64,000 nt of DNA from a virus (lineage: Duplodnaviria; Caudoviricetes): positions 1-64,000 of the IMG/VR virus record IMGVR_UViG_3300031998_000053; one strand, 5' to 3'. The notes beneath the pieces are model-generated. The model ran no database searches and was not told the DNA's origin. It saw only the letters and a program-made list of their open reading frames with translations. Position numbers and translations under genes: made by a program. Positions 1 to 64,000 of this stretch are shown piece after piece. How positions within the stretch are numbered: the stretch's first letter is position 1; the number at the start of each line of letters is the position of its first letter.

Positions 1-127
1 CTGTCAGGGTGCCGTGTGTGCCTCTCATGGATGCAAAAGAGCTGCCAGGGCTGCCAGTGGTGCCGTGTGCCGTCTTCCATCCTGTCAGGGTGCCGTGTGC
101 CTCTCATGGATGCAAAAGAGCTGCCAG
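1..127 (+). repeat. ~47-bp direct repeat (CTGTCAGGGTGCCGTGTG..CCTCTCATGGATGCAAAAGAGCTGCCAG) with GTGCC sub-repeats
   Basis: Copies at ~1-48 and ~82-127. Confidence 0.85.
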
Positions 128-192
128 AGGGTGCCGACGGGTGCCGACTGGCTCCAGAACTGGCAGAACTGCCACACAAAACTCTCTTATAT

Positions 193-273
193 TATAGAAT
201 GTGTGAAATATCACCGTTTTATAGAATGTGCGAAATATCACCGTTTTATAGAATGTGCGAAATATCACCGTTT
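193..273 (+). repeat. 3 x 27-bp tandem repeat TATAGAATGTGYGAAATATCACCGTTT
   Basis: Copies at 193-219, 220-246, 247-273; one mismatch; no spacers. Confidence 0.95.
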
Positions 274-337
274 TTTTAGTTCAAAAATAGGCTAAAACAA
301 AAAATTTTCAAGAAAAAGCAAAATTTTCCCGAAAAAA

Positions 338-369
338 TTTGGTAGTTTCAAAAATAATGCTTACCTTTG
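338..369 (+). promoter_or_regulatory. Bacteroidetes sigma-A promoter (TTTG-N20-TACCTTTG)
   Basis: Matches the -33/-7 consensus; leader hairpin GTGGC-AAGA-GCCAC follows. Confidence 0.8.
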
Positions 370-422
370 CAGCAGAAATTTAAGTTTAACCGTGGCAAGA
401 GCCACACAAAACAAAAGTAATT

Positions 423-1100
423 ATGAGCGCACCTAATTTTAATTGCAGCCACAATTCACGCCACATGGCAGTATTTTGTATCTCTCAGGACTTCGAGGCA
501 TACAAAAAGGACTCAAAGGAAAACGATCCTGACTGGTACGAGGAAAACGAGGACTATTTAGAAAATAGCCCCTGGGCACAGTCTGACTGGTACGACGAAG
601 AAAAGCGTTATTATTTCGACTGGCTGGAGGAAAAGCTGAAGGAGTCCGGCCTGAACGCTCGTAACTTTGCAGACGCTGGCAAAGTATGTGACGGCGACGA
701 AGTTTGCACCGTTGGCACTTCTTTCCGTTTCGCTGGCATTGACTTCGATCTCGTTGTTTCCATCGACTTCGAGGCCGGTTATTATGATGGTTTCAAACTT
801 GACTGGAATATTAAAGAAGTTTGTGGCATTGATACAGACAGTTTGAAGTGGATCGACGCTGAAGACTTGACAGACGCACTGACGGGCACCTGGACGGGCT
901 GGGGATCCTACAGAGAATATAATAGCCCTGGACTGGCTAAAATGTTGGCCCCTAAACTCCGCAAACGTATTGAGCGGGAACTGGCTGCCATGACCGGCAA
1001 AATTGATGACTGTTTAGAGGCCATCGCCCCACACTGTTGGGAAGGGATGACCCTGGGCAACGGCGAAGGTATTTATTTCGAGCAAAAGGAGGCCGCCTGA
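423..1100 (+). CDS. Acidic hypothetical early protein (ends KEAA)
   Basis: 225 aa ORF downstream of a promoter, AT-rich leader. Confidence 0.8.
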   Translation: MSAPNFNCSHNSRHMAVFCISQDFEAYKKDSKENDPDWYEENEDYLENSPWAQSDWYDEEKRYYFDWLEEKLKESGLNARNFADAGKVCDGDEVCTVGTSFRFAGIDFDLVVSIDFEAGYYDGFKLDWNIKEVCGIDTDSLKWIDAEDLTDALTGTWTGWGSYREYNSPGLAKMLAPKLRKRIERELAAMTGKIDDCLEAIAPHCWEGMTLGNGEGIYFEQKEAA

Positions 1101-1167
1101 CGGCCTTCTCTCTGCCCTCTTTATAGTTACTCCATTTATTCACAGAAAACGTAAAATTGACAATATT

Positions 1168-1329
1168 ATGACCGTTTCAAGACTTTACAGAAAAGAGTTG
1201 CGTCTGGCCTACATTCTGGCCCGTCTCATGGATCGCTTTCCGCGTCTGACTTCTTTTGCCCTCTGGGGCCTCTCTCTCTGGGCACTGTGGTACATCTTTA
1301 TGAACTACAATTTTACTACTCACATTTAA
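1168..1329 (+). CDS. Small putative membrane protein (53 aa)
   Basis: Manually translated MTVSRLYRK...FALWGLSLWALWYIFM...; below the ORF-track cutoff. Confidence 0.55.
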   Translation: MTVSRLYRKELRLAYILARLMDRFPRLTSFALWGLSLWALWYIFMNYNFTTHI

Positions 1330-1384
1330 TGCCTTTATAGGCTCTCTAAAATTTCACCGTTTCACTAAAAAACAGAAAACAATT

Positions 1385-1732
1385 ATGGCAATTATTCGCG
1401 TAAATATCGAGACTGAAAAGGCTACATTTAGCCGAGTTTTTACTGACGAACAGCAGGCACTTCAGGAGGCCGACGCTTTCCTGTTTGAGCACGAACTGAA
1501 TGACGGTTGCAGCCTGGCCAGTAACGAGGACTTTATAGCCCTGAATGCTGTTTTAGCAGAGCTTTTCGATGATCCCTGGAATGCTGAGAACTTCGCACAG
1601 TGGGATGACATCACAGAGGCCGTTTCCGACTTCGTTCTACAGGCTTTGCGCTCTGGTTCCATCCTGGATGATGAAACGCTCCTTTCTATCGCTAACAACC
1701 TGGACGCTCCCCTCATGGAGTTGGCCGCTTAA
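1385..1732 (+). CDS. Acidic hypothetical protein (ends ELAA)
   Basis: 115 aa ORF with the shared leader CACTAAAAAACAGAAAACAATTATG. Confidence 0.75.
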   Translation: MAIIRVNIETEKATFSRVFTDEQQALQEADAFLFEHELNDGCSLASNEDFIALNAVLAELFDDPWNAENFAQWDDITEAVSDFVLQALRSGSILDDETLLSIANNLDAPLMELAA

Positions 1733-1786
1733 AAATTCACTTTATAGTAACTCCAATTTTTCACCGTTTTTTCAAATTTTCGCGTT

Positions 1787-4234
1787 ATGAAACACAATGT
1801 AGCACTTTTCGAGATCGTGAACCGTCTGGCAGTAGTATTAAGCAACGAGGAACTGACTGCCGAGTATAACCAGGATAGCAATACACGCGAGGGCGTTTGT
1901 GGTTGGTGTGGCGTTATGTCGCCGCTTACCCGTGTGGCCTTTATTGAAGACTTCGGACTCGATGCCGTTTTGCTGGCTGAAATGGAGGCCCGCAAGATCA
2001 TCCAGAAAAAGGCTGAAGAATACGCTGCAACAGCTTTCCACCGTCACGAACTGGAGGCCGACGAGCACAAGGCTGCCGGACAGCCAGCACCTACTCACGA
2101 AGGGCAGTTTGTTTGGGCTGTTTCTTCGTGCCTGAAGGGTGAGGGTGGCTTCAGTAGAGAACTCCGTTCCCTGGTGGAGTATGGAGGCGACCAGCACGAG
2201 CACGGCTCCCGCCTGTGCTGTATTGAGAAAATAATTACCGTTGACTCTCTGCCAATGAGTTACGCCGACTGTGACGCAATAGTAACGGCTTACGGCTTGC
2301 ATGGTGGTAGCCGTTCCGACGATGTGACAGACGAACAGATCAACAACCTGGGTGGCCTCTGGAATCTTCCAGAAGATCAGATAGCACTTTTCTATACAGT
2401 TGCCGCCGCTGTGGTCGATAAGGCCGGACGTTGGTACCTGATGGATGCAGAGGGCTATGACTATTGCCGTTACTATTATAGCCCCTGTGATTTTTCACAG
2501 GTTTTCGCTTCTGAAGTTTCGGCCATCAATGCCGAGATAGCAGCCGAGAAAGAGGCTGAGAAGCGCGAACAGGAGGAAGCAGCTGCCGCACGTCTGGAGG
2601 CATACCGTCAGAAGTGCCAGAAGTGGGAAAATATTATGGAGCCTGTGGCTCCCTACGAGAAGGCTGAGAAAGAGGCTGCCGCCGCTCTCAATGCCATCCC
2701 CTACCGCCAGCAGAAGGGTAGCAAGGAGCAAAAGGCATACAAGAGCGCACAAATGAAGCTCAATAACTGCCGCCGTCGCAATATTCTGGCTATGGTTGCA
2801 ACCGCTTTTCCTGGACTGTCTGTCTCACTGAAAAAGGACAACGGATGGGGTGCCGATTGGGATCTGTCATGGCAGGACGGCCCCACGTCTGAAGAGTTCA
2901 ACGAGGCCACCGACCTGGAACTTTTTGCCACCTATGGCGACCGTTTTAATGGCATGGAAGATTATGCCTATACAACCGACTACGAGCACACCGACTTTGC
3001 CCGTAAGTACATGGGTGATCATGCAGCCGAGATCGACACACACCGTAACTGGAGTAACGAAAAACGTGCCGAGCTTGTAAAGAAGCACGAGGCTGCCGGT
3101 TACGATGCCGACCGCGAGGCATGGAAAGAGTTTTGCGCTACAAGCTATTTCGTGGCTCCTGAGACTCCCGTAACGCCAGACCCTGACAATCATCCGCGTC
3201 GTACAGAAAAGGCCGTCAGAGAAGCCGAAAACGGCTCTGGTGACATTCCAGCCGGTCTGTCGCTCGTTGACATTGAAGGTGGTGTGGCTGTGGTTGGTGA
3301 AAACTGGAAAGATACTTATTTCCACAAGCGCGAAATAAAAGCCCATGGTGCAACATGGAATAAAGAGGCCCAGCAGTGGCAGGCTACCGAGCCAGAGGCC
3401 GTGGCCGCTCTTCGTGCTTGGTTTGGTGTGGCTGCCGATGAGCAGCCAACCACTACCGATGATTCTCACGTTATAGAGTCTGTGAAAAATCAGAGTTCCA
3501 GTAACCTGGATGATTCTCACGTCTCTATGCTTCGTGACCATTACTCTCTGAATTACGATAATTTCCACGCACTGAAAGACCGTTGGGGTCTGCGTCAGTC
3601 TGTTGTATTTTTCCGCTATGCTGACCACTGCGAACTGTACGGCTGGGATGCTTCTACGGTGGCTCCATGGCTCAACCGTAAGCCAGTAGCACCAACTGAT
3701 CCGCACGAGGGCACTGTACTGTTCTATGCTCTCTCACTTGACACCGATCTCGCGTATATAGCTGAAGACCTTATTTGCAAAAAAGGTTTGCAGGTGGTTT
3801 ACACAGATGGTCTGTCGGCTGCCGATGATCCTGCGCCCGATGGTTCGCCCAGCAGAAACTCAGAGACTCCCGTTATAGAGCCTGTGAAAAATCAGTCTCC
3901 TGTTATGAAACAGTTTGCCGAGTTGAAGGAAAAACACCCTGATGCTTTGTTCCTCTTCCGTTGTGGCGACTTCTACGAAATTTATGCCGAGGATGCAGAG
4001 AAGGTCTGCCCCATCCTGGAAATTACGTTGACCACTCATAAGGATGGTTATAAGATGGCTGCATTCCCTTATCATGCTCTCGACACTTATTTGCCTAAGT
4101 TGGTACGCAAGGGCTACCGTTTGGCTATCTGTGACCAACTGGAAGATCCACGGATCACTCGCAAACTGGTGAAGCGAGGTATCACCGAAATGGTTACTTC
4201 TGTTTCGCCTGATAAGGATCAGGAGGCCGCTTGA
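1787..4234 (+). CDS. Polyvalent protein: LPD29-like segment plus C-terminal MutS domain I
   Basis: AFPGLSVSL...SWQDGPT...GMED segment; C-terminal [28 protein letters not shown] typical of MutS_I. Confidence 0.7.
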
Positions 4235-4329
4235 CGGCCTCCATCCTACCCTCTTTATAACGTATCTGAAATTTCACCGTTTTCATAAATTCATCAATTC
4301 ATCGTTTCACTAAAAAACAGAAAACAATT

Positions 4330-4710
4330 ATGGCAACAACATTTGTAAAAGCTCAGTATGATGCAGACAACCGTACCATGGTGGCCTGGACAGACCGTGA
4401 CCGCGTAGAATTATTTTACGTCTATTCCAAGCAGGAACACGATGACCGTATCAATCGTGCTAACCTGGCAGAATATCTGGAAGATCAGTTTTACGAGAAT
4501 GAGATACCAGAAAAGTATGATGGCTCCTATGAGAAATGGGCCGACTCTTTCAGCTATGATGATATGTCAGAAATGCTGTTTGATTCCTCTCACTGTTGCG
4601 AGTGGCCGGACATCTGTCATCTCGCTGGTCTCGACCCAAACGACGATAATAATGCCTTTGGAGAGTGGACGGCTTCAATGCCAGTCAGTCACTACAAACA
4701 GGCTGCATAA
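4330..4710 (+). CDS. Acidic hypothetical protein (ends KQAA)
   Basis: 126 aa ORF, shared leader. Confidence 0.75.
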   Translation: MATTFVKAQYDADNRTMVAWTDRDRVELFYVYSKQEHDDRINRANLAEYLEDQFYENEIPEKYDGSYEKWADSFSYDDMSEMLFDSSHCCEWPDICHLAGLDPNDDNNAFGEWTASMPVSHYKQAA

Positions 4711-4749
4711 TAAATTCATTTATTCACCAATTCATTAAATCATAAAGTT

Positions 4750-5130
4750 ATGAACGCTATTACTTGTAATCATATCGGTTTTATCATTGTTGGCCTGGCC
4801 GCAATTAACCTCTGGGGAGGTGGTGAAGGAACCATCCCTATGAAGTCCACTCGTATCAACACTACTGAACCGCTCACTCAGAAACAGATCCGTGAGGCTG
4901 TCAACGATGGTGGCTTTGGGGCAGAGTCTATCATGGGTGCTGTTGTGCGTGTCGATACCATTTATGAACATGGTGCTAAGACGTATGGTGATGCTCAGAT
5001 CATCAATTTCTCGCCTGCTGGTGCCTGGTCACGTCATTTGGGCGAGGTGCTTTCCTGGGGCCATGAGCAATCTCCTGTCAGCGTCTGGGAATGTGATGAT
5101 GACCAACTGAAAACTGTGGGGTTGGCTTGA
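4750..5130 (+). CDS. Hypothetical protein
   Basis: 126 aa ORF in operon. Confidence 0.7.
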   Translation: MNAITCNHIGFIIVGLAAINLWGGGEGTIPMKSTRINTTEPLTQKQIREAVNDGGFGAESIMGAVVRVDTIYEHGAKTYGDAQIINFSPAGAWSRHLGEVLSWGHEQSPVSVWECDDDQLKTVGLA

Positions 5131-5182
5131 CCGCCCCACTTCTAAAATTCATTAAATCATAAATTCATTAAAACATACAATT

Positions 5183-6682
5183 ATGAAACTATTTACAGAT
5201 AACCCCGATTTCTATCCCACTCCTGTGGAAGTGATTGAACAAATGATGATGGGTGAAGACATCATCGGTAAGACTATCTTAGAGCCTTCTGCCGGCTCTG
5301 GTAATATTGTTGACTGGCTCAAAAATAATGGTGCTGGTGAAGTTATTGCCTGCGAGAATGACCCTACGCTGTTGAAGATTCTGAGAGGCAAATGTGATAT
5401 CCTGGCTGAAGACTTCCTGACTGTCACCTCTGAGCAGGTTTCACACATTGACTACATTGTAATGAACCCGCCATTTTCTCAGGATGCCCGTCACATTCTC
5501 CATGCCTTTGATATTGCACCCGCTGGATGTACTATTATTGCCCTCTGTAATAGTAGCAGTGTTAATCCTGGCTATCGTGACACAAAGGAGGAACAACGGT
5601 TGCAAGAGGCAATAGATCTCTATGGTCAGAGTGATTATTTGGGTGAGTGTTTTTCTTCAGCTGAGAGACGCACAAACGTACATGTGGCCATGGTAAAACT
5701 CTATAAGCCTGGTGAGGGTGCCAGCGAGTTTGACGGTTATTTCTTCTCTGCCGTCGATGAAGACCAGGCCAACGTGGAAGGCAAGGAAGGAATCATGCAA
5801 TATAACTTGGTGCGTGAATTAGTTGGCCGGTATGTTACGGCTGTTAAACTGTTCGATGAGACGTTAGCAGCTGCACAGAAAATCAACGAGGCCGCTCGCT
5901 GTCCTGAAGCTGGTGAGTATGACTATATTCCCATAAAGTTTACGACTGTCAGCAGTGACGGCCATTCTAAGGAGGTCTCTCACCAACAGTATAAGAAGGC
6001 TCTCCAGAAATATTACTGGCGTATTATTTTCAAAAAACTGCACATGGAGAAATACGCTACTAAGCAGCTGCGTGAGCAGATCAACAAGTTTATCGAGACT
6101 CAGATTCATGTGCCATTTACGATGCACAATATCTATCGTGTCATTGACATGGTGATACAGACTAATGGCCAGCGTATGAACAAAGCTATGGAGGAAGCAT
6201 TTGACCTGATTTGTAGCCTATCGGCTGAGAACAGTACAGCTGGTGAACACTGGAAGACGAATGCTAACTACATGGTGAATCGTAGGTTTATCGTCAACTA
6301 TATGTGTGAGGGCTACGACCGTTACGGTACTGACAAATACGGTCGTAATTGTAAACGAGCCTACCCTACCCTGTATTTTGGTTATCACGATTCCCACCGT
6401 TCTGACCTGGAAGATGTCTGCAAAGCATTGTGCCACCTGACTGGCAGAAACTATGATTGTATAGAACCATTATCTAATCATGGTGCCAGAAGCAGCTGGT
6501 CTAACGATGGCGAGGAATGGGGCCAGTGGTTTGTCTGGGGATTCTTCCGCTGTAAGGCTTTCAAGAAGGGCACTATGCACTTCGAGTTTCTGGACGAAGA
6601 TGTTTGGTTTAAGTTCAATTATGAGGTGGCCAAACTGAAGGGATGGGCATTGCCTAAGAAAACTGTTAAGGAGGCCGCATAA
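5183..6682 (+). CDS. Adenine methyltransferase with DUF4942-like C-terminal domain
   Basis: FYPTP, ILEPSAGSG (motif I), MNPPF (motif IV); C-terminal FFRCKAFKKGTMHFEF. Confidence 0.8.
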   Translation: MKLFTDNPDFYPTPVEVIEQMMMGEDIIGKTILEPSAGSGNIVDWLKNNGAGEVIACENDPTLLKILRGKCDILAEDFLTVTSEQVSHIDYIVMNPPFSQDARHILHAFDIAPAGCTIIALCNSSSVNPGYRDTKEEQRLQEAIDLYGQSDYLGECFSSAERRTNVHVAMVKLYKPGEGASEFDGYFFSAVDEDQANVEGKEGIMQYNLVRELVGRYVTAVKLFDETLAAAQKINEAARCPEAGEYDYIPIKFTTVSSDGHSKEVSHQQYKKALQKYYWRIIFKKLHMEKYATKQLREQINKFIETQIHVPFTMHNIYRVIDMVIQTNGQRMNKAMEEAFDLICSLSAENSTAGEHWKTNANYMVNRRFIVNYMCEGYDRYGTDKYGRNCKRAYPTLYFGYHDSHRSDLEDVCKALCHLTGRNYDCIEPLSNHGARSSWSNDGEEWGQWFVWGFFRCKAFKKGTMHFEFLDEDVWFKFNYEVAKLKGWALPKKTVKEAA

Positions 6683-6766
6683 TGGCCTCCTTTTCCTCTT
6701 TGATTGAGTAAAATACGAGTTAAAACAAACTTTTTTCGCTTTTTCTTGAAAATAGTCGCTTAAAAA

Positions 6767-6798
6767 TTTGGTTATATCAAAAAATATGCTTATCTTTG
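6767..6798 (+). promoter_or_regulatory. Bacteroidetes promoter (TTTG-N20-TATCTTTG)
   Basis: Consensus match; leader AAGTTTAACCGTGGC..GCCACACAAAACAA shared with the promoter at 338. Confidence 0.8.
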
Positions 6799-6854
6799 CA
6801 CCGACAATTTGAAGTTTAACCGTGGCACCGAGCCACACAAAACAAGTTTTGAGT

Positions 6855-7160
6855 ATGACAAAGGTAGTTTTTCGTAAGTTTAAGGATGGTGAGGTTATCG
6901 CTGTGTTTCCTGAAGTCTCATGGAATTATGTTCATTTGATGAGTTATCAGCATGTCGGACAGCATGGCGACTGTGTGCCTTGGATTGCATCGTTTACTAA
7001 GCCTGCCACTCCACAAGAGTATGCTCCGTTGTTGGCAGAACTGAATCAGATTGGTTACAACGATCTTCGTATTATGAAACGTATCAATCTGAACACTCCG
7101 CGTCGCTCTTTTTCTGAATATGGTCAGCAGGAACTTCCTGCCGCTATCTCAGCTTCTTAA
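6855..7160 (+). CDS. Hypothetical phage protein
   Basis: MTKVVFRKFKDGEVIAVFP...SYQHVGQHG; ATG start chosen at 6855. Confidence 0.7.
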   Translation: MTKVVFRKFKDGEVIAVFPEVSWNYVHLMSYQHVGQHGDCVPWIASFTKPATPQEYAPLLAELNQIGYNDLRIMKRINLNTPRRSFSEYGQQELPAAISAS

Positions 7161-7526
7161 TTGTTGTTTACTAAAACAGGAATGTCTATGGCAAGGAAAA
7201 GAACACAACAGGTTTATGTGAGAACGGATAGCGACCAAGGTATTGACTATACGCTCGTTTCATGTCGTAAAGGTGTACTTGGTGGAATTTACTTTCTGGA
7301 AGACGATAATTATAATTGGCGTTATAATATCCAGAAGGCTAACGGTTGGTGGTATAATGAGACTTTTGAAACAGAGCTGGAGGCTATTCGATATCTTGTG
7401 AAAAACTCATTCCTTATGAATTGGGGATATGATGTTATTAGCATTAAATTGGGATATTATACTAACTCTGAGAGTGGTGCCATCACCTATCGAGACAATA
7501 TCCAGGCTGTCAATCTGGCTGCATAA
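7161..7526 (+). CDS. Hypothetical protein (ends NLAA)
   Basis: ORF in operon; true start probably a few codons downstream. Confidence 0.65.
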   Translation: MLFTKTGMSMARKRTQQVYVRTDSDQGIDYTLVSCRKGVLGGIYFLEDDNYNWRYNIQKANGWWYNETFETELEAIRYLVKNSFLMNWGYDVISIKLGYYTNSESGAITYRDNIQAVNLAA

Positions 7527-7564
7527 TTTCATAGATTCATAAATTCATAAATTCATATACAACT

Positions 7565-8362
7565 ATGGCAAAGAAAGAAAAAGTTTCCGACTACCTGAAA
7601 AGCGGTAAGCGTGAAGTGCAGGATTATCTCGGAACCGAGGAAGAGCCGTTTGTGAAGATCACAACTGCCACCGGCTGTTACTCTTTTATTGAGACTAACG
7701 ATCCTGTGAGTAAAAAGACTGCCTATGACTATATAGACAGTTATGTGAAGCGTGAAGAGCGTCGCCTGGCTAATAAGCTGAACTATGGCGATGAGCGAGG
7801 ACGTAGTGCTGTGTATTGCGACAATCAGACGGCAAAGGACTTGGGTCTGTTGCATGGCCGTCCTGACTATCTGCGTGTGGCCTATCGTGCTTATGTGATG
7901 TCACAAAAGGCTCCTGAGAAGCTGCGCAGTTATGTCTATCATAACATGATTGTGATGGCAAATCGTTTCCATGGTGATGCTGAGAAGTTCTACCTTCAGG
8001 ACATTTCGGCATATACATTCGAGGTGTTGCCACCGGCATGGCGCAAATGCCTGAATGAGCCGTGCCCAGAGCTGGAGGGCGTTACTCTGTTTGACATCCT
8101 GGAACCGTTGACACCGAGCTTTAAGGAGGGTCAGAGTATGGCCCGTAAGATGATAGGTGGAAAGTTCGTGAAGTGCAAGGTGGTTGGAATTGAATACAAC
8201 TATCAATATACCATCCGTCGTGGTGAGCTTGGGAGTAATCCCTTTGTACTGGAGTATCGCGTAAAGAATGTGGATGATAACAGTCGTTGCCCGCGTTACT
8301 ATAATGTGCGTCGTGATAATGCCTACCCTGCTTTCCATGCTGAGGAACAAAAGAAGAAATGA
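7565..8362 (+). CDS. Hypothetical protein
   Basis: 265 aa ORF. Confidence 0.75.
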   Translation: MAKKEKVSDYLKSGKREVQDYLGTEEEPFVKITTATGCYSFIETNDPVSKKTAYDYIDSYVKREERRLANKLNYGDERGRSAVYCDNQTAKDLGLLHGRPDYLRVAYRAYVMSQKAPEKLRSYVYHNMIVMANRFHGDAEKFYLQDISAYTFEVLPPAWRKCLNEPCPELEGVTLFDILEPLTPSFKEGQSMARKMIGGKFVKCKVVGIEYNYQYTIRRGELGSNPFVLEYRVKNVDDNSRCPRYYNVRRDNAYPAFHAEEQKKK

Positions 8363-8721
8363 CAATGAATAACTACACTTTTACTATCGCAGAACAGCAA
8401 GGGGAATATGGCCACTCGTTCCCCTTGCTCACCGCCAATGAGTACCCCTACATGAATATCCAGATTGTTCCTACCCCACCCCAGCAACGTGATATGATTA
8501 TCGAGGCTCTGCGCCGTCGTGGTGGCTGGATCATTCAGGCTGAAGGCCGTACTGACTTTGTGGCTATCCAGGCAGGAGGGCACCACCCAGACCAGCCGGA
8601 CATTGAAATTAACTCGTTGAACTATCGAGAGGTGGCCGCCTCTCTCCATGAGTGTATGCAGGCCGCTGCTGACTATTGGGCTTCGACGCACAAAGAAGTA
8701 GCGGAAAATAGCGGAAAATAG
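8359..8721 (+). CDS. Hypothetical protein
   Basis: ATGA overlap with upstream gene; AGCGGAAAAT x3 at its 3' end (8700-8729). Confidence 0.7.
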   Translation: MTMNNYTFTIAEQQGEYGHSFPLLTANEYPYMNIQIVPTPPQQRDMIIEALRRRGGWIIQAEGRTDFVAIQAGGHHPDQPDIEINSLNYREVAASLHECMQAAADYWASTHKEVAENSGK

Positions 8722-8780
8722 CGGAAAATATTGTAAAAACAAACTTTTTTCGCTTTTTCTTGAAAATAATCGCAAAAATA

Positions 8781-8812
8781 TTTGGTGGTTTCAGAAATAA
8801 TACTTACCTTTG
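8781..8812 (+). promoter_or_regulatory. Bacteroidetes promoter (TTTG-N20-TACCTTTG)
   Basis: Consensus match; upstream AAAACAAACTTTTTTCGCTTTTTCTTGAAAATA shared with the 6767 promoter. Confidence 0.8.
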
Positions 8813-8874
8813 CAGCAGATAAGTTAATTATTAGTATTCACCGAGTCAACGGAGGCTCACAAAACAAAAAGGAT

Positions 8875-9183
8875 ATGGCAAACAAAAAATCTCTTCGCAA
8901 GCGTCAGTTACAAGACCTCAGAGGTCTGGTACATTCTAACGACTTCAAACTCCTGGTGCCGGTAGAACTGTGCTGCCTGAAGGGTGGCGGTTTCACTATT
9001 ACTGCTACACACCTCTCTCCTGATGAGGACTTTGTAGATGTGTTCGTACAGAGTGGCGACTTCGACGCTATCAATGAGAATCGTGCCGGCTGCTGCATGG
9101 CCAGTGATCTGACAGCCGAATCGTTGGCACGTCTGCATCAAGCAGCTTGGAAAGCTGCCTTTACAGGTGGCAGACTTCACTAA
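8875..9183 (+). CDS. Hypothetical protein
   Basis: ATG start MANKK downstream of promoter. Confidence 0.65.
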   Translation: MANKKSLRKRQLQDLRGLVHSNDFKLLVPVELCCLKGGGFTITATHLSPDEDFVDVFVQSGDFDAINENRAGCCMASDLTAESLARLHQAAWKAAFTGGRLH

Positions 9184-9234
9184 TTCAATAACTCATTATT
9201 TCATTAAATCATCAATTCATTAAAACATACAATT

Positions 9235-10086
9235 ATGAAACATTCAGCAGATTTTTACAAGGTAGTGAACGCAGTTATCAACACTCTTAATCAGGGTGAT
9301 TCAGTGGCTTACGTCTCAGGTGGTCAGGGTGGTAGTGGCTTTGGCCTGTTCTCACCAGATGAAGACTTCCGCGAGTTGCGGATGCACCTCCTGGACGACT
9401 TTACATCTATTGAAGAACTGGATGCCGATGACGATGAGCTGTTCAATGATTGGAGTGGGGTAGAGGACTATGATTCATCATTCGACTTTTACGAGTTTTC
9501 AACATCCACCTCTCGCCTTCAGGTGATGATCAATCCAGATAATTATGTCAACAGCTATGACCTGCGCGACATGATTAGTGATGACTACGACCTGGAGTGT
9601 GGCGAGATTACCGAGGGTATGAATGGTTATCCCAGCTGCCTGCGTGGTTGTGTGCTTCTGAATGGTGGCGACACTACGATTGAGGGTGCTCAGGCTATTG
9701 CCGATCTCTATGGTGTGCAACTGGTATCACTGCATCGTCGTGCCGGTTGGGATCTCTGGGAGTGCAAAGGTACTGCCTATGAGTTGTACGACTTCCAGGA
9801 CTTCGTGAGCAGCCATGATGACAACATCGTTACTTTCTGTAGTTTCAAGTCTTATGCTGACTATCTGCGTGAGGTTGCTGCCGAGGTTGCCGATGATGAA
9901 GAGCCTACGTCTGAACTTGTAGAACTGGCTGATAAGGTAGAGAATGAAGTGTTAGGCGTGAATGAGTTTATCAGCGTCAACACCTACGATCTGACTCGTT
10001 ATGAGAAAGAAAAGATGCTTTGTGACCACTTCGAGTATGACAGTCACTATTATACGTTGGCCCTGGATTGCATGGTTACAGATTAG
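9235..10086 (+). CDS. Highly acidic hypothetical protein
   Basis: 283 aa, D/E-rich. Confidence 0.75.
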   Translation: MKHSADFYKVVNAVINTLNQGDSVAYVSGGQGGSGFGLFSPDEDFRELRMHLLDDFTSIEELDADDDELFNDWSGVEDYDSSFDFYEFSTSTSRLQVMINPDNYVNSYDLRDMISDDYDLECGEITEGMNGYPSCLRGCVLLNGGDTTIEGAQAIADLYGVQLVSLHRRAGWDLWECKGTAYELYDFQDFVSSHDDNIVTFCSFKSYADYLREVAAEVADDEEPTSELVELADKVENEVLGVNEFISVNTYDLTRYEKEKMLCDHFEYDSHYYTLALDCMVTD

Positions 10087-10162
10087 CCCGTTATAGTATC
10101 ACTAAAATTTCACTAAAATATCACTATTATTTCACCGTTTCACTAAAAAACAGAAAACAATT

Positions 10163-11776
10163 ATGACACAGAAAGATTACATTGCACTGGTGAACCAGGC
10201 ACAGAGAAAGAGCTATGAGTATTACGTCCTGTCGGCTCCGACGATTAGCGACACCGAGTTTGACGTGCTGGTGGCTGAGATCGAGAAGGCTGAGTCTGAA
10301 CATCCTGAGTGGATAGTTCCTGACTCTCCGACACAGTGCGTAGGTTCCGACCTGTCGGCCAATGGTCGCCGTCAGATCATCCATCGTACACCGATGCTGT
10401 CGTGCCAGAAGGCTAAGAACCTGGACGAACTGGCTAAGTGGGTTAGTAAGAGTGAGCAGCGTATGAATGAGCTGACACATAGCAACCATACCGGCGGTTA
10501 CAACTATGTGCTGATGTGGAAGTATGACGGCATTTCGTGCTCTATCGTTTATCAGGATGGCGAACTGGTGAGTGCATCGACTCGTGGCGATGGTAGGGTA
10601 GGGCAGGATATCACCGAGCATGTGAAGATGATGGGTAGTGTGCCCCAGCAGCTTTCAAAGATTTACTATGGCGAGGGCTTTTCTCTCAAAGGTCGTATTG
10701 AAGTGCGTGGTGAGATCTGTTGCAGTAAGAAGAATCTGCCGTTGCTCTCGCAGAAGTACACCGACTGCCGTACTGCCGCCAGCAGCTTGTGCAACCAGGC
10801 CGTGCCCGATGAGTATGACATGGCTATGCTCGACTTCATTCCCTGGGATGCTATAATTGACGAACAGATCAGCTGCCAGCGTCACCTTTGTTCTACGCCG
10901 TTGGGTTATCCCTGGCATAAGCTCTCATTCCTGGAGAACCTGCGTTTCGTGCATCGTGCAGAGACTTTTTCACCTCATGGCTACGAAGCCTGTGCTGCCT
11001 GCATTGCAGAGCGTGAGAAGGAGCGTGACGCTTATCCTTGGCCTGTTGATGGTGTGGTTATACGCATTACGCATGATGACTACTTCCAGATGTTCGGTGC
11101 CACTGAGCACCATCCTCATGGCTCTATTGCCTATAAGTTTGCACCGGCTAAGACCATTACCCGCTGCACTCGTATTGAGGTGACTGTCGGTAAGACCGGC
11201 AAGCGTACTCCCGTCGTACACTTTGAGCCTGTCACCATTATGGGCCGTACCGTCCGTAAGGCCAGCGTGGGCAGTGAGGCCACTCTCCAGCGTCTTGGTG
11301 TGGTGATGGGTAGCACCATCGAGGTAGGACTGGCTAACGATGTCCGTCCGACTGTCTATCGTGTTATAGAGGATGCAGAAAATCAGGCTCCCGAAGTTAC
11401 GGAAAATGACCCCTTAGAGGGCATCGACTTCCCTGGTGAAGAGAGTCCTGTATGTAGCAACATCGTTGCTGCCTCTGAAGAGGAACAGCCCGAAGATCCT
11501 TGGTTGGCTCCGTCGTTTGCAGATCTCTATCCAGAAGCATTGGAGCGTCACGATGCCCCTACGCCTCCAGTAGTGGAGCCTGTTGCCGCTCCTGTCAGTG
11601 AGGATGATGGCCAGCAGTCGCCTGGTGGCTCTGTTGCCGCTCCTAACGGTAAGCATAAGATTCTGGCTGCCGTGACCACTCTCTGCGTGGCTCTGGCCAT
11701 TGTGTGTGGTGCTGCTGTGCTCCTGGGTGCTCTGGCTTTTGCGCTGCCGGTGCTCAATGGAACACTTCGCGCATAA
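10163..11776 (+). CDS. ligA: Truncated NAD-dependent DNA ligase (adenylation + OB domains) with acidic linker and C-terminal hydrophobic helix
   Basis: YY..APTISDTEFD, HRTPMLS, KYDG, STRGDG, EVRGE, DGVV, IAYKF, VGKTG motifs; no Zn/HhH/BRCT region evident. Confidence 0.85.
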   Translation: MTQKDYIALVNQAQRKSYEYYVLSAPTISDTEFDVLVAEIEKAESEHPEWIVPDSPTQCVGSDLSANGRRQIIHRTPMLSCQKAKNLDELAKWVSKSEQRMNELTHSNHTGGYNYVLMWKYDGISCSIVYQDGELVSASTRGDGRVGQDITEHVKMMGSVPQQLSKIYYGEGFSLKGRIEVRGEICCSKKNLPLLSQKYTDCRTAASSLCNQAVPDEYDMAMLDFIPWDAIIDEQISCQRHLCSTPLGYPWHKLSFLENLRFVHRAETFSPHGYEACAACIAEREKERDAYPWPVDGVVIRITHDDYFQMFGATEHHPHGSIAYKFAPAKTITRCTRIEVTVGKTGKRTPVVHFEPVTIMGRTVRKASVGSEATLQRLGVVMGSTIEVGLANDVRPTVYRVIEDAENQAPEVTENDPLEGIDFPGEESPVCSNIVAASEEEQPEDPWLAPSFADLYPEALERHDAPTPPVVEPVAAPVSEDDGQQSPGGSVAAPNGKHKILAAVTTLCVALAIVCGAAVLLGALAFALPVLNGTLRA

Positions 11777-11820
11777 TCATCAATTCATAGATTCATAAAT
11801 TCATAAAATCATTATAGTAT

Positions 11821-12648
11821 ATGTCAGAAATTAGAGAAAATCAAGTAAGACCACTCCCTATATGGGATGGCGAACTATCACAGTACAGTCAGCACTTTAT
11901 GACTGGTATGCAGTTTCATGGCCCATTTATTGTGACGGCTCCGCAAGCTCGTAATGACCTTGGCCAGTGTATCATCAGCACTCGATCACCACACCTGGTA
12001 TGTAAGATTCATGCTTTCAAGACCAATATGGGCGAGGGTGGAAATGAGAAAGCTCGCGCACAGGAAAAGCGTGAGGAAATGGCACGGCTGGCATGGCTTC
12101 AGCAACGTGCAGACGCATTCGACAATGAGCGTGAGGCATTGCGTCAGGGCATAACCATCCGTGACTATATCGAGCAGAAGGGTAGGGTATATGACGAAGA
12201 GTTTGACCAGCCGCGTATCGTGGTAAAGGTACCTGGACTCTCAGCCTATCTGGAACTGCTGGGGTGCCTTGATTCATTGAATGAGGGTGAAATGGATTCT
12301 ATCGACTGGACGGGTGAGCATGGCATATTGGCTACACTTGACAGCATGGCACAGTGGGCACAGAACATTTGGGATCGTAAAGACCGACGCTGCCGTGCGT
12401 CATCGACTCTCGACATGCAGCCGCTACCTGAATGGCAGGCTGATGCCTACGACCCAGAACTGCGTCCCTGGATGCCTAAGAAGCGTGGCCTTGGTCATAC
12501 CTATATCGACCCCAGCCGCCGCCCAGAACTGTTGCACTCGAAGGCTCCGCAAGGCTCTGCCGACTATGGCATGATACGCGATCTGAAACGTGCGACTGCC
12601 GACAATGCAGCTGCTGGCATGGCTCCTGAAAACTATGGTGATGAATAA
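11821..12648 (+). CDS. Hypothetical protein
   Basis: 275 aa ORF. Confidence 0.75.
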   Translation: MSEIRENQVRPLPIWDGELSQYSQHFMTGMQFHGPFIVTAPQARNDLGQCIISTRSPHLVCKIHAFKTNMGEGGNEKARAQEKREEMARLAWLQQRADAFDNEREALRQGITIRDYIEQKGRVYDEEFDQPRIVVKVPGLSAYLELLGCLDSLNEGEMDSIDWTGEHGILATLDSMAQWAQNIWDRKDRRCRASSTLDMQPLPEWQADAYDPELRPWMPKKRGLGHTYIDPSRRPELLHSKAPQGSADYGMIRDLKRATADNAAAGMAPENYGDE

Positions 12649-12751
12649 TGGTCCTGTATGTGGTTATGTTATAACGACTCTGAAAAATCACAGTTTTCAT
12701 AAATTCATTAACTCATATTTTCATAAATTCATAAAATAATGACGATTTTAT

Positions 12752-12782
12752 TTTGTCAATTCAAAGTTTTATAGTACATTTG
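12752..12782 (+). promoter_or_regulatory. parA promoter (TTTG-N19-TACATTTG)
   Basis: Consensus match directly upstream of parA. Confidence 0.7.
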
Positions 12783-12805
12783 CACCAAATTAAATAATAT
12801 AGGTT

Positions 12806-13669
12806 ATGGAAAGACTGAAAGAAGTGCTGGCATTTGCCAACAACAAGGGTGGGGTAGCGAAGACTACGACGGTACAGAACGTGGCTGCCGGAATGCTGAG
12901 ACGTGACCCGTCGCTGCGCATCCTCTGCATTGACCTGGACCCGCAAGGGAATCTCTCATCGCTCCTGGGATGGAGGGAAAAGATGAAACAGTATCACGAG
13001 CAGAAGCACTCGACGCTGACGGTGGCCGACGCTCTGAGGGATGGCGATAACAACCACCTGCCGGTGTATCAGAGCCGCGAGGGGCTGTTCTATGTGCCTG
13101 CATCGCCCATGCTGGCCGAGATAGATCCTGACCTGCACCGCCAGATGCAGCCGAAGCTGGTGCTGGCATCGCTGTTTGGTAACGACATTCACTACATGGA
13201 TAACCTCTACATGGAGGCAGAGCGACTGGATGGCGAATACATAGAGGACTGTTTCGACTATGTGTTGATAGACTGTGCTCCTGCGCTGTCAGAACTGACC
13301 TACAACGCCCTGGGTGCCGCTACGGGTGTAATCATTCCCGTGCAGCTGGGTTCGCTCAGTGTGGACGGTATAGGGCGCATGATGGAGGCTTACAAGGCGG
13401 TTAAGCGGAAACTAAACAACGACCTGGATATGCGGGGCCTGCTGATAGTGATGGCCGATGAGCGTACTAACCTGGCACGAGAGACCAGCGACTTCCTGCG
13501 CGATACCTACGATGCCGACATGTTTAAGACGCGCATCCGTCAGTGTGTGAAGGTGGGTGAAAGCCAGTTCCAGCATCAGGACATCTTCGACTATGCGCCC
13601 TCTTGCACTGCTGCCATCGACTACGACGATTTTATTACGGAATTGTTGAACAATGATAATGAAGAATAA
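12806..13669 (+). CDS. parA: ParA/Soj partition ATPase
   Basis: NNKGGVAKTT Walker A, IDLDPQGN, IDCAP. Confidence 0.95.
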   Translation: MERLKEVLAFANNKGGVAKTTTVQNVAAGMLRRDPSLRILCIDLDPQGNLSSLLGWREKMKQYHEQKHSTLTVADALRDGDNNHLPVYQSREGLFYVPASPMLAEIDPDLHRQMQPKLVLASLFGNDIHYMDNLYMEAERLDGEYIEDCFDYVLIDCAPALSELTYNALGAATGVIIPVQLGSLSVDGIGRMMEAYKAVKRKLNNDLDMRGLLIVMADERTNLARETSDFLRDTYDADMFKTRIRQCVKVGESQFQHQDIFDYAPSCTAAIDYDDFITELLNNDNEE

Positions 13670-13671
13670 CT

Positions 13672-14013
13672 ATGGCTACAAAATCGTATAAGAAAAAGAG
13701 CATCGTGGCTGGATCACCGGCTATTCAGGAACACGAGGCCATGATGCAGGAGGTGATGAATGAGCAGACTGTCAACGACACGCCAGCCGCTCCGACGGCC
13801 AGTGTGCCAACAGGTAAGGGCGTGAAGCCTACGGGTGTGTTCTCGCAGTATGCTACCGGCATGACGAAGAATGTGCAGACGCGCATCCCCTTTGACATGT
13901 ACCAGCGTTTGCTTGCCCTGAAGATGCAGAGTGAGCAGCGGGATAAGAAACTGAAACTCTCCATCGGCGACCTGGTGCTTCAGGCCATCGACGAATATCT
14001 GCAACGGCATTGA
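13672..14013 (+). CDS. Small partition partner (ParG-like, putative ribbon-helix-helix)
   Basis: Follows parA; VQTRIPFDMYQRL...IGDLVLQAIDEYL pattern. Confidence 0.6.
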   Translation: MATKSYKKKSIVAGSPAIQEHEAMMQEVMNEQTVNDTPAAPTASVPTGKGVKPTGVFSQYATGMTKNVQTRIPFDMYQRLLALKMQSEQRDKKLKLSIGDLVLQAIDEYLQRH

Positions 14014-14023
14014 GGTGTATGCG

Positions 14024-14416
14024 TTACGAAGTTTTACCCCTAAACAATTCTCTCATTAAAGCGTATGCGAAAAATCACTGTTTACGGATTCTGCCCCTTT
14101 GCGTTACGGGCTTTTACCCCTAAAAAGGTTCGTCCGTTACGCTTTTTTACCCCTAAACGCTGTATTTATATTTAATTTTCTTTCTAATTACATAATGAAA
14201 GATTCAGATAATGAAAATAAAAAATAAATATATAATTAACCAGTGGCGAAAAGCCTTTATACAAAGGGATTTCCAGCGATTAAGGGGTAAAAAACCGTAG
14301 CCGTGAGGGGTAAACAGCGTAACTTTCCTGGCAGTTAGGGGTAAAAGTCCGTAATGCAGGGTGAAAAAACAGGTAACGTCTGAAGCCATCCCCGATTTAG
14401 GGGTAAAACTTGGTAA
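14024..14416. repeat. Iteron replication origin: 4 forward and 5 reverse ~21-bp iterons (TTACG-N3-TTTTACCCCTAAA) around an AT-rich core
   Basis: Forward copies at 14024, 14082, 14104, 14137; reverse copies 14279-14416; AT-rich 14160-14240; directly upstream of rep. Confidence 0.85.
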
Positions 14417-14451
14417 CGTAGTAAATAGCGTCGTAAACGTAGTATAAAGAA

Positions 14452-15942
14452 ATGACTATGGCAAAGAAAAAGAAAAATGATAAGATGCAGGCACTCATCA
14501 AGAGCGATAACAGCATTATCCGTGACCTCCGCGATCAGCAGTGGCTCTACAATCCTCGTGTTTTCGCACAGGTCTCTGGTGACTTCTCGCTGATGCACCA
14601 AAGGGTGCTGTTGGGTGTGCTCGATAAGTTGCAGGATCGTATCACCAACTCCATCAATGAGAACCGTCAGGATGGCCAGCTTTGGCTACCGCTATTCTCG
14701 CCTGATGAAATGAATACGAGCATCGACTTCAACATTGAGGCAAAAGATTTGGGTGTTACTCCTGGGCATTATCCAGAACTGGTACAGGCTTTGTCCGATT
14801 TGATTTCCATACGCATGGGTTATTTGAAGGAGAATAAGAATGGTACGACTGAGTATCACTTTGCTAATCTCTTTTCACGTCTTGAAATGGTGAAAAACAG
14901 CAGTGACCTACGCACCGGCAAAATTCGTGTAAAGATGGATAAGGAGAATGTTAATGACTTCTTATCCATGAATCATGGCTATACCGATCATGCGGCAAAG
15001 ATAGGTCAAATGGCCAAGAAACAACGCACACCGCGAATTTATATCTACCTCTCTACATTCCGTGACATCGGACGTAAGCAGGTTGATTATCCTGAGTTCT
15101 GCGAGTTTCTGGGCATTGATGATGACAGTTATGTGGCCAGTCATTCTGAAGGTAAGAAAGAGGCTTCGCCTACTGACAATCCTTTCCACAAGTATTCCAA
15201 GGTGAAGAAACTCATCCTGGAACCTACACGCCTGGAAATGGATCAACTGTCAGCTGAGAAGAAAATCGACTTTTCTTTCACCTACGAGGCCCGTTATAAT
15301 GATGGTCGTAAGAAGGGTAATCCTACGCATATTGAATTTGTTATCGTGCCAGGACCACTGTATGTAGAGCGTGACTTCCGTAAGCGTCGGCATAATCAGG
15401 AACAGAGCCTTATCAACTCTCTTACATTGAAGTATAGCGACCTGAAGCCATACGACATCGTGGAGGTGCTGCGTGACGTACAGGATTCTTGGTTTGATGA
15501 TTTCAAGTCCTATGCCTACGATGATATCCCCAAGGCCGTGGAGCGTAAGCAGCCTGACCATGTGGCTGAGTATATTCTTGCTCTCTTTGCCGATTGGCTG
15601 AAGAACAAACAGCTGGAAGCCCGTCGCAAAGAAATTGAGGATCAGCGTCAATATGAGTTATTCCAGAAGCAGGAACAGGAAAAGTGGCGTGGCGTATGGC
15701 GTGACTGTCTGGCTGAACTGTCTGAGCAGCTGCCGTGGCTCACCTATCGTAACATTGGCTTTGAGTCGTTTGGCAAGAATGATGCCGGCCAACTGTCGCT
15801 TGTGCTCTGGGTGTCTGAAAACGCGCTCTATGAGCGTATGGAACTGCCGGATAACGTAAAAGTTCTGGCTGCCATCCTGCGTAAGTTCTTTCCTGGTCAC
15901 TGGAAACTGAACTATCGTGTTCCAAAGCAAACAACCACTTAG
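14452..15942 (+). CDS. Replication initiator protein (Rep_3/RepB-like)
   Basis: Flanked by iterons; YSKVKKLILEPTRLEM...IDFSF...GRKKGNPTHIEFVI resembles Rep_3. Confidence 0.75.
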   Translation: MTMAKKKKNDKMQALIKSDNSIIRDLRDQQWLYNPRVFAQVSGDFSLMHQRVLLGVLDKLQDRITNSINENRQDGQLWLPLFSPDEMNTSIDFNIEAKDLGVTPGHYPELVQALSDLISIRMGYLKENKNGTTEYHFANLFSRLEMVKNSSDLRTGKIRVKMDKENVNDFLSMNHGYTDHAAKIGQMAKKQRTPRIYIYLSTFRDIGRKQVDYPEFCEFLGIDDDSYVASHSEGKKEASPTDNPFHKYSKVKKLILEPTRLEMDQLSAEKKIDFSFTYEARYNDGRKKGNPTHIEFVIVPGPLYVERDFRKRRHNQEQSLINSLTLKYSDLKPYDIVEVLRDVQDSWFDDFKSYAYDDIPKAVERKQPDHVAEYILALFADWLKNKQLEARRKEIEDQRQYELFQKQEQEKWRGVWRDCLAELSEQLPWLTYRNIGFESFGKNDAGQLSLVLWVSENALYERMELPDNVKVLAAILRKFFPGHWKLNYRVPKQTTT

Positions 15943-16037
15943 GGGTAAAACTCCGTAACGATTTCCCTCTATCTTTGTGCCCAGCGGTGTTTCCGCTGGG
16001 TATTTTTGTCCCTACGTTACGGAGTTTTACCCCTAAA
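15939..16037. repeat. Two further iteron copies in inverted orientation downstream of rep
   Basis: TTAGGGGTAAAACTCCGTAA (~15939) and TTACGGAGTTTTACCCCTAAA (~16017). Confidence 0.8.
15980..16007 (+). terminator. Hairpin CCCAGCGG-N5-CCGCTGGG plus T-tract after rep
   Basis: 8-bp perfect stem. Confidence 0.55.
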
Positions 16038-16068
16038 TTTGCACCATAACCAAACCCCTATTATAGTT

Positions 16069-16671
16069 ATGAGAAAAAAATCACTGCTTTTCGGTTTCTT
16101 GTGTTGCTATATCATAGCAGCCCTATCCTCGTGTTCTGCTACTCAGACTACCATTGACCACTCAGAGAGTCACCACATAGATAGCAGCTATGTGCAGATG
16201 CAGTTGCAGCAGTTGGTCAGTCAGCAGCAGGCCCGTTACGACTCTCTGATGCGTGTGGTGCAGCAGCGTGACTCGATTTCACAGAATATCAATGAGCAGG
16301 AGCGTGAGCACATTACCGAAACGGTTACGTCGTGGATTGACTCGTTGGGACGCAAGGTGACTCAGGAGGCCCGTACCATCGACCGCCAGCGTGACCGATC
16401 AGAGGAACTGCGCCAGCAGCGTATCATCAATGAGCAGGAGCAACGCATCCAGTCGTGTCAGGAGCGTATAGACTCGCTCTATAATCTCTTACTCGAAAAG
16501 ACGGCTCTGGAAGTAAACGACACTACCAACTATCACAAAGAGGTTGTAAAGCCGGCACACACGCCATCGTTCCTGCAACGTGTGCATGACTTCCTGACTA
16601 CCCTTGTCAACGTCATCGTCTTTGCCGCTATCTTCGCCTTTATCATTCGCTGGAAACGCCGTAAGTCGTAA
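16069..16671 (+). CDS. Lipoprotein with coiled coil and C-terminal TM helix (spanin-like)
   Basis: Signal peptide with LSSC lipobox; C-terminal LVNVIVFAAIFAFII-RWKRRK. Confidence 0.6.
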   Translation: MRKKSLLFGFLCCYIIAALSSCSATQTTIDHSESHHIDSSYVQMQLQQLVSQQQARYDSLMRVVQQRDSISQNINEQEREHITETVTSWIDSLGRKVTQEARTIDRQRDRSEELRQQRIINEQEQRIQSCQERIDSLYNLLLEKTALEVNDTTNYHKEVVKPAHTPSFLQRVHDFLTTLVNVIVFAAIFAFIIRWKRRKS

Positions 16672-17651
16672 GATACTCCCTACACCTGAAGCCTTTTCGT
16701 GGCTCAAACTCTTCAAAGGAATGAGCTACGAAATGGGCTTTTTTGTTGACCCATCCGGCCATGTCCTTTTGCCATTGCGGAATGATGTGGTGTGGGTTGT
16801 TGGGATCACGGTAGGGCTGTGCATGTGGATAGACATAGCGGCCTTGATGCGAGGCCCGCGTTTCTTGTGTACGATGCCACCAATAGGTGATGCGCTCGTA
16901 GCACTCCCTGAAGTCTGAGGTGAGCATGGTGTATAGGAAGTATTGCCCTGTGAAGCCGTAGCGGTTGATCATATTCATGGCTCGCTCACATTCTGCTATC
17001 TGTCCGTGTGTGTCACAGCCGAAGCGGATGCGGTTGTTATCGAGCCACTTCACTTTTGCCAGCAGCTGTGCTATCTCATCCGTTACCAGTCGTGCATCGA
17101 GGGCCTGATTGAAGTCCACTCGGTAGCCTCTTTCTATAATCTTTTGCAGCTGCTGTATGCAGTATTCGCCAGCAGCCAGAATATTGTTATCCATCAGCAC
17201 TAACTTACGACGGCCCTCAATGGCTATTTCGTCCACATCCATATATGGCCGGATGGCTCCCTCTTTCTTGGGAACCACACACCAACGGCATTTGTTAGGA
17301 CAGCCGCGAGTCAGGAAACCGTAGGCCGTATCTTTCGGGATGTTAGGATAGATGGAGTAATCGGGTTGCAAACGGTCTATTTCGTCGGGCAACTGGCTTA
17401 GAGGATCATACCCCGTGCCTCCCTTGATGATTTTGTCTGCATCGTAGATGTAAGTATCGTCTGGGGAAAAGTTAAACACCTTCGACATATACACAATGTC
17501 GTAGTGTTCCATGGGGCTTGCCCATGAGATTTGCCCCCCCCCTATTACGCCAGTATCTCGCAATCTTAGCGAGTGCGAGATTGGGGTAAATCGTGGCTCC
17601 CCATTTCTTTTTCTTGGCGTGTCCGTCCACGTCCACAAGTCCTATTTTCAT
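16643..17651 (-). CDS. Radical SAM protein, frameshifted at a G9 tract (in frame at G8)
   Basis: N-terminus MKIGLVDVDGH...YPNLALAKIARYWRNRGG joins QISWASP...TRGCPNKCRWC only if one G is removed at 17534-17542. Confidence 0.85.
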
Positions 17652-17653
17652 AT

Positions 17654-17729
17654 ATTAAGCATGTTTGAACATTCTTATTTTGCAGAAATCTGTCACATTA
17701 AGCATGTTTGAAACTTCTTATTTTACAGA
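17654..17729. repeat. 33-bp imperfect direct repeat between the PAPS-reductase-like and radical SAM genes
   Basis: ATTAAGCATGTTTGAA..TTCTTATTTT.CAGA at 17654 and 17697. Confidence 0.8.
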
Positions 17730-18828
17730 TACCCGTCAAATTCTAATTCATACTGGAGGAAACGCTCGGCGTACCATCGTTTGTATGACATGCCACTGAT
17801 CCACCAGTCGTAGATGTTTTCGGCTATTTCGTGCTCTTGCTCATCAGTCAAGCCGTCAGACGATGAGCTGGAAGAAAACCCGCGTTTTCCCTTTCCAATG
17901 TGTCGGGTCTGGGTGCAGGATGTACCCGTAATCGTCGATTTTCTTCTTTGGATAGCGGTTTGAAGTTGGTTCCAATACCGTACCACAGGGTTTCCGTTGG
18001 TAAGAATTTTGAGAAATACCCCCCCATGTCGTATAGATATGATGGCTTTTATCCAGTTGCGTCTAACATGGGGCCATCGTTCATTCTCTATGCGTTTTTG
18101 GCGTGGGTTGCTCATCGGGCACCCGATGCAGCCTATACGATGAAAGCCCTGGTCGTAGAGTTCGCAGTGTGGAACTCTTACCACGTCATTCAGGAACTTC
18201 CATACATCACGCTCCGTCCAGTTGATGATAGGTGATATCAGCAGACTCTCTTTGCCGCTGATGCAGCCAATGGTGGTTTCTTCGGTAGCATTGGTGATAT
18301 TGATGCCTTTTGCCTTGCGGTACTCATCCAGGCCGTCTAAGGTGCCGCTGTATTTTCGGCTGTCAATCTCTACTTCATTGCGTTTCTTGCGTCGGCTGCT
18401 CTCCTGCCTCCTGATGCCGATGAGCGTCACCTTACCGGCTCCCGCATGTTCTTTGTATTCCTCACAGCACCAACGTACTTTCTTTGTTGGTAGCAGCTGC
18501 TTGCGCTCTGCCACATGATAGATGCTATCCTTGGGCTTTATCAGTTCCACTTCTGGATAGTGCTTCCTGACGAAGCGGATCACCTCTGGCGCATCTACTG
18601 AAGTCAGATTCATGTGTCCCTCGAAGCGTACACCGGCCAACTGTGCAATATGATAGAGGGTCTGACTGTCTTTTCCTCCGCTGAAAGCAAGGAAATACCC
18701 CCCCTATTATCGTAGGCCAGAGCCAGCTTCTCGGCTCTCTGCAAAAGATTGATGGAATACTCCATCTTCCTTCGCAGGCCCTTACTGGCTCTTGCATACG
18801 CTTCCTCTAATGTGATGTCTATTTTCAT
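17723..18828 (-). CDS. PAPS-reductase-family protein, frameshifted at a G7 tract (in frame at G8); second G7 tract near the C-terminus
   Basis: MKIDITL...YDNRGG + YFLAFSGGKDS (PP-loop) joined by +1 G at 18698-18704; RWCC, GIRRQES, RIGCIGCP motifs. Confidence 0.85.
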
Positions 18829-18829
18829 A

Positions 18830-19072
18830 TCAATTCTTACCTTTACTCTGTTGTGCCATGGCCATCAATTTACGCTCTTCGTCGGTGGTGGTGTCGAGCG
18901 TGATTTGTTTGAAGTCTGGGTATTTCTCCCATATCAGATCAGAGGCTTCAATAGCCTTTGATACGGTGTCCTTTATCAAGTCCTGAAATCCGTCCAGGTT
19001 CTTAATCTCGCTGGTCTCAGGTTCAATGCGGAAGGTTCTGTCATTGATGCCCTGTGCTAATATAATTTTCAT
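18830..19072 (-). CDS. Hypothetical protein
   Basis: 80 aa ORF in operon. Confidence 0.65.
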   Translation of the reverse strand: MKIILAQGINDRTFRIEPETSEIKNLDGFQDLIKDTVSKAIEASDLIWEKYPDFKQITLDTTTDEERKLMAMAQQSKGKN

Positions 19073-19099
19073 AATTTAATGAATATATGAATTGATGAT

Positions 19100-19695
19100 T
19101 TAATTAAACCATTTGATTACTGTGTCACCATGATAGCCTTTTTCCCAGACAAACCAGGCGTATGCAACGGCACTGCCTTTGACTGAAGCAAAGTCACCGT
19201 TGGGCGCACATAGCAGACGTGAGCTGCTGACCCATACCCGTGCCGGCGGTTGTGTCTTGAACAGGTGGCGACGCCCTTTGCCTTCAAGGAATGTGAGTTT
19301 GAGGAACATGCACACCTTCTTTCCTTCAGGAATGATAGCCAGTGCTTTTTCCACAAACTGCTGTGCGCAGGCATAGGGTGGGTTGGTGACGATGTTTCCG
19401 TCCCATTCCTGATTGTCGATGGCCAGGAAGTCGGCCACTTCGCCAAAGCCTCTGTCGATGATGTCGCGTGAAGTGACAAAATACCCCCCCCCCCGATAAG
19501 TACCTTGGAGATATGGCCCTCTCCACATGCCGGTTCCAGGATGGGACCGTCGAACTTTTCCAGCTTCAGCAGCCACTCTGTTGCCTTTGGCTCGGTGGCG
19601 TAGTAGTCCTGTGCCACTCGCTCACTCTCTGCATGGTTGCTGGCACTGATGCCTTTGAATACGGAGGCATTGCCTCCAGTCCAGTCTTTCTTCAT
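19100..19695 (-). CDS. Adenine DNA methyltransferase, frameshifted at a G11 tract (in frame at G9/G12)
   Basis: DYYAT..ILEPACGEG in one frame, IVTNPPY..AYAWFVW in another; junction at 19484-19494. Confidence 0.85.
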
Positions 19696-20505
19696 ATCTC
19701 GAAATCTAATGTTAGCTGTCTGCTTGCTTCTCTGATTCGTTTTTCGGCAACCTTGAAATACTTGGGGTCTTTCTCAATGCCGATATACTGTCTTTTCTCC
19801 ATGATGGCCGCTACACAGGTGGTGCCGCTTCCCATCGTATTGTCTAAAATTACCCCCCCCCATTTGGCTATAAGTCCTTATCAGGTAGCGTAGCAGATCC
19901 ACGGGCTTTTGTGTTGGATGGAACACAGTGGTCTCATGCTCTTTCTGAATATGGATGATGCTCTGAGGAAATTTCTCGTTTGGTCGGGTAGGGGCCACCT
20001 TGCGTATTTGCTTATCGTAGTCATACGTTCTGCCGGTCTTGAACTGTCCGTAACAGTTGTTAGTCCTGGGGTGCTCCAACTTTCCCTGAGAATGGTTTGG
20101 CTCTCCGATGCCCATCTGAGGGTTAAAGACAGGTAACTGCTTATAGAACACACAAATATCCTCATGGCAGCGCATGGGCATACGGTTGGCATTCAGAAAG
20201 CCGGTGCCGCGTCCTTTATCCCATATCAGATTGTATCTCCAGAGCTTCCTATTGCTTTGCATGAGGTCGCTGGTAAACATTCCCTGGGCAAAGAGTATAA
20301 TTGCACCATTGGGCTTAATAATGCGCTCATATTGCGCCCAAAGTGGCTGGAATGGAATCATGCGGTCCCATTGCGCATTAGGGTTGTCTTTGTGAAGCAC
20401 TTGGTATGGTAGATCGCAGATGATGGCATCAATGCTTTCGTCTGCTATCCCTGTCATCACGTCCAGGCAGTCGCCTAAGTATATGTTGTTTGGCTCTAAG
20501 TTCAT
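19692..20505 (-). CDS. Beta-class N4/N6 DNA methyltransferase, frameshifted at a G9 tract (in frame at G8)
   Basis: DLPY, HPTQKPV; motif I VILDNTMGSGTT is reached only by removing one G at 19853-19861; the restored stop overlaps the next ATG (ATGA). Confidence 0.9.
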
Positions 20506-21122
20506 TTTGTTTCTATTGAGTTACCATCGTTTGTGACCTTCAGGCGAAACATCTTCAGGCGGTCATCACCATCTGATAGGTTGGCATTGAGCCAGTCCAT
20601 AATGTTCTCGCCTACGAACTCCATGATATCCTTTGTGTCGTAGGTGTCGCAGGATGGATAGGTCATTTCCACCTCGATGGTCAGTTTTTTATAGGGTTTC
20701 GGATAATTGAGCATCTGGTGCTTCCATTTCTCCATGTCCTCGAAAGAGGGTTTGAATTGTGGAAAGATAATCTTATCAGGGATAGAGCCTAATGTGCTCT
20801 TCGGAGCAGGCACATTCTTCACCTCTTCCAATGCCAGAAAGAATGCCTCGAAAGGGAATCTGATAATGCCTAATTCATCCCGTGGATGTAATTCGGTATA
20901 TTGCTTATCGAAGAGAGACACGATGCTTGGTACTGGCCTACCGCTAATGATACACATCATTCTTGCTGAGTATTTGATATGGCGGTGCTTGGTGCCTCGT
21001 GCCAGTTTTACGCCTGGTATTGGCGTTTCGTCGTAGATGACTGTCGTATCGAAGTCGTACACCTGTCCTACTTCAAACTTCGCTCCTTCGATTTCCAGTC
21101 CTATAATACACTTCGCTTTCAT
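20502..21122 (-). CDS. Hypothetical protein
   Basis: 206 aa ORF in operon. Confidence 0.7.
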   Translation of the reverse strand: MKAKCIIGLEIEGAKFEVGQVYDFDTTVIYDETPIPGVKLARGTKHRHIKYSARMMCIISGRPVPSIVSLFDKQYTELHPRDELGIIRFPFEAFFLALEEVKNVPAPKSTLGSIPDKIIFPQFKPSFEDMEKWKHQMLNYPKPYKKLTIEVEMTYPSCDTYDTKDIMEFVGENIMDWLNANLSDGDDRLKMFRLKVTNDGNSIETK

Positions 21123-21127
21123 AGTTG

Positions 21128-21295
21128 TTACTTTTTAATTAGTTCGTGCGCGTCGTAGCCGCACCATGTGCAGATGCCGAGAGCGACGTTAGGCGCATAG
21201 TTTTCTTTGCCACATTTGGGGCAGCGGATGAGCAGAAGGGTGTCTGTGTCCTCGTAGTGCTCAACACCTGGTGCTAAAATCTTTGGTTTACTCAT
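21128..21295 (-). CDS. Small zinc-ribbon protein (55 aa)
   Basis: Manual translation: CPKC...CTWC. Confidence 0.6.
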   Translation of the reverse strand: MSKPKILAPGVEHYEDTDTLLLIRCPKCGKENYAPNVALGICTWCGYDAHELIKK

Positions 21296-21314
21296 AATTT
21301 GATGAATTTATGAA

Positions 21315-21881
21315 TTATTTATATAGTCTTGGGTCAACTTTCATTGCCTCCAGAATAATATTTGTGTCCCTTATCAAGTCTTTGTTGCCGCCGTAGAGCT
21401 TATCCCAATTTGGTTTAGGACGGTATAGTATTGATCCGTAGTAATGCCATTTGCCATGACGAAGACTGAAGGCATCGCCTTTGCGGTCAACAATGATATA
21501 CTGAGGAATCACATGGATGGCACGAAGCAGGGCTTTGAGTTTGCGGGGACGGTCAACTTGATAAAACTCCTGGTGCATACGTCCGTGTTTATCCTTTACG
21601 ATGAATTTGAATTGCACGGTGTAGCCATGTGTGACGGCCCAGAGTAGCTGCTTTATGTTCTGATGCTCCCGTTTCTTCCATTGCTTCAGCATTTTTGATA
21701 TAGGGCTTGTGTCGCTCAAAATGCAGGTGCCGGTTGCATGGAAACTTTGTGGTTCCCATTCTCCTGGCTGAGTATAGTCACGAGGTTCATCGGCAATCTT
21801 TTCAGGTATATTCACTTCGGCCTCGAAACTGGTCATCGCTCCTGATTCCTTATCAATGATGGTAACTGTGCTCATGGGCAA
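21315..21881 (-). CDS. Hypothetical protein
   Basis: 188 aa ORF. Confidence 0.7.
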   Translation of the reverse strand: MPMSTVTIIDKESGAMTSFEAEVNIPEKIADEPRDYTQPGEWEPQSFHATGTCILSDTSPISKMLKQWKKREHQNIKQLLWAVTHGYTVQFKFIVKDKHGRMHQEFYQVDRPRKLKALLRAIHVIPQYIIVDRKGDAFSLRHGKWHYYGSILYRPKPNWDKLYGGNKDLIRDTNIILEAMKVDPRLYK

Positions 21882-22366
21882 ATCATTCTTTTTAGATGGT
21901 CTAATGCTGCATTGATTTCGTGGATGTTGTCATTATTGCTTTCCCCATACATACGCAGCAGCTCTTTCACACGCTGTTTGAAGGCTCTGTTTGGATGGTT
22001 AATCACTTTCATTTCGCTTCCGTCGGTTCCTTTCTCTACAACGATGTGCAGGCCGGAAATGATCTCTGCCAGTTCCTCTTTCGACACTTCACGCACAAAG
22101 ATGCCGGCTATCTCAGTATAGCGATATGTGTTGCCGTTTTCAATGACTGTCACGTTCCACTCAGGACAGCAGCCTGGCTTTGATGGCGGGTACTTGAAAA
22201 TCTGTTTGATGGTAACAACATTGCTGAAGATGTCAACAACCTTTTGGCCTACCTCAAAGAGAAATGGTTTTACGCTTGTTATGGCGTAGTCCTCTTCTTT
22301 ATTCCATTTGTCCCTGGCAATTACTGCACTGCCATCTTCTCGGACGTTTATTGAGTATTCTAACAT
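21872..22366 (-). CDS. Hypothetical protein
   Basis: 164 aa ORF. Confidence 0.7.
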   Translation of the reverse strand: MLEYSINVREDGSAVIARDKWNKEEDYAITSVKPFLFEVGQKVVDIFSNVVTIKQIFKYPPSKPGCCPEWNVTVIENGNTYRYTEIAGIFVREVSKEELAEIISGLHIVVEKGTDGSEMKVINHPNRAFKQRVKELLRMYGESNNDNIHEINAALDHLKRMICP

Positions 22367-22377
22367 GAATTTATGAG

Positions 22378-22803
22378 TTAATGATTTTTCTTATCGAGGG
22401 CCTGATAACTACGGATGCCTGTGTAGATGGTTCCGAGTTGGTCTTTCCCTATTTTATTGCGGAGATATTCTTTTGATAGTTGTACGATATAGCAGCCGCA
22501 ATGGTTTTCGTTGGCTTTTATTTCCGTAATGCTGAATCCCCATCGACGCAATAAGCGTAAGGCGATATTGAGATTCTTCTGACTATTGAATCGTATTCCG
22601 CAAGTTGGATCAAGTACGATTTTTTCTGCATAGTCTGGATTGAGAATGATGTTTTGTATAAACACTATTCCATGTTTGGAAAAATCCTCTACGAGCATTT
22701 TCTTGAACTCAGAGATAGGGAACAATTCTTTTTTCCGCTGCATCCTCGCCCTGAAGCATTCATCCATTAGATAGGTGTTCATAATTACTATTCTTTTAAC
22801 CAT
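22378..22803 (-). CDS. Hypothetical protein
   Basis: 141 aa ORF. Confidence 0.6.
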   Translation of the reverse strand: MVKRIVIMNTYLMDECFRARMQRKKELFPISEFKKMLVEDFSKHGIVFIQNIILNPDYAEKIVLDPTCGIRFNSQKNLNIALRLLRRWGFSITEIKANENHCGCYIVQLSKEYLRNKIGKDQLGTIYTGIRSYQALDKKNH

Positions 22804-23144
22804 TTACACATAGCTACACATTTGCCTTTGGTGTGTTCGCAGTTATCGTTGTAGATGCTGAAACCGAGTTTGCAATACCAGTCAATGAGGAATGTCCCCT
22901 TGCGGGCATCGAGATAGATGCTACCTAAGTCCAACTTGCGGGCAAAGGATTCCACTTCTTTCATTAGAGCGGTACCAATGCCTTGTTGCCTGTCGGTCTC
23001 AAACACCATGAGAGAATTTATATATCCGGCGCGTGGGATTTCGTCATCGAGTGATAGTGTTACCATTGCCCTGCCGTCTGATGCAACGAAGGTGTAGCTT
23101 TTTCCCCACCACCAAAGATTTTCGTGTAGTATTATTTCCTTCAT
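22788..23144 (-). CDS. GNAT acetyltransferase
   Basis: V..TDRQQGIGTALM acetyl-CoA motif; WYCKLGF. Confidence 0.85.
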   Translation of the reverse strand: MKEIILHENLWWWGKSYTFVASDGRAMVTLSLDDEIPRAGYINSLMVFETDRQQGIGTALMKEVESFARKLDLGSIYLDARKGTFLIDWYCKLGFSIYNDNCEHTKGKCVAMCKWLKE

Positions 23145-23551
23145 TCTTCTTCCTTATTTACTTTGGACCTAAAATCTAATGGGTTTAGTTTACGAGGTTT
23201 TTTTAGAGCCAGAATGAGATCATCGGCGTATGAGACTGCATCCTGTGCTATACACTGCCCCATGGTCTTGAATCCCTCTCGATATGCTCTTTGGTGCATT
23301 TGTTCCAGGAGTTGTGTATTGATGCAGCAGGCATTCAGGATGGCTTGCATGGCTTTTCCAGCAAATTGAGGGCGATACTGATCATAGTCTATATTGTCTA
23401 TCAGTTCCACTTCGTCAGGGGCTAATGGCTCTCCCATGCCTTCCAGCAGCACACGTCCATCTTCCAGAATTTTCTTCACAGGCATGGTAATGCCGGAGCT
23501 GATGATGCGCCCCTTCAGCGGTTCGTCGTAAAAGTTTAATGTATTTGTCAT
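23141..23551 (-). CDS. Hypothetical phage protein
   Basis: FAGKAMQAIL...AVSYADDLILAL. Confidence 0.7.
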   Translation of the reverse strand: MTNTLNFYDEPLKGRIISSGITMPVKKILEDGRVLLEGMGEPLAPDEVELIDNIDYDQYRPQFAGKAMQAILNACCINTQLLEQMHQRAYREGFKTMGQCIAQDAVSYADDLILALKKPRKLNPLDFRSKVNKEEE

Positions 23552-23742
23552 AATGTTTTATAGATATTGTCTGTTAATACTCTATTTACAATTTCATCTT
23601 GTATGCGTTTGAAGATGGTACGATGACCACAGCGGGTACATTGATAGTAGTACCTTTCCTTTTTAGGTTTGTATGGATCAATTCTCGTAAGTGGAACATA
23701 CCTATGACCTACCACTGAACAGATGATTTTCTTCCAATTCAT
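23548..23742 (-). CDS. Small Cys/His protein (C..GH...CTRCG)
   Basis: 64 aa ORF, ATGA-coupled. Confidence 0.6.
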   Translation of the reverse strand: MNWKKIICSVVGHRYVPLTRIDPYKPKKERYYYQCTRCGHRTIFKRIQDEIVNRVLTDNIYKTL

Positions 23743-23745
23743 GTT

Positions 23746-24597
23746 TCAGTAAAACAAGTTAATCATTTTATCGCTCAGATGGTATGGAGGCTGTGAGTTA
23801 TGTTTCTTATACCATGCCCTTATTTTGGCAATGTACTCTTCTGTATGCCACTTATCCATCAATTCGTAGCCGCTGTAATCTCTCCATGCTATCGTTCCAG
23901 TAATGTTCTTTTTGGAATCAAGCAGGCAGAGTGAGAGGTCTGTAAAGTTTCTGCACTCCCTACCGCATAGATGACCGAAAGCCGTGGCGTAGTCGTATTC
24001 TACGATGGCCATTTCTGAACAGTCTTTTTTGCGTATCAGATAGCCTGGGTACCAACGCTCAAAGTTTGCATTATATTCCAGCATTTTATTGATGGCTGGC
24101 AGTAGGTAACGCTCCCATTGTTCATCGGTATAGACGTGCTTCTCGATATACATTCTTGCGTCATCCAACATTTGCTCAGAGCTTTTGGGATCGTTGCCGT
24201 CGTGCGTCATGTTCATAGCCTCGTATTCGCGTTCCTCTTCCATGGCCATTCTTCTTTGATGCACTAATATGTTTCCATGCCATAGCTCCATTGTGCGCTC
24301 AAACATGGCCTGTGTCTCAGGGTTTATCTTTCGCGCTTTCAGATCATTCAATGTCACTTCACCTTCTTTGTGGCATTGTGTCAGTCCCATTTCTTTTTCC
24401 AGCCTATCCAGATTTCGTAGATCCTCCACATACAGTACAACTATGCCATGGTGCATAATGGCAATAGTCTCACCAGGTAATGCACAGAGCACGTTATCTA
24501 CGCTTCTAAGAAATTCCGATTGCGGATGACACTCTATATTCCACGCCTCGTAACCGTTGGTGTACTTTCTGAATGGGGTTTTATATTCTATCTTCAT
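23746..24597 (-). CDS. Hypothetical protein
   Basis: 283 aa ORF. Confidence 0.7.
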   Translation of the reverse strand: MKIEYKTPFRKYTNGYEAWNIECHPQSEFLRSVDNVLCALPGETIAIMHHGIVVLYVEDLRNLDRLEKEMGLTQCHKEGEVTLNDLKARKINPETQAMFERTMELWHGNILVHQRRMAMEEEREYEAMNMTHDGNDPKSSEQMLDDARMYIEKHVYTDEQWERYLLPAINKMLEYNANFERWYPGYLIRKKDCSEMAIVEYDYATAFGHLCGRECRNFTDLSLCLLDSKKNITGTIAWRDYSGYELMDKWHTEEYIAKIRAWYKKHNSQPPYHLSDKMINLFY

Positions 24598-24956
24598 TTC
24601 TTCTCAAATAAATTGTTTAACTTCCACTCGAAATCCTTATCACTATTTATCACATGATCAAAGGGCGTTTCTATCTTTTCGTGTATGGCAATATATATCA
24701 GACATGCCAGAACATTAAACCCGTAGTCACATTCTGTATGACTTTGTGAATAGTATGCTTGGGCACGAATTTCTAACAGGTACTTAACGAAGTCGTTAAT
24801 ATGCCATACAACATTATTAACTACACTCAGGAAACTGGAGCATTCGGGCTTATACTGATAATCCCATTCTTTATAGATTTCCTCCAGCTCTCCATAAGTT
24901 TTACGACCAATTTCCAAATATGGTTTCGGATAAAATGGTGTAGTTTCTTTTTGCAT
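24594..24956 (-). CDS. Hypothetical protein
   Basis: 120 aa ORF. Confidence 0.65.
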   Translation of the reverse strand: MQKETTPFYPKPYLEIGRKTYGELEEIYKEWDYQYKPECSSFLSVVNNVVWHINDFVKYLLEIRAQAYYSQSHTECDYGFNVLACLIYIAIHEKIETPFDHVINSDKDFEWKLNNLFEKK

Positions 24957-24971
24957 AAGTTACTGAATTTA

Positions 24972-25349
24972 TTATCTTTCCCAATAGGCATCGACAATCA
25001 TTTCTGAACAGTCGCCGATGTCAAATATACATTTATCACTGATGATAGTTAGGTGTCGTTTACCCTGAAGGATATAAACCATCTTCTCTTTGGCGTATTC
25101 GTCGGCAAACTGAGCGACTGTTATACCTTTTCGTGGAGCTTTGTGTTTGGGGTAGCCCTTTTCTTTGAGGTATTGATAATATGTGCTCCTGTAGTTGAAT
25201 GTAACAATTCCCCTGTCGGCACACCAAGTAAAGAGGTCAATAAAGGCTTCGCGCCATCCCATTCCTAAGAAATAGGAAAAGGCGCGAATTACACAGTCAG
25301 ATGTGCGTAAGCCCTTTGGGTTCAAATTGAAGTAAGCGTACTTTGCCAT
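24972..25349 (-). CDS. Hypothetical phage protein (NPKG..DCVIRA)
   Basis: 125 aa ORF. Confidence 0.7.
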   Translation of the reverse strand: MAKYAYFNLNPKGLRTSDCVIRAFSYFLGMGWREAFIDLFTWCADRGIVTFNYRSTYYQYLKEKGYPKHKAPRKGITVAQFADEYAKEKMVYILQGKRHLTIISDKCIFDIGDCSEMIVDAYWER

Positions 25350-25351
25350 AA

Positions 25352-25918
25352 TCAGTATAATAAAGGTAGTCTTACAAAGTGCTCATTTTCTGGAGTCTTA
25401 AACTCCTTATCCCATTTGCGCCCTATAATTTGCCATGTTGCCGGTAGCGTGATATCCTTGCTGATGGTGTTCCATGTGTCCCACTGGTCATCAAATATAT
25501 ATAGGCGATTAGACATTCCTGGCTGTGCTGTCATTTCTAACCATTTCGGTTGCTGAAGCAGATAGTCGAGTCTGTTCCAATCTCCATAATCTTTCGGGGC
25601 AACATTGATACCACTGACAGACTGCATTAGCTCGTGCCAATGAGAATATGCACCTTCTGTCCATAGCATCTTTCCACTGGTGTAGATGTAGATTCTTTGG
25701 ATGTTCTTATAGTGGATGCGAAGTCTGTCAACGATGGAAATCAATTCCTCTCTTAGCAGATAGAACGGATCGCCCCCAGTGAGACATACCGTATGAGCTT
25801 GTTTCAGATCCTCTACTGTTATCACAGGCAGTTTGTCTATGTCATAGAGTCTGTTGCAACACAGCGGGCAGTTGTGGCCGCATTTGTGGGTAATGTAAAG
25901 ATGATATATCTGTTCCAT
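25352..25918 (-). CDS. Radical SAM protein
   Basis: CGHNCPLC, LTGGDP, IYTSG. Confidence 0.85.
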   Translation of the reverse strand: MEQIYHLYITHKCGHNCPLCCNRLYDIDKLPVITVEDLKQAHTVCLTGGDPFYLLREELISIVDRLRIHYKNIQRIYIYTSGKMLWTEGAYSHWHELMQSVSGINVAPKDYGDWNRLDYLLQQPKWLEMTAQPGMSNRLYIFDDQWDTWNTISKDITLPATWQIIGRKWDKEFKTPENEHFVRLPLLY

Positions 25919-25921
25919 AAT

Positions 25922-26248
25922 CTATTGTGAGTTATATTCTTTTACTCCGTTTGGGTCGTAGTTACAGGTCACTTCGTGGTTCTCTGAATTGATGATTTCT
26001 TGATAATGTTCTTTAGTCAATCTATGCCACCAACCTTCGGAGTCTTGGCAGAGCATCTGACCGCTCTTCACGAAAGCGAACTTGCAATTTCTGCGCTCTC
26101 CGTTTGGATATAGTTTATCCTCACGAAGTTCATAGAGAATTTCACCGTTTTTGAGTTTGCGACAACATTCTACTACATCGAGGTTAAAGATAAGAGTGCT
26201 TATTTTGTCTGGAATCTCGATGGCGAGACTAAATTTCACTTTTGCCAT
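25922..26248 (-). CDS. Hypothetical protein
   Basis: 108 aa ORF. Confidence 0.65.
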   Translation of the reverse strand: MAKVKFSLAIEIPDKISTLIFNLDVVECCRKLKNGEILYELREDKLYPNGERRNCKFAFVKSGQMLCQDSEGWWHRLTKEHYQEIINSENHEVTCNYDPNGVKEYNSQ

Positions 26249-26555
26249 AATTATTAGGGTAAATATGTGTAACGCCTTCTGAGTCTTTGACTATCTTCTG
26301 TCCTGCTATATCCTTCAGATTGATGTCATCGTTAGGATGTTTCAGGTCGTATGCCAGACTGAGGATGTATTGCGCCAGTTCTTTCAGCTCTTTATAACTC
26401 TTGAATCGGAGTTTGATACTGTTTGGCTTATCCATGCTAACAGCAGTAAGTGTCATGGCGAAGGCATTGCCTTTTTCCTCTGACAATTCGCACAGAATTT
26501 CGTGCTTGTGATATACTTTTTCTTTTGCCATAGCTTTATGGATGACGGGTGCCAT
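26229..26555 (-). CDS. Hypothetical protein
   Basis: ORF in operon. Confidence 0.6.
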   Translation of the reverse strand: MAPVIHKAMAKEKVYHKHEILCELSEEKGNAFAMTLTAVSMDKPNSIKLRFKSYKELKELAQYILSLAYDLKHPNDDINLKDIAGQKIVKDSEGVTHIYPNNYGKSEI

Positions 26556-27111
26556 CGAAGTTATATTCTGACTCTTTTCCTTCTACTTCATCCCAATGTT
26601 TCTTGCAGAGATCTATGATGGGCTGATGAAGGAAATTCGTGCTAATAAACAAATCTTCAAATGATGCTAACAGGTCATCGTCACATTCTATGTGATCAAA
26701 ATCTACTCTATTTTCTTTTAGAGAGCTAACAGGTAGCATGGCTGAGACTTGAACACCATGGAAACGAAATGCAAGGTTGTACTCTTTTGGGTATTGCTGA
26801 TCATCTTCGTCATAGGTCCAATCATTAAGTGTTACCTGAGTACATATCAGGTTTTCTTTTAACTCTACAGCGTCTTTGCCGTAGATGTCTTTAATGTCGT
26901 ATGGCTTTCCGCAGAATGGGCAGTATTTTGGCCAGAGCATCACTTCGTCCCACTTCTGCTGATATTCGCCTGGCTTGCCTTTGAACTTTGGCTTATGATA
27001 AATGCCGTTTACGATCACTCTACCAGACAGCACTTCGCAATTCACGGTGGCTGTCTCATTGTACTTTTCTTTTAACAACTTATTGAAGTTCTTTACGCAA
27101 TCACATGCCAT
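26536..27111 (-). CDS. Hypothetical protein with CDC/CPFCG motifs
   Basis: 191 aa ORF. Confidence 0.7.
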   Translation of the reverse strand: MACDCVKNFNKLLKEKYNETATVNCEVLSGRVIVNGIYHKPKFKGKPGEYQQKWDEVMLWPKYCPFCGKPYDIKDIYGKDAVELKENLICTQVTLNDWTYDEDDQQYPKEYNLAFRFHGVQVSAMLPVSSLKENRVDFDHIECDDDLLASFEDLFISTNFLHQPIIDLCKKHWDEVEGKESEYNFDGTRHP

Positions 27112-27130
27112 AATTTTATGAATTTATGAG

Positions 27131-27367
27131 TTAATGATTTTTCTTACAGGGGCAATTAGCATAGTGCTCATAAGTCCAGTTGCTATATAGTCCTGGGCGT
27201 GAAGCCATATAGAGGTGCCCATTCTTTTTTGCTATGCAGTAGGTGTTGTATTCCTCTACAATCTCGAAGCCGTCATGTTCGAGGTCGTATTCTTCGCAGT
27301 GTTGTAAAACTACTGCCAGAACAACCAGGAAGGCGATAACCATAATGCCTTTGACAATCTTATCCAT
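27131..27367 (-). CDS. Small membrane-anchored protein
   Basis: N-terminal hydrophobic helix; H..NCPC C-terminus. Confidence 0.65.
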   Translation of the reverse strand: MDKIVKGIMVIAFLVVLAVVLQHCEEYDLEHDGFEIVEEYNTYCIAKKNGHLYMASRPGLYSNWTYEHYANCPCKKNH

Positions 27368-27379
27368 GCTGATGTATAT

Positions 27380-27865
27380 TTATGGTATAACACACAAATC
27401 TATGCCCATTGGGTCATGTTCATCGCAATATGCTTTGCATTCTTCGAGAGTGCCGCTGAATGGATATTCGTGTTCGTGGTGATTCCAGACAGCGTGTGTC
27501 TTTGCCTTGACCAGTTTATCCTTAAAATCCTGACTGTTCACGTCCATGTGAGCACGAAGTTTTAGTGCATCGTGAGGATTAAAGTGTAATGATGGTGTTT
27601 TGTCGATGATTTCTTTCATCACGGCCCAATAGGTGTTTTGTTCCCATTTGTTAGCAGGACGTGCGCGACCATCTGCACGGGTTACAGCCTTGCGCTCTAC
27701 GATGTCAATGCCATTAAAGGAAAATATCTGCTTATTGTTTTTTGGATTCAGTCCGAGAGACATAAACACACAGTTGCTTCCCTGTATTCTCATCAGAGTG
27801 CCAGGGCGATATATTCGCTTGTAATTTCTATTCTTCATAAATTTATGAATTGATGATTTCCTCAA
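27380..27865 (-). CDS. Hypothetical protein
   Basis: ORF in operon; start uncertain. Confidence 0.6.
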   Translation of the reverse strand: MRKSSIHKFMKNRNYKRIYRPGTLMRIQGSNCVFMSLGLNPKNNKQIFSFNGIDIVERKAVTRADGRARPANKWEQNTYWAVMKEIIDKTPSLHFNPHDALKLRAHMDVNSQDFKDKLVKAKTHAVWNHHEHEYPFSGTLEECKAYCDEHDPMGIDLCVIP

Positions 27866-28448
27866 TAGGTTTGTCGCTCTTTACACCGACGATGATCTCA
27901 GCAACACATCGCCTTTTGCCTTCATCGTCTGTAATATGTTTGGTGGATATAATTTCGGTGTCGATGATATCCATTAACAAATTATACTTAGCGGTATGTT
28001 CGATGTCTTTATATCTTCGTGACCGTTCATCGTTACTACACTCTATTACAAAGTCTCTCTCGTATTTGATAAAACCAGTAATTGTTTCCATTCTAACGGA
28101 GGCTGTGCGTATTTTTAATTCTCTGTTTTCTCTGAATGGATCGTTGATGTCGGCCAACTGTTCCGTCAGCTTCGCATTCTGTTCTACCAGCACTTTGCCA
28201 CCCTCGTAAAGTGATACATTCTCTTTCTTCAGCCGTCTGTTCAAAACTCTGAAAGCAAAGTTTGACAGGATAATTAGGAAATAGAGTAGGTTGAGAATGG
28301 TGTGATAGGTGTCGCCCTTGATGTAGGCTGCCACCGATATAGCCAAAAGTCCTACGATAAGCAGGATGTTGAACGTCCAGAAACAAATAGTCTTTACTCT
28401 TTTCATAATGATTACTTGATGATAGGTTTCTCTACTGTGCGCCACCAT
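27843..28448 (-). CDS. Membrane protein (2 TM)
   Basis: Two hydrophobic segments; start probably MKRVK. Confidence 0.65.
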   Translation of the reverse strand: MVAHSRETYHQVIIMKRVKTICFWTFNILLIVGLLAISVAAYIKGDTYHTILNLLYFLIILSNFAFRVLNRRLKKENVSLYEGGKVLVEQNAKLTEQLADINDPFRENRELKIRTASVRMETITGFIKYERDFVIECSNDERSRRYKDIEHTAKYNLLMDIIDTEIISTKHITDDEGKRRCVAEIIVGVKSDKPIEEIINS

Positions 28449-28888
28449 ACTTTTTCAAACTCTGGCTCACAGATAATCTCTTCCGCACCCTCATAGTCCC
28501 AGACATGGAAGAATGGGGCCTTGATGCCTTTGCTCTTGATATGGTCGTTACTGACAAATTTTCCGTAACGGATGGTGTCATCCTCTTCTGTATAGACAGC
28601 AACGCGATCACCTACCGTCGGCGGTAGCTCTGATGCTTTCATCCATGGCCAGCGGTGGATAGGTCGCTTGATCTGAATGTCGGTGCCGGCTGTCGGGCCT
28701 CCGTCGGCATCACAGGTGTAACGCTGGCTCTTATCGCCCTCGCTAATTATCATGTGGACTTTCGAGCGGTGCCAGTGCTCGATGCAGCTCTTTGCCCAAT
28801 CCTCTACGAAAGCCTGCTGCTGCTGTGCATCGGCGGCTTCCTCATTGTCTTCATACCAGAGGGTAGTTCTTAATTCGTACTTTGCCAT
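28412..28888 (-). CDS. Hypothetical protein
   Basis: 158 aa ORF. Confidence 0.65.
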   Translation of the reverse strand: MAKYELRTTLWYEDNEEAADAQQQQAFVEDWAKSCIEHWHRSKVHMIISEGDKSQRYTCDADGGPTAGTDIQIKRPIHRWPWMKASELPPTVGDRVAVYTEEDDTIRYGKFVSNDHIKSKGIKAPFFHVWDYEGAEEIICEPEFEKVWWRTVEKPIIK

Positions 28889-28890
28889 AA

Positions 28891-29082
28891 TTATAGGTGT
28901 TTTTTAGTCATCTGTTTCTCCAGACGTTCTTTCATGGCTTTGGCCGTTACAACAGCCCTGTCATGTTCTTTGGGGTCACGAAGCAGTTTACAGATGCGGT
29001 TTACCTGTTGGGGTGTCACCACCATTTCCGTAGCGGTGTTGATGGTAACACTCCCGCCAGTGATAGGATATTCTTTTTGCAT
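28891..29082 (-). CDS. Hypothetical protein
   Basis: 63 aa ORF. Confidence 0.55.
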   Translation of the reverse strand: MQKEYPITGGSVTINTATEMVVTPQQVNRICKLLRDPKEHDRAVVTAKAMKERLEKQMTKKHL

Positions 29083-29109
29083 TTAATGAATTGATGAATC
29101 TATGAATGA

Positions 29110-30777
29110 TTATCCGAAGTCGAGCATGGAATTTTTCTGCTTCTGCTGATATTCCTCGTGGTACATCTGCCAGATGTCACGGTAATGGTTGATATCATCC
29201 ATCAGCTTGCCACGCATCTGCTTGGTGACATTCTTCTGCTCGTTGATGGCAGCCTGTCGGTTGTCGGCACTGAGCATCTGACGCAGGCAGTGTCCCACAA
29301 TGGTACGAGTGCCCCAGCCACCGAAGCTGAAGTTGCTCTCAGGACAGATAATCGTATCGCCACAATAGGAGTACCAGATGTTATCCTCGATGGTGTAGAA
29401 GTTGACAGCATCCTCACCGATAACCATCAGTACGTCGGGTGCATCCTTATAGATGGCGGCACAGAGGGCAACGCCTTTCCAGGTCTCTAACTTCACAAAC
29501 AGCATGTCATCCAATAGCTGCTGGTCACGCAACAGGTCAATGAGCTGCTCATTGCTGGAGTCAGCACATCCGCGCTCATCGAAATGGAGTTTCAACTGAT
29601 CACCGTTATTGCCACCGTAGAGCCATGTGAGGTAGGCATGGAGAATCTTATCATTCCAGGATGGGAGCATCTGGCGTACCTCTTCCTGGTCTGCTTTGTC
29701 GAATACCAGCTTGGTAAGGTCAAACTCAATGCAGTTGGCCCAATCTCTGAGGTAGGGTTCAGGTGACAGGCGCACACAGTTGCTTTCCAGTCCTAACAGC
29801 TCGTGTGTCTGTGTGCCAAACTCCTTTTGGAACTCATCGAATACCTTGTTGGTGATATTGGCAAAGACAGGACCTAACAGGTCAAAACGAGCCTCGAAAG
29901 TGTCGATGCGCTCTGCCAGTGTCGGCTCTTTCACCTCTGCCAGTTCCACCGTCATGTCACCATCGGCATCCCTCTGCTCCTGGGTCTTCAGGAAGGTGTC
30001 GAGCATCTGCTGGCGACGTTTCAGATCATCCTCGGCCATCATCAAACGGATTTTGTCTGAGGTGGCTCTGTCGGGTTTCTGACCTGGCTTCAGCTCGTTT
30101 AGTTTACTCTGGTAGAATTGTTCCAGTGTGATGGCCTTTACCTGATACTGCTTGGCCAAAGCAGAAAAGTTTTTCAGCGAATTGTTTTGCTGATAAAACT
30201 CCACCACGGCACAAAGGTACTCGTGGAATTTCTTTAATCTCTGTTCGTTCATATATAAATTGTTTTTAGGGGTTATAGTCTCTTGTGCCTGCTCCGTAGG
30301 CAGTGGCTTTGCAGCAGCTTCTTTCTTCTCGGCCTTCTGGCGTTTCTTCCGCTCGGCTTCCTCCTGTAAGGCTTGCTGACGCTCTGCCTCACGTCGTTTC
30401 TGCTCTGCAATCTTCTCTTCACGAAGCTGCTGGGCGCGTTCCTTTTCCTCGGCCTCGCGCTGGCGGTTCTCTTCGTCGATCTTTTCCTGGGCCACTTTCA
30501 GCTGCTCTTTCCATGCCTCCAGTTTTTCCTCGGCGGCCTTTGCTTTGGCATCTGCTTTCTCAGCCCGTTCACTCCATCCAAAGGGAGCACCCACCAAACG
30601 GTTCTCTTTCACCATCCGACGGGCTACGCATGGATTGATGCTGCTGCTCGATGCAGGGATAGTCCTGCCGTCGGGATGCTTCCAGATCTGATGCTTGGTG
30701 GTACGGTCGAGTACAAAGCCATTCTTTTTCAATAGCCGCTCCCAATCTTTTTTGCTGATGTTATGTAAACCTCCCAT
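29110..30777 (-). CDS. Protein with N-terminal HicA-like domain, coiled coil and unknown C-terminal domain
   Basis: WERLLKKNGFVLDRTTKHQIWKHPDGRTIP resembles HicA; E/K/Q-rich helix. Confidence 0.6.
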   Translation of the reverse strand: MGGLHNISKKDWERLLKKNGFVLDRTTKHQIWKHPDGRTIPASSSSINPCVARRMVKENRLVGAPFGWSERAEKADAKAKAAEEKLEAWKEQLKVAQEKIDEENRQREAEEKERAQQLREEKIAEQKRREAERQQALQEEAERKKRQKAEKKEAAAKPLPTEQAQETITPKNNLYMNEQRLKKFHEYLCAVVEFYQQNNSLKNFSALAKQYQVKAITLEQFYQSKLNELKPGQKPDRATSDKIRLMMAEDDLKRRQQMLDTFLKTQEQRDADGDMTVELAEVKEPTLAERIDTFEARFDLLGPVFANITNKVFDEFQKEFGTQTHELLGLESNCVRLSPEPYLRDWANCIEFDLTKLVFDKADQEEVRQMLPSWNDKILHAYLTWLYGGNNGDQLKLHFDERGCADSSNEQLIDLLRDQQLLDDMLFVKLETWKGVALCAAIYKDAPDVLMVIGEDAVNFYTIEDNIWYSYCGDTIICPESNFSFGGWGTRTIVGHCLRQMLSADNRQAAINEQKNVTKQMRGKLMDDINHYRDIWQMYHEEYQQKQKNSMLDFG

Positions 30778-30779
30778 AA

Positions 30780-30923
30780 TTATTCTGCATGAATAAAACA
30801 GTCTCTCGTTTCTTCGTCGCAATGCTCAATAGTCTGGATGTCTCTGCTGGGGCAGAAGGCACCGTATTGGTCGAATCGCTCACAGATACTTGCTAAACCG
30901 CAGTTTACACCGTGACATTTCAT
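30780..30923 (-). CDS. Small Cys-rich protein (47 aa)
   Basis: Manual translation MKCHGVNCGLASICERF... Confidence 0.5.
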   Translation of the reverse strand: MKCHGVNCGLASICERFDQYGAFCPSRDIQTIEHCDEETRDCFIHAE

Positions 30924-30940
30924 AGTTATTTGTTGTTTGC

Positions 30941-31948
30941 TCATAGGTTAATAGTAATAGTTACAATGCCTTCTTTCACTTTGATTTCGCCCGTCCATCC
31001 CCTGCGCTGCAATTCCAGTGCAAGCTCTTTGTCGGTAAAACCGTCAAGTGTAATCTTTTGTTCCAGGGTAGGTGATGTTTTGCCCTGGGTGCTTGTGATA
31101 TGGCCTCTATCCATCAGCAAAGGTAACTCCTGCTCTGCTGGTGTGGCCTCTGGTCCCTTTTCGGCCTCCGTTTTTGAAGTGTCAGCTTTGGGTTTCTTTA
31201 CTTTCTCCGCTTTTTTCTTGGGTTTCTCCTTTTTCCTTGCTGGCAATGGCCTTGCTGTCGCATTTGCTTTCGCCCCGCGCCCCCGCATATCATCCGCAGG
31301 ATTAAAGGAGTCGATGTCTTGCTCATCGCACCAATAGAAGCCACCGGCGGGACGGCCTTTCAGAATGGCACGGTCAATGTTCCAAATCCCAAGCTCTTTC
31401 TCAGCAGCACCTTTCTTGGGCCAAATCTTAATCACCTCCAGTGTGCTCATGTCGATCTGAGCAACTGGTCTCGGCGCACGGTTCCGGCTGCGCCCCAGCC
31501 TGTCAACATCCTGTTTCATATCGTTATTGATTTTTGGAAATTTTTGGTCTGTTTTTGGCAATTCTTGTGTCGTTTCTGGAAATTTTTGTTCCAAAATAGG
31601 CTCTTTCCGTTCCAATTTTAACAATTTTCGTTCTGAAAAGTTCCTTTTTTGTTCCGTATGCTGTGATATCGTCACAGCCTTATCTCTTGTCAGGTCGCTA
31701 TACTCAAAACATGGCTTCACGCCTGCAAACTTCAACACATGCACAACCACACTGGCACCTTTTACCTTATCGCTGAATCCAAGCACAGCCTTGCTGATGG
31801 CCTCCCTCAGTATATCCTTGGTCAGCTTCTCGCATGGCTTATCGTAGAGCGTCTTGAAAAGGCGATCGAATATCCAGCGCGTCTTAGCGGCAAAAGCCTT
31901 GATGTCTTCCTGCTGGCTCCAGCTTGTATGTGCTTCCTTCAGTGTCAT
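30941..31948 (-). CDS. Protein with NUMOD1-like DNA-binding segment
   Basis: RPVAQID...IKIWP...AEKELGI.NIDRAI...AGGFYW. Confidence 0.6.
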   Translation of the reverse strand: MTLKEAHTSWSQQEDIKAFAAKTRWIFDRLFKTLYDKPCEKLTKDILREAISKAVLGFSDKVKGASVVVHVLKFAGVKPCFEYSDLTRDKAVTISQHTEQKRNFSERKLLKLERKEPILEQKFPETTQELPKTDQKFPKINNDMKQDVDRLGRSRNRAPRPVAQIDMSTLEVIKIWPKKGAAEKELGIWNIDRAILKGRPAGGFYWCDEQDIDSFNPADDMRGRGAKANATARPLPARKKEKPKKKAEKVKKPKADTSKTEAEKGPEATPAEQELPLLMDRGHITSTQGKTSPTLEQKITLDGFTDKELALELQRRGWTGEIKVKEGIVTITINL

Positions 31949-32382
31949 GCCTGATTTCTCCTATATCCTAATGCCCGCATCAATGCCTGTGTCTCTTTGA
32001 TGCCAGGAATGTGGGCGTACTCGGTGCTAACGTCTAAAATCTCCACCTGTCGCAGACTGTAACGGGTGGTGCAGTATTCCGTGCGCCACATGCCGGCCAC
32101 ATCGTCGGCATTTGTTGGCAGTCCATCGGGTAAGTCTTTCTCTGGATCACGATACCAGGCCCGTGTCTTCCTGAAGGCTCCATCCTGCACTTCCATCTTT
32201 ACGCAAACATCCGTGTCGATGTTGCCACTGAGCCAGTGGATAGCCTGTGCCGGTTCGTCAGGTGTAAAGCAGAAGCCACGGCTCTCTGTGCGAAAGCCTT
32301 TATGTTTGCTCTCGTTGATGAGCGTCTGCCCTGCTTCCAGTCGCCGTAGTTCCTCGCGGCTCATAAATCGGTAAAGTATCAT
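31945..32382 (-). CDS. Hypothetical phage protein (LYRFMS...GFCF...EYC)
   Basis: First gene of the leftward operon. Confidence 0.7.
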   Translation of the reverse strand: MILYRFMSREELRRLEAGQTLINESKHKGFRTESRGFCFTPDEPAQAIHWLSGNIDTDVCVKMEVQDGAFRKTRAWYRDPEKDLPDGLPTNADDVAGMWRTEYCTTRYSLRQVEILDVSTEYAHIPGIKETQALMRALGYRRNQA

Positions 32383-32429
32383 TTCGTGTTCAGCAGATTA
32401 AAACCTTCTTATACTACAAATCTCGCTTG

Positions 32430-32551
32430 CAAAGATACGAATAAAACCCCGATTTGACAAATTAAAACAGAGTTAATTTAGTAAAAAGAAACAATTTTTG
32501 CATTTTTACCAAGATTTTTAATCAGATTTCCCCTAAAAATCATTATCTTTG
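32430..32551. promoter_or_regulatory. Divergent Bacteroidetes promoters
   Basis: Minus: TATCTTTG 32430-32437 with TTTG 32458-32461; plus: TATCTTTG 32544-32551. Confidence 0.7.
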
Positions 32552-32585
32552 CAACCGAAATCCGATTTTTAATCTGTTCCCGAAA

Positions 32586-33398
32586 ATGGCAAAGCAATAT
32601 TATTACTACAAATGTGATGAGTATAGCAAGGTAGGCCGTGCCCTTGGTAAGTTCTGGCGCAAGGTCGTTCAGGCTGCCTATCGTGCCGATGCCTATGCTA
32701 AGAAGTATGGTGCCTGTAACTATGAGCAGCCCGTCCAGTTCTTTGAGGGCGGTGTTGACTATCTGATTTTTGAGACTACCCCTGATGAGCGTGTTTGGCG
32801 TAAGAAACTGGTGGCAAAGGATGGTACGGCCCTCTATGAGCCTAACTGTATGTACCGTGCAGACATCCTGGTGATTCCTGATGACCGTTTCCATCCGTCG
32901 AATACCTGGAATAAGATCTACTCAAAGAAGCACCTGACATGGGAACAGGCGAAACCTCAGAAGACGTTAGACCAGTGGGCGGCCATTGCTAAGATGAAGC
33001 GTACCGATGACCGCGAGAAGGATGCAAAGGCTCTCGATGAGCGCATGTCCCGTTACTCCTTTGTGTCGTATCTGGAGTTTTATGGTGATGAGTCAGTTCC
33101 TCGCAACATGAGCAAGGCCGACTGTCCGGCATGGCTTCGTCGTGCCATCCGTGCCGAACAGGACCGCCAGGCTTTGCCGGTGGTAGAAGTCTATCCGCTC
33201 TTTGCTTTGCTGGATATGAAGCCAGAGGGTGAGGGTGTAGTAAACATGTCGGTAACGCCTAATTTCTTCCTGTATGGTGACAGTTATTACATTTGTGCTG
33301 AATACCCCTGCTTTGCAGAGGGCTTGCATACCATTATGGAGGGGTTATATACCTATAAGCAGAATATGGCTTTTCGTCAGGAAAAAGCAGAGTCTTAA
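32586..33398 (+). CDS. Hypothetical protein
   Basis: 270 aa ORF. Confidence 0.75.
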   Translation: MAKQYYYYKCDEYSKVGRALGKFWRKVVQAAYRADAYAKKYGACNYEQPVQFFEGGVDYLIFETTPDERVWRKKLVAKDGTALYEPNCMYRADILVIPDDRFHPSNTWNKIYSKKHLTWEQAKPQKTLDQWAAIAKMKRTDDREKDAKALDERMSRYSFVSYLEFYGDESVPRNMSKADCPAWLRRAIRAEQDRQALPVVEVYPLFALLDMKPEGEGVVNMSVTPNFFLYGDSYYICAEYPCFAEGLHTIMEGLYTYKQNMAFRQEKAES

Positions 33399-33420
33399 CC
33401 TCTATATATAATAATAATGT

Positions 33421-33747
33421 ATGGGTAAGAAGAAAAAGGACGTTTACGAGGAAGCAGAGCGCGAGGGCACTACCATTGAGGATTATATCATTCCCCAGAA
33501 AGTGCAGGCGTTCATAGATGCCTACGAGCCGGTAGAGCAACAGAAGTTTGCTACGACCATCTTTGATGAAACCAAGCTCCGTGCTTTCTTCAAGGCGTAC
33601 ATTACGACGCTGGGCGATCCGCTTGTGGTCTATCTGACCCGTCTTGAAAATGCAGGCTTTAAGATGCAGGTATCTACTCAGAATGAGCCTGCTATCTTTG
33701 TTACAGAGAAAGCCGTCGGTGGCTTCTCAATGCTGGAAGCGTTATAA
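33421..33747 (+). CDS. Hypothetical protein
   Basis: 108 aa ORF. Confidence 0.7.
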   Translation: MGKKKKDVYEEAEREGTTIEDYIIPQKVQAFIDAYEPVEQQKFATTIFDETKLRAFFKAYITTLGDPLVVYLTRLENAGFKMQVSTQNEPAIFVTEKAVGGFSMLEAL

Positions 33748-33862
33748 CTGATGAATTGTTTTTCATACGAGATTTGTTTTAGTAGATTAGTTATTAAGTA
33801 GTTTGTTTGGTACAGCGGTATCTCAAAGATTTAAGGTAATTCATAGTATTAGATTTAAGGTT

Positions 33863-33902
33863 GGCCACCCGTCCCGTCGTGATGACGTGACAGGTGGTTT
33901 TT
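33863..33902 (+). terminator. Hairpin plus T-tract between convergent genes
   Basis: GCCACC.GTC.CGTC-GTGA-TGACG.GAC.GGTGGT-TTTT. Confidence 0.55.
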
Positions 33903-33904
33903 GG

Positions 33905-34663
33905 TTACTTATGGTCAGGTTCGTCGGCTGCTATCCACATGGCCCCTTTTTGCTCGCGTCCCTGCTGGTAGAACTTTGACAGCTCCGCATTCTGCCGCTC
34001 GATGATATCCATCAGCCGATTGCGCTCTGCATCGAAGCTGGCCTGGCAGTCACGCCTTATCCTGTCCTCGCGCTCATGGTGCTCACGCTCCGTAGTCCGC
34101 ATTTCGTTGGCGTGTTCCAACTGCATCCGAAGGATGGTCTCTACCAAGTTCTGCTGTCCTGCCGTGGTGCCTGCTGCTTTCTCGCTGGTCTCTTCCGCTT
34201 CTGGCAGTAGCCTGCCCGCGTCTGTCCGTTGCTCCAGCTGCATTAGTGCTTCGTCGCGCCGGTGCTGTTGCTCACTCTGCCTGGCCAGTCCCTCGGCAAC
34301 GACGGTGGCCTGTGCCTGTGAACTGATCTGTCGCTCAGTAATCCGTGTTTCTACGATGCCCCTGCCGCGTCCCTCCTTGATGCCGTAGCCGTCAACGGGT
34401 AGCGTCTGACTGTTGCTGTCGGGTAGGGTAGGGCGTATCTCTGCCGGCATACCGTCACCGTCAAAGAAGAATCCGTCTAACGGAATGTTGTAGTAGTTGC
34501 AGAAACGCAACATTGCAGTCACATGGACGGGAACCTTCCCATCCAGCCATTTGTTTAGTGATACATAGTCACCACACCCCAGGGCTTCCAGCAAGTCCTT
34601 TTTGGCGAGTTTGTGGCTATCCATGAATTGCTGGAGATAGCCGTAGTTGTACGAGTAATCCAT
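33905..34663 (-). CDS. HTH transcriptional regulator (repressor-like) with C-terminal coiled coil
   Basis: KKDLLEALG..DYVSLNKWLDG...MLRFCNYYNIPLDGFF, XRE-like; divergent from the replication operon. Confidence 0.65.
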   Translation of the reverse strand: MDYSYNYGYLQQFMDSHKLAKKDLLEALGCGDYVSLNKWLDGKVPVHVTAMLRFCNYYNIPLDGFFFDGDGMPAEIRPTLPDSNSQTLPVDGYGIKEGRGRGIVETRITERQISSQAQATVVAEGLARQSEQQHRRDEALMQLEQRTDAGRLLPEAEETSEKAAGTTAGQQNLVETILRMQLEHANEMRTTEREHHEREDRIRRDCQASFDAERNRLMDIIERQNAELSKFYQQGREQKGAMWIAADEPDHK

Positions 34664-34817
34664 ACTGTTTGCAATTATAATTATTTAACACTAAAATGAT
34701 GCTCAACTGCGATTAAAGCCTTTATATTAAAACCTTTCCGAACTTATTAAAAACATACCCCTAAAACATTAAAACTTGGTTAAAATGTTAAATCTCGAAA
34801 GAAAAACCGATTAAAAC

Positions 34818-34849
34818 CTTGTTTTTACAAAAATAATTCCTTACCTTTG
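34818..34849 (+). promoter_or_regulatory. Promoter of the replication operon (CTTG-N20-TACCTTTG)
   Basis: Consensus match in the divergent intergenic region. Confidence 0.65.
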
Positions 34850-34882
34850 CGCAAAAATACAAAAAATCATCCGAATATCAAC

Positions 34883-35371
34883 ATGATTATCGAGAAATTA
34901 ACACAACCAGGAGCGCATTTGAACTGCGACGATTTGACTCCTAATCAGAAGAAACTCCTTTGGGAGATAATGAAACGGCATGGTGCATCACAGGGGTTCG
35001 CCTACGACCGCTTCTTTAAGGAGGGCTTTGCTCTTTGGGAACTGAAGGGTATCGACACTATAAAACGTCAGTTCCTTTCTGACCGCTTTTCCGAACTCTT
35101 CCCAGACCAGACCACCATGCCTGAAGCATTGGCTTCGGGTGCCATTCTCGATACCGTAGTGGCCACGAATGGTGAGTTTTATCGTACCCTCGGACGTACC
35201 TTTGGTATGAAAAAGGTGTTTACCGATCTCATGGGTACGCTGGGCATGGGTAGTAACTCGGTCCTCAATAAGTTTTCCACTGACGATTGGAAAGACTATG
35301 AGCGTATCGGTGTGCAGGCTGTGATGCAGGAATTTGAAACGGAAGTAGCGACACTGGATAATGGCGACTAA
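34883..35371 (+). CDS. Hypothetical protein (possible regulator)
   Basis: First gene of the rightward operon. Confidence 0.7.
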   Translation: MIIEKLTQPGAHLNCDDLTPNQKKLLWEIMKRHGASQGFAYDRFFKEGFALWELKGIDTIKRQFLSDRFSELFPDQTTMPEALASGAILDTVVATNGEFYRTLGRTFGMKKVFTDLMGTLGMGSNSVLNKFSTDDWKDYERIGVQAVMQEFETEVATLDNGD

Positions 35372-35766
35372 TGCAGCAGCGACGCTTCGAGAAACGGAAA
35401 CGTGGACGGCCATTGAAAGACCGTCGAAAGCACCTTCAGATAGCAGCGACTATTGACTATCGGGGTGCTAATGACGATGTGCTGACCTTTGTTTTTCGTG
35501 GTGCCGGCCAGCAGCTGATTACTAAAGTTTTCCAATATCTCGTAGGCCATTCTCACGGCATTGCCCGTGAAGCTGTCGTTACTGAGGAACATGACATTAT
35601 CCGTCGCAATGGAAAAGGCTACTGGCGCATAGCAGCAGAGATTCACGGTCCTAACTATCACTTTGCATCGTTAGACGATATGCAGCTGCTCATTGAAGCC
35701 ACCCTGCACCGCCTCCATCCCTGCACCGTCCACTGGATGCCCATCGAGAAATTCTTGAATGTTTAG
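35371..35766 (+). CDS. Hypothetical protein with AT-hook-like KRKRGRP
   Basis: 131 aa ORF. Confidence 0.65.
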   Translation: MQQRRFEKRKRGRPLKDRRKHLQIAATIDYRGANDDVLTFVFRGAGQQLITKVFQYLVGHSHGIAREAVVTEEHDIIRRNGKGYWRIAAEIHGPNYHFASLDDMQLLIEATLHRLHPCTVHWMPIEKFLNV

Positions 35767-35804
35767 CATGTGGCTATGGCATAGCCACTAAAAGAAAAGA
35801 AGAT

Positions 35805-36443
35805 ATGAAGATAATTGATGTTACTATCGACCTTGAAACTTGCTCACTCGCTGCGAATGCTGCCGTGATGCAGGTGTCTGCCGTGGCGTGGAATAGACAT
35901 GCCACCGATGCCGACGAACTGTTTGTAAAGAATATCCCCGCCTTTGATGCTCGTGTCGATCTGCGCTCGTGCGTCATGGATGGTTTCGACTTCGACCGCG
36001 AGACGATCAAGTGGTGGAGCAATAAGCCCCAGGAACTCAAAGATGAGATTACCAATGGCGACTGCTACCCCATCAAAGAGGTGTTTGAACAGTTTGCCCA
36101 ATGGATGACTGAGGCCAAGGAATACAGCCAGGCTGATGTAGTATGCCTCTGGGCACAGGGTGCCGACTTCGACATTGCCATCCTGCGCCATGTGCTCAAT
36201 AAGTATGGTATCAAGTTGCCTATCGGCTACCGTGACTTCCGCGATGCCCGTACCTTTATTGCAGAGGTGGGTAGTCGCATGTTACTGGAGGATCATGTCG
36301 ATGGCATTGCCGACCATGGTAAGGTATATGCAATGTTACCCGATTTTCCAGAAAAGGCAGATGTGCATAATGCGCTCTTCGATGCCAAACGCACCACATG
36401 GTCACTTTGGCATGTAATCTCTTCTATCCCCGACCGTCAATGA
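35805..36443 (+). CDS. DEDDh 3'-5' exonuclease (Rv2179c-like)
   Basis: IDLET, WAQGADFD, RDART, HNALFDA. Confidence 0.85.
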   Translation: MKIIDVTIDLETCSLAANAAVMQVSAVAWNRHATDADELFVKNIPAFDARVDLRSCVMDGFDFDRETIKWWSNKPQELKDEITNGDCYPIKEVFEQFAQWMTEAKEYSQADVVCLWAQGADFDIAILRHVLNKYGIKLPIGYRDFRDARTFIAEVGSRMLLEDHVDGIADHGKVYAMLPDFPEKADVHNALFDAKRTTWSLWHVISSIPDRQ

Positions 36444-36450
36444 TGCGCGT

Positions 36451-39400
36451 ATGATTTACGACCCATTGATAGATGAATTGGCTGCGCTGCCGCTAAACCT
36501 TCTCGTGACTCCTGCCGACCAGCAGACAGAGGAAGGCCAGACGGCGTGTTGGTGCCCGTTCTGTAAGGGTAATGCCGGCTCTACTCCACACTTCATTATC
36601 TACAACCGTAAGCGTGGTGGACTGTACGGCAAACCCGTAGAACACTGGTTCTGCACCAAGACAAAGCGAGGTGGCTATGGTGCCATCGAACTCTATGCCG
36701 CCATGAAGGGGCTGGGGTATTGGTGGCGCAAGGATAGTCACTCAGCACAGACATTCATCTGTGTGGGTGAAGATCTGCGTCAGGCTTGTTTGCAGCTGGC
36801 TATGCTGGCCGGCCATACCAAGGAAGAGGTTGGCGAGAAATGGCCACAACTGCTGAAACGTGACTACCGAGAGACGGCTATCCGTCCCCAGGAGCGTGTT
36901 ACCTTTGAACCGAAGACAGGCTTCACACCGCAGGACCTTGCAGCACTCGGCTGTACTACCTGGCTTGACTACGATGGTGTGGAGCATTACGGTTTTGAGA
37001 CGGGTAATAAGGATGCTGGTTGGCATTTCGACCCTGCCGACATCCAGCGAGACTTTAAGATCTCAGCTGTCGGTAAGGTGACTCTGCCTGCCGTCAGTCG
37101 TAAGGGTGAGCCGGTATCAGAGGTATTGGTGAGCACTCCCTGGAACCCTATCTTTGTGGCTCTCGTGGATGATGAGACTGAGGATAGCGGCTCTATTTTC
37201 TTCCCTGCCCTGGGCATACCGCCTATGGTGTTCTGCAATACCGATGAGCACACATCGGCCAAGGTGAGCCGATGGCTGGCAGGCGATAAGGTGTTTGTCC
37301 GTGCATTGGAGCTGAAGACCTCAGAGAATACGGGCGTCCGTAAGGCTATTCAGGAACTCGACCCAGAAGAGCGTGTCACTGAGGTAAAACAGGAGTGGCA
37401 GGAGTCTTCAGATAAGAATGGTAACGTAAAGATGGAGCTGGTGGATGTGCCGCTTCGTGATAAAGACATCAAGGCAAAGGCTATTATCTATTGTCCGTCG
37501 GCTCCTGATGCCGTGGCTACCTATTACCACATGAAGGCTTTGCGCCATACCTACCCCAAGCAGTTTGGCTCTCGTTGGTATCATGTGTGTTTCCCCTATG
37601 GTGCCGTGCCGTTCTCTCCCGTGCATTATAATAAGATGCACCGTTTTGCGGATAATATCTACACCCTTTTCCCGTCGGCTACCAAGCAGACATTGAAAGC
37701 GCGTGACATCAGCTGCCGCTATCGTGACGTGCTTCGTGCCGAACTGCCTGAGACCATCGGCGACCGTGCGCACCTCTATTTCCCGCGTCTCTATTGCCAT
37801 CCTGTGCAGACGGTCAGTGAGTTTTTCCTGGCCTATCAGATGCTACCCCGTGAGGCATACCAGAATGACGAAGACATCAACCGCCTCTTTTCATCATGTA
37901 TTACGTCGGCTCTCAGTAGCGACCCCTTCGAGCGCAAAGAGAAAAGGGATAAGAATGGCATGGTGAAAGAGGTGTATTATACTATCAATCCTGCTACCCT
38001 TTGGGAGTTTATGGCCAGTGCTGGCTATGCCCGTGATGTGCGACCAGATGAGCCGGATAAGATAGGCCGCTATGTGCATATCGACGGCCCATTTGCCGAC
38101 GAATTGGAACCGTCATCAATGGTGCAGGCCACCATTGAGCAACTGAAGGCGTATGCCCGACAACTCAATGACTCACGCCCTGGTATGCCTGATGAGTACG
38201 AGCTGATGGTGCAGGCCGTGCTTCGTGCCAATAAGGAGATCAACGAGAAGACCATTGCCTCGCTGCCCAGCGTGAAACTCAACTATGCCGATGGCTATGG
38301 CCGTCATGTTGAGCATTTTTTCTATGACAATGGGGCCTTGCGCATTACGGAGAATGAGATTTCTATGCAGCCCTACGACCGCATCGACTTCAATGTTGAA
38401 CGTGCTGAACTGCTGCATTGGAACATGACACCGATTAAGAACCTGCCTTTTGAGATCTCCGAGAATCCTGAGTATCGCACCCGTCTGGAGGCCATCAAGA
38501 ATAAGCGTGAGCAGAAAGATGACAACGGTAAACCGCTCTATACTTTACAGCAGCTGGCACAGGATGACAACGACCTGGCACTTTGGGCACAGAGCCACCG
38601 ATGGATAGTGGATTGGAAGGGCAAGAATGAAAATGAAATGTGGCCTGCTCTGCGTGTCATTCGTGGCTTCGCTAATGAGGAATGGGAACAGGAGCAACGA
38701 CTGTTGCACGATGGTAAGCAATTTTCAGTAGAGGAACAGATGGAACTCGACTGTCGCTTTGCCAACCTGATATTCTGTCTTGGGCGTATGCTATGGCGTT
38801 ACCGTGATAGTAAGAGTAATTGCATCAGTTATCTTATCGAAAACGTGGTATCGGCTGCTAACCGTGCTGAAGGTGGCTCTGGTAAGTCAACATTTGTGCG
38901 CGTGTTTGCTGGCTGTGCGGCCCACATCCTGAACATCAATGGTCGTGACCTGGTGAGCAATAAGGAGTTTTCGGCTAACCTCGCAGAATATCAGCACCAC
39001 AAGCACCGTGTAGTGCATTGGGAGGATGTGGATGCCAGTCTTGACTTCGGAAAGCTCTACAACCTGACAACAGGCGATTTCTCCGTGCGTTATATGTATA
39101 AGGATAGAATTACCATCCCATTGTCTGAAGGTCCTGGCCATGTGGTGACTTCCAACTATCCCTTGCACGATCTTGATGACTCTACCATGCGCCGTGTGTG
39201 CTTGGGTGGTTTCTCACACCGTTTCTGTGGCCAGAACATTATGAAGAATAAGGCAGCGCGTTATATCTCTGACATTATGCCGGACTTTAACGCAGTGTCG
39301 CCTGAAAAACTCTCTGCATCGTCACGCAACCAGATAGCCATGATCTGTGCGCTGGCGGTGCAGTTTGTTATGCGCTATGATGAAAAGGTGGATGCACAGA

Positions 39401-40092
39401 AGAAATACATGGAAGAGCGTACCCTTACACAGACGCTTACGCCTCAGTTCCTACGCTTTGCCCGTGTGTTCTTTGCCCAGGAGCATGTCTATGGTGTGCC
39501 TATCGACCTCGATTCCATGCTGGAGGAATATAAGGCCGATTTTGCAGAAGCCAGTAAGAGCCGTGATGATTCCTTCTCGCCCAAACGCTTCAAGGAGCGT
39601 GTGCTGTCCTACTGTGAGACGGCTGGCATTCAGATGAACCCGCCACAACTCTTCAAGAAAGCGGATGGTAAGGTGCTGAAGAAAGCAGAACAGACAAACT
39701 ATTTTGCTCATCAGGCATGGCGTACCCGTCGTTACTTTGATGGGCGAGAGTGGGAGGATGACCAAACTATCCAGCCAAAACAGATACGCGAACTGACCCG
39801 TACAGAACATGCGGTATATTTTTATCGCATTGGTAAGGACCAGATACCGGCCAATAACGACGAATTGATGAAACAGTATGCCGTCTTTATCACTCAGTCT
39901 GATCCAGCACCGATTACTGATGATAACGGAAATATCGTGACACTGACAGAAGAGGAACAGGCCCGCTGGCGTTCTTATCTGGATTCCCGTCAGCGTAAGC
40001 GTGTGGCTGGCGGCTCTGCCGTACCTACGGCTGCCACCGCAACCGATGGATCTCCGTCGGCTCCACCCCAGGAAGAGGATCTGCCCTTCTAA
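36451..40092 (+). CDS. Primase-helicase-like replication protein
   Basis: N-terminal CPFC..H..C zinc finger; C-terminal GGSGKS Walker A, WEDVD, VVTSNY; ends EEDLPF. Confidence 0.7.
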   Translation: MIYDPLIDELAALPLNLLVTPADQQTEEGQTACWCPFCKGNAGSTPHFIIYNRKRGGLYGKPVEHWFCTKTKRGGYGAIELYAAMKGLGYWWRKDSHSAQTFICVGEDLRQACLQLAMLAGHTKEEVGEKWPQLLKRDYRETAIRPQERVTFEPKTGFTPQDLAALGCTTWLDYDGVEHYGFETGNKDAGWHFDPADIQRDFKISAVGKVTLPAVSRKGEPVSEVLVSTPWNPIFVALVDDETEDSGSIFFPALGIPPMVFCNTDEHTSAKVSRWLAGDKVFVRALELKTSENTGVRKAIQELDPEERVTEVKQEWQESSDKNGNVKMELVDVPLRDKDIKAKAIIYCPSAPDAVATYYHMKALRHTYPKQFGSRWYHVCFPYGAVPFSPVHYNKMHRFADNIYTLFPSATKQTLKARDISCRYRDVLRAELPETIGDRAHLYFPRLYCHPVQTVSEFFLAYQMLPREAYQNDEDINRLFSSCITSALSSDPFERKEKRDKNGMVKEVYYTINPATLWEFMASAGYARDVRPDEPDKIGRYVHIDGPFADELEPSSMVQATIEQLKAYARQLNDSRPGMPDEYELMVQAVLRANKEINEKTIASLPSVKLNYADGYGRHVEHFFYDNGALRITENEISMQPYDRIDFNVERAELLHWNMTPIKNLPFEISENPEYRTRLEAIKNKREQKDDNGKPLYTLQQLAQDDNDLALWAQSHRWIVDWKGKNENEMWPALRVIRGFANEEWEQEQRLLHDGKQFSVEEQMELDCRFANLIFCLGRMLWRYRDSKSNCISYLIENVVSAANRAEGGSGKSTFVRVFAGCAAHILNINGRDLVSNKEFSANLAEYQHHKHRVVHWEDVDASLDFGKLYNLTTGDFSVRYMYKDRITIPLSEGPGHVVTSNYPLHDLDDSTMRRVCLGGFSHRFCGQNIMKNKAARYISDIMPDFNAVSPEKLSASSRNQIAMICALAVQFVMRYDEKVDAQKKYMEERTLTQTLTPQFLRFARVFFAQEHVYGVPIDLDSMLEEYKADFAEASKSRDDSFSPKRFKERVLSYCETAGIQMNPPQLFKKADGKVLKKAEQTNYFAHQAWRTRRYFDGREWEDDQTIQPKQIRELTRTEHAVYFYRIGKDQIPANNDELMKQYAVFITQSDPAPITDDNGNIVTLTEEEQARWRSYLDSRQRKRVAGGSAVPTAATATDGSPSAPPQEEDLPF

Positions 40093-40140
40093 ACTTGAAA
40101 TAACGTAATAACGTAATAACAACAAAAAACAAAAAAGATT

Positions 40141-40743
40141 ATGGCTCGTTACAGATTTTCTATCGACGCAGGCACCTTCATTGGTGCAAGGTTTTTGAAC
40201 TTAACGCTTACCGAGGGTGGCAAACCCATCCCTGGCATTTTCATCCCTGCCGGCATCAATGGCATTGAGGTGCAGACTGACAACCGCGATGAGGGCAAGC
40301 GTAATCCATCCGGCATCCGTGCCTTCCTGAACTTCCAGCAGCGTATTTGTAACAACAAGTACATCGAGGCTGTGAAGCAGTCGCTCATGCGTAAGGGTGA
40401 GGAAATTACCCTCTACAATGTGCCCGCCTATCAGGTGGCTTACACACTGCCGGAAGAGAAGCGTAAGCCTATCCGTGAGGCATTGAAGAAACGCATCCTG
40501 GCTGAACATCCTGAGTGGAAGGATCAGACCGACACACAGGGCACAGATCTCTCTCGTGCTATCTCTACGCTGATGCCCTATCAGGTAGGCGACTCTTATC
40601 TCATGGAAGAGCAAAACGCACAGCAGCAGCCGCGTAATGCTTCTGCACCTGTCTCGCAGGCTGTCTCTGGCTATTCCGCTCCTACTTCTAACGACTATGA
40701 CCCCTTTGGTGGTGAACAGGCTCCTGATGATCTCCCATTCTAA
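40141..40743 (+). CDS. Single-stranded DNA-binding-like protein
   Basis: Between helicase and clamp; Q/P-rich linker and DDLPF tail. Confidence 0.55.
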   Translation: MARYRFSIDAGTFIGARFLNLTLTEGGKPIPGIFIPAGINGIEVQTDNRDEGKRNPSGIRAFLNFQQRICNNKYIEAVKQSLMRKGEEITLYNVPAYQVAYTLPEEKRKPIREALKKRILAEHPEWKDQTDTQGTDLSRAISTLMPYQVGDSYLMEEQNAQQQPRNASAPVSQAVSGYSAPTSNDYDPFGGEQAPDDLPF

Positions 40744-40761
40744 CCATAAATTCGTAAAGAT

Positions 40762-41913
40762 ATGAAATTTAGTGTTTCCTCCCGTGAGTTGCTGCGCATC
40801 CTGAAGGCCACTGGTGCAGTCATTCTTCGTAAGAACAGCCTTCCTATTCTGGCCGACCACCTCTTCACCCGTGATGGCGATAAATTCTTCATTACTGGCT
40901 CTTCACAGGAAAATTCGTTGACGATGCCTATTGGCATTACACTCGACAATGGTAGCGACTTCCAGCCGTTCTGTCTGTTGGCTGTAGATGTTATCCCGCT
41001 GCTGGGTGCTCTGCCTGAACAGCCGATAACGGTAGAAGTGGATATGAGCAACCACATTGCTAAGATCATCTATCAGAGTGGCCAGGTGTCGGTGCCTGTT
41101 GAAGACAGTGCCGAATATCCGCGTGTGTCCGATGTAAAGGAGCCAAAGACTTCTTTCGACATCGAGGCCAATATTTTCTTCCCTGCTGTGAAAGCTGCCA
41201 ACGGTTGTACGGCTATTGACAGTACGCTACGCCCTCAGATGTCTGCTGTTGCCCTTGACGTGCAGGATGAGGGTGTGGTATTTGTTGGCTCTGATGGTCA
41301 CTCGCTCTATAAGTATTCCTATCAGCATGGCGCACCGTTCTTGACAGGTAGTAAGGTGGTTATCCTGATTCCAAACACCATTGCAGGACAGCTTCAGGCT
41401 CCCTTTGCCGGTGTTGAGACGCTGACCATCCAGCATGACGGTAAGCATGTATGCCTGAAGGCTGGTGATATCACCTTTACCATTCGTGACATCGAGCAGA
41501 AGTACCCTAACTATAACTCTGTCATTCCAAAGAACAGTCCCTATCATGCCACCCTGCCCGTGGCCGCTCTTGCTGGTGCCGTGAAGCGTGTGCAACTGAT
41601 GGCCAGTGATGCGTCAAACATGGTGAAGCTCTCCAAGGAAGGTATGTTCCTGAACCTGTCGGCTGAAGACTACGACTTCTCGAAGACGGCATCAGAGAAC
41701 CTGGTGCTGGCAGAGGTGGATAATCCGCTGACCATCCCAGATGGCTTTGCTATCGGCTTCAAGGCTTCGTCATTGCTGATGCTCCTGGGCAATATCTCTA
41801 CCGACAATGTGACGTTGCAGCTGTCTGAACCCTCTCGCGCTATTCTGGTCCTGGAGGATGCTCCTAACAGTGCCCTCGTGGAATTATTGATGCCCATGCA
41901 GCTGAATGCCTAA
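40762..41913 (+). CDS. dnaN: DNA polymerase III beta sliding clamp
   Basis: SLPILAD, GSDGHSL, YPNYNSVIP, IGFKAS, LLMPM. Confidence 0.93.
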   Translation: MKFSVSSRELLRILKATGAVILRKNSLPILADHLFTRDGDKFFITGSSQENSLTMPIGITLDNGSDFQPFCLLAVDVIPLLGALPEQPITVEVDMSNHIAKIIYQSGQVSVPVEDSAEYPRVSDVKEPKTSFDIEANIFFPAVKAANGCTAIDSTLRPQMSAVALDVQDEGVVFVGSDGHSLYKYSYQHGAPFLTGSKVVILIPNTIAGQLQAPFAGVETLTIQHDGKHVCLKAGDITFTIRDIEQKYPNYNSVIPKNSPYHATLPVAALAGAVKRVQLMASDASNMVKLSKEGMFLNLSAEDYDFSKTASENLVLAEVDNPLTIPDGFAIGFKASSLLMLLGNISTDNVTLQLSEPSRAILVLEDAPNSALVELLMPMQLNA

Positions 41914-42238
41914 CGCTATGAAGTCAATCTGTCAATGTTTCTATCAGACGGTAGGCCATACCTTCTACTACATCTTTAATGATGGCACCGTGCGCTCTAC
42001 GCGCAATGTCCTGTCAGATCATAAGACATGGAAGGTGATAGCCTCTTACAATGGTAAGGGCTACCGTCGCATCCGCATAGATGGTAAGACGTTCAAGGTA
42101 CATCGTCTTGTGGCCACGGCCTTTGTGCCTAACCCAGATAATCTGCCTTACGTTCTTCATATTGATGGTGATCGTGAGAATAACCACTACACAAACTTAA
42201 AATGGTCAGCAACGCAGAGCAACCATGAAGTTAAGTAG
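41906..42238 (+). CDS. HNH endonuclease (HNH_3-like)
   Basis: VHRLVATAFVPNPDNLPYVLHIDGDRENNHYTNLKW. Confidence 0.85.
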   Translation: MPNAMKSICQCFYQTVGHTFYYIFNDGTVRSTRNVLSDHKTWKVIASYNGKGYRRIRIDGKTFKVHRLVATAFVPNPDNLPYVLHIDGDRENNHYTNLKWSATQSNHEVK

Positions 42239-42545
42239 AGTATTGCACCATCACAACCGGCATGGTGGCTTGTGCCACAACTCACCTCGCCTGCATCGTG
42301 TCATCCGTAATGTCTGTATCACTGCTGGTGATTGTGGTGGGTGGTATCATCCCATCCACCCCTCAGACATAGGGCTGAATATCCAGCGCATCCTCTCCGT
42401 GGATCCTTTCGACCTTTATACGTCACTCCCCGCACCCCAAGGCAAGGATAGCAATTCATACATTCGTGGTGACATCCGCTTTCGTCTCTCCCTGCTCCAG
42501 CAGCTACTAATGTTAATTCTAATCGTGTTATTATCTGTTTTATGA
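42225..42545 (+). CDS. Hypothetical protein with hydrophobic C-terminus
   Basis: Coupled ORF between HNH and dut. Confidence 0.5.
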
Positions 42546-42985
42546 GAAAGTTAAAAGTAAAAGTAATCAATAAGTCTCACCATCCGCTGCCAGCCTATGC
42601 TACTGCACTTTCTGCTGGCATGGATCTCCGTGCTAACCTTGATGAGCCTATCACGTTGGAACCGCTGTGTCGTAAGCTGGTGCCAACAGGCTTGTTTATC
42701 GCTTTGCCTCCTGGCTATGAGGCACAGGTACGTCCCCGCTCCGGCCTTGCTCTGAAGCATGGTATCACCTGCATCAATACACCTGGTACTGTCGATGCCG
42801 ACTACCGAGGCGAAGTTGGCGTGTTGCTCGTGAATCTCGGTAATACTCCGTTTATCATCAATGATGGTGAACGTATCGCTCAGATGGTCGTTGCCCGTCA
42901 CGAACAGGTGGCTTTTGAGTCTGTTGATGTCCTGGATGAAACAGAACGTGGTGATGGTGGCTATGGTCATTCAGGTGTGAAGTAA
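42542..42985 (+). CDS. dut: dUTPase
   Basis: [36 protein letters not shown]. Confidence 0.97.
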
Positions 42986-42986
42986 G

Positions 42987-43138
42987 ATGGTAGCACAGTC
43001 CCCTATTGTCCTCGGTCAATATTCCCCGTCTCAGAATGGCATAGTGGTGTCGCCTTTTGGCCCATCACTATGTGTTTCTGGGGGGGCAATGGCCATGATA
43101 CAGACAAACCAAAAATACTTATAGAGTATGACTTGTAG
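42987..43138 (+). CDS. TRD-like cassette 1, G7 tract = OFF (G8: ...SQNGIVVSPFGPSLCVSGGGNGHDTDKPKILIEYDL)
   Basis: Manual translation; tract 43080-43086; length 152 = 3n-1. Confidence 0.75.
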
Positions 43139-43288
43139 GCGTTCTGTTACGACAACTCTCATTAACCCTGACAGGGGGGGCAAATCGCTCGTACCATCAA
43201 GTATCAGTATTATAAAACCAGCCTGGCTAACTTTCTGCTGAAAACACAGCGCGGAGCAACCGGCGTATTGATAGAGTATGAATTTTAG
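43128..43288 (+). CDS. TRD-like cassette 2, G7 = OFF (G8: ...DRGGQIARTIKYQYYKTSLANF...GATGVLIEYEF)
   Basis: Tract 43174-43180; ATG embedded in the previous cassette's EYD codons. Confidence 0.75.
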
Positions 43289-43466
43289 AGTAACCAATGT
43301 GGGGAAACCCAAGCAGATTAGGGGGGGGCAAATCTACCCCGTCAATATTACTGTCGATGGCTGTGCCAGTACCATCGTGGCGCATTATGCACAGACTGGA
43401 CCTGCTAACATGATTTCTCTTGCTCATTATCCTAATACGGCTGTTTTGTTTGAACATGATCTATAA
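43278..43466 (+). CDS. TRD-like cassette 3, G8 = ON (...CASTIVAHY...AHYPNTAVLFEHDL)
   Basis: Tract 43321-43328 in frame. Confidence 0.75.
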   Translation: MNFRVTNVGKPKQIRGGQIYPVNITVDGCASTIVAHYAQTGPANMISLAHYPNTAVLFEHDL

Positions 43467-43635
43467 GGCAATAGGTTGGACTCGCTCTGCTTCTGGACGT
43501 GGTGATGTTACTCGTTACCATTTGAAGAATGTTTGCAATACCATCACCTCATTTTCAGGGGGGGGCATTGGCAAAGATTCCACAACAGGAATGTATAACA
43601 CCACTCCTTATATCTTAGTTGAGCACGAATTGTAA
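43456..43635 (+). CDS. TRD-like cassette 4, G8 = ON (...VCNTITSFSGGG...TPYILVEHEL)
   Basis: Tract 43558-43565 in frame. Confidence 0.75.
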   Translation: MIYKAIGWTRSASGRGDVTRYHLKNVCNTITSFSGGGIGKDSTTGMYNTTPYILVEHEL

Positions 43636-43646
43636 TAAGAAGAAAT

Positions 43647-45101
43647 ATGATTGCAAAGATTTATCCTGACAACCACCCTGAACTTCAGGGCAAAAAGGAT
43701 CCGAAGCACCCTGTGAGGTACTTCGACATCCGAAAACTCACCCCCCCCGAATGCTATACGCTCATGGGCGTTCCAGGCCCATACATCGACGTGCTGATGA
43801 GCACCGAACAGCGACCTTATACGGCTTTTGTCGGTGTTGATAATCAGTTAGCAGTTTTCGGACTTGAACCGACGGCAACGATGAAAGAAGTAGAGGAAGC
43901 CTACCGTGAGGCCCTGGAAAGTCTCGAAACTCCCGTTCCTGATGATGAAGAGCATGATGATGATGCCACCGTTTCCGAAGATGAAGACGATGCCGAAGAG
44001 ATTGCCCTTATGCGTCAGAACTACGAACTGGCTTACAACACTATTCTGAAAGCACCGACTGAAGAAAAGTTTGGTCCTGTGCAGATCATCAGTAATAGCA
44101 ACCATTATAAACTCGCTGGCAACTCCATTGTCTGTGATGTTTTGATGTATATCTATGAGGAAATTTTCTATCCTACTGGCCGTCGTTTGCCTGCCGAACA
44201 GCAGGATATGTTTTCACTGCCTCAGTTCCAGCTTTCCCGCGACTGGAAAAAGCACCCTCTGAAGCTCGTTACTTTGTGTTCTGGCTATGATTCGCAAGCG
44301 ATTGCTTTCGATATGTTGAAAGAGCGTTATCCTGATTTTGATTACAGATTGATGGCCTGGGCAGAGTTTGATCCTGAAAGTAAACGTGCCCTTGATGAGC
44401 AGCCTGCCGTTGTTGCTCATAACCTCCTTTTCCCAGACGCAAAAGACCTCAATCGTGGCGACATGACAAAGGCTGACTGGAGCAACCTTGCAGGTGAAGA
44501 AATCGACTTCCTGACTTATTCTACTCCATGTCAGAGTATTTCACAGGCTGGCAAACGAGAGGGCATCAAAAAAGGCTCTGGCACCCGTTCTGCTGTGCTA
44601 TGGCATACAGAGGATGCCGTAAAGGTGATGCGCCCAAAGATTCTTCTGCAAGAGAATGTCCGTGCGCTGATTAACAGCGTAAATATGCCCGACTTCCGCG
44701 AGTGGTGTCAACTGTTGGAAAAGCATGGATATATCAATTTCCTGGCACCGTCATTCCCGACACCATGGGGCGAGACGAAACGTGATAAGAAGACTATACC
44801 AGGCATTCTGAATAGTAAGCATTATGGTGTGCCGCAAAACCGTGAGCGTGTCTATATGATTTCTGTCCGTAAGGATGTGCTCGACGATACGCAATATGAG
44901 TTTCCGCGTCCATTCCCATTAGAAAAGTGTATTGCTGATATCCTGGAAGATAATGTTGATGAGCGTTTCTTCCTGAAGCCCGATTCAGTAATCAAGTTCC
45001 TTACTGTGAATGAGAGTGACCAGCAGGCTAAGATCTTCTATATCGTCACCGATCATAAACTCTCTGATGAAGAAATAGCAAAGGCCCGTGCCGGTCAATA
45101 G
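43647..45101 (+). CDS. Circularly permuted C5 cytosine DNA methyltransferase core (motifs IX-X before I-VIII); C8 tract in frame
   Basis: RKLTPPEC (IX), YKLAGNSIV (X), TLCSGYDS (I), STPCQSIS (IV), QENV (VI), PQNRERVY (VIII); C8 at 43741-43748. Confidence 0.9.
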   Translation: MIAKIYPDNHPELQGKKDPKHPVRYFDIRKLTPPECYTLMGVPGPYIDVLMSTEQRPYTAFVGVDNQLAVFGLEPTATMKEVEEAYREALESLETPVPDDEEHDDDATVSEDEDDAEEIALMRQNYELAYNTILKAPTEEKFGPVQIISNSNHYKLAGNSIVCDVLMYIYEEIFYPTGRRLPAEQQDMFSLPQFQLSRDWKKHPLKLVTLCSGYDSQAIAFDMLKERYPDFDYRLMAWAEFDPESKRALDEQPAVVAHNLLFPDAKDLNRGDMTKADWSNLAGEEIDFLTYSTPCQSISQAGKREGIKKGSGTRSAVLWHTEDAVKVMRPKILLQENVRALINSVNMPDFREWCQLLEKHGYINFLAPSFPTPWGETKRDKKTIPGILNSKHYGVPQNRERVYMISVRKDVLDDTQYEFPRPFPLEKCIADILEDNVDERFFLKPDSVIKFLTVNESDQQAKIFYIVTDHKLSDEEIAKARAGQ

Positions 45102-45103
45102 AT

Positions 45104-45316
45104 ATGATGTACTTGCGTGATAGAGACCCAGCCAGTTCCAATGACTCTGTGAGAGTATGCTCCAGTGTAAACCGTGACCTCGATTGCATCAGCTTTCGTG
45201 GTGCCCATGCTGACAGGAACTTTCATCAGGTCATAGAACTTGGCTCTTCTCGCGTCACGAATACAATAACGTCCGTTCAAAAAGATAACCTCGTATGGAT
45301 AGAGAGAATGATATAA
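45104..45316 (+). CDS. TRD-like cassette 5 (...TNTITSVQKDNLVWIERMI), no G tract
   Basis: NT(L/I)TSVQKDN motif typical of phage C5-MTase variable regions. Confidence 0.75.
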   Translation: MMYLRDRDPASSNDSVRVCSSVNRDLDCISFRGAHADRNFHQVIELGSSRVTNTITSVQKDNLVWIERMI

Positions 45317-45501
45317 AGACACAAGCTGCCACCGTGCCCGATGAGTCAGCAGCGGGTGTTCCTGTTGGAAAGCCGTTGGGTATTGTCCGTTACCCTCATG
45401 GCAAGTTTCGTGGTGGCATACGTCCGGCTGATATTCTCCCTCCATTGACTAATTCCGACTTTCAAAATAACAATTTTGTCATTATCGAATATGACCTCTA
45501 A
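45295..45501 (+). CDS. TRD-like cassette 6 (...RYPHGKFRGG...PPLTNSDFQNNNFVIIEYDL), no G tract
   Basis: Shared C-terminal tail. Confidence 0.7.
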   Translation: MDRENDIKTQAATVPDESAAGVPVGKPLGIVRYPHGKFRGGIRPADILPPLTNSDFQNNNFVIIEYDL

Positions 45502-45753
45502 ATCCGCTGTAAGGCACTATATCCCCATTCGTCCATTCCTCTCGACCGCTACGAGGGGGGGCAATTCGTGTTGCAAGTCAGACAGGCAACCGAACAGGGT
45601 TATATCGAGTGTGTCAGTGGTGGTTGTTTCGATATGGCCTACCCATCCTCTCAGCTTCGACGCTCCCGTGTCAAAGAGGATGGGCGTATTGCTTCCGTCC
45701 TGATGTCTGGTGAAACGTCTCAATGTGTGTTTATAGAATATGACTTTGATTAA
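45491..45753 (+). CDS. TRD-like cassette 7, G7 = OFF (G8: ...VRQATEQGYIEC..MAYPSSQLRRSRV...CVFIEYDFD)
   Basis: Tract 45555-45561; QATxxGY...YPxSxxRRxRV motif of phage C5-MTase variable regions. Confidence 0.8.
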
Positions 45754-45941
45754 GCTGTCGCATACAACCTCCGCACCTCCAAAACCCTTACAGGGGGGGG
45801 GTACTTCTGCCCATTAACACAGCATCCGGCGGTATCTGTTGCACCCTTAACACCCGTTACGACGGTATGCAACTCCCCGAAGACATCCTTAGTCTCGCAC
45901 ATTATCCCAAGACGGTCATCCTTATTGAGCACTATCTATGA
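45740..45941 (+). CDS. TRD-like cassette 8, G9 = OFF (G8: ...ICCTLNTRYDG...LAHYPKTVILIEHYL)
   Basis: Tract 45793-45801; resembles cassette 3 (SLAHYP). Confidence 0.75.
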
Positions 45942-46056
45942 GGGTAGAATCAATGTTTCGCAGGATGGTTTAATTATTTCTCCTTTTGGTATTTCTCCAA
46001 CTCATACCGCTGGGCATGGTAATTGCCCAAAAATCCTAATAGAGTACGATTTGTAG
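45925..46056 (+). CDS. TRD-like cassette 9 (TTG start; ...SQDGLIISPFGISPTHTAGHGNCPKILIEYDL)
   Basis: Resembles cassette 1; start codon uncertain. Confidence 0.65.
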   Translation: MSTIYEGRINVSQDGLIISPFGISPTHTAGHGNCPKILIEYDL

Positions 46057-46064
46057 CTACTGTG

Positions 46065-46094
46065 CCCGCTGGTTATCCAGCGGGTTTTCTCTTT
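46065..46094 (+). terminator. Intrinsic terminator closing the replication/MTase operon
   Basis: CCCGCTGG-TTAT-CCAGCGGG followed by TTTTCTCTTT. Confidence 0.7.
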
Positions 46095-46146
46095 GTCCCT
46101 TGCTTCCTCGTTTCCATCGCTATCTTTGCCAAAAAATAACATAATT

Positions 46147-49100
46147 ATGGCAGATACAAAGAAATCCGAGGTAGTCATTACCTGTAACGCCCAACAGCCA
46201 AAGGCCGCTGTCCGTGCTATGGAAACGGAACTGAAACGTCTTCAGGCTGCATACAAGCAACTCTCCGACGCTGGTAAGGCCGGCACAGAGAGGGCAAAGC
46301 AGATGGCTCACGAAATCAAGGAACTCTCCATCGCCGTGAAGGAGGGTAAGGCCAACATGGATAAGATTGTTACCGTGACAAACAATCTTTCCAATTCTTC
46401 CCTGTCACAGCTGCAACGTGCTTTGCGCCAGGTGAAGAAAGAAATGGGCCGTGTCAGCACCGATTCGCCTAAACTCGATGACCTGCGCCAGAAATACAAG
46501 GCCATCACCGACCAAATTAAGATTCTTCAGGGCGAAATGGTCAACATTCAGAAGCACATGGGCAACCTCTCTGCAACCTCTGATTCGTGGCTGCAAAAAG
46601 CTATCAATCAGCAAAAGCAGTTGGTATCTCAGACCGACAAAACGAATAGTGGCTATCAGCGTCAGGTGGATATTCTGCATCAGCTTCAGGCCGAACAGCA
46701 GAATAGGGCAATGGCTACCGTATTGAATGGTGGTGCCACTGCTGATGATCTCCGTGCCGCTCGTGCCTCTATCACGTCTTACCGTGACCAGTTGGGCAAA
46801 GGTGGTATTATGCCTGTTGGTGGTGACGTGGCACGGGAAATTGAAGCCTGCAATGTCGCTCTGAAGAAATGTGATGAGCAGTTGGATGTTATTGCCGGTA
46901 AGGAGAAACAGATTGAGCCGACGGTGCAGGAGATAGAGCAGGATGTCACGAAATTGGTTGGCAGTCTGGCTAACGCCTCTCCTGAACAGCTCCGTAAGGG
47001 TTTGGAGCAATGCCGTAATCAACTGGATAAGATGGCTGCTAACGACCCTAACCGTCAGAAGTGGGTTACTTGGGCAAAGCAACTGAAGACGGCTCTCGAA
47101 GGTGTGGACCGTGAAGCCGTTGACATCGACAAAGTGATGCGTAACCTCAAAAAAGAGCCATTGGAGAATCTTCGTAAGGCTGCAAAGCAGCTGGAAGAGG
47201 AAATGGTGAAACTGAATCGTGAGGATGCAAAATATAAGGATCGCCAGAAGCAACTACAAAAGATTCGTGGTGAGATAGACAGCGTTACGCGCTCTATCAA
47301 TAATCAGGCTTCTGCATGGAGTACGACGTTTAGAAATATCTCCATGTACTTCGGCGTGTTCCAGCTCTTCTCGATGGCACAGCAGAAACTCCAAGAAATG
47401 CTCCGTAGTAACCTGGCTTATTCTGACCAGTTGGCTGATATTCGTAAGGTGACTGGACTGGCTACTAAGGATGTGAACGAACTGGCTGAAAGCATAGCAA
47501 AACTTGATACGCGCACAAGCATTCAGGAATTGTCAGATTTGGCGTATCAAGGCGGTAAAATGGGATTTGGAAAATACGGTGTGGAAGGCATGGTCGAATT
47601 TGTCCGTGCTGCCGATCAGGTAAAGGTGGCTCTTTCCGATGACCTCGGAGAAGACAGTCTCTTGCAGATTTCAAAGCTCATTGATACGATGGGCCTCATT
47701 CCGAAACTCGGTGTTGAAAAGTCCATGCTGTCTGTAGGCTCTGCCATTAACCAGCTTGCGGCCACTTCTACTGCCAGTGGTACGCATATTGTGGACTTCT
47801 CGAAACGCCTTACTGGTTTGTCTCGTATTACAGGAATAACTACGCCAGAGCTTTTGGCATTAGGAAGTGCAGCGGATGCTTTAGGGCAGGCTCCTGAAGT
47901 TGCGGCCACGGCTTTTGGTAAACTCTTCACATCGTTGCAGACCAATCATAATTTGATTGAGCAGCAGCTGAATATGGAGAAAGGCACCATCAATAACCTT
48001 TTCTCACAGGGTAAGGCAATGGAGGCCATTCTGCAAATCATGGAAAAGATGCGCGAGAAGGGTAACATGAATGCCCTTGGCAACATCTGGAAAGATCTCG
48101 GCTCTGAGGGTCAACGCTTAATAGGTGTGATGGCCACCATGTCGAAGAATGTAGATACTGTACGCGCACATGTAGAGGAAGCTAACGAGGCTTTTGAAGA
48201 GGCAACATCGCTGACTACTGAGTATGCCATGAAGCAGGAAACGGCTAATGCCATTCTTGAACGTGCCAACCAACTGTGGGTGAGAACATTTGTAAATCCA
48301 GAGGGTGTTGACACCGTAAAGGAACTGTCGCAGGCTTGGTATGACATGAGCCAAAAGCTGACCTCTTCGGCTCTTTATATGGGTCAGATAAGACTCGTGC
48401 TGACAATGATCATCGCCGCCGTGAAACTATTGGTGGTTCTGTTGCCTACGCTAATCCAGTTCCTACTGTTCAAGGGTGCCTATATGGGTGTGATGGCTCT
48501 CTATCGTGGCTTCGTGGCCATGAAGACTGCCATTATCGGTGCTATGGTGGCACAGCAGGGCCTTAACACGGCTATGAAGGCTAACATCTTCGGACTGATA
48601 ATTTCCCTGATAGCTTCTGCCGTCGTTTGGCTAACAAACTATGGCAATGCTGCCGATGATGCTGCCAACAAGCAGAAAACGATGAACGAGTACATCAAGG
48701 AGGCTGCTGCTGAGATCGACAAAGAAACTCGTAAATTGGAATCCTATAAGCGTGTCCTGGAAGACGCGAACACGTCACAGGCACAGCGTGAGCGCATCCT
48801 GAGACAGTTTAACCGTACTTACAGCACCTATCTGAATAAACTCGGCATCGAGGTCAATTCGGTGGATGACCTGCGTAAGCATTATGCGCTGCTGAATGAG
48901 GAACTTCGCAAGAAAATATACTATCAGACGAAGCAACGCGCTTACGATCAGGAATTGGGCGATAAGGCTGGAGAGTTGGGCAAAAAGGCTCGTGCTTTCT
49001 CTGACCTGACGGTAAACAATTCGCGTGATGGCTCTTTTGCTGCCTACGATACCAAATGGCTCGAAGATCAGATAAACCAGCATCAGAATACTTATGGTAG

Positions 49101-51786
49101 CGTAAACTGGGTTTCCATCTATTCTGACATGGTGCAGAGTCGTTTCGGTAGGCGTACTGATGGTAGAAGTGGCTTTAACAACGACTATTCGGTGTTTACC
49201 GATATGGCTGGTACTGAGCATAACGTAGCAGCTTATGGTAAGGCTATTCGTGAATATGTGGATGCCTGGCAGGAGTATAACAAGACGAAAAAGAGTATTG
49301 ATGCAGCTCTTGACCCGCTCATCGGCGACTATGATCCGTTTGCTGAGACTCCAGGTGAACTAACGAATGATGCTGTTGACAAAGAAGCTGAGAAGCGTCG
49401 CCGTGCAGAGGAAGCAGCTCGCCGTAAGGCTCTTCGTGCTGAAATGCGCGAGGAACAGGATAAGGCCAAGGCTATCATCGATAATGTAAAGAACTACTAC
49501 GAGCGTCAGATTGCTGCCATTACGGAAATGGCTACCCGTACCGGCATGGATTCAGAGCTTCAGAAGAAACTCGTGGACGGTATGACGGTACGCATGAATA
49601 GCGCACTGGCTAATGTGCGTCAGGCTATTGCCGGCACAGAAAACGAATGGGCTGATTTCCGTCAGTCGATGATGGATGACCTCTACGAGCCGCTTTCTGC
49701 CGATGGTACCAACCAGTCAACGCAGTTGCTCGACAATATCATTCACAATGACATCGACCAGCTGAAAAAGATGATTGAAACGCTCTCTAAGGAGCTGGGG
49801 CAGAATGGTTCCGTATTGCTCGATCAGATATGGCGTAAGGCTACTGAGAATGAGTTGGCCAATGCTAAACAGGCAAATACGGCATACCAGGCCCGCCAAA
49901 AAGTGTTGTTGGAAAAGAACTATACCGGCAAAGTAAACCGTGACTATGAGGGTCAGATGGAGCAGTTGGGCGTGGCCGAGCTGACTTCCAACCAGTCGCA
50001 ACAACTGATGCAATGGTCTCAGGAAGGTAAGTCTGAGGATATTCAGAACTTCGTTGATAGTCGCTCTCAGTTGTGGCAACAGGCATTCTTGAAAGCTCGT
50101 GAGCATATTGTGGATGTCTTTGCTGCTGATGTCTCTACCGAGGACGGCCAGAAGGCAATGCTTACGTTACTCTTTGGTGAGGATTACAATGGCACATTGT
50201 CCGGCTCTGCCTTGGAGTCTATGCTGAATATGGACTTGCAGCAGTGGCAAGTGTTCTATCAGAAGCTCATCGAAATGTCCGACGCTTACACCGATGCCCA
50301 GAAGAAAGCCTACGACGAAGCAAAACGCCGTGCTGACTTCGTGTTTAACAACCGTCCTGACATTCAGGGCATCGACAAAGCCACACAGGATCTTTCGACT
50401 ATCAATAGCGACCAGCAGCGTTTCGGCTCTGATAAGAACTTCACACAGCAGCTTGGAATGTCCTGGAATATGGATTCTGACCCAGAGATACTTCGCTATC
50501 GTCTGCTGTCAGAAAAGGCCCGTCTCTACTATCAGGAAATGAAGTCGCTCCGTGAGCAGGATAAGATCAGCGAACAGCAGTTGACAGATGCTAAACGTCA
50601 GATGATGGAGGCACAGACGGCCATGGCCGATAAGGTGGCCGCTAAGTTCAATGAGCGTGTCCAACTGTTGCAGTCATTCAGTGAACCGATGGCGACCTTT
50701 GCCGAAGGGGTAGGGGAGTACCTGGAAAGCCTCTCTGATGATGCGGAGGATTCTAACGAGAAGATGAAGAACATGGCTAAGACCATGCTCAAAGCCTACG
50801 CTAAGATGACGCTTCAGCTGATGGCCGAAGACTTGACGCGCCGCGTCACCAAGCAGCTGTACTATCGTCAGGAGGAAGCCGACGAAACGCTGCATCAGCA
50901 GACGTTGCTCCAGATACAACAGATGTATCAGGCTCTCATGCTGACAGCACAGCAGACGGGCGACACGGCACGTCTCACACAGCACTCGACATCTAATGCT
51001 GCCGAACTGTCTGAGGAAGCAACGACCACAACAGGTAAGGTGGGACTCGGTATTGCCGGTGGTGCTGCTAAGATCATTGGCACCTTGGGCTTCTGGGGTA
51101 TTCCGCTCATCGCTGTTATCACGGCCTTGCTGATGGGCTTGCTCTCCTGGGCTATCTCTGCTGCCTTTGGCGGTAGTGACAGTGGCGGTGCTGATTCTGG
51201 TCCTAACGTGAAGTTGGCCACGGGTATGCTGACATACGACGGTGGTAACGTGCAGTCTGTCGGTGGCGGTTCCACTCCATCCAGTGACACTACAAGCCCT
51301 GTCCTCGGTACGGATGGTAAGGTGTATAACGCTAAACAGGTGGGTAAACTACAGACTGGCATCGTGACACAGCCCATCGCTACTATGGTCAACGGCCAGC
51401 CGTCTCTCGTGGGCGAGAAAGGTCCTGAAATGGTGATTGGTAGGGAAACAACAGCAGCCATGCAAATGGCGCGTCCTGACCTTATCAATGAGATAGTGAA
51501 GTTCGATAAAAACTTCTCAGGGCGTGGATTCCGCACTTATGACGATGGCAACCTGTCCGACTTCACCGTGCCCGATGCTTCAGCAGCGGGTGGCAATATG
51601 CTCACCTCTGATGACATCCAGGGCTTCCGTGATACGATGGCAGAGTTTACGGCCATGATGTTGTTACTCCAGAAGAATGGCCTGCACGTCAATAAATTCG
51701 GACGTGGAAGCGTCACTCAGGAGTCTGCCGCCGGTGCCGCATTCATGCGTCGTAACTCCGGCGATCGTCTGTGGCGTAAGGGCTAA
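46147..51786 (+). CDS. Phage tail tape measure protein
   Basis: ~1880 aa helical protein; LADIRKVTG...ELSDLAYQGGKMG TP901-like core; hydrophobic segments; VGEKGPEMVI near the C-terminus. Confidence 0.85.
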   Translation: MADTKKSEVVITCNAQQPKAAVRAMETELKRLQAAYKQLSDAGKAGTERAKQMAHEIKELSIAVKEGKANMDKIVTVTNNLSNSSLSQLQRALRQVKKEMGRVSTDSPKLDDLRQKYKAITDQIKILQGEMVNIQKHMGNLSATSDSWLQKAINQQKQLVSQTDKTNSGYQRQVDILHQLQAEQQNRAMATVLNGGATADDLRAARASITSYRDQLGKGGIMPVGGDVAREIEACNVALKKCDEQLDVIAGKEKQIEPTVQEIEQDVTKLVGSLANASPEQLRKGLEQCRNQLDKMAANDPNRQKWVTWAKQLKTALEGVDREAVDIDKVMRNLKKEPLENLRKAAKQLEEEMVKLNREDAKYKDRQKQLQKIRGEIDSVTRSINNQASAWSTTFRNISMYFGVFQLFSMAQQKLQEMLRSNLAYSDQLADIRKVTGLATKDVNELAESIAKLDTRTSIQELSDLAYQGGKMGFGKYGVEGMVEFVRAADQVKVALSDDLGEDSLLQISKLIDTMGLIPKLGVEKSMLSVGSAINQLAATSTASGTHIVDFSKRLTGLSRITGITTPELLALGSAADALGQAPEVAATAFGKLFTSLQTNHNLIEQQLNMEKGTINNLFSQGKAMEAILQIMEKMREKGNMNALGNIWKDLGSEGQRLIGVMATMSKNVDTVRAHVEEANEAFEEATSLTTEYAMKQETANAILERANQLWVRTFVNPEGVDTVKELSQAWYDMSQKLTSSALYMGQIRLVLTMIIAAVKLLVVLLPTLIQFLLFKGAYMGVMALYRGFVAMKTAIIGAMVAQQGLNTAMKANIFGLIISLIASAVVWLTNYGNAADDAANKQKTMNEYIKEAAAEIDKETRKLESYKRVLEDANTSQAQRERILRQFNRTYSTYLNKLGIEVNSVDDLRKHYALLNEELRKKIYYQTKQRAYDQELGDKAGELGKKARAFSDLTVNNSRDGSFAAYDTKWLEDQINQHQNTYGSVNWVSIYSDMVQSRFGRRTDGRSGFNNDYSVFTDMAGTEHNVAAYGKAIREYVDAWQEYNKTKKSIDAALDPLIGDYDPFAETPGELTNDAVDKEAEKRRRAEEAARRKALRAEMREEQDKAKAIIDNVKNYYERQIAAITEMATRTGMDSELQKKLVDGMTVRMNSALANVRQAIAGTENEWADFRQSMMDDLYEPLSADGTNQSTQLLDNIIHNDIDQLKKMIETLSKELGQNGSVLLDQIWRKATENELANAKQANTAYQARQKVLLEKNYTGKVNRDYEGQMEQLGVAELTSNQSQQLMQWSQEGKSEDIQNFVDSRSQLWQQAFLKAREHIVDVFAADVSTEDGQKAMLTLLFGEDYNGTLSGSALESMLNMDLQQWQVFYQKLIEMSDAYTDAQKKAYDEAKRRADFVFNNRPDIQGIDKATQDLSTINSDQQRFGSDKNFTQQLGMSWNMDSDPEILRYRLLSEKARLYYQEMKSLREQDKISEQQLTDAKRQMMEAQTAMADKVAAKFNERVQLLQSFSEPMATFAEGVGEYLESLSDDAEDSNEKMKNMAKTMLKAYAKMTLQLMAEDLTRRVTKQLYYRQEEADETLHQQTLLQIQQMYQALMLTAQQTGDTARLTQHSTSNAAELSEEATTTTGKVGLGIAGGAAKIIGTLGFWGIPLIAVITALLMGLLSWAISAAFGGSDSGGADSGPNVKLATGMLTYDGGNVQSVGGGSTPSSDTTSPVLGTDGKVYNAKQVGKLQTGIVTQPIATMVNGQPSLVGEKGPEMVIGRETTAAMQMARPDLINEIVKFDKNFSGRGFRTYDDGNLSDFTVPDASAAGGNMLTSDDIQGFRDTMAEFTAMMLLLQKNGLHVNKFGRGSVTQESAAGAAFMRRNSGDRLWRKG

Positions 51787-52774
51787 TCTCCACCAAACCA
51801 CCGTGCCAGCTGTTCTCGGCTGGTAACTATTGACATTGATTCTTGTACTACATACTGTTTATGTAATTTTTCGGTGGTCACGCTGTGAAGCGTGGCCACC
51901 GCCTGTGTAATTAAAGGCGTGGGCTATTCTCGCGCTGAAGGTAATCAAAATCTCGCGCCGGCTCCGCACTTGGGGTAATATCGCACCCTTTATATATGTG
52001 ATTTTAAGCACATATTACCCCAATTTAATTACGCTGCAAATTTACGAATTTTCCGCGACATAGCCAAATGTTTTGGCGATTATTTTCTAATTATTTTCGC
52101 GCTCATGTCGGTATTGTTCCCAGCGGTTTATCCGCTGGGTCTTCCTGGTCATCCCCGCACCCCTCAGTGGCGGTCAAAGGATGAGCCAGTGTTGGCACTA
52201 TCATTCCCTGAAACACCCTTAGATACTACTTTTTGGCCGCTTTTTAGGCTCCAAAAAGTTGAAAAAGTCATTTTTCGGCGTACCCTCACTATTATTTTGC
52301 GAAAATTCTTTCTCGATAAATTTCAAAATTCCGCACCTTAAAAGGTAATGAGCAATAGTGCGAAAGCTCTGCTTTCTCTTTTGATAATCAATGAGTTGTG
52401 GGGGAACGGGGGAAGGCAGTTAAGCGGAGAAAACGGGAATTTTTCGTTTTAATTCCATATTTCTGTTTTTCTCCTGTATGCGTAATAGTTTGTGAAAAAG
52501 AGGTAAAAATAACTTTTTACATTAGTATTAGGTATGAGAATCAATGAGTTAGCACTAAGTGTTTTCATCTTTTTTCAAACTTTTCTCATCCTTAAAAAAC
52601 TTTTTTCCCCGAAAACGACATTAGGCTTTGCGGTAGATGTGGCTGCAAAAAGTTATTTTAGGGTTTGAGGGTGGTTTTGTCATTGAGAGAGGGGAGAAAT
52701 TGGACGCAAACAGAATAAAACCCTCATAAAAGTGTTAAAATTTGGGGGAAATAAGAATAAAACCCGAATTATAT

Positions 52775-52805
52775 TTTGTCAATTCAAGAAAGTTTCTTAT
52801 TTTTG
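52775..52805 (+). promoter_or_regulatory. Bacteroidetes promoter (TTTG-N19-TATTTTTG)
   Basis: Shares TTTTGTCAATTCAA with the parA promoter. Confidence 0.65.
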
Positions 52806-52855
52806 CATCGAAAATCAGACGAAAGACTGATTAAAACCATTATAATATATAAGGT

Positions 52856-53239
52856 ATGAAAGTATATCTCGTCATCCTGAATTGGGTCCTTGCAAGCGCA
52901 CTGGTGAGTTGTGCGCTGTGGCTGGCTCCCCTCGTTGGGGGCTGGCCACTACCTGTTGGCATGTTCATCGGTTGCATGATGACAGCCGGCATGGTGTCGT
53001 GGCAGTATTACAAAGATCAGTCGCCGGAAAAGGAATGGAAGTGGCGTAAAAACTACTTCAAAAAGGACTACCGCATCGAGATCATAGCGCAAGTGGCCAT
53101 CACCGCCATATTGTACGGTCTCTCGTGTCTGTTTTGGCAGGGATTCTTTCTTCTGCTGGCTGGATTCTTTGCCGCATGGATCCTGAACATCCTCGTGGAA
53201 TGGTTCTGGGCGGCCATACATCCACACTACCGCCGCTAA
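52856..53239 (+). CDS. Four-TM membrane protein
   Basis: Hydrophobic segments. Confidence 0.7.
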   Translation: MKVYLVILNWVLASALVSCALWLAPLVGGWPLPVGMFIGCMMTAGMVSWQYYKDQSPEKEWKWRKNYFKKDYRIEIIAQVAITAILYGLSCLFWQGFFLLLAGFFAAWILNILVEWFWAAIHPHYRR

Positions 53240-53249
53240 AAAGAAAAGT

Positions 53250-54260
53250 ATGTTTGACCAACTCTGTTCTGTATATAGCGACTCCCACGATAACTGTGGC
53301 CGTTTCGTTGACCGCGAGACGGGCGAGATCATCCAGCAGATGACCATCCGCGAGTTCTGTCTGACCGACCGCTGGAAGCCAGTGGTTGATCAGCTTCGCG
53401 CTATGGTGGCAGAGTATGGCGAGAAAGCGGCCAAGGCGCGTGATGACTACCGCGAAATGAAGACGCTGCTGCCTGGTGCCACCCTGTCGGGCCTCTTTGA
53501 ACTGCGCGAGGTGGACGTGGAGAAAACCAATCATCGCACAGGTGAGAAGTTCATCGTCAGGGAAATGGTGTCACGCCGTCAGGCACACCTCTTGCAGCAT
53601 ACGGGTTTCCTGTGTATCGACATCGACCGCCAGGATAACCAGTCGCTCCAGGATATGAAGGTCATCCTGCGCACTTTGCGCCATCGGCCAGAGGTGGCAC
53701 TGTGCATGAAGTCGTGTTCTGGAACCGGCTACTTTGTGCTCATTCCGCTGGCCTATCCTCAGTATCACCGTCAGCAGTTTGCGGCCTTGCTCCGCGAGTA
53801 TGCAGCCCTGGGCATCGTCATCGACCGTAAGTGTGCCGATGTGACGCGCATTCGTTTCGCGTCCTACGATGATAAGCCGTTTATCAATAACAACGCTATT
53901 CCCTATTCAGGGGTGGACCTCGGCGAGCAGATGCTGGCACCAAAGGCGGCTGTCTATACACAGCGTAGTGAGACATCCGACGAACTGGTGCAGAAGGTGG
54001 AGATCTTGGTGCAGAAGCTCGAAACGACGCATACCGATATTACCAATGACTATGACGTATGGATCCGCATAGGCATGTCGCTGGCCTGTCTGCCGGAGCC
54101 TTGGGGCAGTCAGTTCTTTCATCGCGTGTCGGCCATCAGCAATAAGTACAATGCTTCAGACTGTCAAAAGAAGTTTGAGTACAACAGTAATCCAACGACT
54201 ATATCAATCAATTACTTCTTTGCCCGTTGCAAGGAAGCAGGAATCACATTAAGGTATTAA
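53250..54260 (+). CDS. BT4734/VirE N-terminal-like domain plus PriCT-2 domain protein
   Basis: LPGATLSG..HTGFLCIDID..SCSGTG..D..RIRFASYD; YDVWIRIGMSLA...FHRVS. Confidence 0.75.
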   Translation: MFDQLCSVYSDSHDNCGRFVDRETGEIIQQMTIREFCLTDRWKPVVDQLRAMVAEYGEKAAKARDDYREMKTLLPGATLSGLFELREVDVEKTNHRTGEKFIVREMVSRRQAHLLQHTGFLCIDIDRQDNQSLQDMKVILRTLRHRPEVALCMKSCSGTGYFVLIPLAYPQYHRQQFAALLREYAALGIVIDRKCADVTRIRFASYDDKPFINNNAIPYSGVDLGEQMLAPKAAVYTQRSETSDELVQKVEILVQKLETTHTDITNDYDVWIRIGMSLACLPEPWGSQFFHRVSAISNKYNASDCQKKFEYNSNPTTISINYFFARCKEAGITLRY

Positions 54261-54264
54261 CAAT

Positions 54265-55167
54265 ATGTATCTCATCAAACCATCAGTAGAATTATGGCCT
54301 GCGCCAGAGCAGTGGCAGGAACAGGTGGCTCGTGCTGCCCGTCTGTGCTATGCTTCTGAAGGTGGGCAGAAGAGTGCCGAGGACTTCTGCGAAATGCTGA
54401 AGAAACGTAACCACCTCTCGATGTTTCGGCATGGCTCACGCTATTTCGTGGTGCCTAACGTGCAGCACTCTGAGGAAGCCGATAAAGAACATTTCCCGTT
54501 GTGGATGTTTACGGCTCTGAATAACTCGCCCTATGTGGGCATCGTCTATCACAAGGATAAGAAGGCTAAGACGCGCAACTATTTTGTCTCTACCAACCTT
54601 CAGTATCTCATGGATAACCCTCGCATTGAGTCACAGCTGGTGCCTTACGAGGTGACACTCCAGCAGTTTGTAGGCAAGGCCAACGAACTGAACTTTGTCA
54701 CGGCATTGGCTCTGGTTCGTTATACGGTATGTGTGACAACACAGATCAGTACCAGCCGCGAACTGAACCGCACTTCGCCTAACAATATTGCGGAGCAGAG
54801 CACCCGTTATGTCAACTTCGGCAAAAAGGGTGGTATCACCATCTGTCTGCCTCACTGGTATAACTGTGCTCACTGGACGAAGAAACTGATGGCTCGCACG
54901 TTCTGGAAGTGTAGCGAGTGGGCATATAAGCTGGGTCTTCGTCTCGGACTGCCTGCACAGGATGCGCGTGGTTTCCTGGCACTTGATACGGCTACCCGTG
55001 TGGCCTATACCTATAATGTCTTCGAGTGGAAGGCCATTATGCGCTTGCGTCTCACTGGTGAGACAGGCAAACCACATCCCAATGCACAGATCGCTGCACA
55101 GCAGATTCACGATGCCATTTTGCCTCAGATGCGTGTCTATGGTGGTGAAAGCGCGACTTTAGTGTAA
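54265..55167 (+). CDS. thyX: Flavin-dependent thymidylate synthase-like protein
   Basis: AARLCY, HLSMFRH, SRELNR...EQSTRY, ARGFL, LRL...HP. Confidence 0.8.
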   Translation: MYLIKPSVELWPAPEQWQEQVARAARLCYASEGGQKSAEDFCEMLKKRNHLSMFRHGSRYFVVPNVQHSEEADKEHFPLWMFTALNNSPYVGIVYHKDKKAKTRNYFVSTNLQYLMDNPRIESQLVPYEVTLQQFVGKANELNFVTALALVRYTVCVTTQISTSRELNRTSPNNIAEQSTRYVNFGKKGGITICLPHWYNCAHWTKKLMARTFWKCSEWAYKLGLRLGLPAQDARGFLALDTATRVAYTYNVFEWKAIMRLRLTGETGKPHPNAQIAAQQIHDAILPQMRVYGGESATLV

Positions 55168-55202
55168 TAATTCATATTTTTTTAACTTAAAAGTAAATTT
55201 AC

Positions 55203-55648
55203 ATGGAAAAAACATTGAATTACCCCCCCCCCTGGAAGAGCTGAAGACGCTCACGGAGGAAGAGGTCAGAGCATGGTTTGGAAAAGTCCGTATCTGGCGT
55301 GATGAGCACATCGACGAATTGCGTCATCAACAAGAGACGGCTATCTTTAACATCAGGACTGAGCAAAAGGTGGAACGTAACCGTATTATCTGCCTGATTG
55401 ATCTGAAACGCTCTCAACTGCCGACTGGTGGCAATACAGATGAGCGTGAGCGAACACTGACACTGCGTAACGAGATTCACAATCTCGATTACGAAATGCA
55501 GACGAATGACATCAACAGCCGTAAAAAAATTGCGGATATCAAGTATGAGTCTAAACGGGCCATCAATGACATTCAGCGTCAATGGGAAACCGCTACTGGA
55601 ACCTTGAAACAAGCCCTCGCTTTCGTCTGCAATAAGACTGAGGACTAA
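55203..55648 (+). CDS. Coiled-coil protein, frameshifted at a C10 tract (in frame at C8/C11)
   Basis: MEKTLNYPP + LEELKTLTEEEVRAWF...LRHQQETAIF joined at 55223-55232. Confidence 0.7.
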
Positions 55649-55677
55649 GTTACTATAATTCCAATTATGATAAGTAG

Positions 55678-56460
55678 ATGAAACGACCACTCGCCCACAC
55701 TGCGATATACAAGCCTGAAGGCCCTGCACAGGAGTATGCTGTCTGGGGATGCAATCTCTATAAGGGATGCGTCCATCAGTGTACCTATTGCTATCTCCGT
55801 CGTGGCCCGATGGCAAAGCAGCTCGGCGGTGCTGTGCCTGAGATAGAGAAAAAAGTGGGTGGTACGGAAGAGAAGGCTTACCGACGCTTCTGTATGGAAG
55901 TGGATGCTTACCATGAGCTGTTTCGGGCTGATGGTGGCATTTTCTTCTCTTTCAGTACCGACCCAATGCTTCGTGAGACGTATGCACTGACCATCAAGTG
56001 TGCTATCTATGCCATGGAGCACCATGTGCCGGTGTATATTCTCACGAAAGCGACATGGTGGGTACAGAATACTGAGATTATCCAGCAGCTCTTTCCGTAC
56101 CGCTATTATTTGCATATCGGCTTCACACTGACAGGCTTTGACTATATGGAGCCAAACGCTCCAAAGAACAGTAACCGCCAGGTGGCAATGATCATGCTGG
56201 AGAGCATGAATTTCAAATGCTGGGCCTCGATGGAGCCAGTTATCGACTTTGCTATGTCGTTGGCTATTATTGAGACCGTAAAGGATGTGTGCCGTGAGTT
56301 CCGCATCGGCCTCCTGTCGCCCTACTCTGCCAAACGGTATGATTGGAATGAGTGTGACCGATTCATGCAGCATGTCGAAAAGCTATCAAACGAGTATGAG
56401 TTTAAGGTCGTTTGGAAGGAATCTATCAAGAAATTTTACCGAGAAGAAAAACCTGAATAA
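55678..56460 (+). CDS. Radical SAM protein (SPL/Rv2578c-like)
   Basis: GCVHQCTYCY, FSTDP, ILTK, SMEP. Confidence 0.85.
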   Translation: MKRPLAHTAIYKPEGPAQEYAVWGCNLYKGCVHQCTYCYLRRGPMAKQLGGAVPEIEKKVGGTEEKAYRRFCMEVDAYHELFRADGGIFFSFSTDPMLRETYALTIKCAIYAMEHHVPVYILTKATWWVQNTEIIQQLFPYRYYLHIGFTLTGFDYMEPNAPKNSNRQVAMIMLESMNFKCWASMEPVIDFAMSLAIIETVKDVCREFRIGLLSPYSAKRYDWNECDRFMQHVEKLSNEYEFKVVWKESIKKFYREEKPE

Positions 56461-56952
56461 ATGGCAAACAGAACACAGCAGAATCCAGTAGTCAGCTCCG
56501 ATGAGTGGTACACCCCTCGTTGGGTTGTGGACGAACTCGGCCCGTTTGACCTTGATCCATGTGCGCCTATGCAACCTCCATACGAGATTGCGCCGTTGTC
56601 GTTCAATAAGGAGCAGGATGGATTGAGTCAGACGTGGCCGGACGCTGCTGTTGTGTTTATGAATCCACCTTATAGCCGTCCTCTGCTGCGTCCGTTTGTT
56701 GAGAAGCTGGCAGAGCATGGCAACGGCATCGCATTACTGAAGAATCAGGTGGATAATCTGCTGTTCCAGGAGGTCGTTTTTACTCGTGCTGCCTCGATGC
56801 TCTTCATGCGTCATCGCATCAAGTTCATTACGCCAGACGGCACCACTGGCTCGCCGTTCTTTGGCTCGGTGCTTGTGGCTTTCGGCCATGAATGTGACCG
56901 CCGCTTGCGTCGCTGTTCCATCCCAGGAAAGTATGTTGTATTAAATATGTAA
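56461..56952 (+). CDS. Phage N6-adenine DNA methyltransferase (Dam-like)
   Basis: DEWYTP, FDLDPCA, DGLSQ, MNPPYS. Confidence 0.9.
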   Translation: MANRTQQNPVVSSDEWYTPRWVVDELGPFDLDPCAPMQPPYEIAPLSFNKEQDGLSQTWPDAAVVFMNPPYSRPLLRPFVEKLAEHGNGIALLKNQVDNLLFQEVVFTRAASMLFMRHRIKFITPDGTTGSPFFGSVLVAFGHECDRRLRRCSIPGKYVVLNM

Positions 56953-56977
56953 TTGTATTAACAAAATTGTTTTAATT

Positions 56978-57376
56978 ATGGAAGCATTTGATTTTATCAA
57001 AAAAGAGTTGCCAGACGTATTACTGGCTAAATTGGATTTTGACGTAGTTCTTTCAAAGCGTCAAGTGGTCGAGAAAATCTCGGCATTGGAGCCTACTTTT
57101 GGAGGTATGGCCGTCCATTACGAAAACCATGGGCGTAGAGTAGAAATTATTTGGAGCAAGGCACTCCAGGAGAAATGGGCCGACCGCCTGAATGCCGGTC
57201 AAAAAGTGCGCTACATTCAAAAGAACAGTAAAGGACAGATTATGAAGTCTGAGTGCCGTGAGGGTGTTCTTTCTGAGTCTGGTGTCTTCTGGGTTGGCAC
57301 AGATCGTTGTGTGTATGCTGATTTTGGTGAAGGCTCTGAAGCCTACGATATTACTCATATAGAACCAGTTGGATAG
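56978..57376 (+). CDS. Hypothetical protein
   Basis: 132 aa ORF. Confidence 0.65.
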   Translation: MEAFDFIKKELPDVLLAKLDFDVVLSKRQVVEKISALEPTFGGMAVHYENHGRRVEIIWSKALQEKWADRLNAGQKVRYIQKNSKGQIMKSECREGVLSESGVFWVGTDRCVYADFGEGSEAYDITHIEPVG

Positions 57377-57378
57377 TT

Positions 57379-57702
57379 ATGCCCTACGGAGTCTGTAAAG
57401 TTTGTGGATGCACAGATAATGATCCGTGTCACAATCCGGCGCATGGTAATTGTTGGTGGGTGGATGATTCCCATGAGTTATGCAGCCATTGTGCTGATAA
57501 GACGATTGCGGATGATCCTGCAACTCAGCATTGCATCAACAGTAAGGGCTTTGATCCCTACCCTGGCATTGAGCGTAAAGACCTTGCATCCCTCGGCTGT
57601 CCTTTTCCTGATGATACTGGAGATATGTGTAGTGAATGCTCTCACATGAGTTTTTCCAGCGTGTTTACAGGAGAATGTGATTTAGGTATAAAAATTAGAT
57701 AA
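57379..57702 (+). CDS. Cys-rich protein (CKVCGCT..C..CWW..LCSHC)
   Basis: Metal-binding motif. Confidence 0.7.
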   Translation: MPYGVCKVCGCTDNDPCHNPAHGNCWWVDDSHELCSHCADKTIADDPATQHCINSKGFDPYPGIERKDLASLGCPFPDDTGDMCSECSHMSFSSVFTGECDLGIKIR

Positions 57703-57719
57703 TTAAAGAATATCAGGTA

Positions 57720-58535
57720 ATGAATAGATATATTTGTCGTGCAAAGGCTGTTGACGATGGCCGTTGGGTGGTAGGTGAGCCACATACCATGTGCTCAACT
57801 CCGCACATCCATGTTTCACCTCTGGAGTCTGTTAGGATAGATCCTAATACGCTTGGAAGGTTTACAGAATGGCGTGATAAGTACGGTAAGCCCATCTTTG
57901 AGGGTGATATCCTGTCACTGATACTTCCTGATGGTAGTGGCCGTTTGTTTATCGTAGAATGGCAACGTCAGATTAGACATCTGGAATCTTTGAAAGATTT
58001 TGAGCCAGACGGTAATCCCGTAGAGATTAGCGGATGGTGCTTCACTTGGGGTAAGCATCGACTATTGCCATCGTATATTGGTGAGGTGCCAGACTATAAA
58101 CGTATGGAGATCGTCGGCAATATCCATGATAACAGCGACATATTGACTGATGAAAACGAGGCTAAGATTACTGGTCAGCGGGAACTCATCGGTAATACTT
58201 GCTGTCTCTCAAACAAACCTGGTGTGCAGGTGTTCATGTATGATCTGAAGGATGATAATGGCAGTTGGCTGGCCCGTTGCATCCTTACTTCTGATGGTGT
58301 CTATATGTCCTACTCTGAATGGGGCAATTTCTTCCATTACTTCGCGGCTCCTGGTAAGGATGGTATTCGTAAGTTCATGGTTGATATCAGTGTCGGCTAC
58401 TTTGCTAACAAGCTCTGTGAGGTGGAATGGAATACGGCACCGACAAAGGTAGCTGCTGCTGCCAAGCGTCATGCAAAGTATGTCCTGCCGGTACTCCAGC
58501 AGGCTATTCGTGAACAGTTGGAACAGGAAGGGTGA
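57720..58535 (+). CDS. YopX-like protein with extra C-terminal domain
   Basis: TLGRFT..DKYGKPIFEGDIL...EIVGNIHDN. Confidence 0.75.
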   Translation: MNRYICRAKAVDDGRWVVGEPHTMCSTPHIHVSPLESVRIDPNTLGRFTEWRDKYGKPIFEGDILSLILPDGSGRLFIVEWQRQIRHLESLKDFEPDGNPVEISGWCFTWGKHRLLPSYIGEVPDYKRMEIVGNIHDNSDILTDENEAKITGQRELIGNTCCLSNKPGVQVFMYDLKDDNGSWLARCILTSDGVYMSYSEWGNFFHYFAAPGKDGIRKFMVDISVGYFANKLCEVEWNTAPTKVAAAAKRHAKYVLPVLQQAIREQLEQEG

Positions 58536-58795
58536 TTATGGCAGATTCAAAAAATATAATATGGTCAGCTCAGATCAATCTCTGTTTGCAGGAAATAAAG
58601 GTTCCTGAAGCATTGCTTTCTGCCACACTGAAACAGATGGCAGAGAAGATGGCCATGTTTGATAAGGATTCGGAAGAGTTTAAGGAACTTTCTTACTACG
58701 CCCAAATTCTTCATGGTGCTATTCAGTCTATGGAGGCAGCTTTGGATGTGGTGTCTGGACTATCCCTGTTGATGGCAAAAGATTTTAAGTTTTGA
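58532..58795 (+). CDS. Hypothetical protein
   Basis: ORF in operon. Confidence 0.6.
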   Translation: MIMADSKNIIWSAQINLCLQEIKVPEALLSATLKQMAEKMAMFDKDSEEFKELSYYAQILHGAIQSMEAALDVVSGLSLLMAKDFKF

Positions 58796-58796
58796 T

Positions 58797-59063
58797 ATGA
58801 CACAAATTAGTGACATCTGCTATATCTGCCTTATTTACGGCTACCTCTTGCCGATAATCATTCTGTTTGTCGATTTCCTTTGGCATGTCTGCTGTAAGGC
58901 GAAAAAGGGTGAGAGGCTTTATAGTGGTTATATGAAGAAACAGATGATGATGTTTATTCCCTGGTTTAACTACTTCTGGGCGTTATTTACTCTCCTTGAT
59001 TGGCTTGATGCCATTGGTCGTTTTTTACAAAAATATCTTCCAGGACTAAAAAATATAAACTGA
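58797..59063 (+). CDS. Small membrane protein
   Basis: Hydrophobic segments, IPWFN. Confidence 0.6.
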   Translation: MTQISDICYICLIYGYLLPIIILFVDFLWHVCCKAKKGERLYSGYMKKQMMMFIPWFNYFWALFTLLDWLDAIGRFLQKYLPGLKNIN

Positions 59064-59072
59064 ATTTTAATT

Positions 59073-59630
59073 ATGTCTGAGACTAAAAAACATTATCGTG
59101 TCTATATGGCTCTGGACCTCGTGACAGAGGATGAGGGCAGAACATTGGCCATGGTGAACGTCATGCGTATGTCGAATGAACCGGCACCATTGCCTATGAT
59201 GACACAGTTCATGGGTGGCATGTCAAACCTGGCTCCAAAGGTGATGGTGGTGCAGCAGCCTACGCATGGCAAAACAAACCAGCGTACAGGTGTTGATCCT
59301 GACCTTGATTGTGATGACTTTGAACGTGGGGAGCCTGAAGGCTATTGTGACGGCATGGGGCATTACCATTGTGATGAATGTAAGTGGCGTAGTCAGGAGT
59401 CCATTAACCAAAAGCACGAGGACTTCATGCGTCATCAGAACCATAAAAAGGAATGGCCGAAGATCAAAGCCATTGTTATTGATTCCGGCGAAGAGGTAAT
59501 GGTCGATGACCATGCTATTGATTTCTTTGGAACCAGTTATTATAACATGTGGCATAATACAGCGAATGGTACGACATACCATGACGATGAACTGGAATTT
59601 ATTGACGAAAGACTGCAAAAAACGACATGA
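59073..59630 (+). CDS. Hypothetical protein with C..CDGMGHY.C..C motif
   Basis: 185 aa ORF. Confidence 0.65.
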   Translation: MSETKKHYRVYMALDLVTEDEGRTLAMVNVMRMSNEPAPLPMMTQFMGGMSNLAPKVMVVQQPTHGKTNQRTGVDPDLDCDDFERGEPEGYCDGMGHYHCDECKWRSQESINQKHEDFMRHQNHKKEWPKIKAIVIDSGEEVMVDDHAIDFFGTSYYNMWHNTANGTTYHDDELEFIDERLQKTT

Positions 59631-59867
59631 CTATGAATCAGTATAATGTATCGGGGGGGGGTGAAATCGCCCTTCAGAGGGAATGGACTAAGCCGTACTG
59701 CAATGCTCTTTAAGATAGCAACATTGGCAGGTCATAAGTTGACTGTTCCCGAAATGAATAAATTTAAGAATGTCAATCCTCGCAGTCTTGAACGTGTATA
59801 TAACGAAGTAATCCGCATGGGTGATTCTGGTAATGCCATGTTTGCCCTGCGATTGATACTGAAATAA
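59627..59867 (+). CDS. Small protein with G9 tract (G8 restores frame from the coupled ATG at 59627)
   Basis: Tract 59653-59661; an alternative ATG at 59646 is in frame at G9. Confidence 0.55.
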
Positions 59868-59876
59868 AAAAACGAA

Positions 59877-60503
59877 ATGAAACGTAAACGTATATATATA
59901 TCTGGTCCTATCACTGGCACAACGGATTATAAAGAGCGTTTTGCTGCCGCTGCTGACTTTCTCCGTAAAGGTGGTTATAAACCCGTGAATCCTACGGCGA
60001 TGTTCGGATGGTTCCAGTTTATTTTTGAGAAGTTCCCCTATCGGCTTCAGGTGCTCATCGACTGTCTCGTGCTTTCTACTTGTAAGGGAATTTACTTGAT
60101 GAATAATTGGCGGTCATCGGCTGGGGCAACGCTTGAAAAAGCTGTGGCAGATTTCTTAATGTTGGAATTGAATACACAGACTTCTGTAAGATACCCAGGT
60201 TTGCAATCTCCTGTTTCCGTTTCTCCTTCTGAGGTTTTTAAGGGTGAGACGCTTCATGTTTTTATTGATGACTTCAGAATTTGGATGGGGATGGATGACG
60301 CATGGCATTTGCGCATAAATATGTGTGCGCATGAGGTGCGAGAAAACAATCCTGTTACTTTCGTTGTCCGTTGTGATGATTATCCTTATATTACTGATAT
60401 GTTGAAGCAAATAGCAAAGAAGCATGAGGGTGAAGGTTTCCTTCCATTTCGTGCAGAGATACGATACACTGGCTCTGATTATTACTTCTATACTGAACTA
60501 TGA
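59877..60503 (+). CDS. DUF4406-like (nucleoside deoxyribosyltransferase-like) protein
   Basis: IYISGPITG...VNP...WRSSAGATLE. Confidence 0.75.
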   Translation: MKRKRIYISGPITGTTDYKERFAAAADFLRKGGYKPVNPTAMFGWFQFIFEKFPYRLQVLIDCLVLSTCKGIYLMNNWRSSAGATLEKAVADFLMLELNTQTSVRYPGLQSPVSVSPSEVFKGETLHVFIDDFRIWMGMDDAWHLRINMCAHEVRENNPVTFVVRCDDYPYITDMLKQIAKKHEGEGFLPFRAEIRYTGSDYYFYTEL

Positions 60504-60688
60504 CAAAATATAGTAGCAAAGATATTCTTCGGCTTCATAAGAAGTCTGTTGACAAAGCCCTCCGTGATATCTATAACATACGGCCTACTGGTGATCCTAA
60601 CAAGGATTTCGACGGCTTTCATACTATCATCGAAAAAGATATAGCAGAAAATGAAAATCTCTATCCTACATCTGGTCCTGAAGTGTAA
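60500..60688 (+). CDS. Hypothetical protein
   Basis: 62 aa coupled ORF. Confidence 0.5.
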   Translation: MTKYSSKDILRLHKKSVDKALRDIYNIRPTGDPNKDFDGFHTIIEKDIAENENLYPTSGPEV

Positions 60689-60947
60689 GTGGTACGATAT
60701 GATAGCTGCTGGCATCAAGACAGAAGAGTATCGTGCCATGACTCCATATTGGAAGAAACGTCTCGCAAAACATTATACGCACGTTTGTTTCCATCGGGCC
60801 TATACATCTACGACTATATATGTAGAACTGAATGGTATCACTGAGGGTTATGGTAAACCTGAATGGGGTGCAAAGAATGAGGTTACACACATTTTGCACC
60901 TCGGTAAGCAGGAGCCTTGTATTTGGAAATATATCAATCATCAATAA
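60651..60947 (+). CDS. ASCH-domain protein
   Basis: LHLVLK.KWYDMIAAGIKTEEYR..YWKKRL. Confidence 0.75.
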   Translation: MKISILHLVLKCKWYDMIAAGIKTEEYRAMTPYWKKRLAKHYTHVCFHRAYTSTTIYVELNGITEGYGKPEWGAKNEVTHILHLGKQEPCIWKYINHQ

Positions 60948-60960
60948 AAACAAAAAAACT

Positions 60961-61860
60961 ATGGCAAAATTTCAAGATGTAATCGAATGTCTGAAAAAGG
61001 GTGGTTCTGCCCGTCGTATTTCGTGGACTGATAACCGCGAAATCATCCGTCAAATTCCGCAGTGTATATCAAAGGACATCGTGCCTAAGATGACCTCATT
61101 GCCTGCAAGTATCAAACCCAAAATCAGCACTGTTGGCTCTGGTGAAATATCGTACCATGACCAGGTAATCGTCATTACTTTTGTCGATGACGAAAAGACT
61201 CCTGCCAGTGCTACATACTTCATCCCCACATGGGAAGATATCTTTGCTGATGACTGGTCCTGCCTGACACCTGCCGATGAGCCTGAAACGGAAGAAAAAG
61301 CCCCTGTGCCTGAAGCGTCAGCTTCGGGTGAAGACCAGCAGCCGGTCATCGACACCTCTATTCCTGTCACCATGCGCATCAAGACTTACGAGGATGCCTT
61401 TAATGAGGTAAACATCCGTGCCATGCAGGGTGATAAGGTGGCCGAAAAACTCATAAAGGATTTGCAGTTCAATTCGCCTTACACAGATGATCTGCTGGCC
61501 TACATCAAACTCCGCATTATCACCTATGCCATCAATGAGGGCTGGGAACCTCAATTCGTCGTTGATGAGTATCGCTACTGGCCTTGGTTCTGGCTCTATA
61601 CACAGCAGGAGATAGATGCTATGAACGAAGCGGAGCGTTCTAAGCTGCTGTTCGTCGGGGGTGACGCGAGTGGCGGTGCGCAATGCGGTCTCGCTTCTGC
61701 GAGCTCGGTTGGCGCTTTCTCGCCCTCGACCTCGCTCGTCGGTGCTCGCCTGGCCTTCAAGTCTCGTGAACTTGCAGAGTATGCTGGTCGCCAGTTTATT
61801 GAGCTTTGGGCGGCTTTCTCATTCAAACCTGTTGTGAATGGCCATGGCAAAGGAAAATAA
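60961..61860 (+). CDS. DUF2829/Tad2-like domain fused to a domain with a DGR-type variable region
   Basis: FQDVIECLKKG..ARRISW...VPKMTSLP...PTWEDIFADDW; A-depleted VGG.A..GA.CGL...S..AFS.S...GARLAF. Confidence 0.65.
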   Translation: MAKFQDVIECLKKGGSARRISWTDNREIIRQIPQCISKDIVPKMTSLPASIKPKISTVGSGEISYHDQVIVITFVDDEKTPASATYFIPTWEDIFADDWSCLTPADEPETEEKAPVPEASASGEDQQPVIDTSIPVTMRIKTYEDAFNEVNIRAMQGDKVAEKLIKDLQFNSPYTDDLLAYIKLRIITYAINEGWEPQFVVDEYRYWPWFWLYTQQEIDAMNEAERSKLLFVGGDASGGAQCGLASASSVGAFSPSTSLVGARLAFKSRELAEYAGRQFIELWAAFSFKPVVNGHGKGK

Positions 61861-62104
61861 ACCGTCGCTTGATCCCAAGGGGATGTTGCTCTTGCAAATC
61901 ACTCAGCTGTTTCAGAAAAACAATATCGACCCGAATTTATCGGTGGAGGTGATGGCTGAAATGCTGATGCAGCTGTTTGTCGGAATGCAGGTGCTCACAA
62001 CGGAAGACATTAACCCGCAGGTCCAGGCTTTCTTTGACAGAATGAAAGCAAAGGCCGCAGAAGTGTTACCAAAAATAGTTGCAGAGAGAAACAAAGCATC
62101 GTAA
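61838..62104 (+). CDS. Hypothetical protein
   Basis: 88 aa ORF. Confidence 0.6.
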   Translation: MAMAKENKPSLDPKGMLLLQITQLFQKNNIDPNLSVEVMAEMLMQLFVGMQVLTTEDINPQVQAFFDRMKAKAAEVLPKIVAERNKAS

Positions 62105-62118
62105 TAAAATTATCTGTT

Positions 62119-62955
62119 ATGTTGAGAAAAGACTATATCAAAAAGAAGGTGGCCCCAAAGGAGGGCATCGGCATGTTCCTGGCAGAGCGTGTACTGAAGA
62201 CCTGGCATGAGGACTTCGTGGATCAGGATACTCAGGAAATAGTGAGCATAGAACGTAACGAAGTGCTCTATGACCGTGACAAGAAAGTGGATTCTAAGAT
62301 GGCAAAGGACATTGAAGAGTATGGCATCACTGAGATCTGCGTCACCAATACCCCTGGCCGTGCAGAGGAACTAAGAACTTTCTGCCGTCTCGGTCATGTA
62401 AAAGTGACGATGAAGGGTATCACAAAGACGGGTGTGGTCATTTGTCGTGCAGAGTCCATCCGTCAGGCTATGGACCTTGCAGCCGATTATACAGAGGGAG
62501 CCACCGAGGAAGTGTTTGGTGAGCATTGCAGCAACTTCCATATTACCGATGTGGAGATTCTTAATGACATTACCTTTATCGGACGCACAGCAGCCGACAT
62601 CAAGGCAGAACAGGAAGCATTGGAAAAGGATAAGGATGCACCCGTAAAGATGCCCTTTAAGGTGCTGGCCACCTATGCCCGTGCTGAAGAGTGGATTGAG
62701 AATACCAGCAACAAGGATGCTTGGGTCAAGAAACGTAAGTTTGTGGCATGGGCACATGACATCAAGGATGCGCGTAACATCGTTACGGCATGGATTAAGA
62801 AGGATGTTGATACAGAGGTAGGCGACAATAAGCGTGAGACGCTGGTCATCGTGGCCGCTACGCCATTCACCGTGCATACCTATCTGCCGGCATCCGTTTG
62901 TAATGAGTATATCGAACATCCAGAGCTTCGTCTATCTACCGAGGCTGAAGAGTAG
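62119..62955 (+). CDS. Protein with a segment resembling Bacteroidota RpoB
   Basis: LAERVLKTWHEDFVDQDTQEIVSIERNEVL. Confidence 0.65.
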   Translation: MLRKDYIKKKVAPKEGIGMFLAERVLKTWHEDFVDQDTQEIVSIERNEVLYDRDKKVDSKMAKDIEEYGITEICVTNTPGRAEELRTFCRLGHVKVTMKGITKTGVVICRAESIRQAMDLAADYTEGATEEVFGEHCSNFHITDVEILNDITFIGRTAADIKAEQEALEKDKDAPVKMPFKVLATYARAEEWIENTSNKDAWVKKRKFVAWAHDIKDARNIVTAWIKKDVDTEVGDNKRETLVIVAATPFTVHTYLPASVCNEYIEHPELRLSTEAEE

Positions 62956-62967
62956 TATCTTTGCACT

Positions 62968-63705
62968 ATGGCTAACATCTATTTACGCACGTCACGTTAT
63001 GTCGCCGCATTTATGCGAGCTACTGGTGATGGAAACTCGTTACCAATGACAACGCCCATTGAGTTTTCACCATATACTCCTGAGTATGTGGTGTTGACCA
63101 ATGGGCTGCGTATCATACCTGAGAAACAACAGCATCGTGCATCCTGTTACTCACAGTCTGCATGGCAGAACATGCTTCGTGGCCGTTTGCCGAATGGTGG
63201 TAAACCGATTATTGTCCGTGACCCGTCGGAGTATCTGACCTATGCAGAGGTTTGTACGCTGGAGGCATTGACCAATAAGACGAAGACAGATGCCTACGAG
63301 TTCCTGTGTATTGCTACCCCGCGAGAGATTTGCATTGATGGCCATGTGCAGCGTGTCTATAAGTCTCATACGCTCGATACCAGGGCCGCACAGCAGCTTC
63401 GGGAACTGTTGCGAAATACATTCATTCGTACTTTCCTCGATTTCTCTACCCGTAATAAGGTGTTTGCACAGTCCAACGGTATTCACCGTTCAAACATTGA
63501 GGTGCTGGAGCGTTTCCTCATGGCATACGATATTCCCGTGTCGCATGATAAGAATGAGCGTAGTACCCTGCGCCGACTCATACAACGATGGAAAAAGGAG
63601 GCTGAATATATGGCAAAGTCACCGGCCATTATCAATGATGAACTGGTGACGCGCATCGACAAACACGAAATATACGGTGGACTACCCAAATATGATGATG
63701 ATTAA
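62968..63705 (+). CDS. Hypothetical phage protein
   Basis: 245 aa ORF. Confidence 0.75.
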   Translation: MANIYLRTSRYVAAFMRATGDGNSLPMTTPIEFSPYTPEYVVLTNGLRIIPEKQQHRASCYSQSAWQNMLRGRLPNGGKPIIVRDPSEYLTYAEVCTLEALTNKTKTDAYEFLCIATPREICIDGHVQRVYKSHTLDTRAAQQLRELLRNTFIRTFLDFSTRNKVFAQSNGIHRSNIEVLERFLMAYDIPVSHDKNERSTLRRLIQRWKKEAEYMAKSPAIINDELVTRIDKHEIYGGLPKYDDD

Positions 63706-63893
63706 CGATGATAATTGACAATGAAAGTAAAGTATATAAAAAGTAGAAATCACTTGTTAAAATATGATAAATAATGAGGTATTTTCGCGTTTTTTATGGT
63801 CACAGCGTGTCCGTGTCTATTTCGTCACTTTCGCCAGTCCAGTGTGCTGTCATTATATGACAGCCCCTATAAATCAATAAAACCCAAAGAGAT

Positions 63894-64000
63894 ATGAATA
63901 ATCAAGAATGCAAAGAATTGATGCTCGATGCCATTATTCGCGTCGATGTCTATCTGGCGAGTCAGTGTAACATCCCACTGCCGCCATCTGTTTCGTTGGC
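63894..64000 (+). CDS. Partial ORF (MNNQECKELMLDAIIRVD...)
   Basis: Open to the window end. Confidence 0.5.
   Translation, partial: MNNQECKELMLDAIIRVDVYLASQCNIPLPPSVSL

Follow-up and report, generated by a model that had tools for sequence, protein, structure and literature searches.

Like the enzyme considered here, the multispecific C5 methyltransferases M.SPRI, M.phi3TI, M.rho11sI, and M.H2I are encoded by phages, in their case of Bacillus, and have one catalytic core that serves several TRD modules of about 40-60 aa, each with one target. A single polypeptide carries all their TRDs, placed between motifs VIII and IX, whereas at the present locus the putative TRDs are separate ORFs with their own stops, the core is permuted, and most of the TRDs carry a homopolymer tract. 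M.(phi)BssHII (Sethmann et al.) and the circularly permuted C5 methyltransferases of type H (M.BssHII, M.Alw26I, M2.Eco31I, M.Esp3I, and M2.BsaI) share with our core the placement of motifs IX-X before I-VIII. A distant clade of relatives of our locus (L010-L013 and L016) matches the type H order exactly, TRD-IX-X-I..VIII in one ORF, whereas at our locus TAA TAA separates the N-terminal TRD from the core, eight more TRDs stand free on both sides of the core, and past motif VIII the core still has the first half of the variable region. M.AquI alpha/beta, a natural split, and the engineered M.SssI, M.MpeI, and M.HhaI show that a C5 methyltransferase severed near its TRD can reassemble into active enzyme, and Muribaculaceae loci L021-L025 look like two-part C5 enzymes too. 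These split enzymes consist of two fixed halves, whereas here the TRD recognition half appears to be free at both ends and to exist as a library of alternative small subunits. In Type I systems, the specificity subunit HsdS is separate from the catalytic subunit, as we propose here, and in phasevarions slipped-strand mispairing in homopolymers turns the expression of Type I and Type III methyltransferases on and off (PMC12707154). HsdS and the phasevarions differ in belonging to the N6-adenine class, in the two TRDs and coiled coils of HsdS, and in being cellular rather than phage-borne. In our literature search, neither a C5 enzyme with a separate specificity subunit nor the module architecture presented below was found to have been described.

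We analyzed a module of a rumen phage, located in a 64-kb window (the whole stretch of DNA examined, 64,000 nt), in which a permuted C5 methyltransferase core is accompanied by four small ORFs upstream and five downstream. These nine cassettes, C1 to C9, probably encode exchangeable trans-acting TRD subunits with phase-variable expression, which would make the module a multispecific phage C5 methyltransferase split into subunits. The chances seem about even for the fuller version of this reading, in which the holoenzyme is formed by the permuted core and a library of 43-87-aa subunits through beta-strand docking beside motif IX, with independent poly-G switches and a poly-C master switch. The upstream border of the module is a dUTPase gene (42542..42985, + strand; Pfam PF00692, E 6.6e-33) and the downstream border is a terminator-like hairpin of 9 pairs, 7 of them G-C, followed by a T-rich tail (46064..46095, + strand). 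Contigs from runs X1 and X3 contained a joint, 42985-46064, that skips the module, which is weak evidence because its shorter side measures only 30 nt. The hairpin at 46064 coincides with the far end of this joint.

The core (43647..45101, + strand; 484 aa) was identified as a circularly permuted C5 DNA methyltransferase from Pfam, alignment with M.MpeI and motif order, which runs from motif IX through an acidic insert, motif X and motifs I-VIII to the first half of a variable region. Pfam PF00145 matched residues 267-452 (E 3.7e-37), and residues 270-440 aligned with residues 111-272 of M.MpeI (4dkj). Motif IX (RKLTPPEC) occupies residues 29-36; the stretch read as motif X (AGNSIV, residues 157-162), which lies ahead of motif I as in type H, comes from residues 145-175 (HYKLAGNSIV), aligned with 4dkj 360-390 but on its own below significance. 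The sequences LCSGYDSQ, STPCQS, QENV, and QNRERVY, which we take to be motifs I, IV (PCQ), VI (ENV), and VIII (QxRxR), respectively, are composed of residues invariant or nearly so among 34 homologues. An earlier note on this DNA had listed a permuted core without an evident TRD, flanked by nine TRD-like cassettes; every element of that anatomy was found in its place in the sequence, and the Pfam match and the M.MpeI alignment bear out the permutation. The statement that the core has no evident TRD holds for the recognition half: a complete TRD between VIII and IX is absent, the protein ending 66 residues past EFPRPF with no T-[LIV]-T or GGG loop. The variable region is nevertheless retained in its first half, at residues about 417-484, so that it is the recognition half alone that is detached. 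An N-terminal TRD in the same protein, the type H feature, is also absent in the window, where only 8 open codons precede the core ATG.

The nine cassettes beside this single catalytic core are all on the + strand and form seven families. Upstream, C1 (42987..43138; family 3, a paralogue of C9) and C2 (43128..43288; family 8) are out of frame, with G7 at 43080-43086 and at 43174-43180, respectively, where G8 is needed; the ATG frame of C1 reads YSPSQNGIVVSPFGPSLCVSGG and its tail frame reads GGNGHDTDKPKILIEYDL followed by a stop, and the ATG of C2 lies within the C1 tail. C3 (43278..43466; family 1, a paralogue of C8; 62 aa) and C4 (43456..43635; family 4; 59 aa) are in frame, with G8 at 43321-43328 and at 43558-43565, and C4 stops at TAA TAA, 8 nt before the core ATG. 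Downstream, C5 (45104..45316; family 2, the NTITSVQKDN type; 70 aa), C6 (45295..45501; family 9; 68 aa), and C9 (45925..46056; family 3; 43 aa, with an uncertain TTG start) are tract-free, while C7 (45491..45753; family 5; G7 at 45555-45561) and C8 (45740..45941; family 1; G9 at 45793-45801) are out of frame and need G8. The cassettes are not arranged in tandem in one polypeptide: a stop follows each tail and the frame shifts between cassettes. At five junctions the next start codon lies within the previous tail (TATGA), the distance from the ATG to where the preceding stop ends being 10 nt at C2, C3, C4, and C7 and 13 nt at C8.

Each cassette ends, directly before its stop, in a similar tail (ILIEYDL, VLIEYEF, VLFEHDL, ILVEHEL, VWIERMI, VIIEYDL, VFIEYDFD, ILIEHYL, and ILIEYDL), with the pattern hhhE[YH][DE]h-stop. 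As a regular expression, tail plus stop matched nine times over the six frames of the window, always within 43115-46056, against a mean of 0.21 and a maximum of 2 in 200 mononucleotide shuffles, so the common tail described before is no matter of chance. The comparison with related phages that had been proposed showed that the architecture recurs: ORFs of this kind stood beside the core in 15 of the 16 viral loci found with the core and on a Prevotellaceae MAG scaffold (L018); the cores of these 17 loci are down to 53% identical to that of the window. In total, 112 tail ORFs in 25 clusters were counted, 12 clusters being single sequences, a few of them spurious. C4 has 21 homologues of 48-83 aa, catalogued as separate proteins and none with a Pfam domain, and 23 positions are invariant in its 19-sequence alignment (A1). 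The C5 type was present in 15 of the 17 loci, each time downstream of the core; families 1, 3, 4, 7, and 12 occur upstream as well as downstream, and position relative to the core does not appear to matter for the cassettes. dN/dS ranged from 0.0 to 0.46 in 25 cassette pairs (for example, 0.09 for C4 vs L002 and 0.12 for C6 vs L001) and from 0.05 to 0.09 in seven core pairs, with three further pairs in each set, those of the cassettes from the C3 family, saturated (in the cassettes, at synonymous sites). In the tract-free clade (L010-L013 and L016), all 16 resolved cassettes were intact. Judged from their sequences, the cassettes are evidently real, selected genes.

As in phase-variable methyltransferases, homopolymers within the coding sequences set the frame. 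GGGGGGG had 32 matches in 14 runs of the window, compared with 3.77 +/- 2.6 expected from 100 dinucleotide-preserving shuffles, none of which reached 32. Among the remaining seven G/C runs of at least 7 in the window, five fall in four further DNA-modification or modification-like genes, each of which is split at a run. Frame arithmetic gives G8 as the in-frame length of all six cassette tracts, and hence the states off, off, on, on, off, and off in order of position, in agreement with the earlier reading. That reading of six switches in frame at 8 stands for the six G runs of the window; in relatives, however, G9 is the in-frame length of some cassette families, and the core has to be added. 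Its C run, situated in the codons of motif IX, is an in-frame C8 (43741-43748) in the window and in L001-L003, C9 in L006, and C7 in L018, so it varies too and would be a seventh switch; L005 and L008 have non-homopolymer codons at this site.

Tract length was polymorphic among close relatives with conserved flanks. In contigs 95-99% identical from other studies, every one- or two-base coding indel in the module fell on a tract. C2 was at G8 in run X3, where the contig showed no more than 2 further differences over 867 nt, and C4 was at G7 and C8 at G8 in run X7. C7 has G8 and an intact 87-aa ORF in L001, whose core is 96% identical, and the tracts of L018 are G9, G9, G7, G7, G7, and G8, its C8 cassette being in frame at G8. 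The frame survey covered 110 cassette rows, 43 of them without a call, mostly because a first cassette in its array lacks a preceding boundary; among tract-bearing cassettes of the near clade with a call, 21 were in frame and 20 out of frame.

The tracts also bear on the strongest rival explanation, which we consider unlikely, namely that the subunits are the same but the tracts are not switches at the DNA level. The runs would be under-called, or a genotype one base short would be decoded by transcriptional slippage or ribosomal frameshifting, and all cassettes would be made, in set ratios. This would account for the fact that 17 of the 20 out-of-frame tracts were exactly one base short, and for the C1 family, of which 8 of the 9 near-clade loci have an out-of-frame copy and 6 have G7; nor was heterogeneity within a sample seen, the material being assembled contigs. 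The C1 Gly-Gly-Gly is encoded without a tract in L009 (GGT GGT GGT) and L010-L013 (GGT GGA GGT). The one-short skew and the out-of-frame excess of the C1 family go beyond what neutral switching predicts, and the skew may come from deletion bias, under-calling of runs, or slippage decoding. Run X5, which lacks one or two bases at each of the seven tracts except that of C1, points the same way but looks like a sequencing artefact and was hence discounted. On the other hand, orthologous tracts of 6, 7, 8, 9, and 10 do not fit a single designed length, 21 of the 41 resolved tracts are in frame, and the window consensus comes from a contig of word depth 417. In addition, mixed codons or a T interruption keep the frame in some lineages (L008), which fits an escape from a mutable state.

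Homology links the cassettes with TRDs that are part of ordinary enzymes. In searches against a database of four Muribaculaceae proteins, to which the following E-values refer, C9 matched a cis TRD of a Paramuribaculum enzyme (65% identity over 37 aa, E 6e-16), and C5, C6, and C8 matched residues 222-246 (E 4e-6), 230-287 (E 8e-5), and 142-162 (E 5e-5) of Lepagella ORF2; these matches are individual tandem TRDs of canonical-order C5 enzymes. C1, C2, C3, C4, and C7 had no significant match among the four proteins. In a library of 1.84 billion proteins, the C5 type matched 14 clusters, 11 of them of 57-98 aa and 3 of 229-329 aa, and the three long proteins (P0154, P0156, and P0157) carry a C5-type TRD ahead of motifs IX-X (library-wide E 5e-5 to 3e-4), with PF00145 matching by the C-terminal part of its profile. 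Two weak matches concerned phrog_16427: residues 28-80 of the L001 C7 with positions 60-110 (E 0.0034), and core residues 24-48 with positions 111-137 (E 3e-5). The cassettes were recognized neither by Pfam (nine proteins, E up to 10) nor, with the C4 alignment, by a PDB profile search; PHROGs gave only one weak match for eight cassette proteins, and a search for longer proteins containing C4 found none. A C4-type TRD is fused in frame to the core N-terminus in the distant clade L010-L013 and L016, and a different type is fused to the core in L002, L003, L005, L006, and L008, also in P0002, P0003, and others; L005, like the distant clade, has an N-terminal TRD in the same protein as the core, as in type H. 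These relationships show that the cassettes are TRD modules homologous to cis TRDs, as had been suspected from their motifs.

The fusions could also be taken to mean that the cassettes are mainly a silent TRD store from which, as in antigenic variation of the pilin type, sequences are recombined into an N-terminal expression site, with no binding in trans. Depending on the phage, the same family does occur upstream or downstream of the core, and a 23-nt tail-coding repeat is common to five cassettes with 70-83% identity. Yet the cores of the window, L001, and L018 lack a fused TRD, their in-frame extension measuring only 8 aa, and the enzyme would then have no recognition half. Each cassette, moreover, begins at a start codon of its own, mostly overlapping the stop before it, and closes with a conserved stop right after the tail, purifying selection acts in the cassettes' own frames, resolved cassettes are all intact where tract-free, and neither long or inverted repeats nor a recombinase turned up within the module. 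We therefore regard such a store as improbable, more so than tracts that do not switch. That the cassettes are functionless, decayed fragments of a former single multi-TRD gene is very improbable, since, although four of the nine are out of frame in the window and Pfam recognizes none, the ending of tail and stop, whose loss the earlier note had associated with decay, is kept in 112 ORFs of 17 loci with cores as low as 53% identical, dN/dS is well below 1, every resolved cassette of the tract-free clade is intact, and frames break at homopolymers only.

For the reading as trans-acting subunits, we predicted the complex of the core (alignment A2) with C4 (alignment A1), the sole cassette of the nine to be modeled. 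The median score was 0.79 (runs 0.80, 0.55, and 0.79), against 0.16 for the best of three controls; among 80 solved complexes 58 attained this score mark, as did 2 among 110 mismatched pairs, counts that hold only roughly here because our own alignments were used. The runs shared at least 35% of contacts and had a partner pLDDT of at least 37, the weakest (0.55) having a pLDDT of 37. The lowest-error contacts placed C4 tail residues 52-57 antiparallel to core residues 24-31, just before motif IX; the core was also predicted to touch C4 in motif X (150-159), in motif VIII (391-400), and at residues 425-455. The earlier proposal that the cassettes dock through their tails is supported by the model for C4. 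When the core alone was predicted with AlphaFold2, low-confidence segments (26-31, 149-161, 368-400, and 414-458) spanned most of the contact stretches; with a different method and a shallow alignment, this is weak evidence. The score of the complex may also stem from intact C5 methyltransferases with a cis TRD that the predictor has memorized; if so, it would mean that core and cassette resemble a whole enzyme, and binding would not be implied.

Taken as a mechanism, the core would supply the catalytic domain and both flanks of the small domain, its N-terminus contributing motif IX and its C-terminus the first half of the variable region. The DNA-reading half of the TRD would come from one or another of nine mini-proteins of 43-87 aa, each translated from a start codon of its own that in most cases overlaps the stop before it. 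The hydrophobic strand hhhE[YH][DE]h, with its free C-terminus, may pair antiparallel with core residues 24-31 (RYFDIRKL), as modeled, and this pairing would rebuild, over a broken turn, the hairpin between TRD and motif IX of ordinary enzymes. Presumably one cassette is bound per core molecule at any time, so an infected cell would hold a mixture of holoenzymes, with one specificity for each expressed cassette. Since slippage shifts the frame, each specificity, or the whole enzyme through its core, would be heritably switchable within a lineage, and independent cassette switches together with a master switch in the core could yield many methylation patterns from a single genome. The anatomy, the cis-TRD homology of the cassettes, their purifying selection, the conserved architecture, and the tract-length differences among genomes are shown by the analysis, and each part of the earlier interpretation that lent itself to computation held; binding, specificities, switching within lineages, and benefit are inferred.

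The likely use of such a system is bet-hedging, in which many methylated motifs would escape host restriction enzymes, and marks that are switched off may avoid methylation-dependent restriction or the cost of unneeded marks. If the proposal is true, the cassettes would be the first separate specificity subunits for a C5 enzyme. The use of tandem TRDs with one catalytic site in the classical multispecific enzymes would then be explained as well, each TRD docking non-covalently in turn. For the phage, detachable cassettes with slippery poly-G tracts could vary the methylation marks that shield its DNA from host restriction.

The source virus record measures 75,965 bp and was estimated by CheckV to be 72% complete. 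Within it, the module belongs to a plus-strand series that opens with a gene for a DNA polymerase III beta-clamp homologue and continues with an HNH endonuclease gene (+) and a dUTPase gene (42542-42985, +), which directly precedes the module. Four small ORFs (cassettes C1-C4), the gene for a 484-aa C5 methyltransferase (the core, 43647-45101) and five further small ORFs (C5-C9), all on the plus strand, make up the module; a terminator-like hairpin (46064-46085) follows it, and then a tail tape-measure-like gene of 1897 aa (+). The interval between the clamp and dUTPase genes (41906-42545) contained the HNH endonuclease ORF (PF13392) and an unannotated ORF of 106 aa. In two of the sequencing runs with matching contigs, X1 and X3, one contig each joined 42985 to 46064 and skipped the 3.1-kb module, the shorter side of the joint being 30 nt. 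Because these contigs connect the end of the dUTPase gene to the terminator hairpin, they give a hint suggesting that the module is absent or replaced in related phages of the same samples.

All nine cassettes end in the tails quoted in the earlier note (hydrophobic residues, then E[YH][DE] and a further hydrophobic residue), each with a stop directly after it. A tail-plus-stop regular expression, applied to all six frames of the entire window, returned 9 matches, every one within the module, against a mean of 0.21 and a maximum of 2 in 200 shuffles. For C2, C3, C4, C7 and C8, a TATGA formed by the Tyr/His-Asp codons of the previous tail holds the next ATG, and C5 starts 2 nt past the core stop; judged from the sequence, these overlaps and this spacing are the layout of putatively translationally coupled genes. 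Stop-codon reassignment or read-through joining the cassettes was ruled out, since TAG, TAA and TGA are all in use and the frame changes from one cassette to the next. Inverted repeats of the kind used in inversion or shufflon-type switching were searched for and none was significant, the longest shared repeat being a 23-nt tail-coding stretch.

The permuted motif order proposed for the core was confirmed. Its residues 270-440 align to residues 111-272 of M.MpeI. Motif IX (RKLTPPEC) occupies residues 29-36, and residues 145-175 (motif X) correspond to M.MpeI 360-390, a stretch that alone falls below significance. The core retains both flanks of the small domain: its N-terminus carries motif IX, and its C-terminus holds the variable region's first half (EFPRPF...DILEDNVDERFFL...). 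The recognition loops are absent from it. Relatives of the core number in the thousands, 2750 proteins having reached E <= 0.001 out of 8000 candidates scored. Modelled alone with AlphaFold2, the core had a mean pLDDT of 62.4, too low for a fold search. An acidic, partly helical insert (residues about 46-140; 43780-44070) separates motifs IX and X; its length differs among homologues, and the clade whose core measures about 370 aa lacks it. Four homologous proteins (P0057, P0073, P0091 and P0092) carry an additional insert of 50-100 aa upstream of motif IV. In tblastn searches of the core against Bacillus cereus-group phages (H8-H19; CM1, Deep Blue, BCP01 and others), the matches begin at core residue 148, so that motif X precedes motif I, and they lie under two adjacent methyltransferase annotations; by sequence, these phages may possess another permuted or tandem arrangement.

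Profile searches said little about the cassettes. Pfam gave no true match for the nine cassette proteins (one chance match, E 0.11), PDB profiles gave chance matches only (antibodies and similar), and PHROGs gave one weak match for eight of the proteins; such failures in Pfam, PHROGs and PDB sequence searches are usual for target-recognition domains (TRDs). The search for longer proteins containing C4 found none, which is weak evidence by the search's own rating. Nevertheless, the suggestion that the cassettes are TRD-like was borne out by three independent lines of comparison, which together indicate that they are TRDs.

First, several cassettes are homologous to TRDs that occur in cis. According to Pfam, loci of Lepagella muris, Paramuribaculum intestinale and other Muribaculaceae/Bacteroides encode a C5 enzyme of canonical order in two ORFs, the first with motifs I-VIII and TRDs and the second with TRDs and motifs IX-X; the tandem TRDs, about nine in the two ORFs together, each finish with a hydrophobic strand and then Glu, Asn or similar. 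In a database of four such Muribaculaceae proteins, C9 matched one cis TRD with 65% identity over 37 residues (E 6e-16), C5, C6 and C8 matched three others (E 4e-6, 8e-5 and 5e-5, respectively), and C1, C2, C3, C4 and C7 matched nothing significantly. The two-ORF enzymes of L. muris (L021), P. intestinale DSM 100749 (L022) and three further loci (L023-L025) have G8-G12 and C8-C12 runs of their own; in L022, for example, the frame shifts downstream of a TRD at a C11 run. These enzymes could serve as cis comparators in strains that are in culture. Second, a full HMMER search with C5 across 1.84 billion representatives yielded 14 clusters, 11 of them of 57-98 aa; the remaining three, of 229-329 aa, place one or two TRD copies ahead of RIRKLTPRE and AGNSIV and match the C-terminal part of PF00145. 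Third, the clade formed by five viral loci (L010-L013 and L016) has a core whose N-terminus is extended in frame by a C4-type sequence (MICKFVGWTR...CNTITS...). We take C4 to resemble the stretch of M.HhaI ahead of motif IX. A different TRD type is fused at the same place in L002, L003, L005, L006, L008, P0002, P0003, P0028 and others, and in the window and the two closely similar loci L001 and L018 the C4-type TRD sits at the same genomic position as a separate ORF, its TAA TAA end lying 8 nt ahead of the core ATG. The resulting order in the five-locus clade, TRD-IX-X-I..VIII, is that of the known type H permuted enzymes (PMC5944983). In addition, a C7-type cassette and core residues 24-48 showed weak matches to adjacent parts of phrog_16427 (positions 60-110, E 0.0034, and positions 111-137, E 3e-5, respectively); the tail therefore appears to abut the strand before motif IX in a family with both in cis.

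The alternative that the small ORFs are decayed pieces of one gene was also considered. Tail-stop ORFs stood beside the core in 15 of the 16 viral loci fetched with it, none being seen beside the core of L015, a partial match. L018, a scaffold that binning placed with a Prevotellaceae MAG, has a core 93% identical to that of the window and the same nine cassettes; its binning points faintly to a Prevotellaceae host. In 17 loci, 112 tail ORFs were counted in 25 clusters; 12 of the clusters are single sequences, a few of them clearly spurious. The window's own cassettes belong to seven families, with C3/C8 and C1/C9 as paralogue pairs, and families 1, 3, 4, 7 and 12 each lie on either side of the core, depending on the phage. 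Cassette dN/dS ranged from 0.0 to 0.46 in 25 pairs (three more, of the C3 family, were saturated at synonymous sites), and core dN/dS from 0.05 to 0.09 in seven pairs (three more saturated). C4 homologues in the protein collection are 21 separate proteins of 48-83 aa, and 23 positions are invariant in their 19-sequence alignment. Furthermore, the clade of L010-L013 and L016, with cores about 53% identical to that of the window, has arrays without G runs, apart from one run upstream of the first cassette in L013, and all 16 heuristically resolved cassettes there are intact. Conserved architecture, low dN/dS, the separate C4 homologues and the intact cassettes of the tract-free clade exclude decay. 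In viromes of the rumen and gut, the core/cassette family is a common one. In a phage collection of 50,697 records, no named phage with this architecture was found; blastn hits, in 3 records, were confined to the dUTPase part of the query, and none of the 1070 records matching in the protein search covered at least 80% of the core.

The earlier note had proposed that the cassettes dock on the core through their tails. Complex prediction with the core (34-row alignment) and C4 (19-row alignment), in three runs with three controls, gave a median score of 0.79 (0.80, 0.55 and 0.79) against 0.16 for the best of the 3 controls. Among benchmark cases, 58 of 80 solved complexes attained that mark, as did 2 of 110 mismatched pairs; these figures apply only approximately here, since the alignments supplied were our own. 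The runs shared at least 35% of contacts, with partner pLDDT of at least 37 and the C4 fold uncertain in one run. The most confident contacts set C4 residues 52-57 (YILVEH) antiparallel to core residues 24-31 (RYFDIRKL); the NTITS loop (C4 residues 24-36) contacts core residues 391-400 (motif VIII) and 150-159 (motif X), and core residues 425-455 also join the predicted interface. Low-confidence segments of the core-alone model (26-31, 149-161, 368-400 and 414-458) span most of these contact stretches, an observation of little weight. The predicted complex is the picture that should be expected of a TRD cut at the hairpin turn ahead of motif IX. Because intact C5 enzymes are in the structural record, the score may reflect likeness to them; the docking proposal gained a favourable model, which speaks for complementarity between core and cassette and not for binding.

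The six G runs (G7, G7, G8, G8, G7 and G9 in C1, C2, C3, C4, C7 and C8) and the C8 run in the core (43741-43748) are present as first described. Runs of G or C of at least 7 are enriched in the window (32 pattern matches, 14 runs, against 3.77 +/- 2.6 in 100 shuffles). G8 is the in-frame length for all six, so that the reading frame is kept in C3 and C4 and lost in C1, C2, C7 and C8, in agreement with the states first assigned. Tracts were compared in assembled Logan contigs from the runs that contain this DNA, uncovered parts of X3 being left out, and their length was found to vary between otherwise near-identical genomes, as the proposal of switching anticipated. Over 867 nt, one X3 contig shows two substitutions relative to the window and a single indel, which changes C2 from G7 to G8, and in X7 C4 is at G7 and C8 at G8. 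Eight of the 10 module indels listed fall on the seven runs, the other two being a 3-nt deletion that keeps the frame and an A inserted in intergenic DNA. In X5, all runs but that of C1 (six of seven) are one or two bases short, probably a homopolymer under-call, and were discounted. Among related loci, C7 is at G8 and intact in L001 (core 96% identical), and the G runs of L018 are G9, G9, G7, G7, G7 and G8, its C7 core run breaking motif IX. The core run is C9 in L006 and consists of mixed codons in L005 and L008.

Most families have G8 as their in-frame length, and some have G9. Across the near clade, 21 tract-bearing cassettes were in frame and 20 out of frame by a heuristic that left 43 of all 110 rows unresolved, chiefly the first cassette of an array. 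Relatives without a tract encode the same Gly-Gly-Gly as GGT GGA GGT or GGT GGT GGT; the homopolymer is therefore a derived way of writing these codons, as it is in the contingency loci of bacteria. Two findings counsel caution: out-of-frame tracts were one base short in 17 of 20 cases, and of 9 near-clade loci, 8 have the C1 family out of frame. This skew could possibly be produced by deletion-biased slippage, by selection favouring the off state, by under-calling of the runs, or by transcriptional slippage that decodes the short form.

Homopolymers also interrupt other genes of the window. On the minus strand at 16643-20505, five plus-strand C runs (17534 C9, 18019 C7, 18698 C7, 19484 C11 and 19853 C9), which are G runs on the coding strand, lie in four genes: radical-SAM-like, PAPS-reductase-like (PF01507), NPPY-motif methyltransferase and N6_N4 methyltransferase (PF01555). 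At four of these five runs, the gene is visibly broken into two frames. Given these breaks, the phage's other DNA-modification and modification-like genes may be switchable too and the whole set stochastic. At 59653, a G9 run breaks a small ORF (59628-59870, MTMNQYNVSGGG), another frame continuing for about 70 aa, and around a C10 run (55223-55232) none of the three minus-strand frames translated was open.

The cassettes carry recognition loops (T-[LIV]-T, GGG and similar), and their tail corresponds to the strand found just ahead of motif IX in ordinary enzymes. We propose that they would supply these loops to the core and that the cassettes expressed would compete for a single docking site, giving a mixture of holoenzymes. 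Such action in trans fits the occurrence of the same family on either side of the core, and also the TRD at one genomic position that is part of the core protein in one clade and a separate ORF in another. The anatomy, comprising a permuted core, free TRD cassettes, the tail as a putative common docking element and frame-setting tracts, is well supported by sequence comparison and modelling. Binding in trans, distinct specificities, reversible switching and anti-restriction bet-hedging are the most likely reading of it, and we consider the mechanism as a whole, in which switched TRD subunits act in trans, somewhat probable.

Among known systems, Bacillus phage multispecific C5 enzymes carry tandem TRDs within one protein (PMC8936443), type H permuted C5 enzymes such as M.BssHII are described and naturally or artificially split C5 enzymes reassemble (PMC5944983), and phase variation occurs in Type I and Type III systems (PMC12707154). 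Features of every one of these systems come together in the module; however, it departs from each C5 family in that the TRD is not in the same polypeptide, and it is thus a variant of the multispecific phage C5 methyltransferase outside the described subtypes. In the full-text papers searched, chiefly from outside the subscription journals, neither free-standing TRD genes nor poly-G-switched TRDs beside a C5 methyltransferase were found described. M.EcoHK31I is a two-protein enzyme, and to our knowledge C5 specificity has so far always resided within the catalytic polypeptide or one fixed partner half. Related split enzymes exist in cultured Muribaculaceae and offer experimental access. How a single core uses several TRDs is a question dating from the Bacillus-phage work of the 1980s-1990s; if the proposed mechanism is true, it would become testable. 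Cytosine methylation would then be reprogrammable simply by exchanging a peptide of ~50 aa, and contingency loci would diversify epigenetic marks in phages, not in bacteria alone.

Follow-up and report, generated by a model that had tools for sequence, protein, structure and literature searches.

Phage DGRs are understood as tools for switching host receptors. Tad2 proteins, for their part, are sponges for the Thoeris and CBASS signals, and DUF2829 is also the family of AcrIIA7. The characterised targets of phage DGRs are receptor-binding proteins, as described in the passages of Baykov et al. 2023 (PMC10743442) that deal with them, and a distal, non-tail second target has already been published for Quimbyvirus/LoVEphage in the relevant part of Benler et al. 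2021 (PMC8008677). In the corresponding passages of an article in Nature 2025 (PMC12629997), a second variable repeat (VR), located distally near counter-defence genes, is reported for four prophage species. Where these last two papers discuss the distal target, it is named a C-type lectin protein near counter-defence genes, and its family is read as a non-structural, defence-island target. The main-text passages of PMC8008677 and PMC12629997, supplements aside, do not describe a fusion of this target to DUF2829; in the full-text literature no paper was found that combines DGR with DUF2829, and the combination of DGR with Tad2 returned one preprint, on a cohort virome, that treats the two subjects without connecting them.

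The gene described here belongs to the family of these distal targets. Relatives are encoded by LoVEphage, BI-TP1 and PV4-TP1 (tblastn, 45-48% identity over residues 139-286 of the window protein), and the homologue in LoVEphage (MW660583.1) is the distal VR of that phage: 18 of 24 template adenines are changed in it, none of the 84 other bases is, and the template is located 15 kb away. The templates of LoVEphage and of the present lineage are visibly homologous, and both phages possess one template, a VR1 in a tail protein and a distal VR2 among accessory genes. The first-pass annotation of this DNA had pointed to a target layout typical of Bacteroidota DGRs, and the homologous template and distal target of LoVEphage bear this out. 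The proteins differ in that neither the LoVEphage protein (194 aa) nor that of the complete relative G004 (168 aa) carries the Tad2-like domain and the acidic linker of the window protein. What is new is the DUF2829 fusion; the distal non-tail target of this family is already known.

When compared to the BPP-1 DGR (Mtd, template, bRT and Avd), the system shares the adenine-specific differences between VR and template, the randomisation of AAY codons at positions 1 and 2, a VR placed towards the 3' end of its target and a reverse transcriptase (RT) related to PDB entry 8ub7. It differs from BPP-1 in possessing two targets located 15-20 kb apart and in the stretch of protein that follows VR2; furthermore, neither an Avd-sized ORF between the primary target and the RT nor a significant hairpin downstream of either VR was found, and no solved C-type lectin fold was matched by the window target. 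In the two-target phage DGRs presented, with the Tentaclins, in the pertinent sections of Baykov et al. 2023 (PMC10743442), one DGR likewise mutates two functionally different gut-phage genes; the Tentaclins possess N-terminal C-type lectin domains followed by Ig domains and are proposed to be adhesins, whereas neither domain is found by Pfam in the window protein.

Architecture of the distal target gene

The stretch of DNA analysed (the window, 64,000 nucleotides) constitutes the first 64 kb of a 75,965-bp IMG/VR record with a CheckV completeness of 72%, and represents a phage lineage of roughly 100 kb that occurs in runs labelled bovine gut metagenome. The start of the target gene (Table 1) was set at 60961 because an alternative, longer ORF that begins at 60832 would overlap with its upstream neighbour, and because the MAKF start is common to the homologues. 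The 299-aa product is composed of a Tad2-like/DUF2829 domain, an acidic linker and a phrog_11581 domain. In the full-length AF2 model, the linker has a pLDDT below 50 over residues 106-126 and is modelled as disordered, and it aligns to a gap in the 272-aa homologues. This full-length model was set aside for fold searches on account of its mean pLDDT of 59.2. VR2 is located within the phrog_11581 domain and is followed by 34 residues up to the C-terminus of the protein. The 3' boundary of the likeness between VR and template (GCCTTC versus AAATTA) was established from an alignment covering three relatives. The GCCTTC site is presumably the position of an IMH-like element, with a function as in the BPP-1 DGR model.

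Table 1. Coordinates of the distal target gene and its component features in the window.
Feature	Position	Strand	Basis
Distal DGR target gene, 299 aa, stop codon included	60961..61860	+	ORF; homologues 94-97% identical over the full length
Tad2-like/DUF2829 domain, long-insertion type, aa 3-100	60967..61260	+	PF11195 E 3e-7, 31.3 bits
Acidic, proline-rich linker, about aa 101-133	61261..61359	+	Absent or shorter in relatives
phrog_11581 domain, aa 134-290, scaffold bearing the variable repeat	61360..61830	+	phrog_11581 E 5.9e-45
Variable repeat VR2, 103 nt	61643..61745	+	Homology to the relatives' template repeat; 61651-61740 contains the mutated codons
GCCTTC, 3' boundary of the VR/template likeness	61746..61751	+	Common to VR1 and VR2; the template has AAATTA

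The gene was first singled out through a stretch at 61651-61758 said to contain few adenines, and the count agrees (6 A, 36 C, 38 G and 28 T), as does the translation given for it, FVGGDASGGAQCGLASASSVGAFSPSTSLVGARLAF. Adenine makes up 25.1% of the record as a whole, the median 108-nt segment contains 27 A (1st percentile 12), and segments of this length with 6 A or fewer begin at just 108 positions in the record. The 108-nt segment with the highest GC content in the record (0.694) begins at 61647. Among the A-poor segments listed, those elsewhere begin at 30425-30454 and from 31122, in stretches of minus-strand genes that are charged and rich in K, E and A; being charged low-complexity stretches, both sites were rejected as VRs. 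The first lies in a 570-aa protein (29113-30822, minus strand) with an N-terminal HicA-like match to phrog_353 'toxin' (E 8.5e-7, aa 23-74), after which a long K/E/A-rich charged stretch forms the A-poor site on the plus strand. The second is a K/E/P-rich low-complexity stretch of a 335-aa protein (30944-31948, minus strand) with no family match.

Template repeat and reverse transcriptase in related phages

The first-pass annotation saw neither a template repeat nor an RT in the window, and this holds for the entire 75,965-bp record: no template was found in it by blastn or by an adenine-wildcard scan of both strands, and RVT_1 was likewise not found. The search that it had proposed, for a template next to an RT, succeeded only outside the phage's own record, in the relatives G001 (96 kb), G002 (41 kb) and G004 (106.6 kb, rated 100% complete). 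In all three, a weak RVT_1 match is present 15-20 kb downstream of the distal target, the distance from VR2 to the template and RT being 14.8 kb in the relatives that are 94-95% identical in the gene and 19.7 kb in the more distant, complete relative. Two VR-like segments adjoin the RT. One of them, VR1, is located at the 3' end of a gene for a 415-aa protein with a match to the tail-protein family phrog_5302; the other is the template repeat, a 103-nt, adenine-rich and non-coding copy in which all variable sites are occupied by adenine. The three records agree in their content of these elements, with exactly one template and two VRs apiece.

In G001, a 448-aa RT ORF begins approximately 280 nt past the template, and the same arrangement is observed in G002 and G004. 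The ORF matches phrog_1423 'Reverse transcriptase' (E 1.3e-67) and the 328-aa PDB chain 8ub7 (E 3e-20), which we take to be bRT; against RVT_1 it scores 23-25 bits, below the cut-off of 29.6. The RT of these relatives is long, and its C-terminal extension matches phrog_19665. In the ORF lists, no Avd-sized ORF occurs on the plus strand between the primary target and the RT (L047 6650-8723, corresponding to G001 72,649-74,722).

The relationship between VR2 and this template is adenine-specific. When the window VR2 is compared to the template of G002, whose copy of the gene is 94% identical to that of the window, 19 of 26 adenines are changed, whereas the 77 other bases are all identical; with the G001 template as reference, one of 77 non-adenine positions is changed, and five further VRs compared to their own templates follow the same pattern, with 0-1 non-adenine changes each. 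In blastn, the G002 template matches the window's own record at 61643-61752. Between VR1 and the distal target, BLASTP aligns the 31 templated residues and nothing else. The ten variable-looking codons that had been picked out beforehand all sit at adenine-containing template codons, though the list was incomplete, as it omitted the mutated codons TTC (aa 231), TCG (258) and GTC (260) as well as CAA (241), which is unchanged here. The earlier proposal that this is a remote DGR target other than a tail fibre is right, with template and RT present in relatives; the adenine-specific variation that it had named as a point on which it could fail is present, and falls at template-adenine codons only. 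By sequence comparison, the window gene is the second, distal target of the phage DGR, the cassette of which is seen in relatives.

In a separate observation, the RNA-Seq run X15 yielded a 151-nt contig over window positions 61643-61707 that carries the flanks of the template repeat and not those of VR2. Transcription of the template is thereby weakly hinted at, although DNA carry-over is possible.

Truncation of the record at VR1

At the very end of the record stands ...YYCDGYYAATTGQLL, which corresponds to the first 7 nt of VR1, and the final 5,968 nt or so of the record align at 96.5% to the flank upstream of the G001 cassette. The primary target gene, a tail protein of the phrog_5302 family in relatives, extends from about 74,880 to 75,965 of the record (L050 about 10,880-11,965) and runs off the record end at the start of VR1. 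The template and RT are thus absent from the record because the assembly stopped at the hypervariable VR1, and the 72% completeness is in part attributable to the same break. Judging by the corresponding distances in G001 and G002, one would expect the template approximately 0.5 kb past the record end. The assignment of the window gene to a DGR thus draws on the relatives and on the truncated primary target.

VR2 has a similar effect, in that the contigs L008 and L041 end within it and two cluster members, P0002 and P0278, are chimeras or carry a frameshift there. Both VRs break assemblies, and phage records from metagenomes may easily lack the retroelement as a result, which constitutes a practical warning for their use.

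Hypervariation among relatives and within samples

In a DNA alignment of seven relatives (protein matches 89-97% identical), the differences concentrate in approximately 90 columns, at codon positions 1 and 2, and the flanks are identical. At the protein level, 17 sequences were compared, comprising the window protein, 12 members of the 413-member cluster P0001 and four loci. The VR peptides are all distinct (17/17) in proteins that are otherwise about 94-100% identical, and the 14 VR positions at which 3-10 residues occur are exactly the template-adenine codons; outside the VR, only the linker residues 114, 117 and 123 reach three residues among the close relatives. Approximately 14 codons are randomised in a 30-residue loop, and the remaining protein is nearly invariant. 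The 98- and 99-aa members of cluster P0001 were rejected as homologues of the target, since they correspond to the upstream 98-aa gene and reflect a clustering quirk.

Variation within samples was assessed on Logan contigs of four runs, which gave partial support. In run X1, the likely source sample, a single contig with a depth of 460 spans VR2 without differences; contigs drop rare variants, and this single form is no proof of ongoing diversification in this population. In run X3, the contigs fragment at VR2, where several short variants overlie one another, some of them being VR1 to judge by their loose ends. The gaps in cover in run X9 are uninformative.

The source-sample contigs, with no within-sample variant, would agree with the view that VR2 is a relic of past DGR writing and that retrohoming is now confined to VR1. 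The hairpin or cruciform search downstream of VR2, VR1 and the VR2 of G004 returned nothing better than shuffled sequence (z 0.47, -0.09 and -0.75, respectively), and the first of these values would point in the same direction; VR1, however, is likewise without a significant hairpin. A relic is, moreover, difficult to reconcile with VRs that differ in all 17 of these nearly identical proteins, with non-adenine positions that are fully kept (0/77 changed), with the retention of the GCCTTC 3' boundary of VR1, or with the contigs that break at VR2 in other samples. We consider such a relic highly improbable, and the distal DGR target is probably active.

The Tad2-like N-terminal domain

The N-terminal DUF2829 match that had been suspected is indeed present, scoring above the Pfam cut-off of 25 bits (Table 1), and a search at the genome level places it at the same position with 33 bits. 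Also in keeping with the earlier suggestion, a profile of the domain (45 homologues) retrieves from the PDB only Tad2 chains and AcrIIA7: at E <= 1, the six distinct sequences are SptTad2, two SPO1 Tad2 sequences, 8v3e, ModTad2 and AcrIIA7. Two motifs of Tad2 (SPO1 Gp34.65, HgmTad2 and SptTad2), one in the N-terminal helix and the other, D..A.DW, towards the C-terminus, align with the window protein, and the long insertion between these motifs in SptTad2 and HgmTad2 is resembled by the window domain. Tad2, at about 90-100 aa, is free-standing, whereas the window domain is fused to a hypervariable domain of 165 aa. An alignment that joined Tad2-only rows to C-domain rows (A4) was dropped, as the Tad2-only rows had 9-18% identity to the first row and were taken to be misaligned.

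The closest relatives of the domain (65-78% identity) are 173-aa proteins in which it is followed by a crAss001_48-like helical domain. This architecture, with a divergent Tad2-like domain and a C-terminal part matching PF21825, is common to the proteins P0063-P0119; compared with these proteins of related phages, the window protein has the hypervariable domain in place of the crAss001_48-like part.

A model of four copies of the N-domain reaches a tetramer score of 0.93, as against 0.01 for the best control, with a pLDDT of 91 and at least 95% of contacts shared between runs; among solved pairs, 20 of 30 attained this mark, and among single chains one of 23. One of the modelled interfaces runs along helix 1 and the other through the insertion, and they are alike to the tetramer interfaces published for Tad2 in the structural passages of 10.1101/2023.11.15.567273. 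Since Tad2 tetramers have already been solved, the four-copy model demonstrates likeness only. We infer from it that the domain forms a Tad2-like dimer-of-dimers tetramer.

The ligand pocket presents a different picture. The contacts of HgmTad2 with gcADPR are W21, N22, G23, W87, L88, S90, T92 and D93, as given in the passages on ligand binding of 10.1101/2023.11.15.567273, and they are only partly kept in the window domain: W21 and D93 are retained, L88>I and S90>T are conservative, and N22>T, G23>D, W87>F and T92>E are changed. This numbering was mapped through the G004 Tad2-like protein and inferred from the motif pattern, which reads W-T-D and F-I-P-T-W-E-D in the window protein versus W-N-G and W-L-A-S-Q-T-D in that of G004. 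With four of the eight gcADPR contacts replaced and two more changed conservatively, ligand binding of the Tad2 type is doubtful. The domain is, by its profile score, a member of the PF11195 family, and the gcADPR pocket, as judged from the aligned residues, is not conserved. In G004, a separate, canonical Tad2-like gene (L056 2667-3116, corresponding to G004 65,666-66,115; 79.5 bits) has the W-N-G and W-L-A-S-Q-T-D motifs intact and is located 2.7 kb downstream of the distal target of that phage.

These data bear on the simplest account of the fusion, in which the N-domain is a working sponge of the Tad2 type for Thoeris or CBASS signals and the variable domain is a separate module fused to it with no functional coupling. 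The PF11195 score above the cut-off, the Tad2-like tetramer model and the best PDB match, SptTad2, are what such a sponge would predict, and the long insertion concerned binds cGG in HgmTad2 and SptTad2; furthermore, G004 keeps both functions as separate genes 2.7 kb apart. On the other hand, the gcADPR contacts N22, G23, W87 and T92 are replaced, and the closest relatives of the N-domain are the fusions to the crAss001_48-like helical domain and not free-standing Tad2. On balance, an uncoupled sponge seems to us unlikely.

The variable C-terminal domain and its genomic context

The C-domain family comprises 1173 clusters (50% identity) at E <= 0.001, and its members are small and mostly viral, most of them being 155-260 aa in length. 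None of the homologues listed exceeds 362 aa, and a dedicated search for longer proteins with the C-domain returned nothing above 319 aa. A Pfam scan of 24 representatives of the longer proteins, extensions included, gave no match above any cut-off. Most members of the family are without the Tad2-like domain, and the fusion may for this reason say little about the core function of the C-domain.

The AF2 model of the C-domain (104-row alignment) consists of a helical core with a pLDDT of 81.5, and the VR loop has a pLDDT of 45-55. Foldseek found no match to this model in the PDB at E <= 0.001, the best VIA-align hit (Z 4.3, wide) was to a designed minibinder, and the profile of the domain (A5) against PDB sequences returned TIM44 at E 0.039 and nothing relevant. 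Hence, no solved C-type lectin or other fold was matched by Foldseek, VIA-align or the profile. In the ESM Atlas, only viral clusters of 'hypothetical protein' were recovered. This absence of matches does not make the fold a new one, nor does it speak for or against the C-type lectin fold asserted in the literature.

Upstream of the target gene, primase and thymidylate synthase genes are accompanied by a methyltransferase gene, by one resembling a nucleoside deoxyribosyltransferase and by an unnamed 98-aa gene (phrog_625), the last of which may be ASCH-like to judge by its sequence alone. Downstream, four small genes without an assigned role are followed by a head maturation protease at about 64.4 kb. 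From this gene content, the target gene closes the block of replication and modification genes. The unfused distal target of G004 (168 aa) is located in the same neighbourhood.

The window contains at least five DNA methyltransferase-like genes (5183-6679, 19120-19695, 19777-20505, 43647-45098 and 56461-56949), which suggests a heavy investment in DNA modification and anti-restriction, and radical SAM and PAPS-reductase-like genes are present at 16646-18640. A 1897-aa protein with tape-measure PHROG matches (46093-51783, plus strand) is encoded within the replication block and is thus well separated from the tail genes, which occupy 73-76 kb.

As the characterised phage DGR targets discussed in PMC10743442 are receptor-binding proteins, the product of the gene might instead be a virion-associated adhesin or receptor-binding protein, in which a DUF2829-like tetramer anchors four variable domains to the capsid or tail and VR2 diversifies binding to host or mucus, as VR1 does for the tail protein. 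VR1 and VR2 are written from one template and share a loop chemistry, the target gene is located upstream of the head module, the head protease gene starting 2.5 kb downstream of it on the same strand, and a weak homologue (32% identity) in Bacteroides phage Versailles is annotated as 'tail protein'. Nonetheless, the window protein has no structural match in PHROG or Pfam, and the size limit of 362 aa among the listed homologues speaks against such a role. The LoVEphage homologue is, furthermore, found among methyltransferase, radical SAM, PAPS reductase and RtcB genes, with the cassette 15 kb off on the opposite strand, and the DUF2829 members that have been functionally tested are intracellular. 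A virion-bound role is, in our estimation, rather unlikely, while it retains somewhat more credit than the uncoupled sponge.

Proposed role and significance of the fusion

We favour a joint reading, which we hold to be about evenly balanced between right and wrong, that the gene is a distal DGR target and that its product is a multivalent intracellular binder, aimed at some factor of the host that varies and is probably part of its defences. Of these two elements, it is the mechanism of diversification that is well supported: template adenines do appear as any base in VR1 and in VR2. According to this reading, the template RNA would be reverse-transcribed with misincorporation opposite adenine, and the cDNA would replace VR2 (mutagenic retrohoming). 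The Tad2-like dimer-of-dimers tetramer would hold four variable domains on flexible acidic linkers, and the four-domain assembly would constitute a multivalent, fast-evolving binder.

The site of action is most likely the interior of the infected cell, in view of the lack of tail-fibre-like domains, the shortness of the protein, the position of its gene in the block and the family to which it is fused. Tested members of the DUF2829 family block host immunity, and the 299-aa protein may have an anti-defence role as well. A more specific proposal is that the protein is a tetravalent, DGR-diversified intracellular binder, analogous to an adaptive antibody, that tracks fast-changing host defence proteins or sensors, with the Tad2-like core acting as a signal sponge or providing avidity; we advance this tentatively, as a possibility that is somewhat doubtful.

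The second, non-tail target of Bacteroides phages has been without an assigned role because the protein had no recognisable domain. The present lineage offers the first domain-level clue to this second target, its variable module being fused to DUF2829, and through this fusion the programmed hypervariation of a counter-defence protein becomes directly testable. The material for such tests is at hand in a defined 299-aa protein, a natural library of VR variants and unfused relatives that may serve as controls. If the proposed role is true, the function of DGRs would extend from receptor switching to the programmed diversification of counter-defence.
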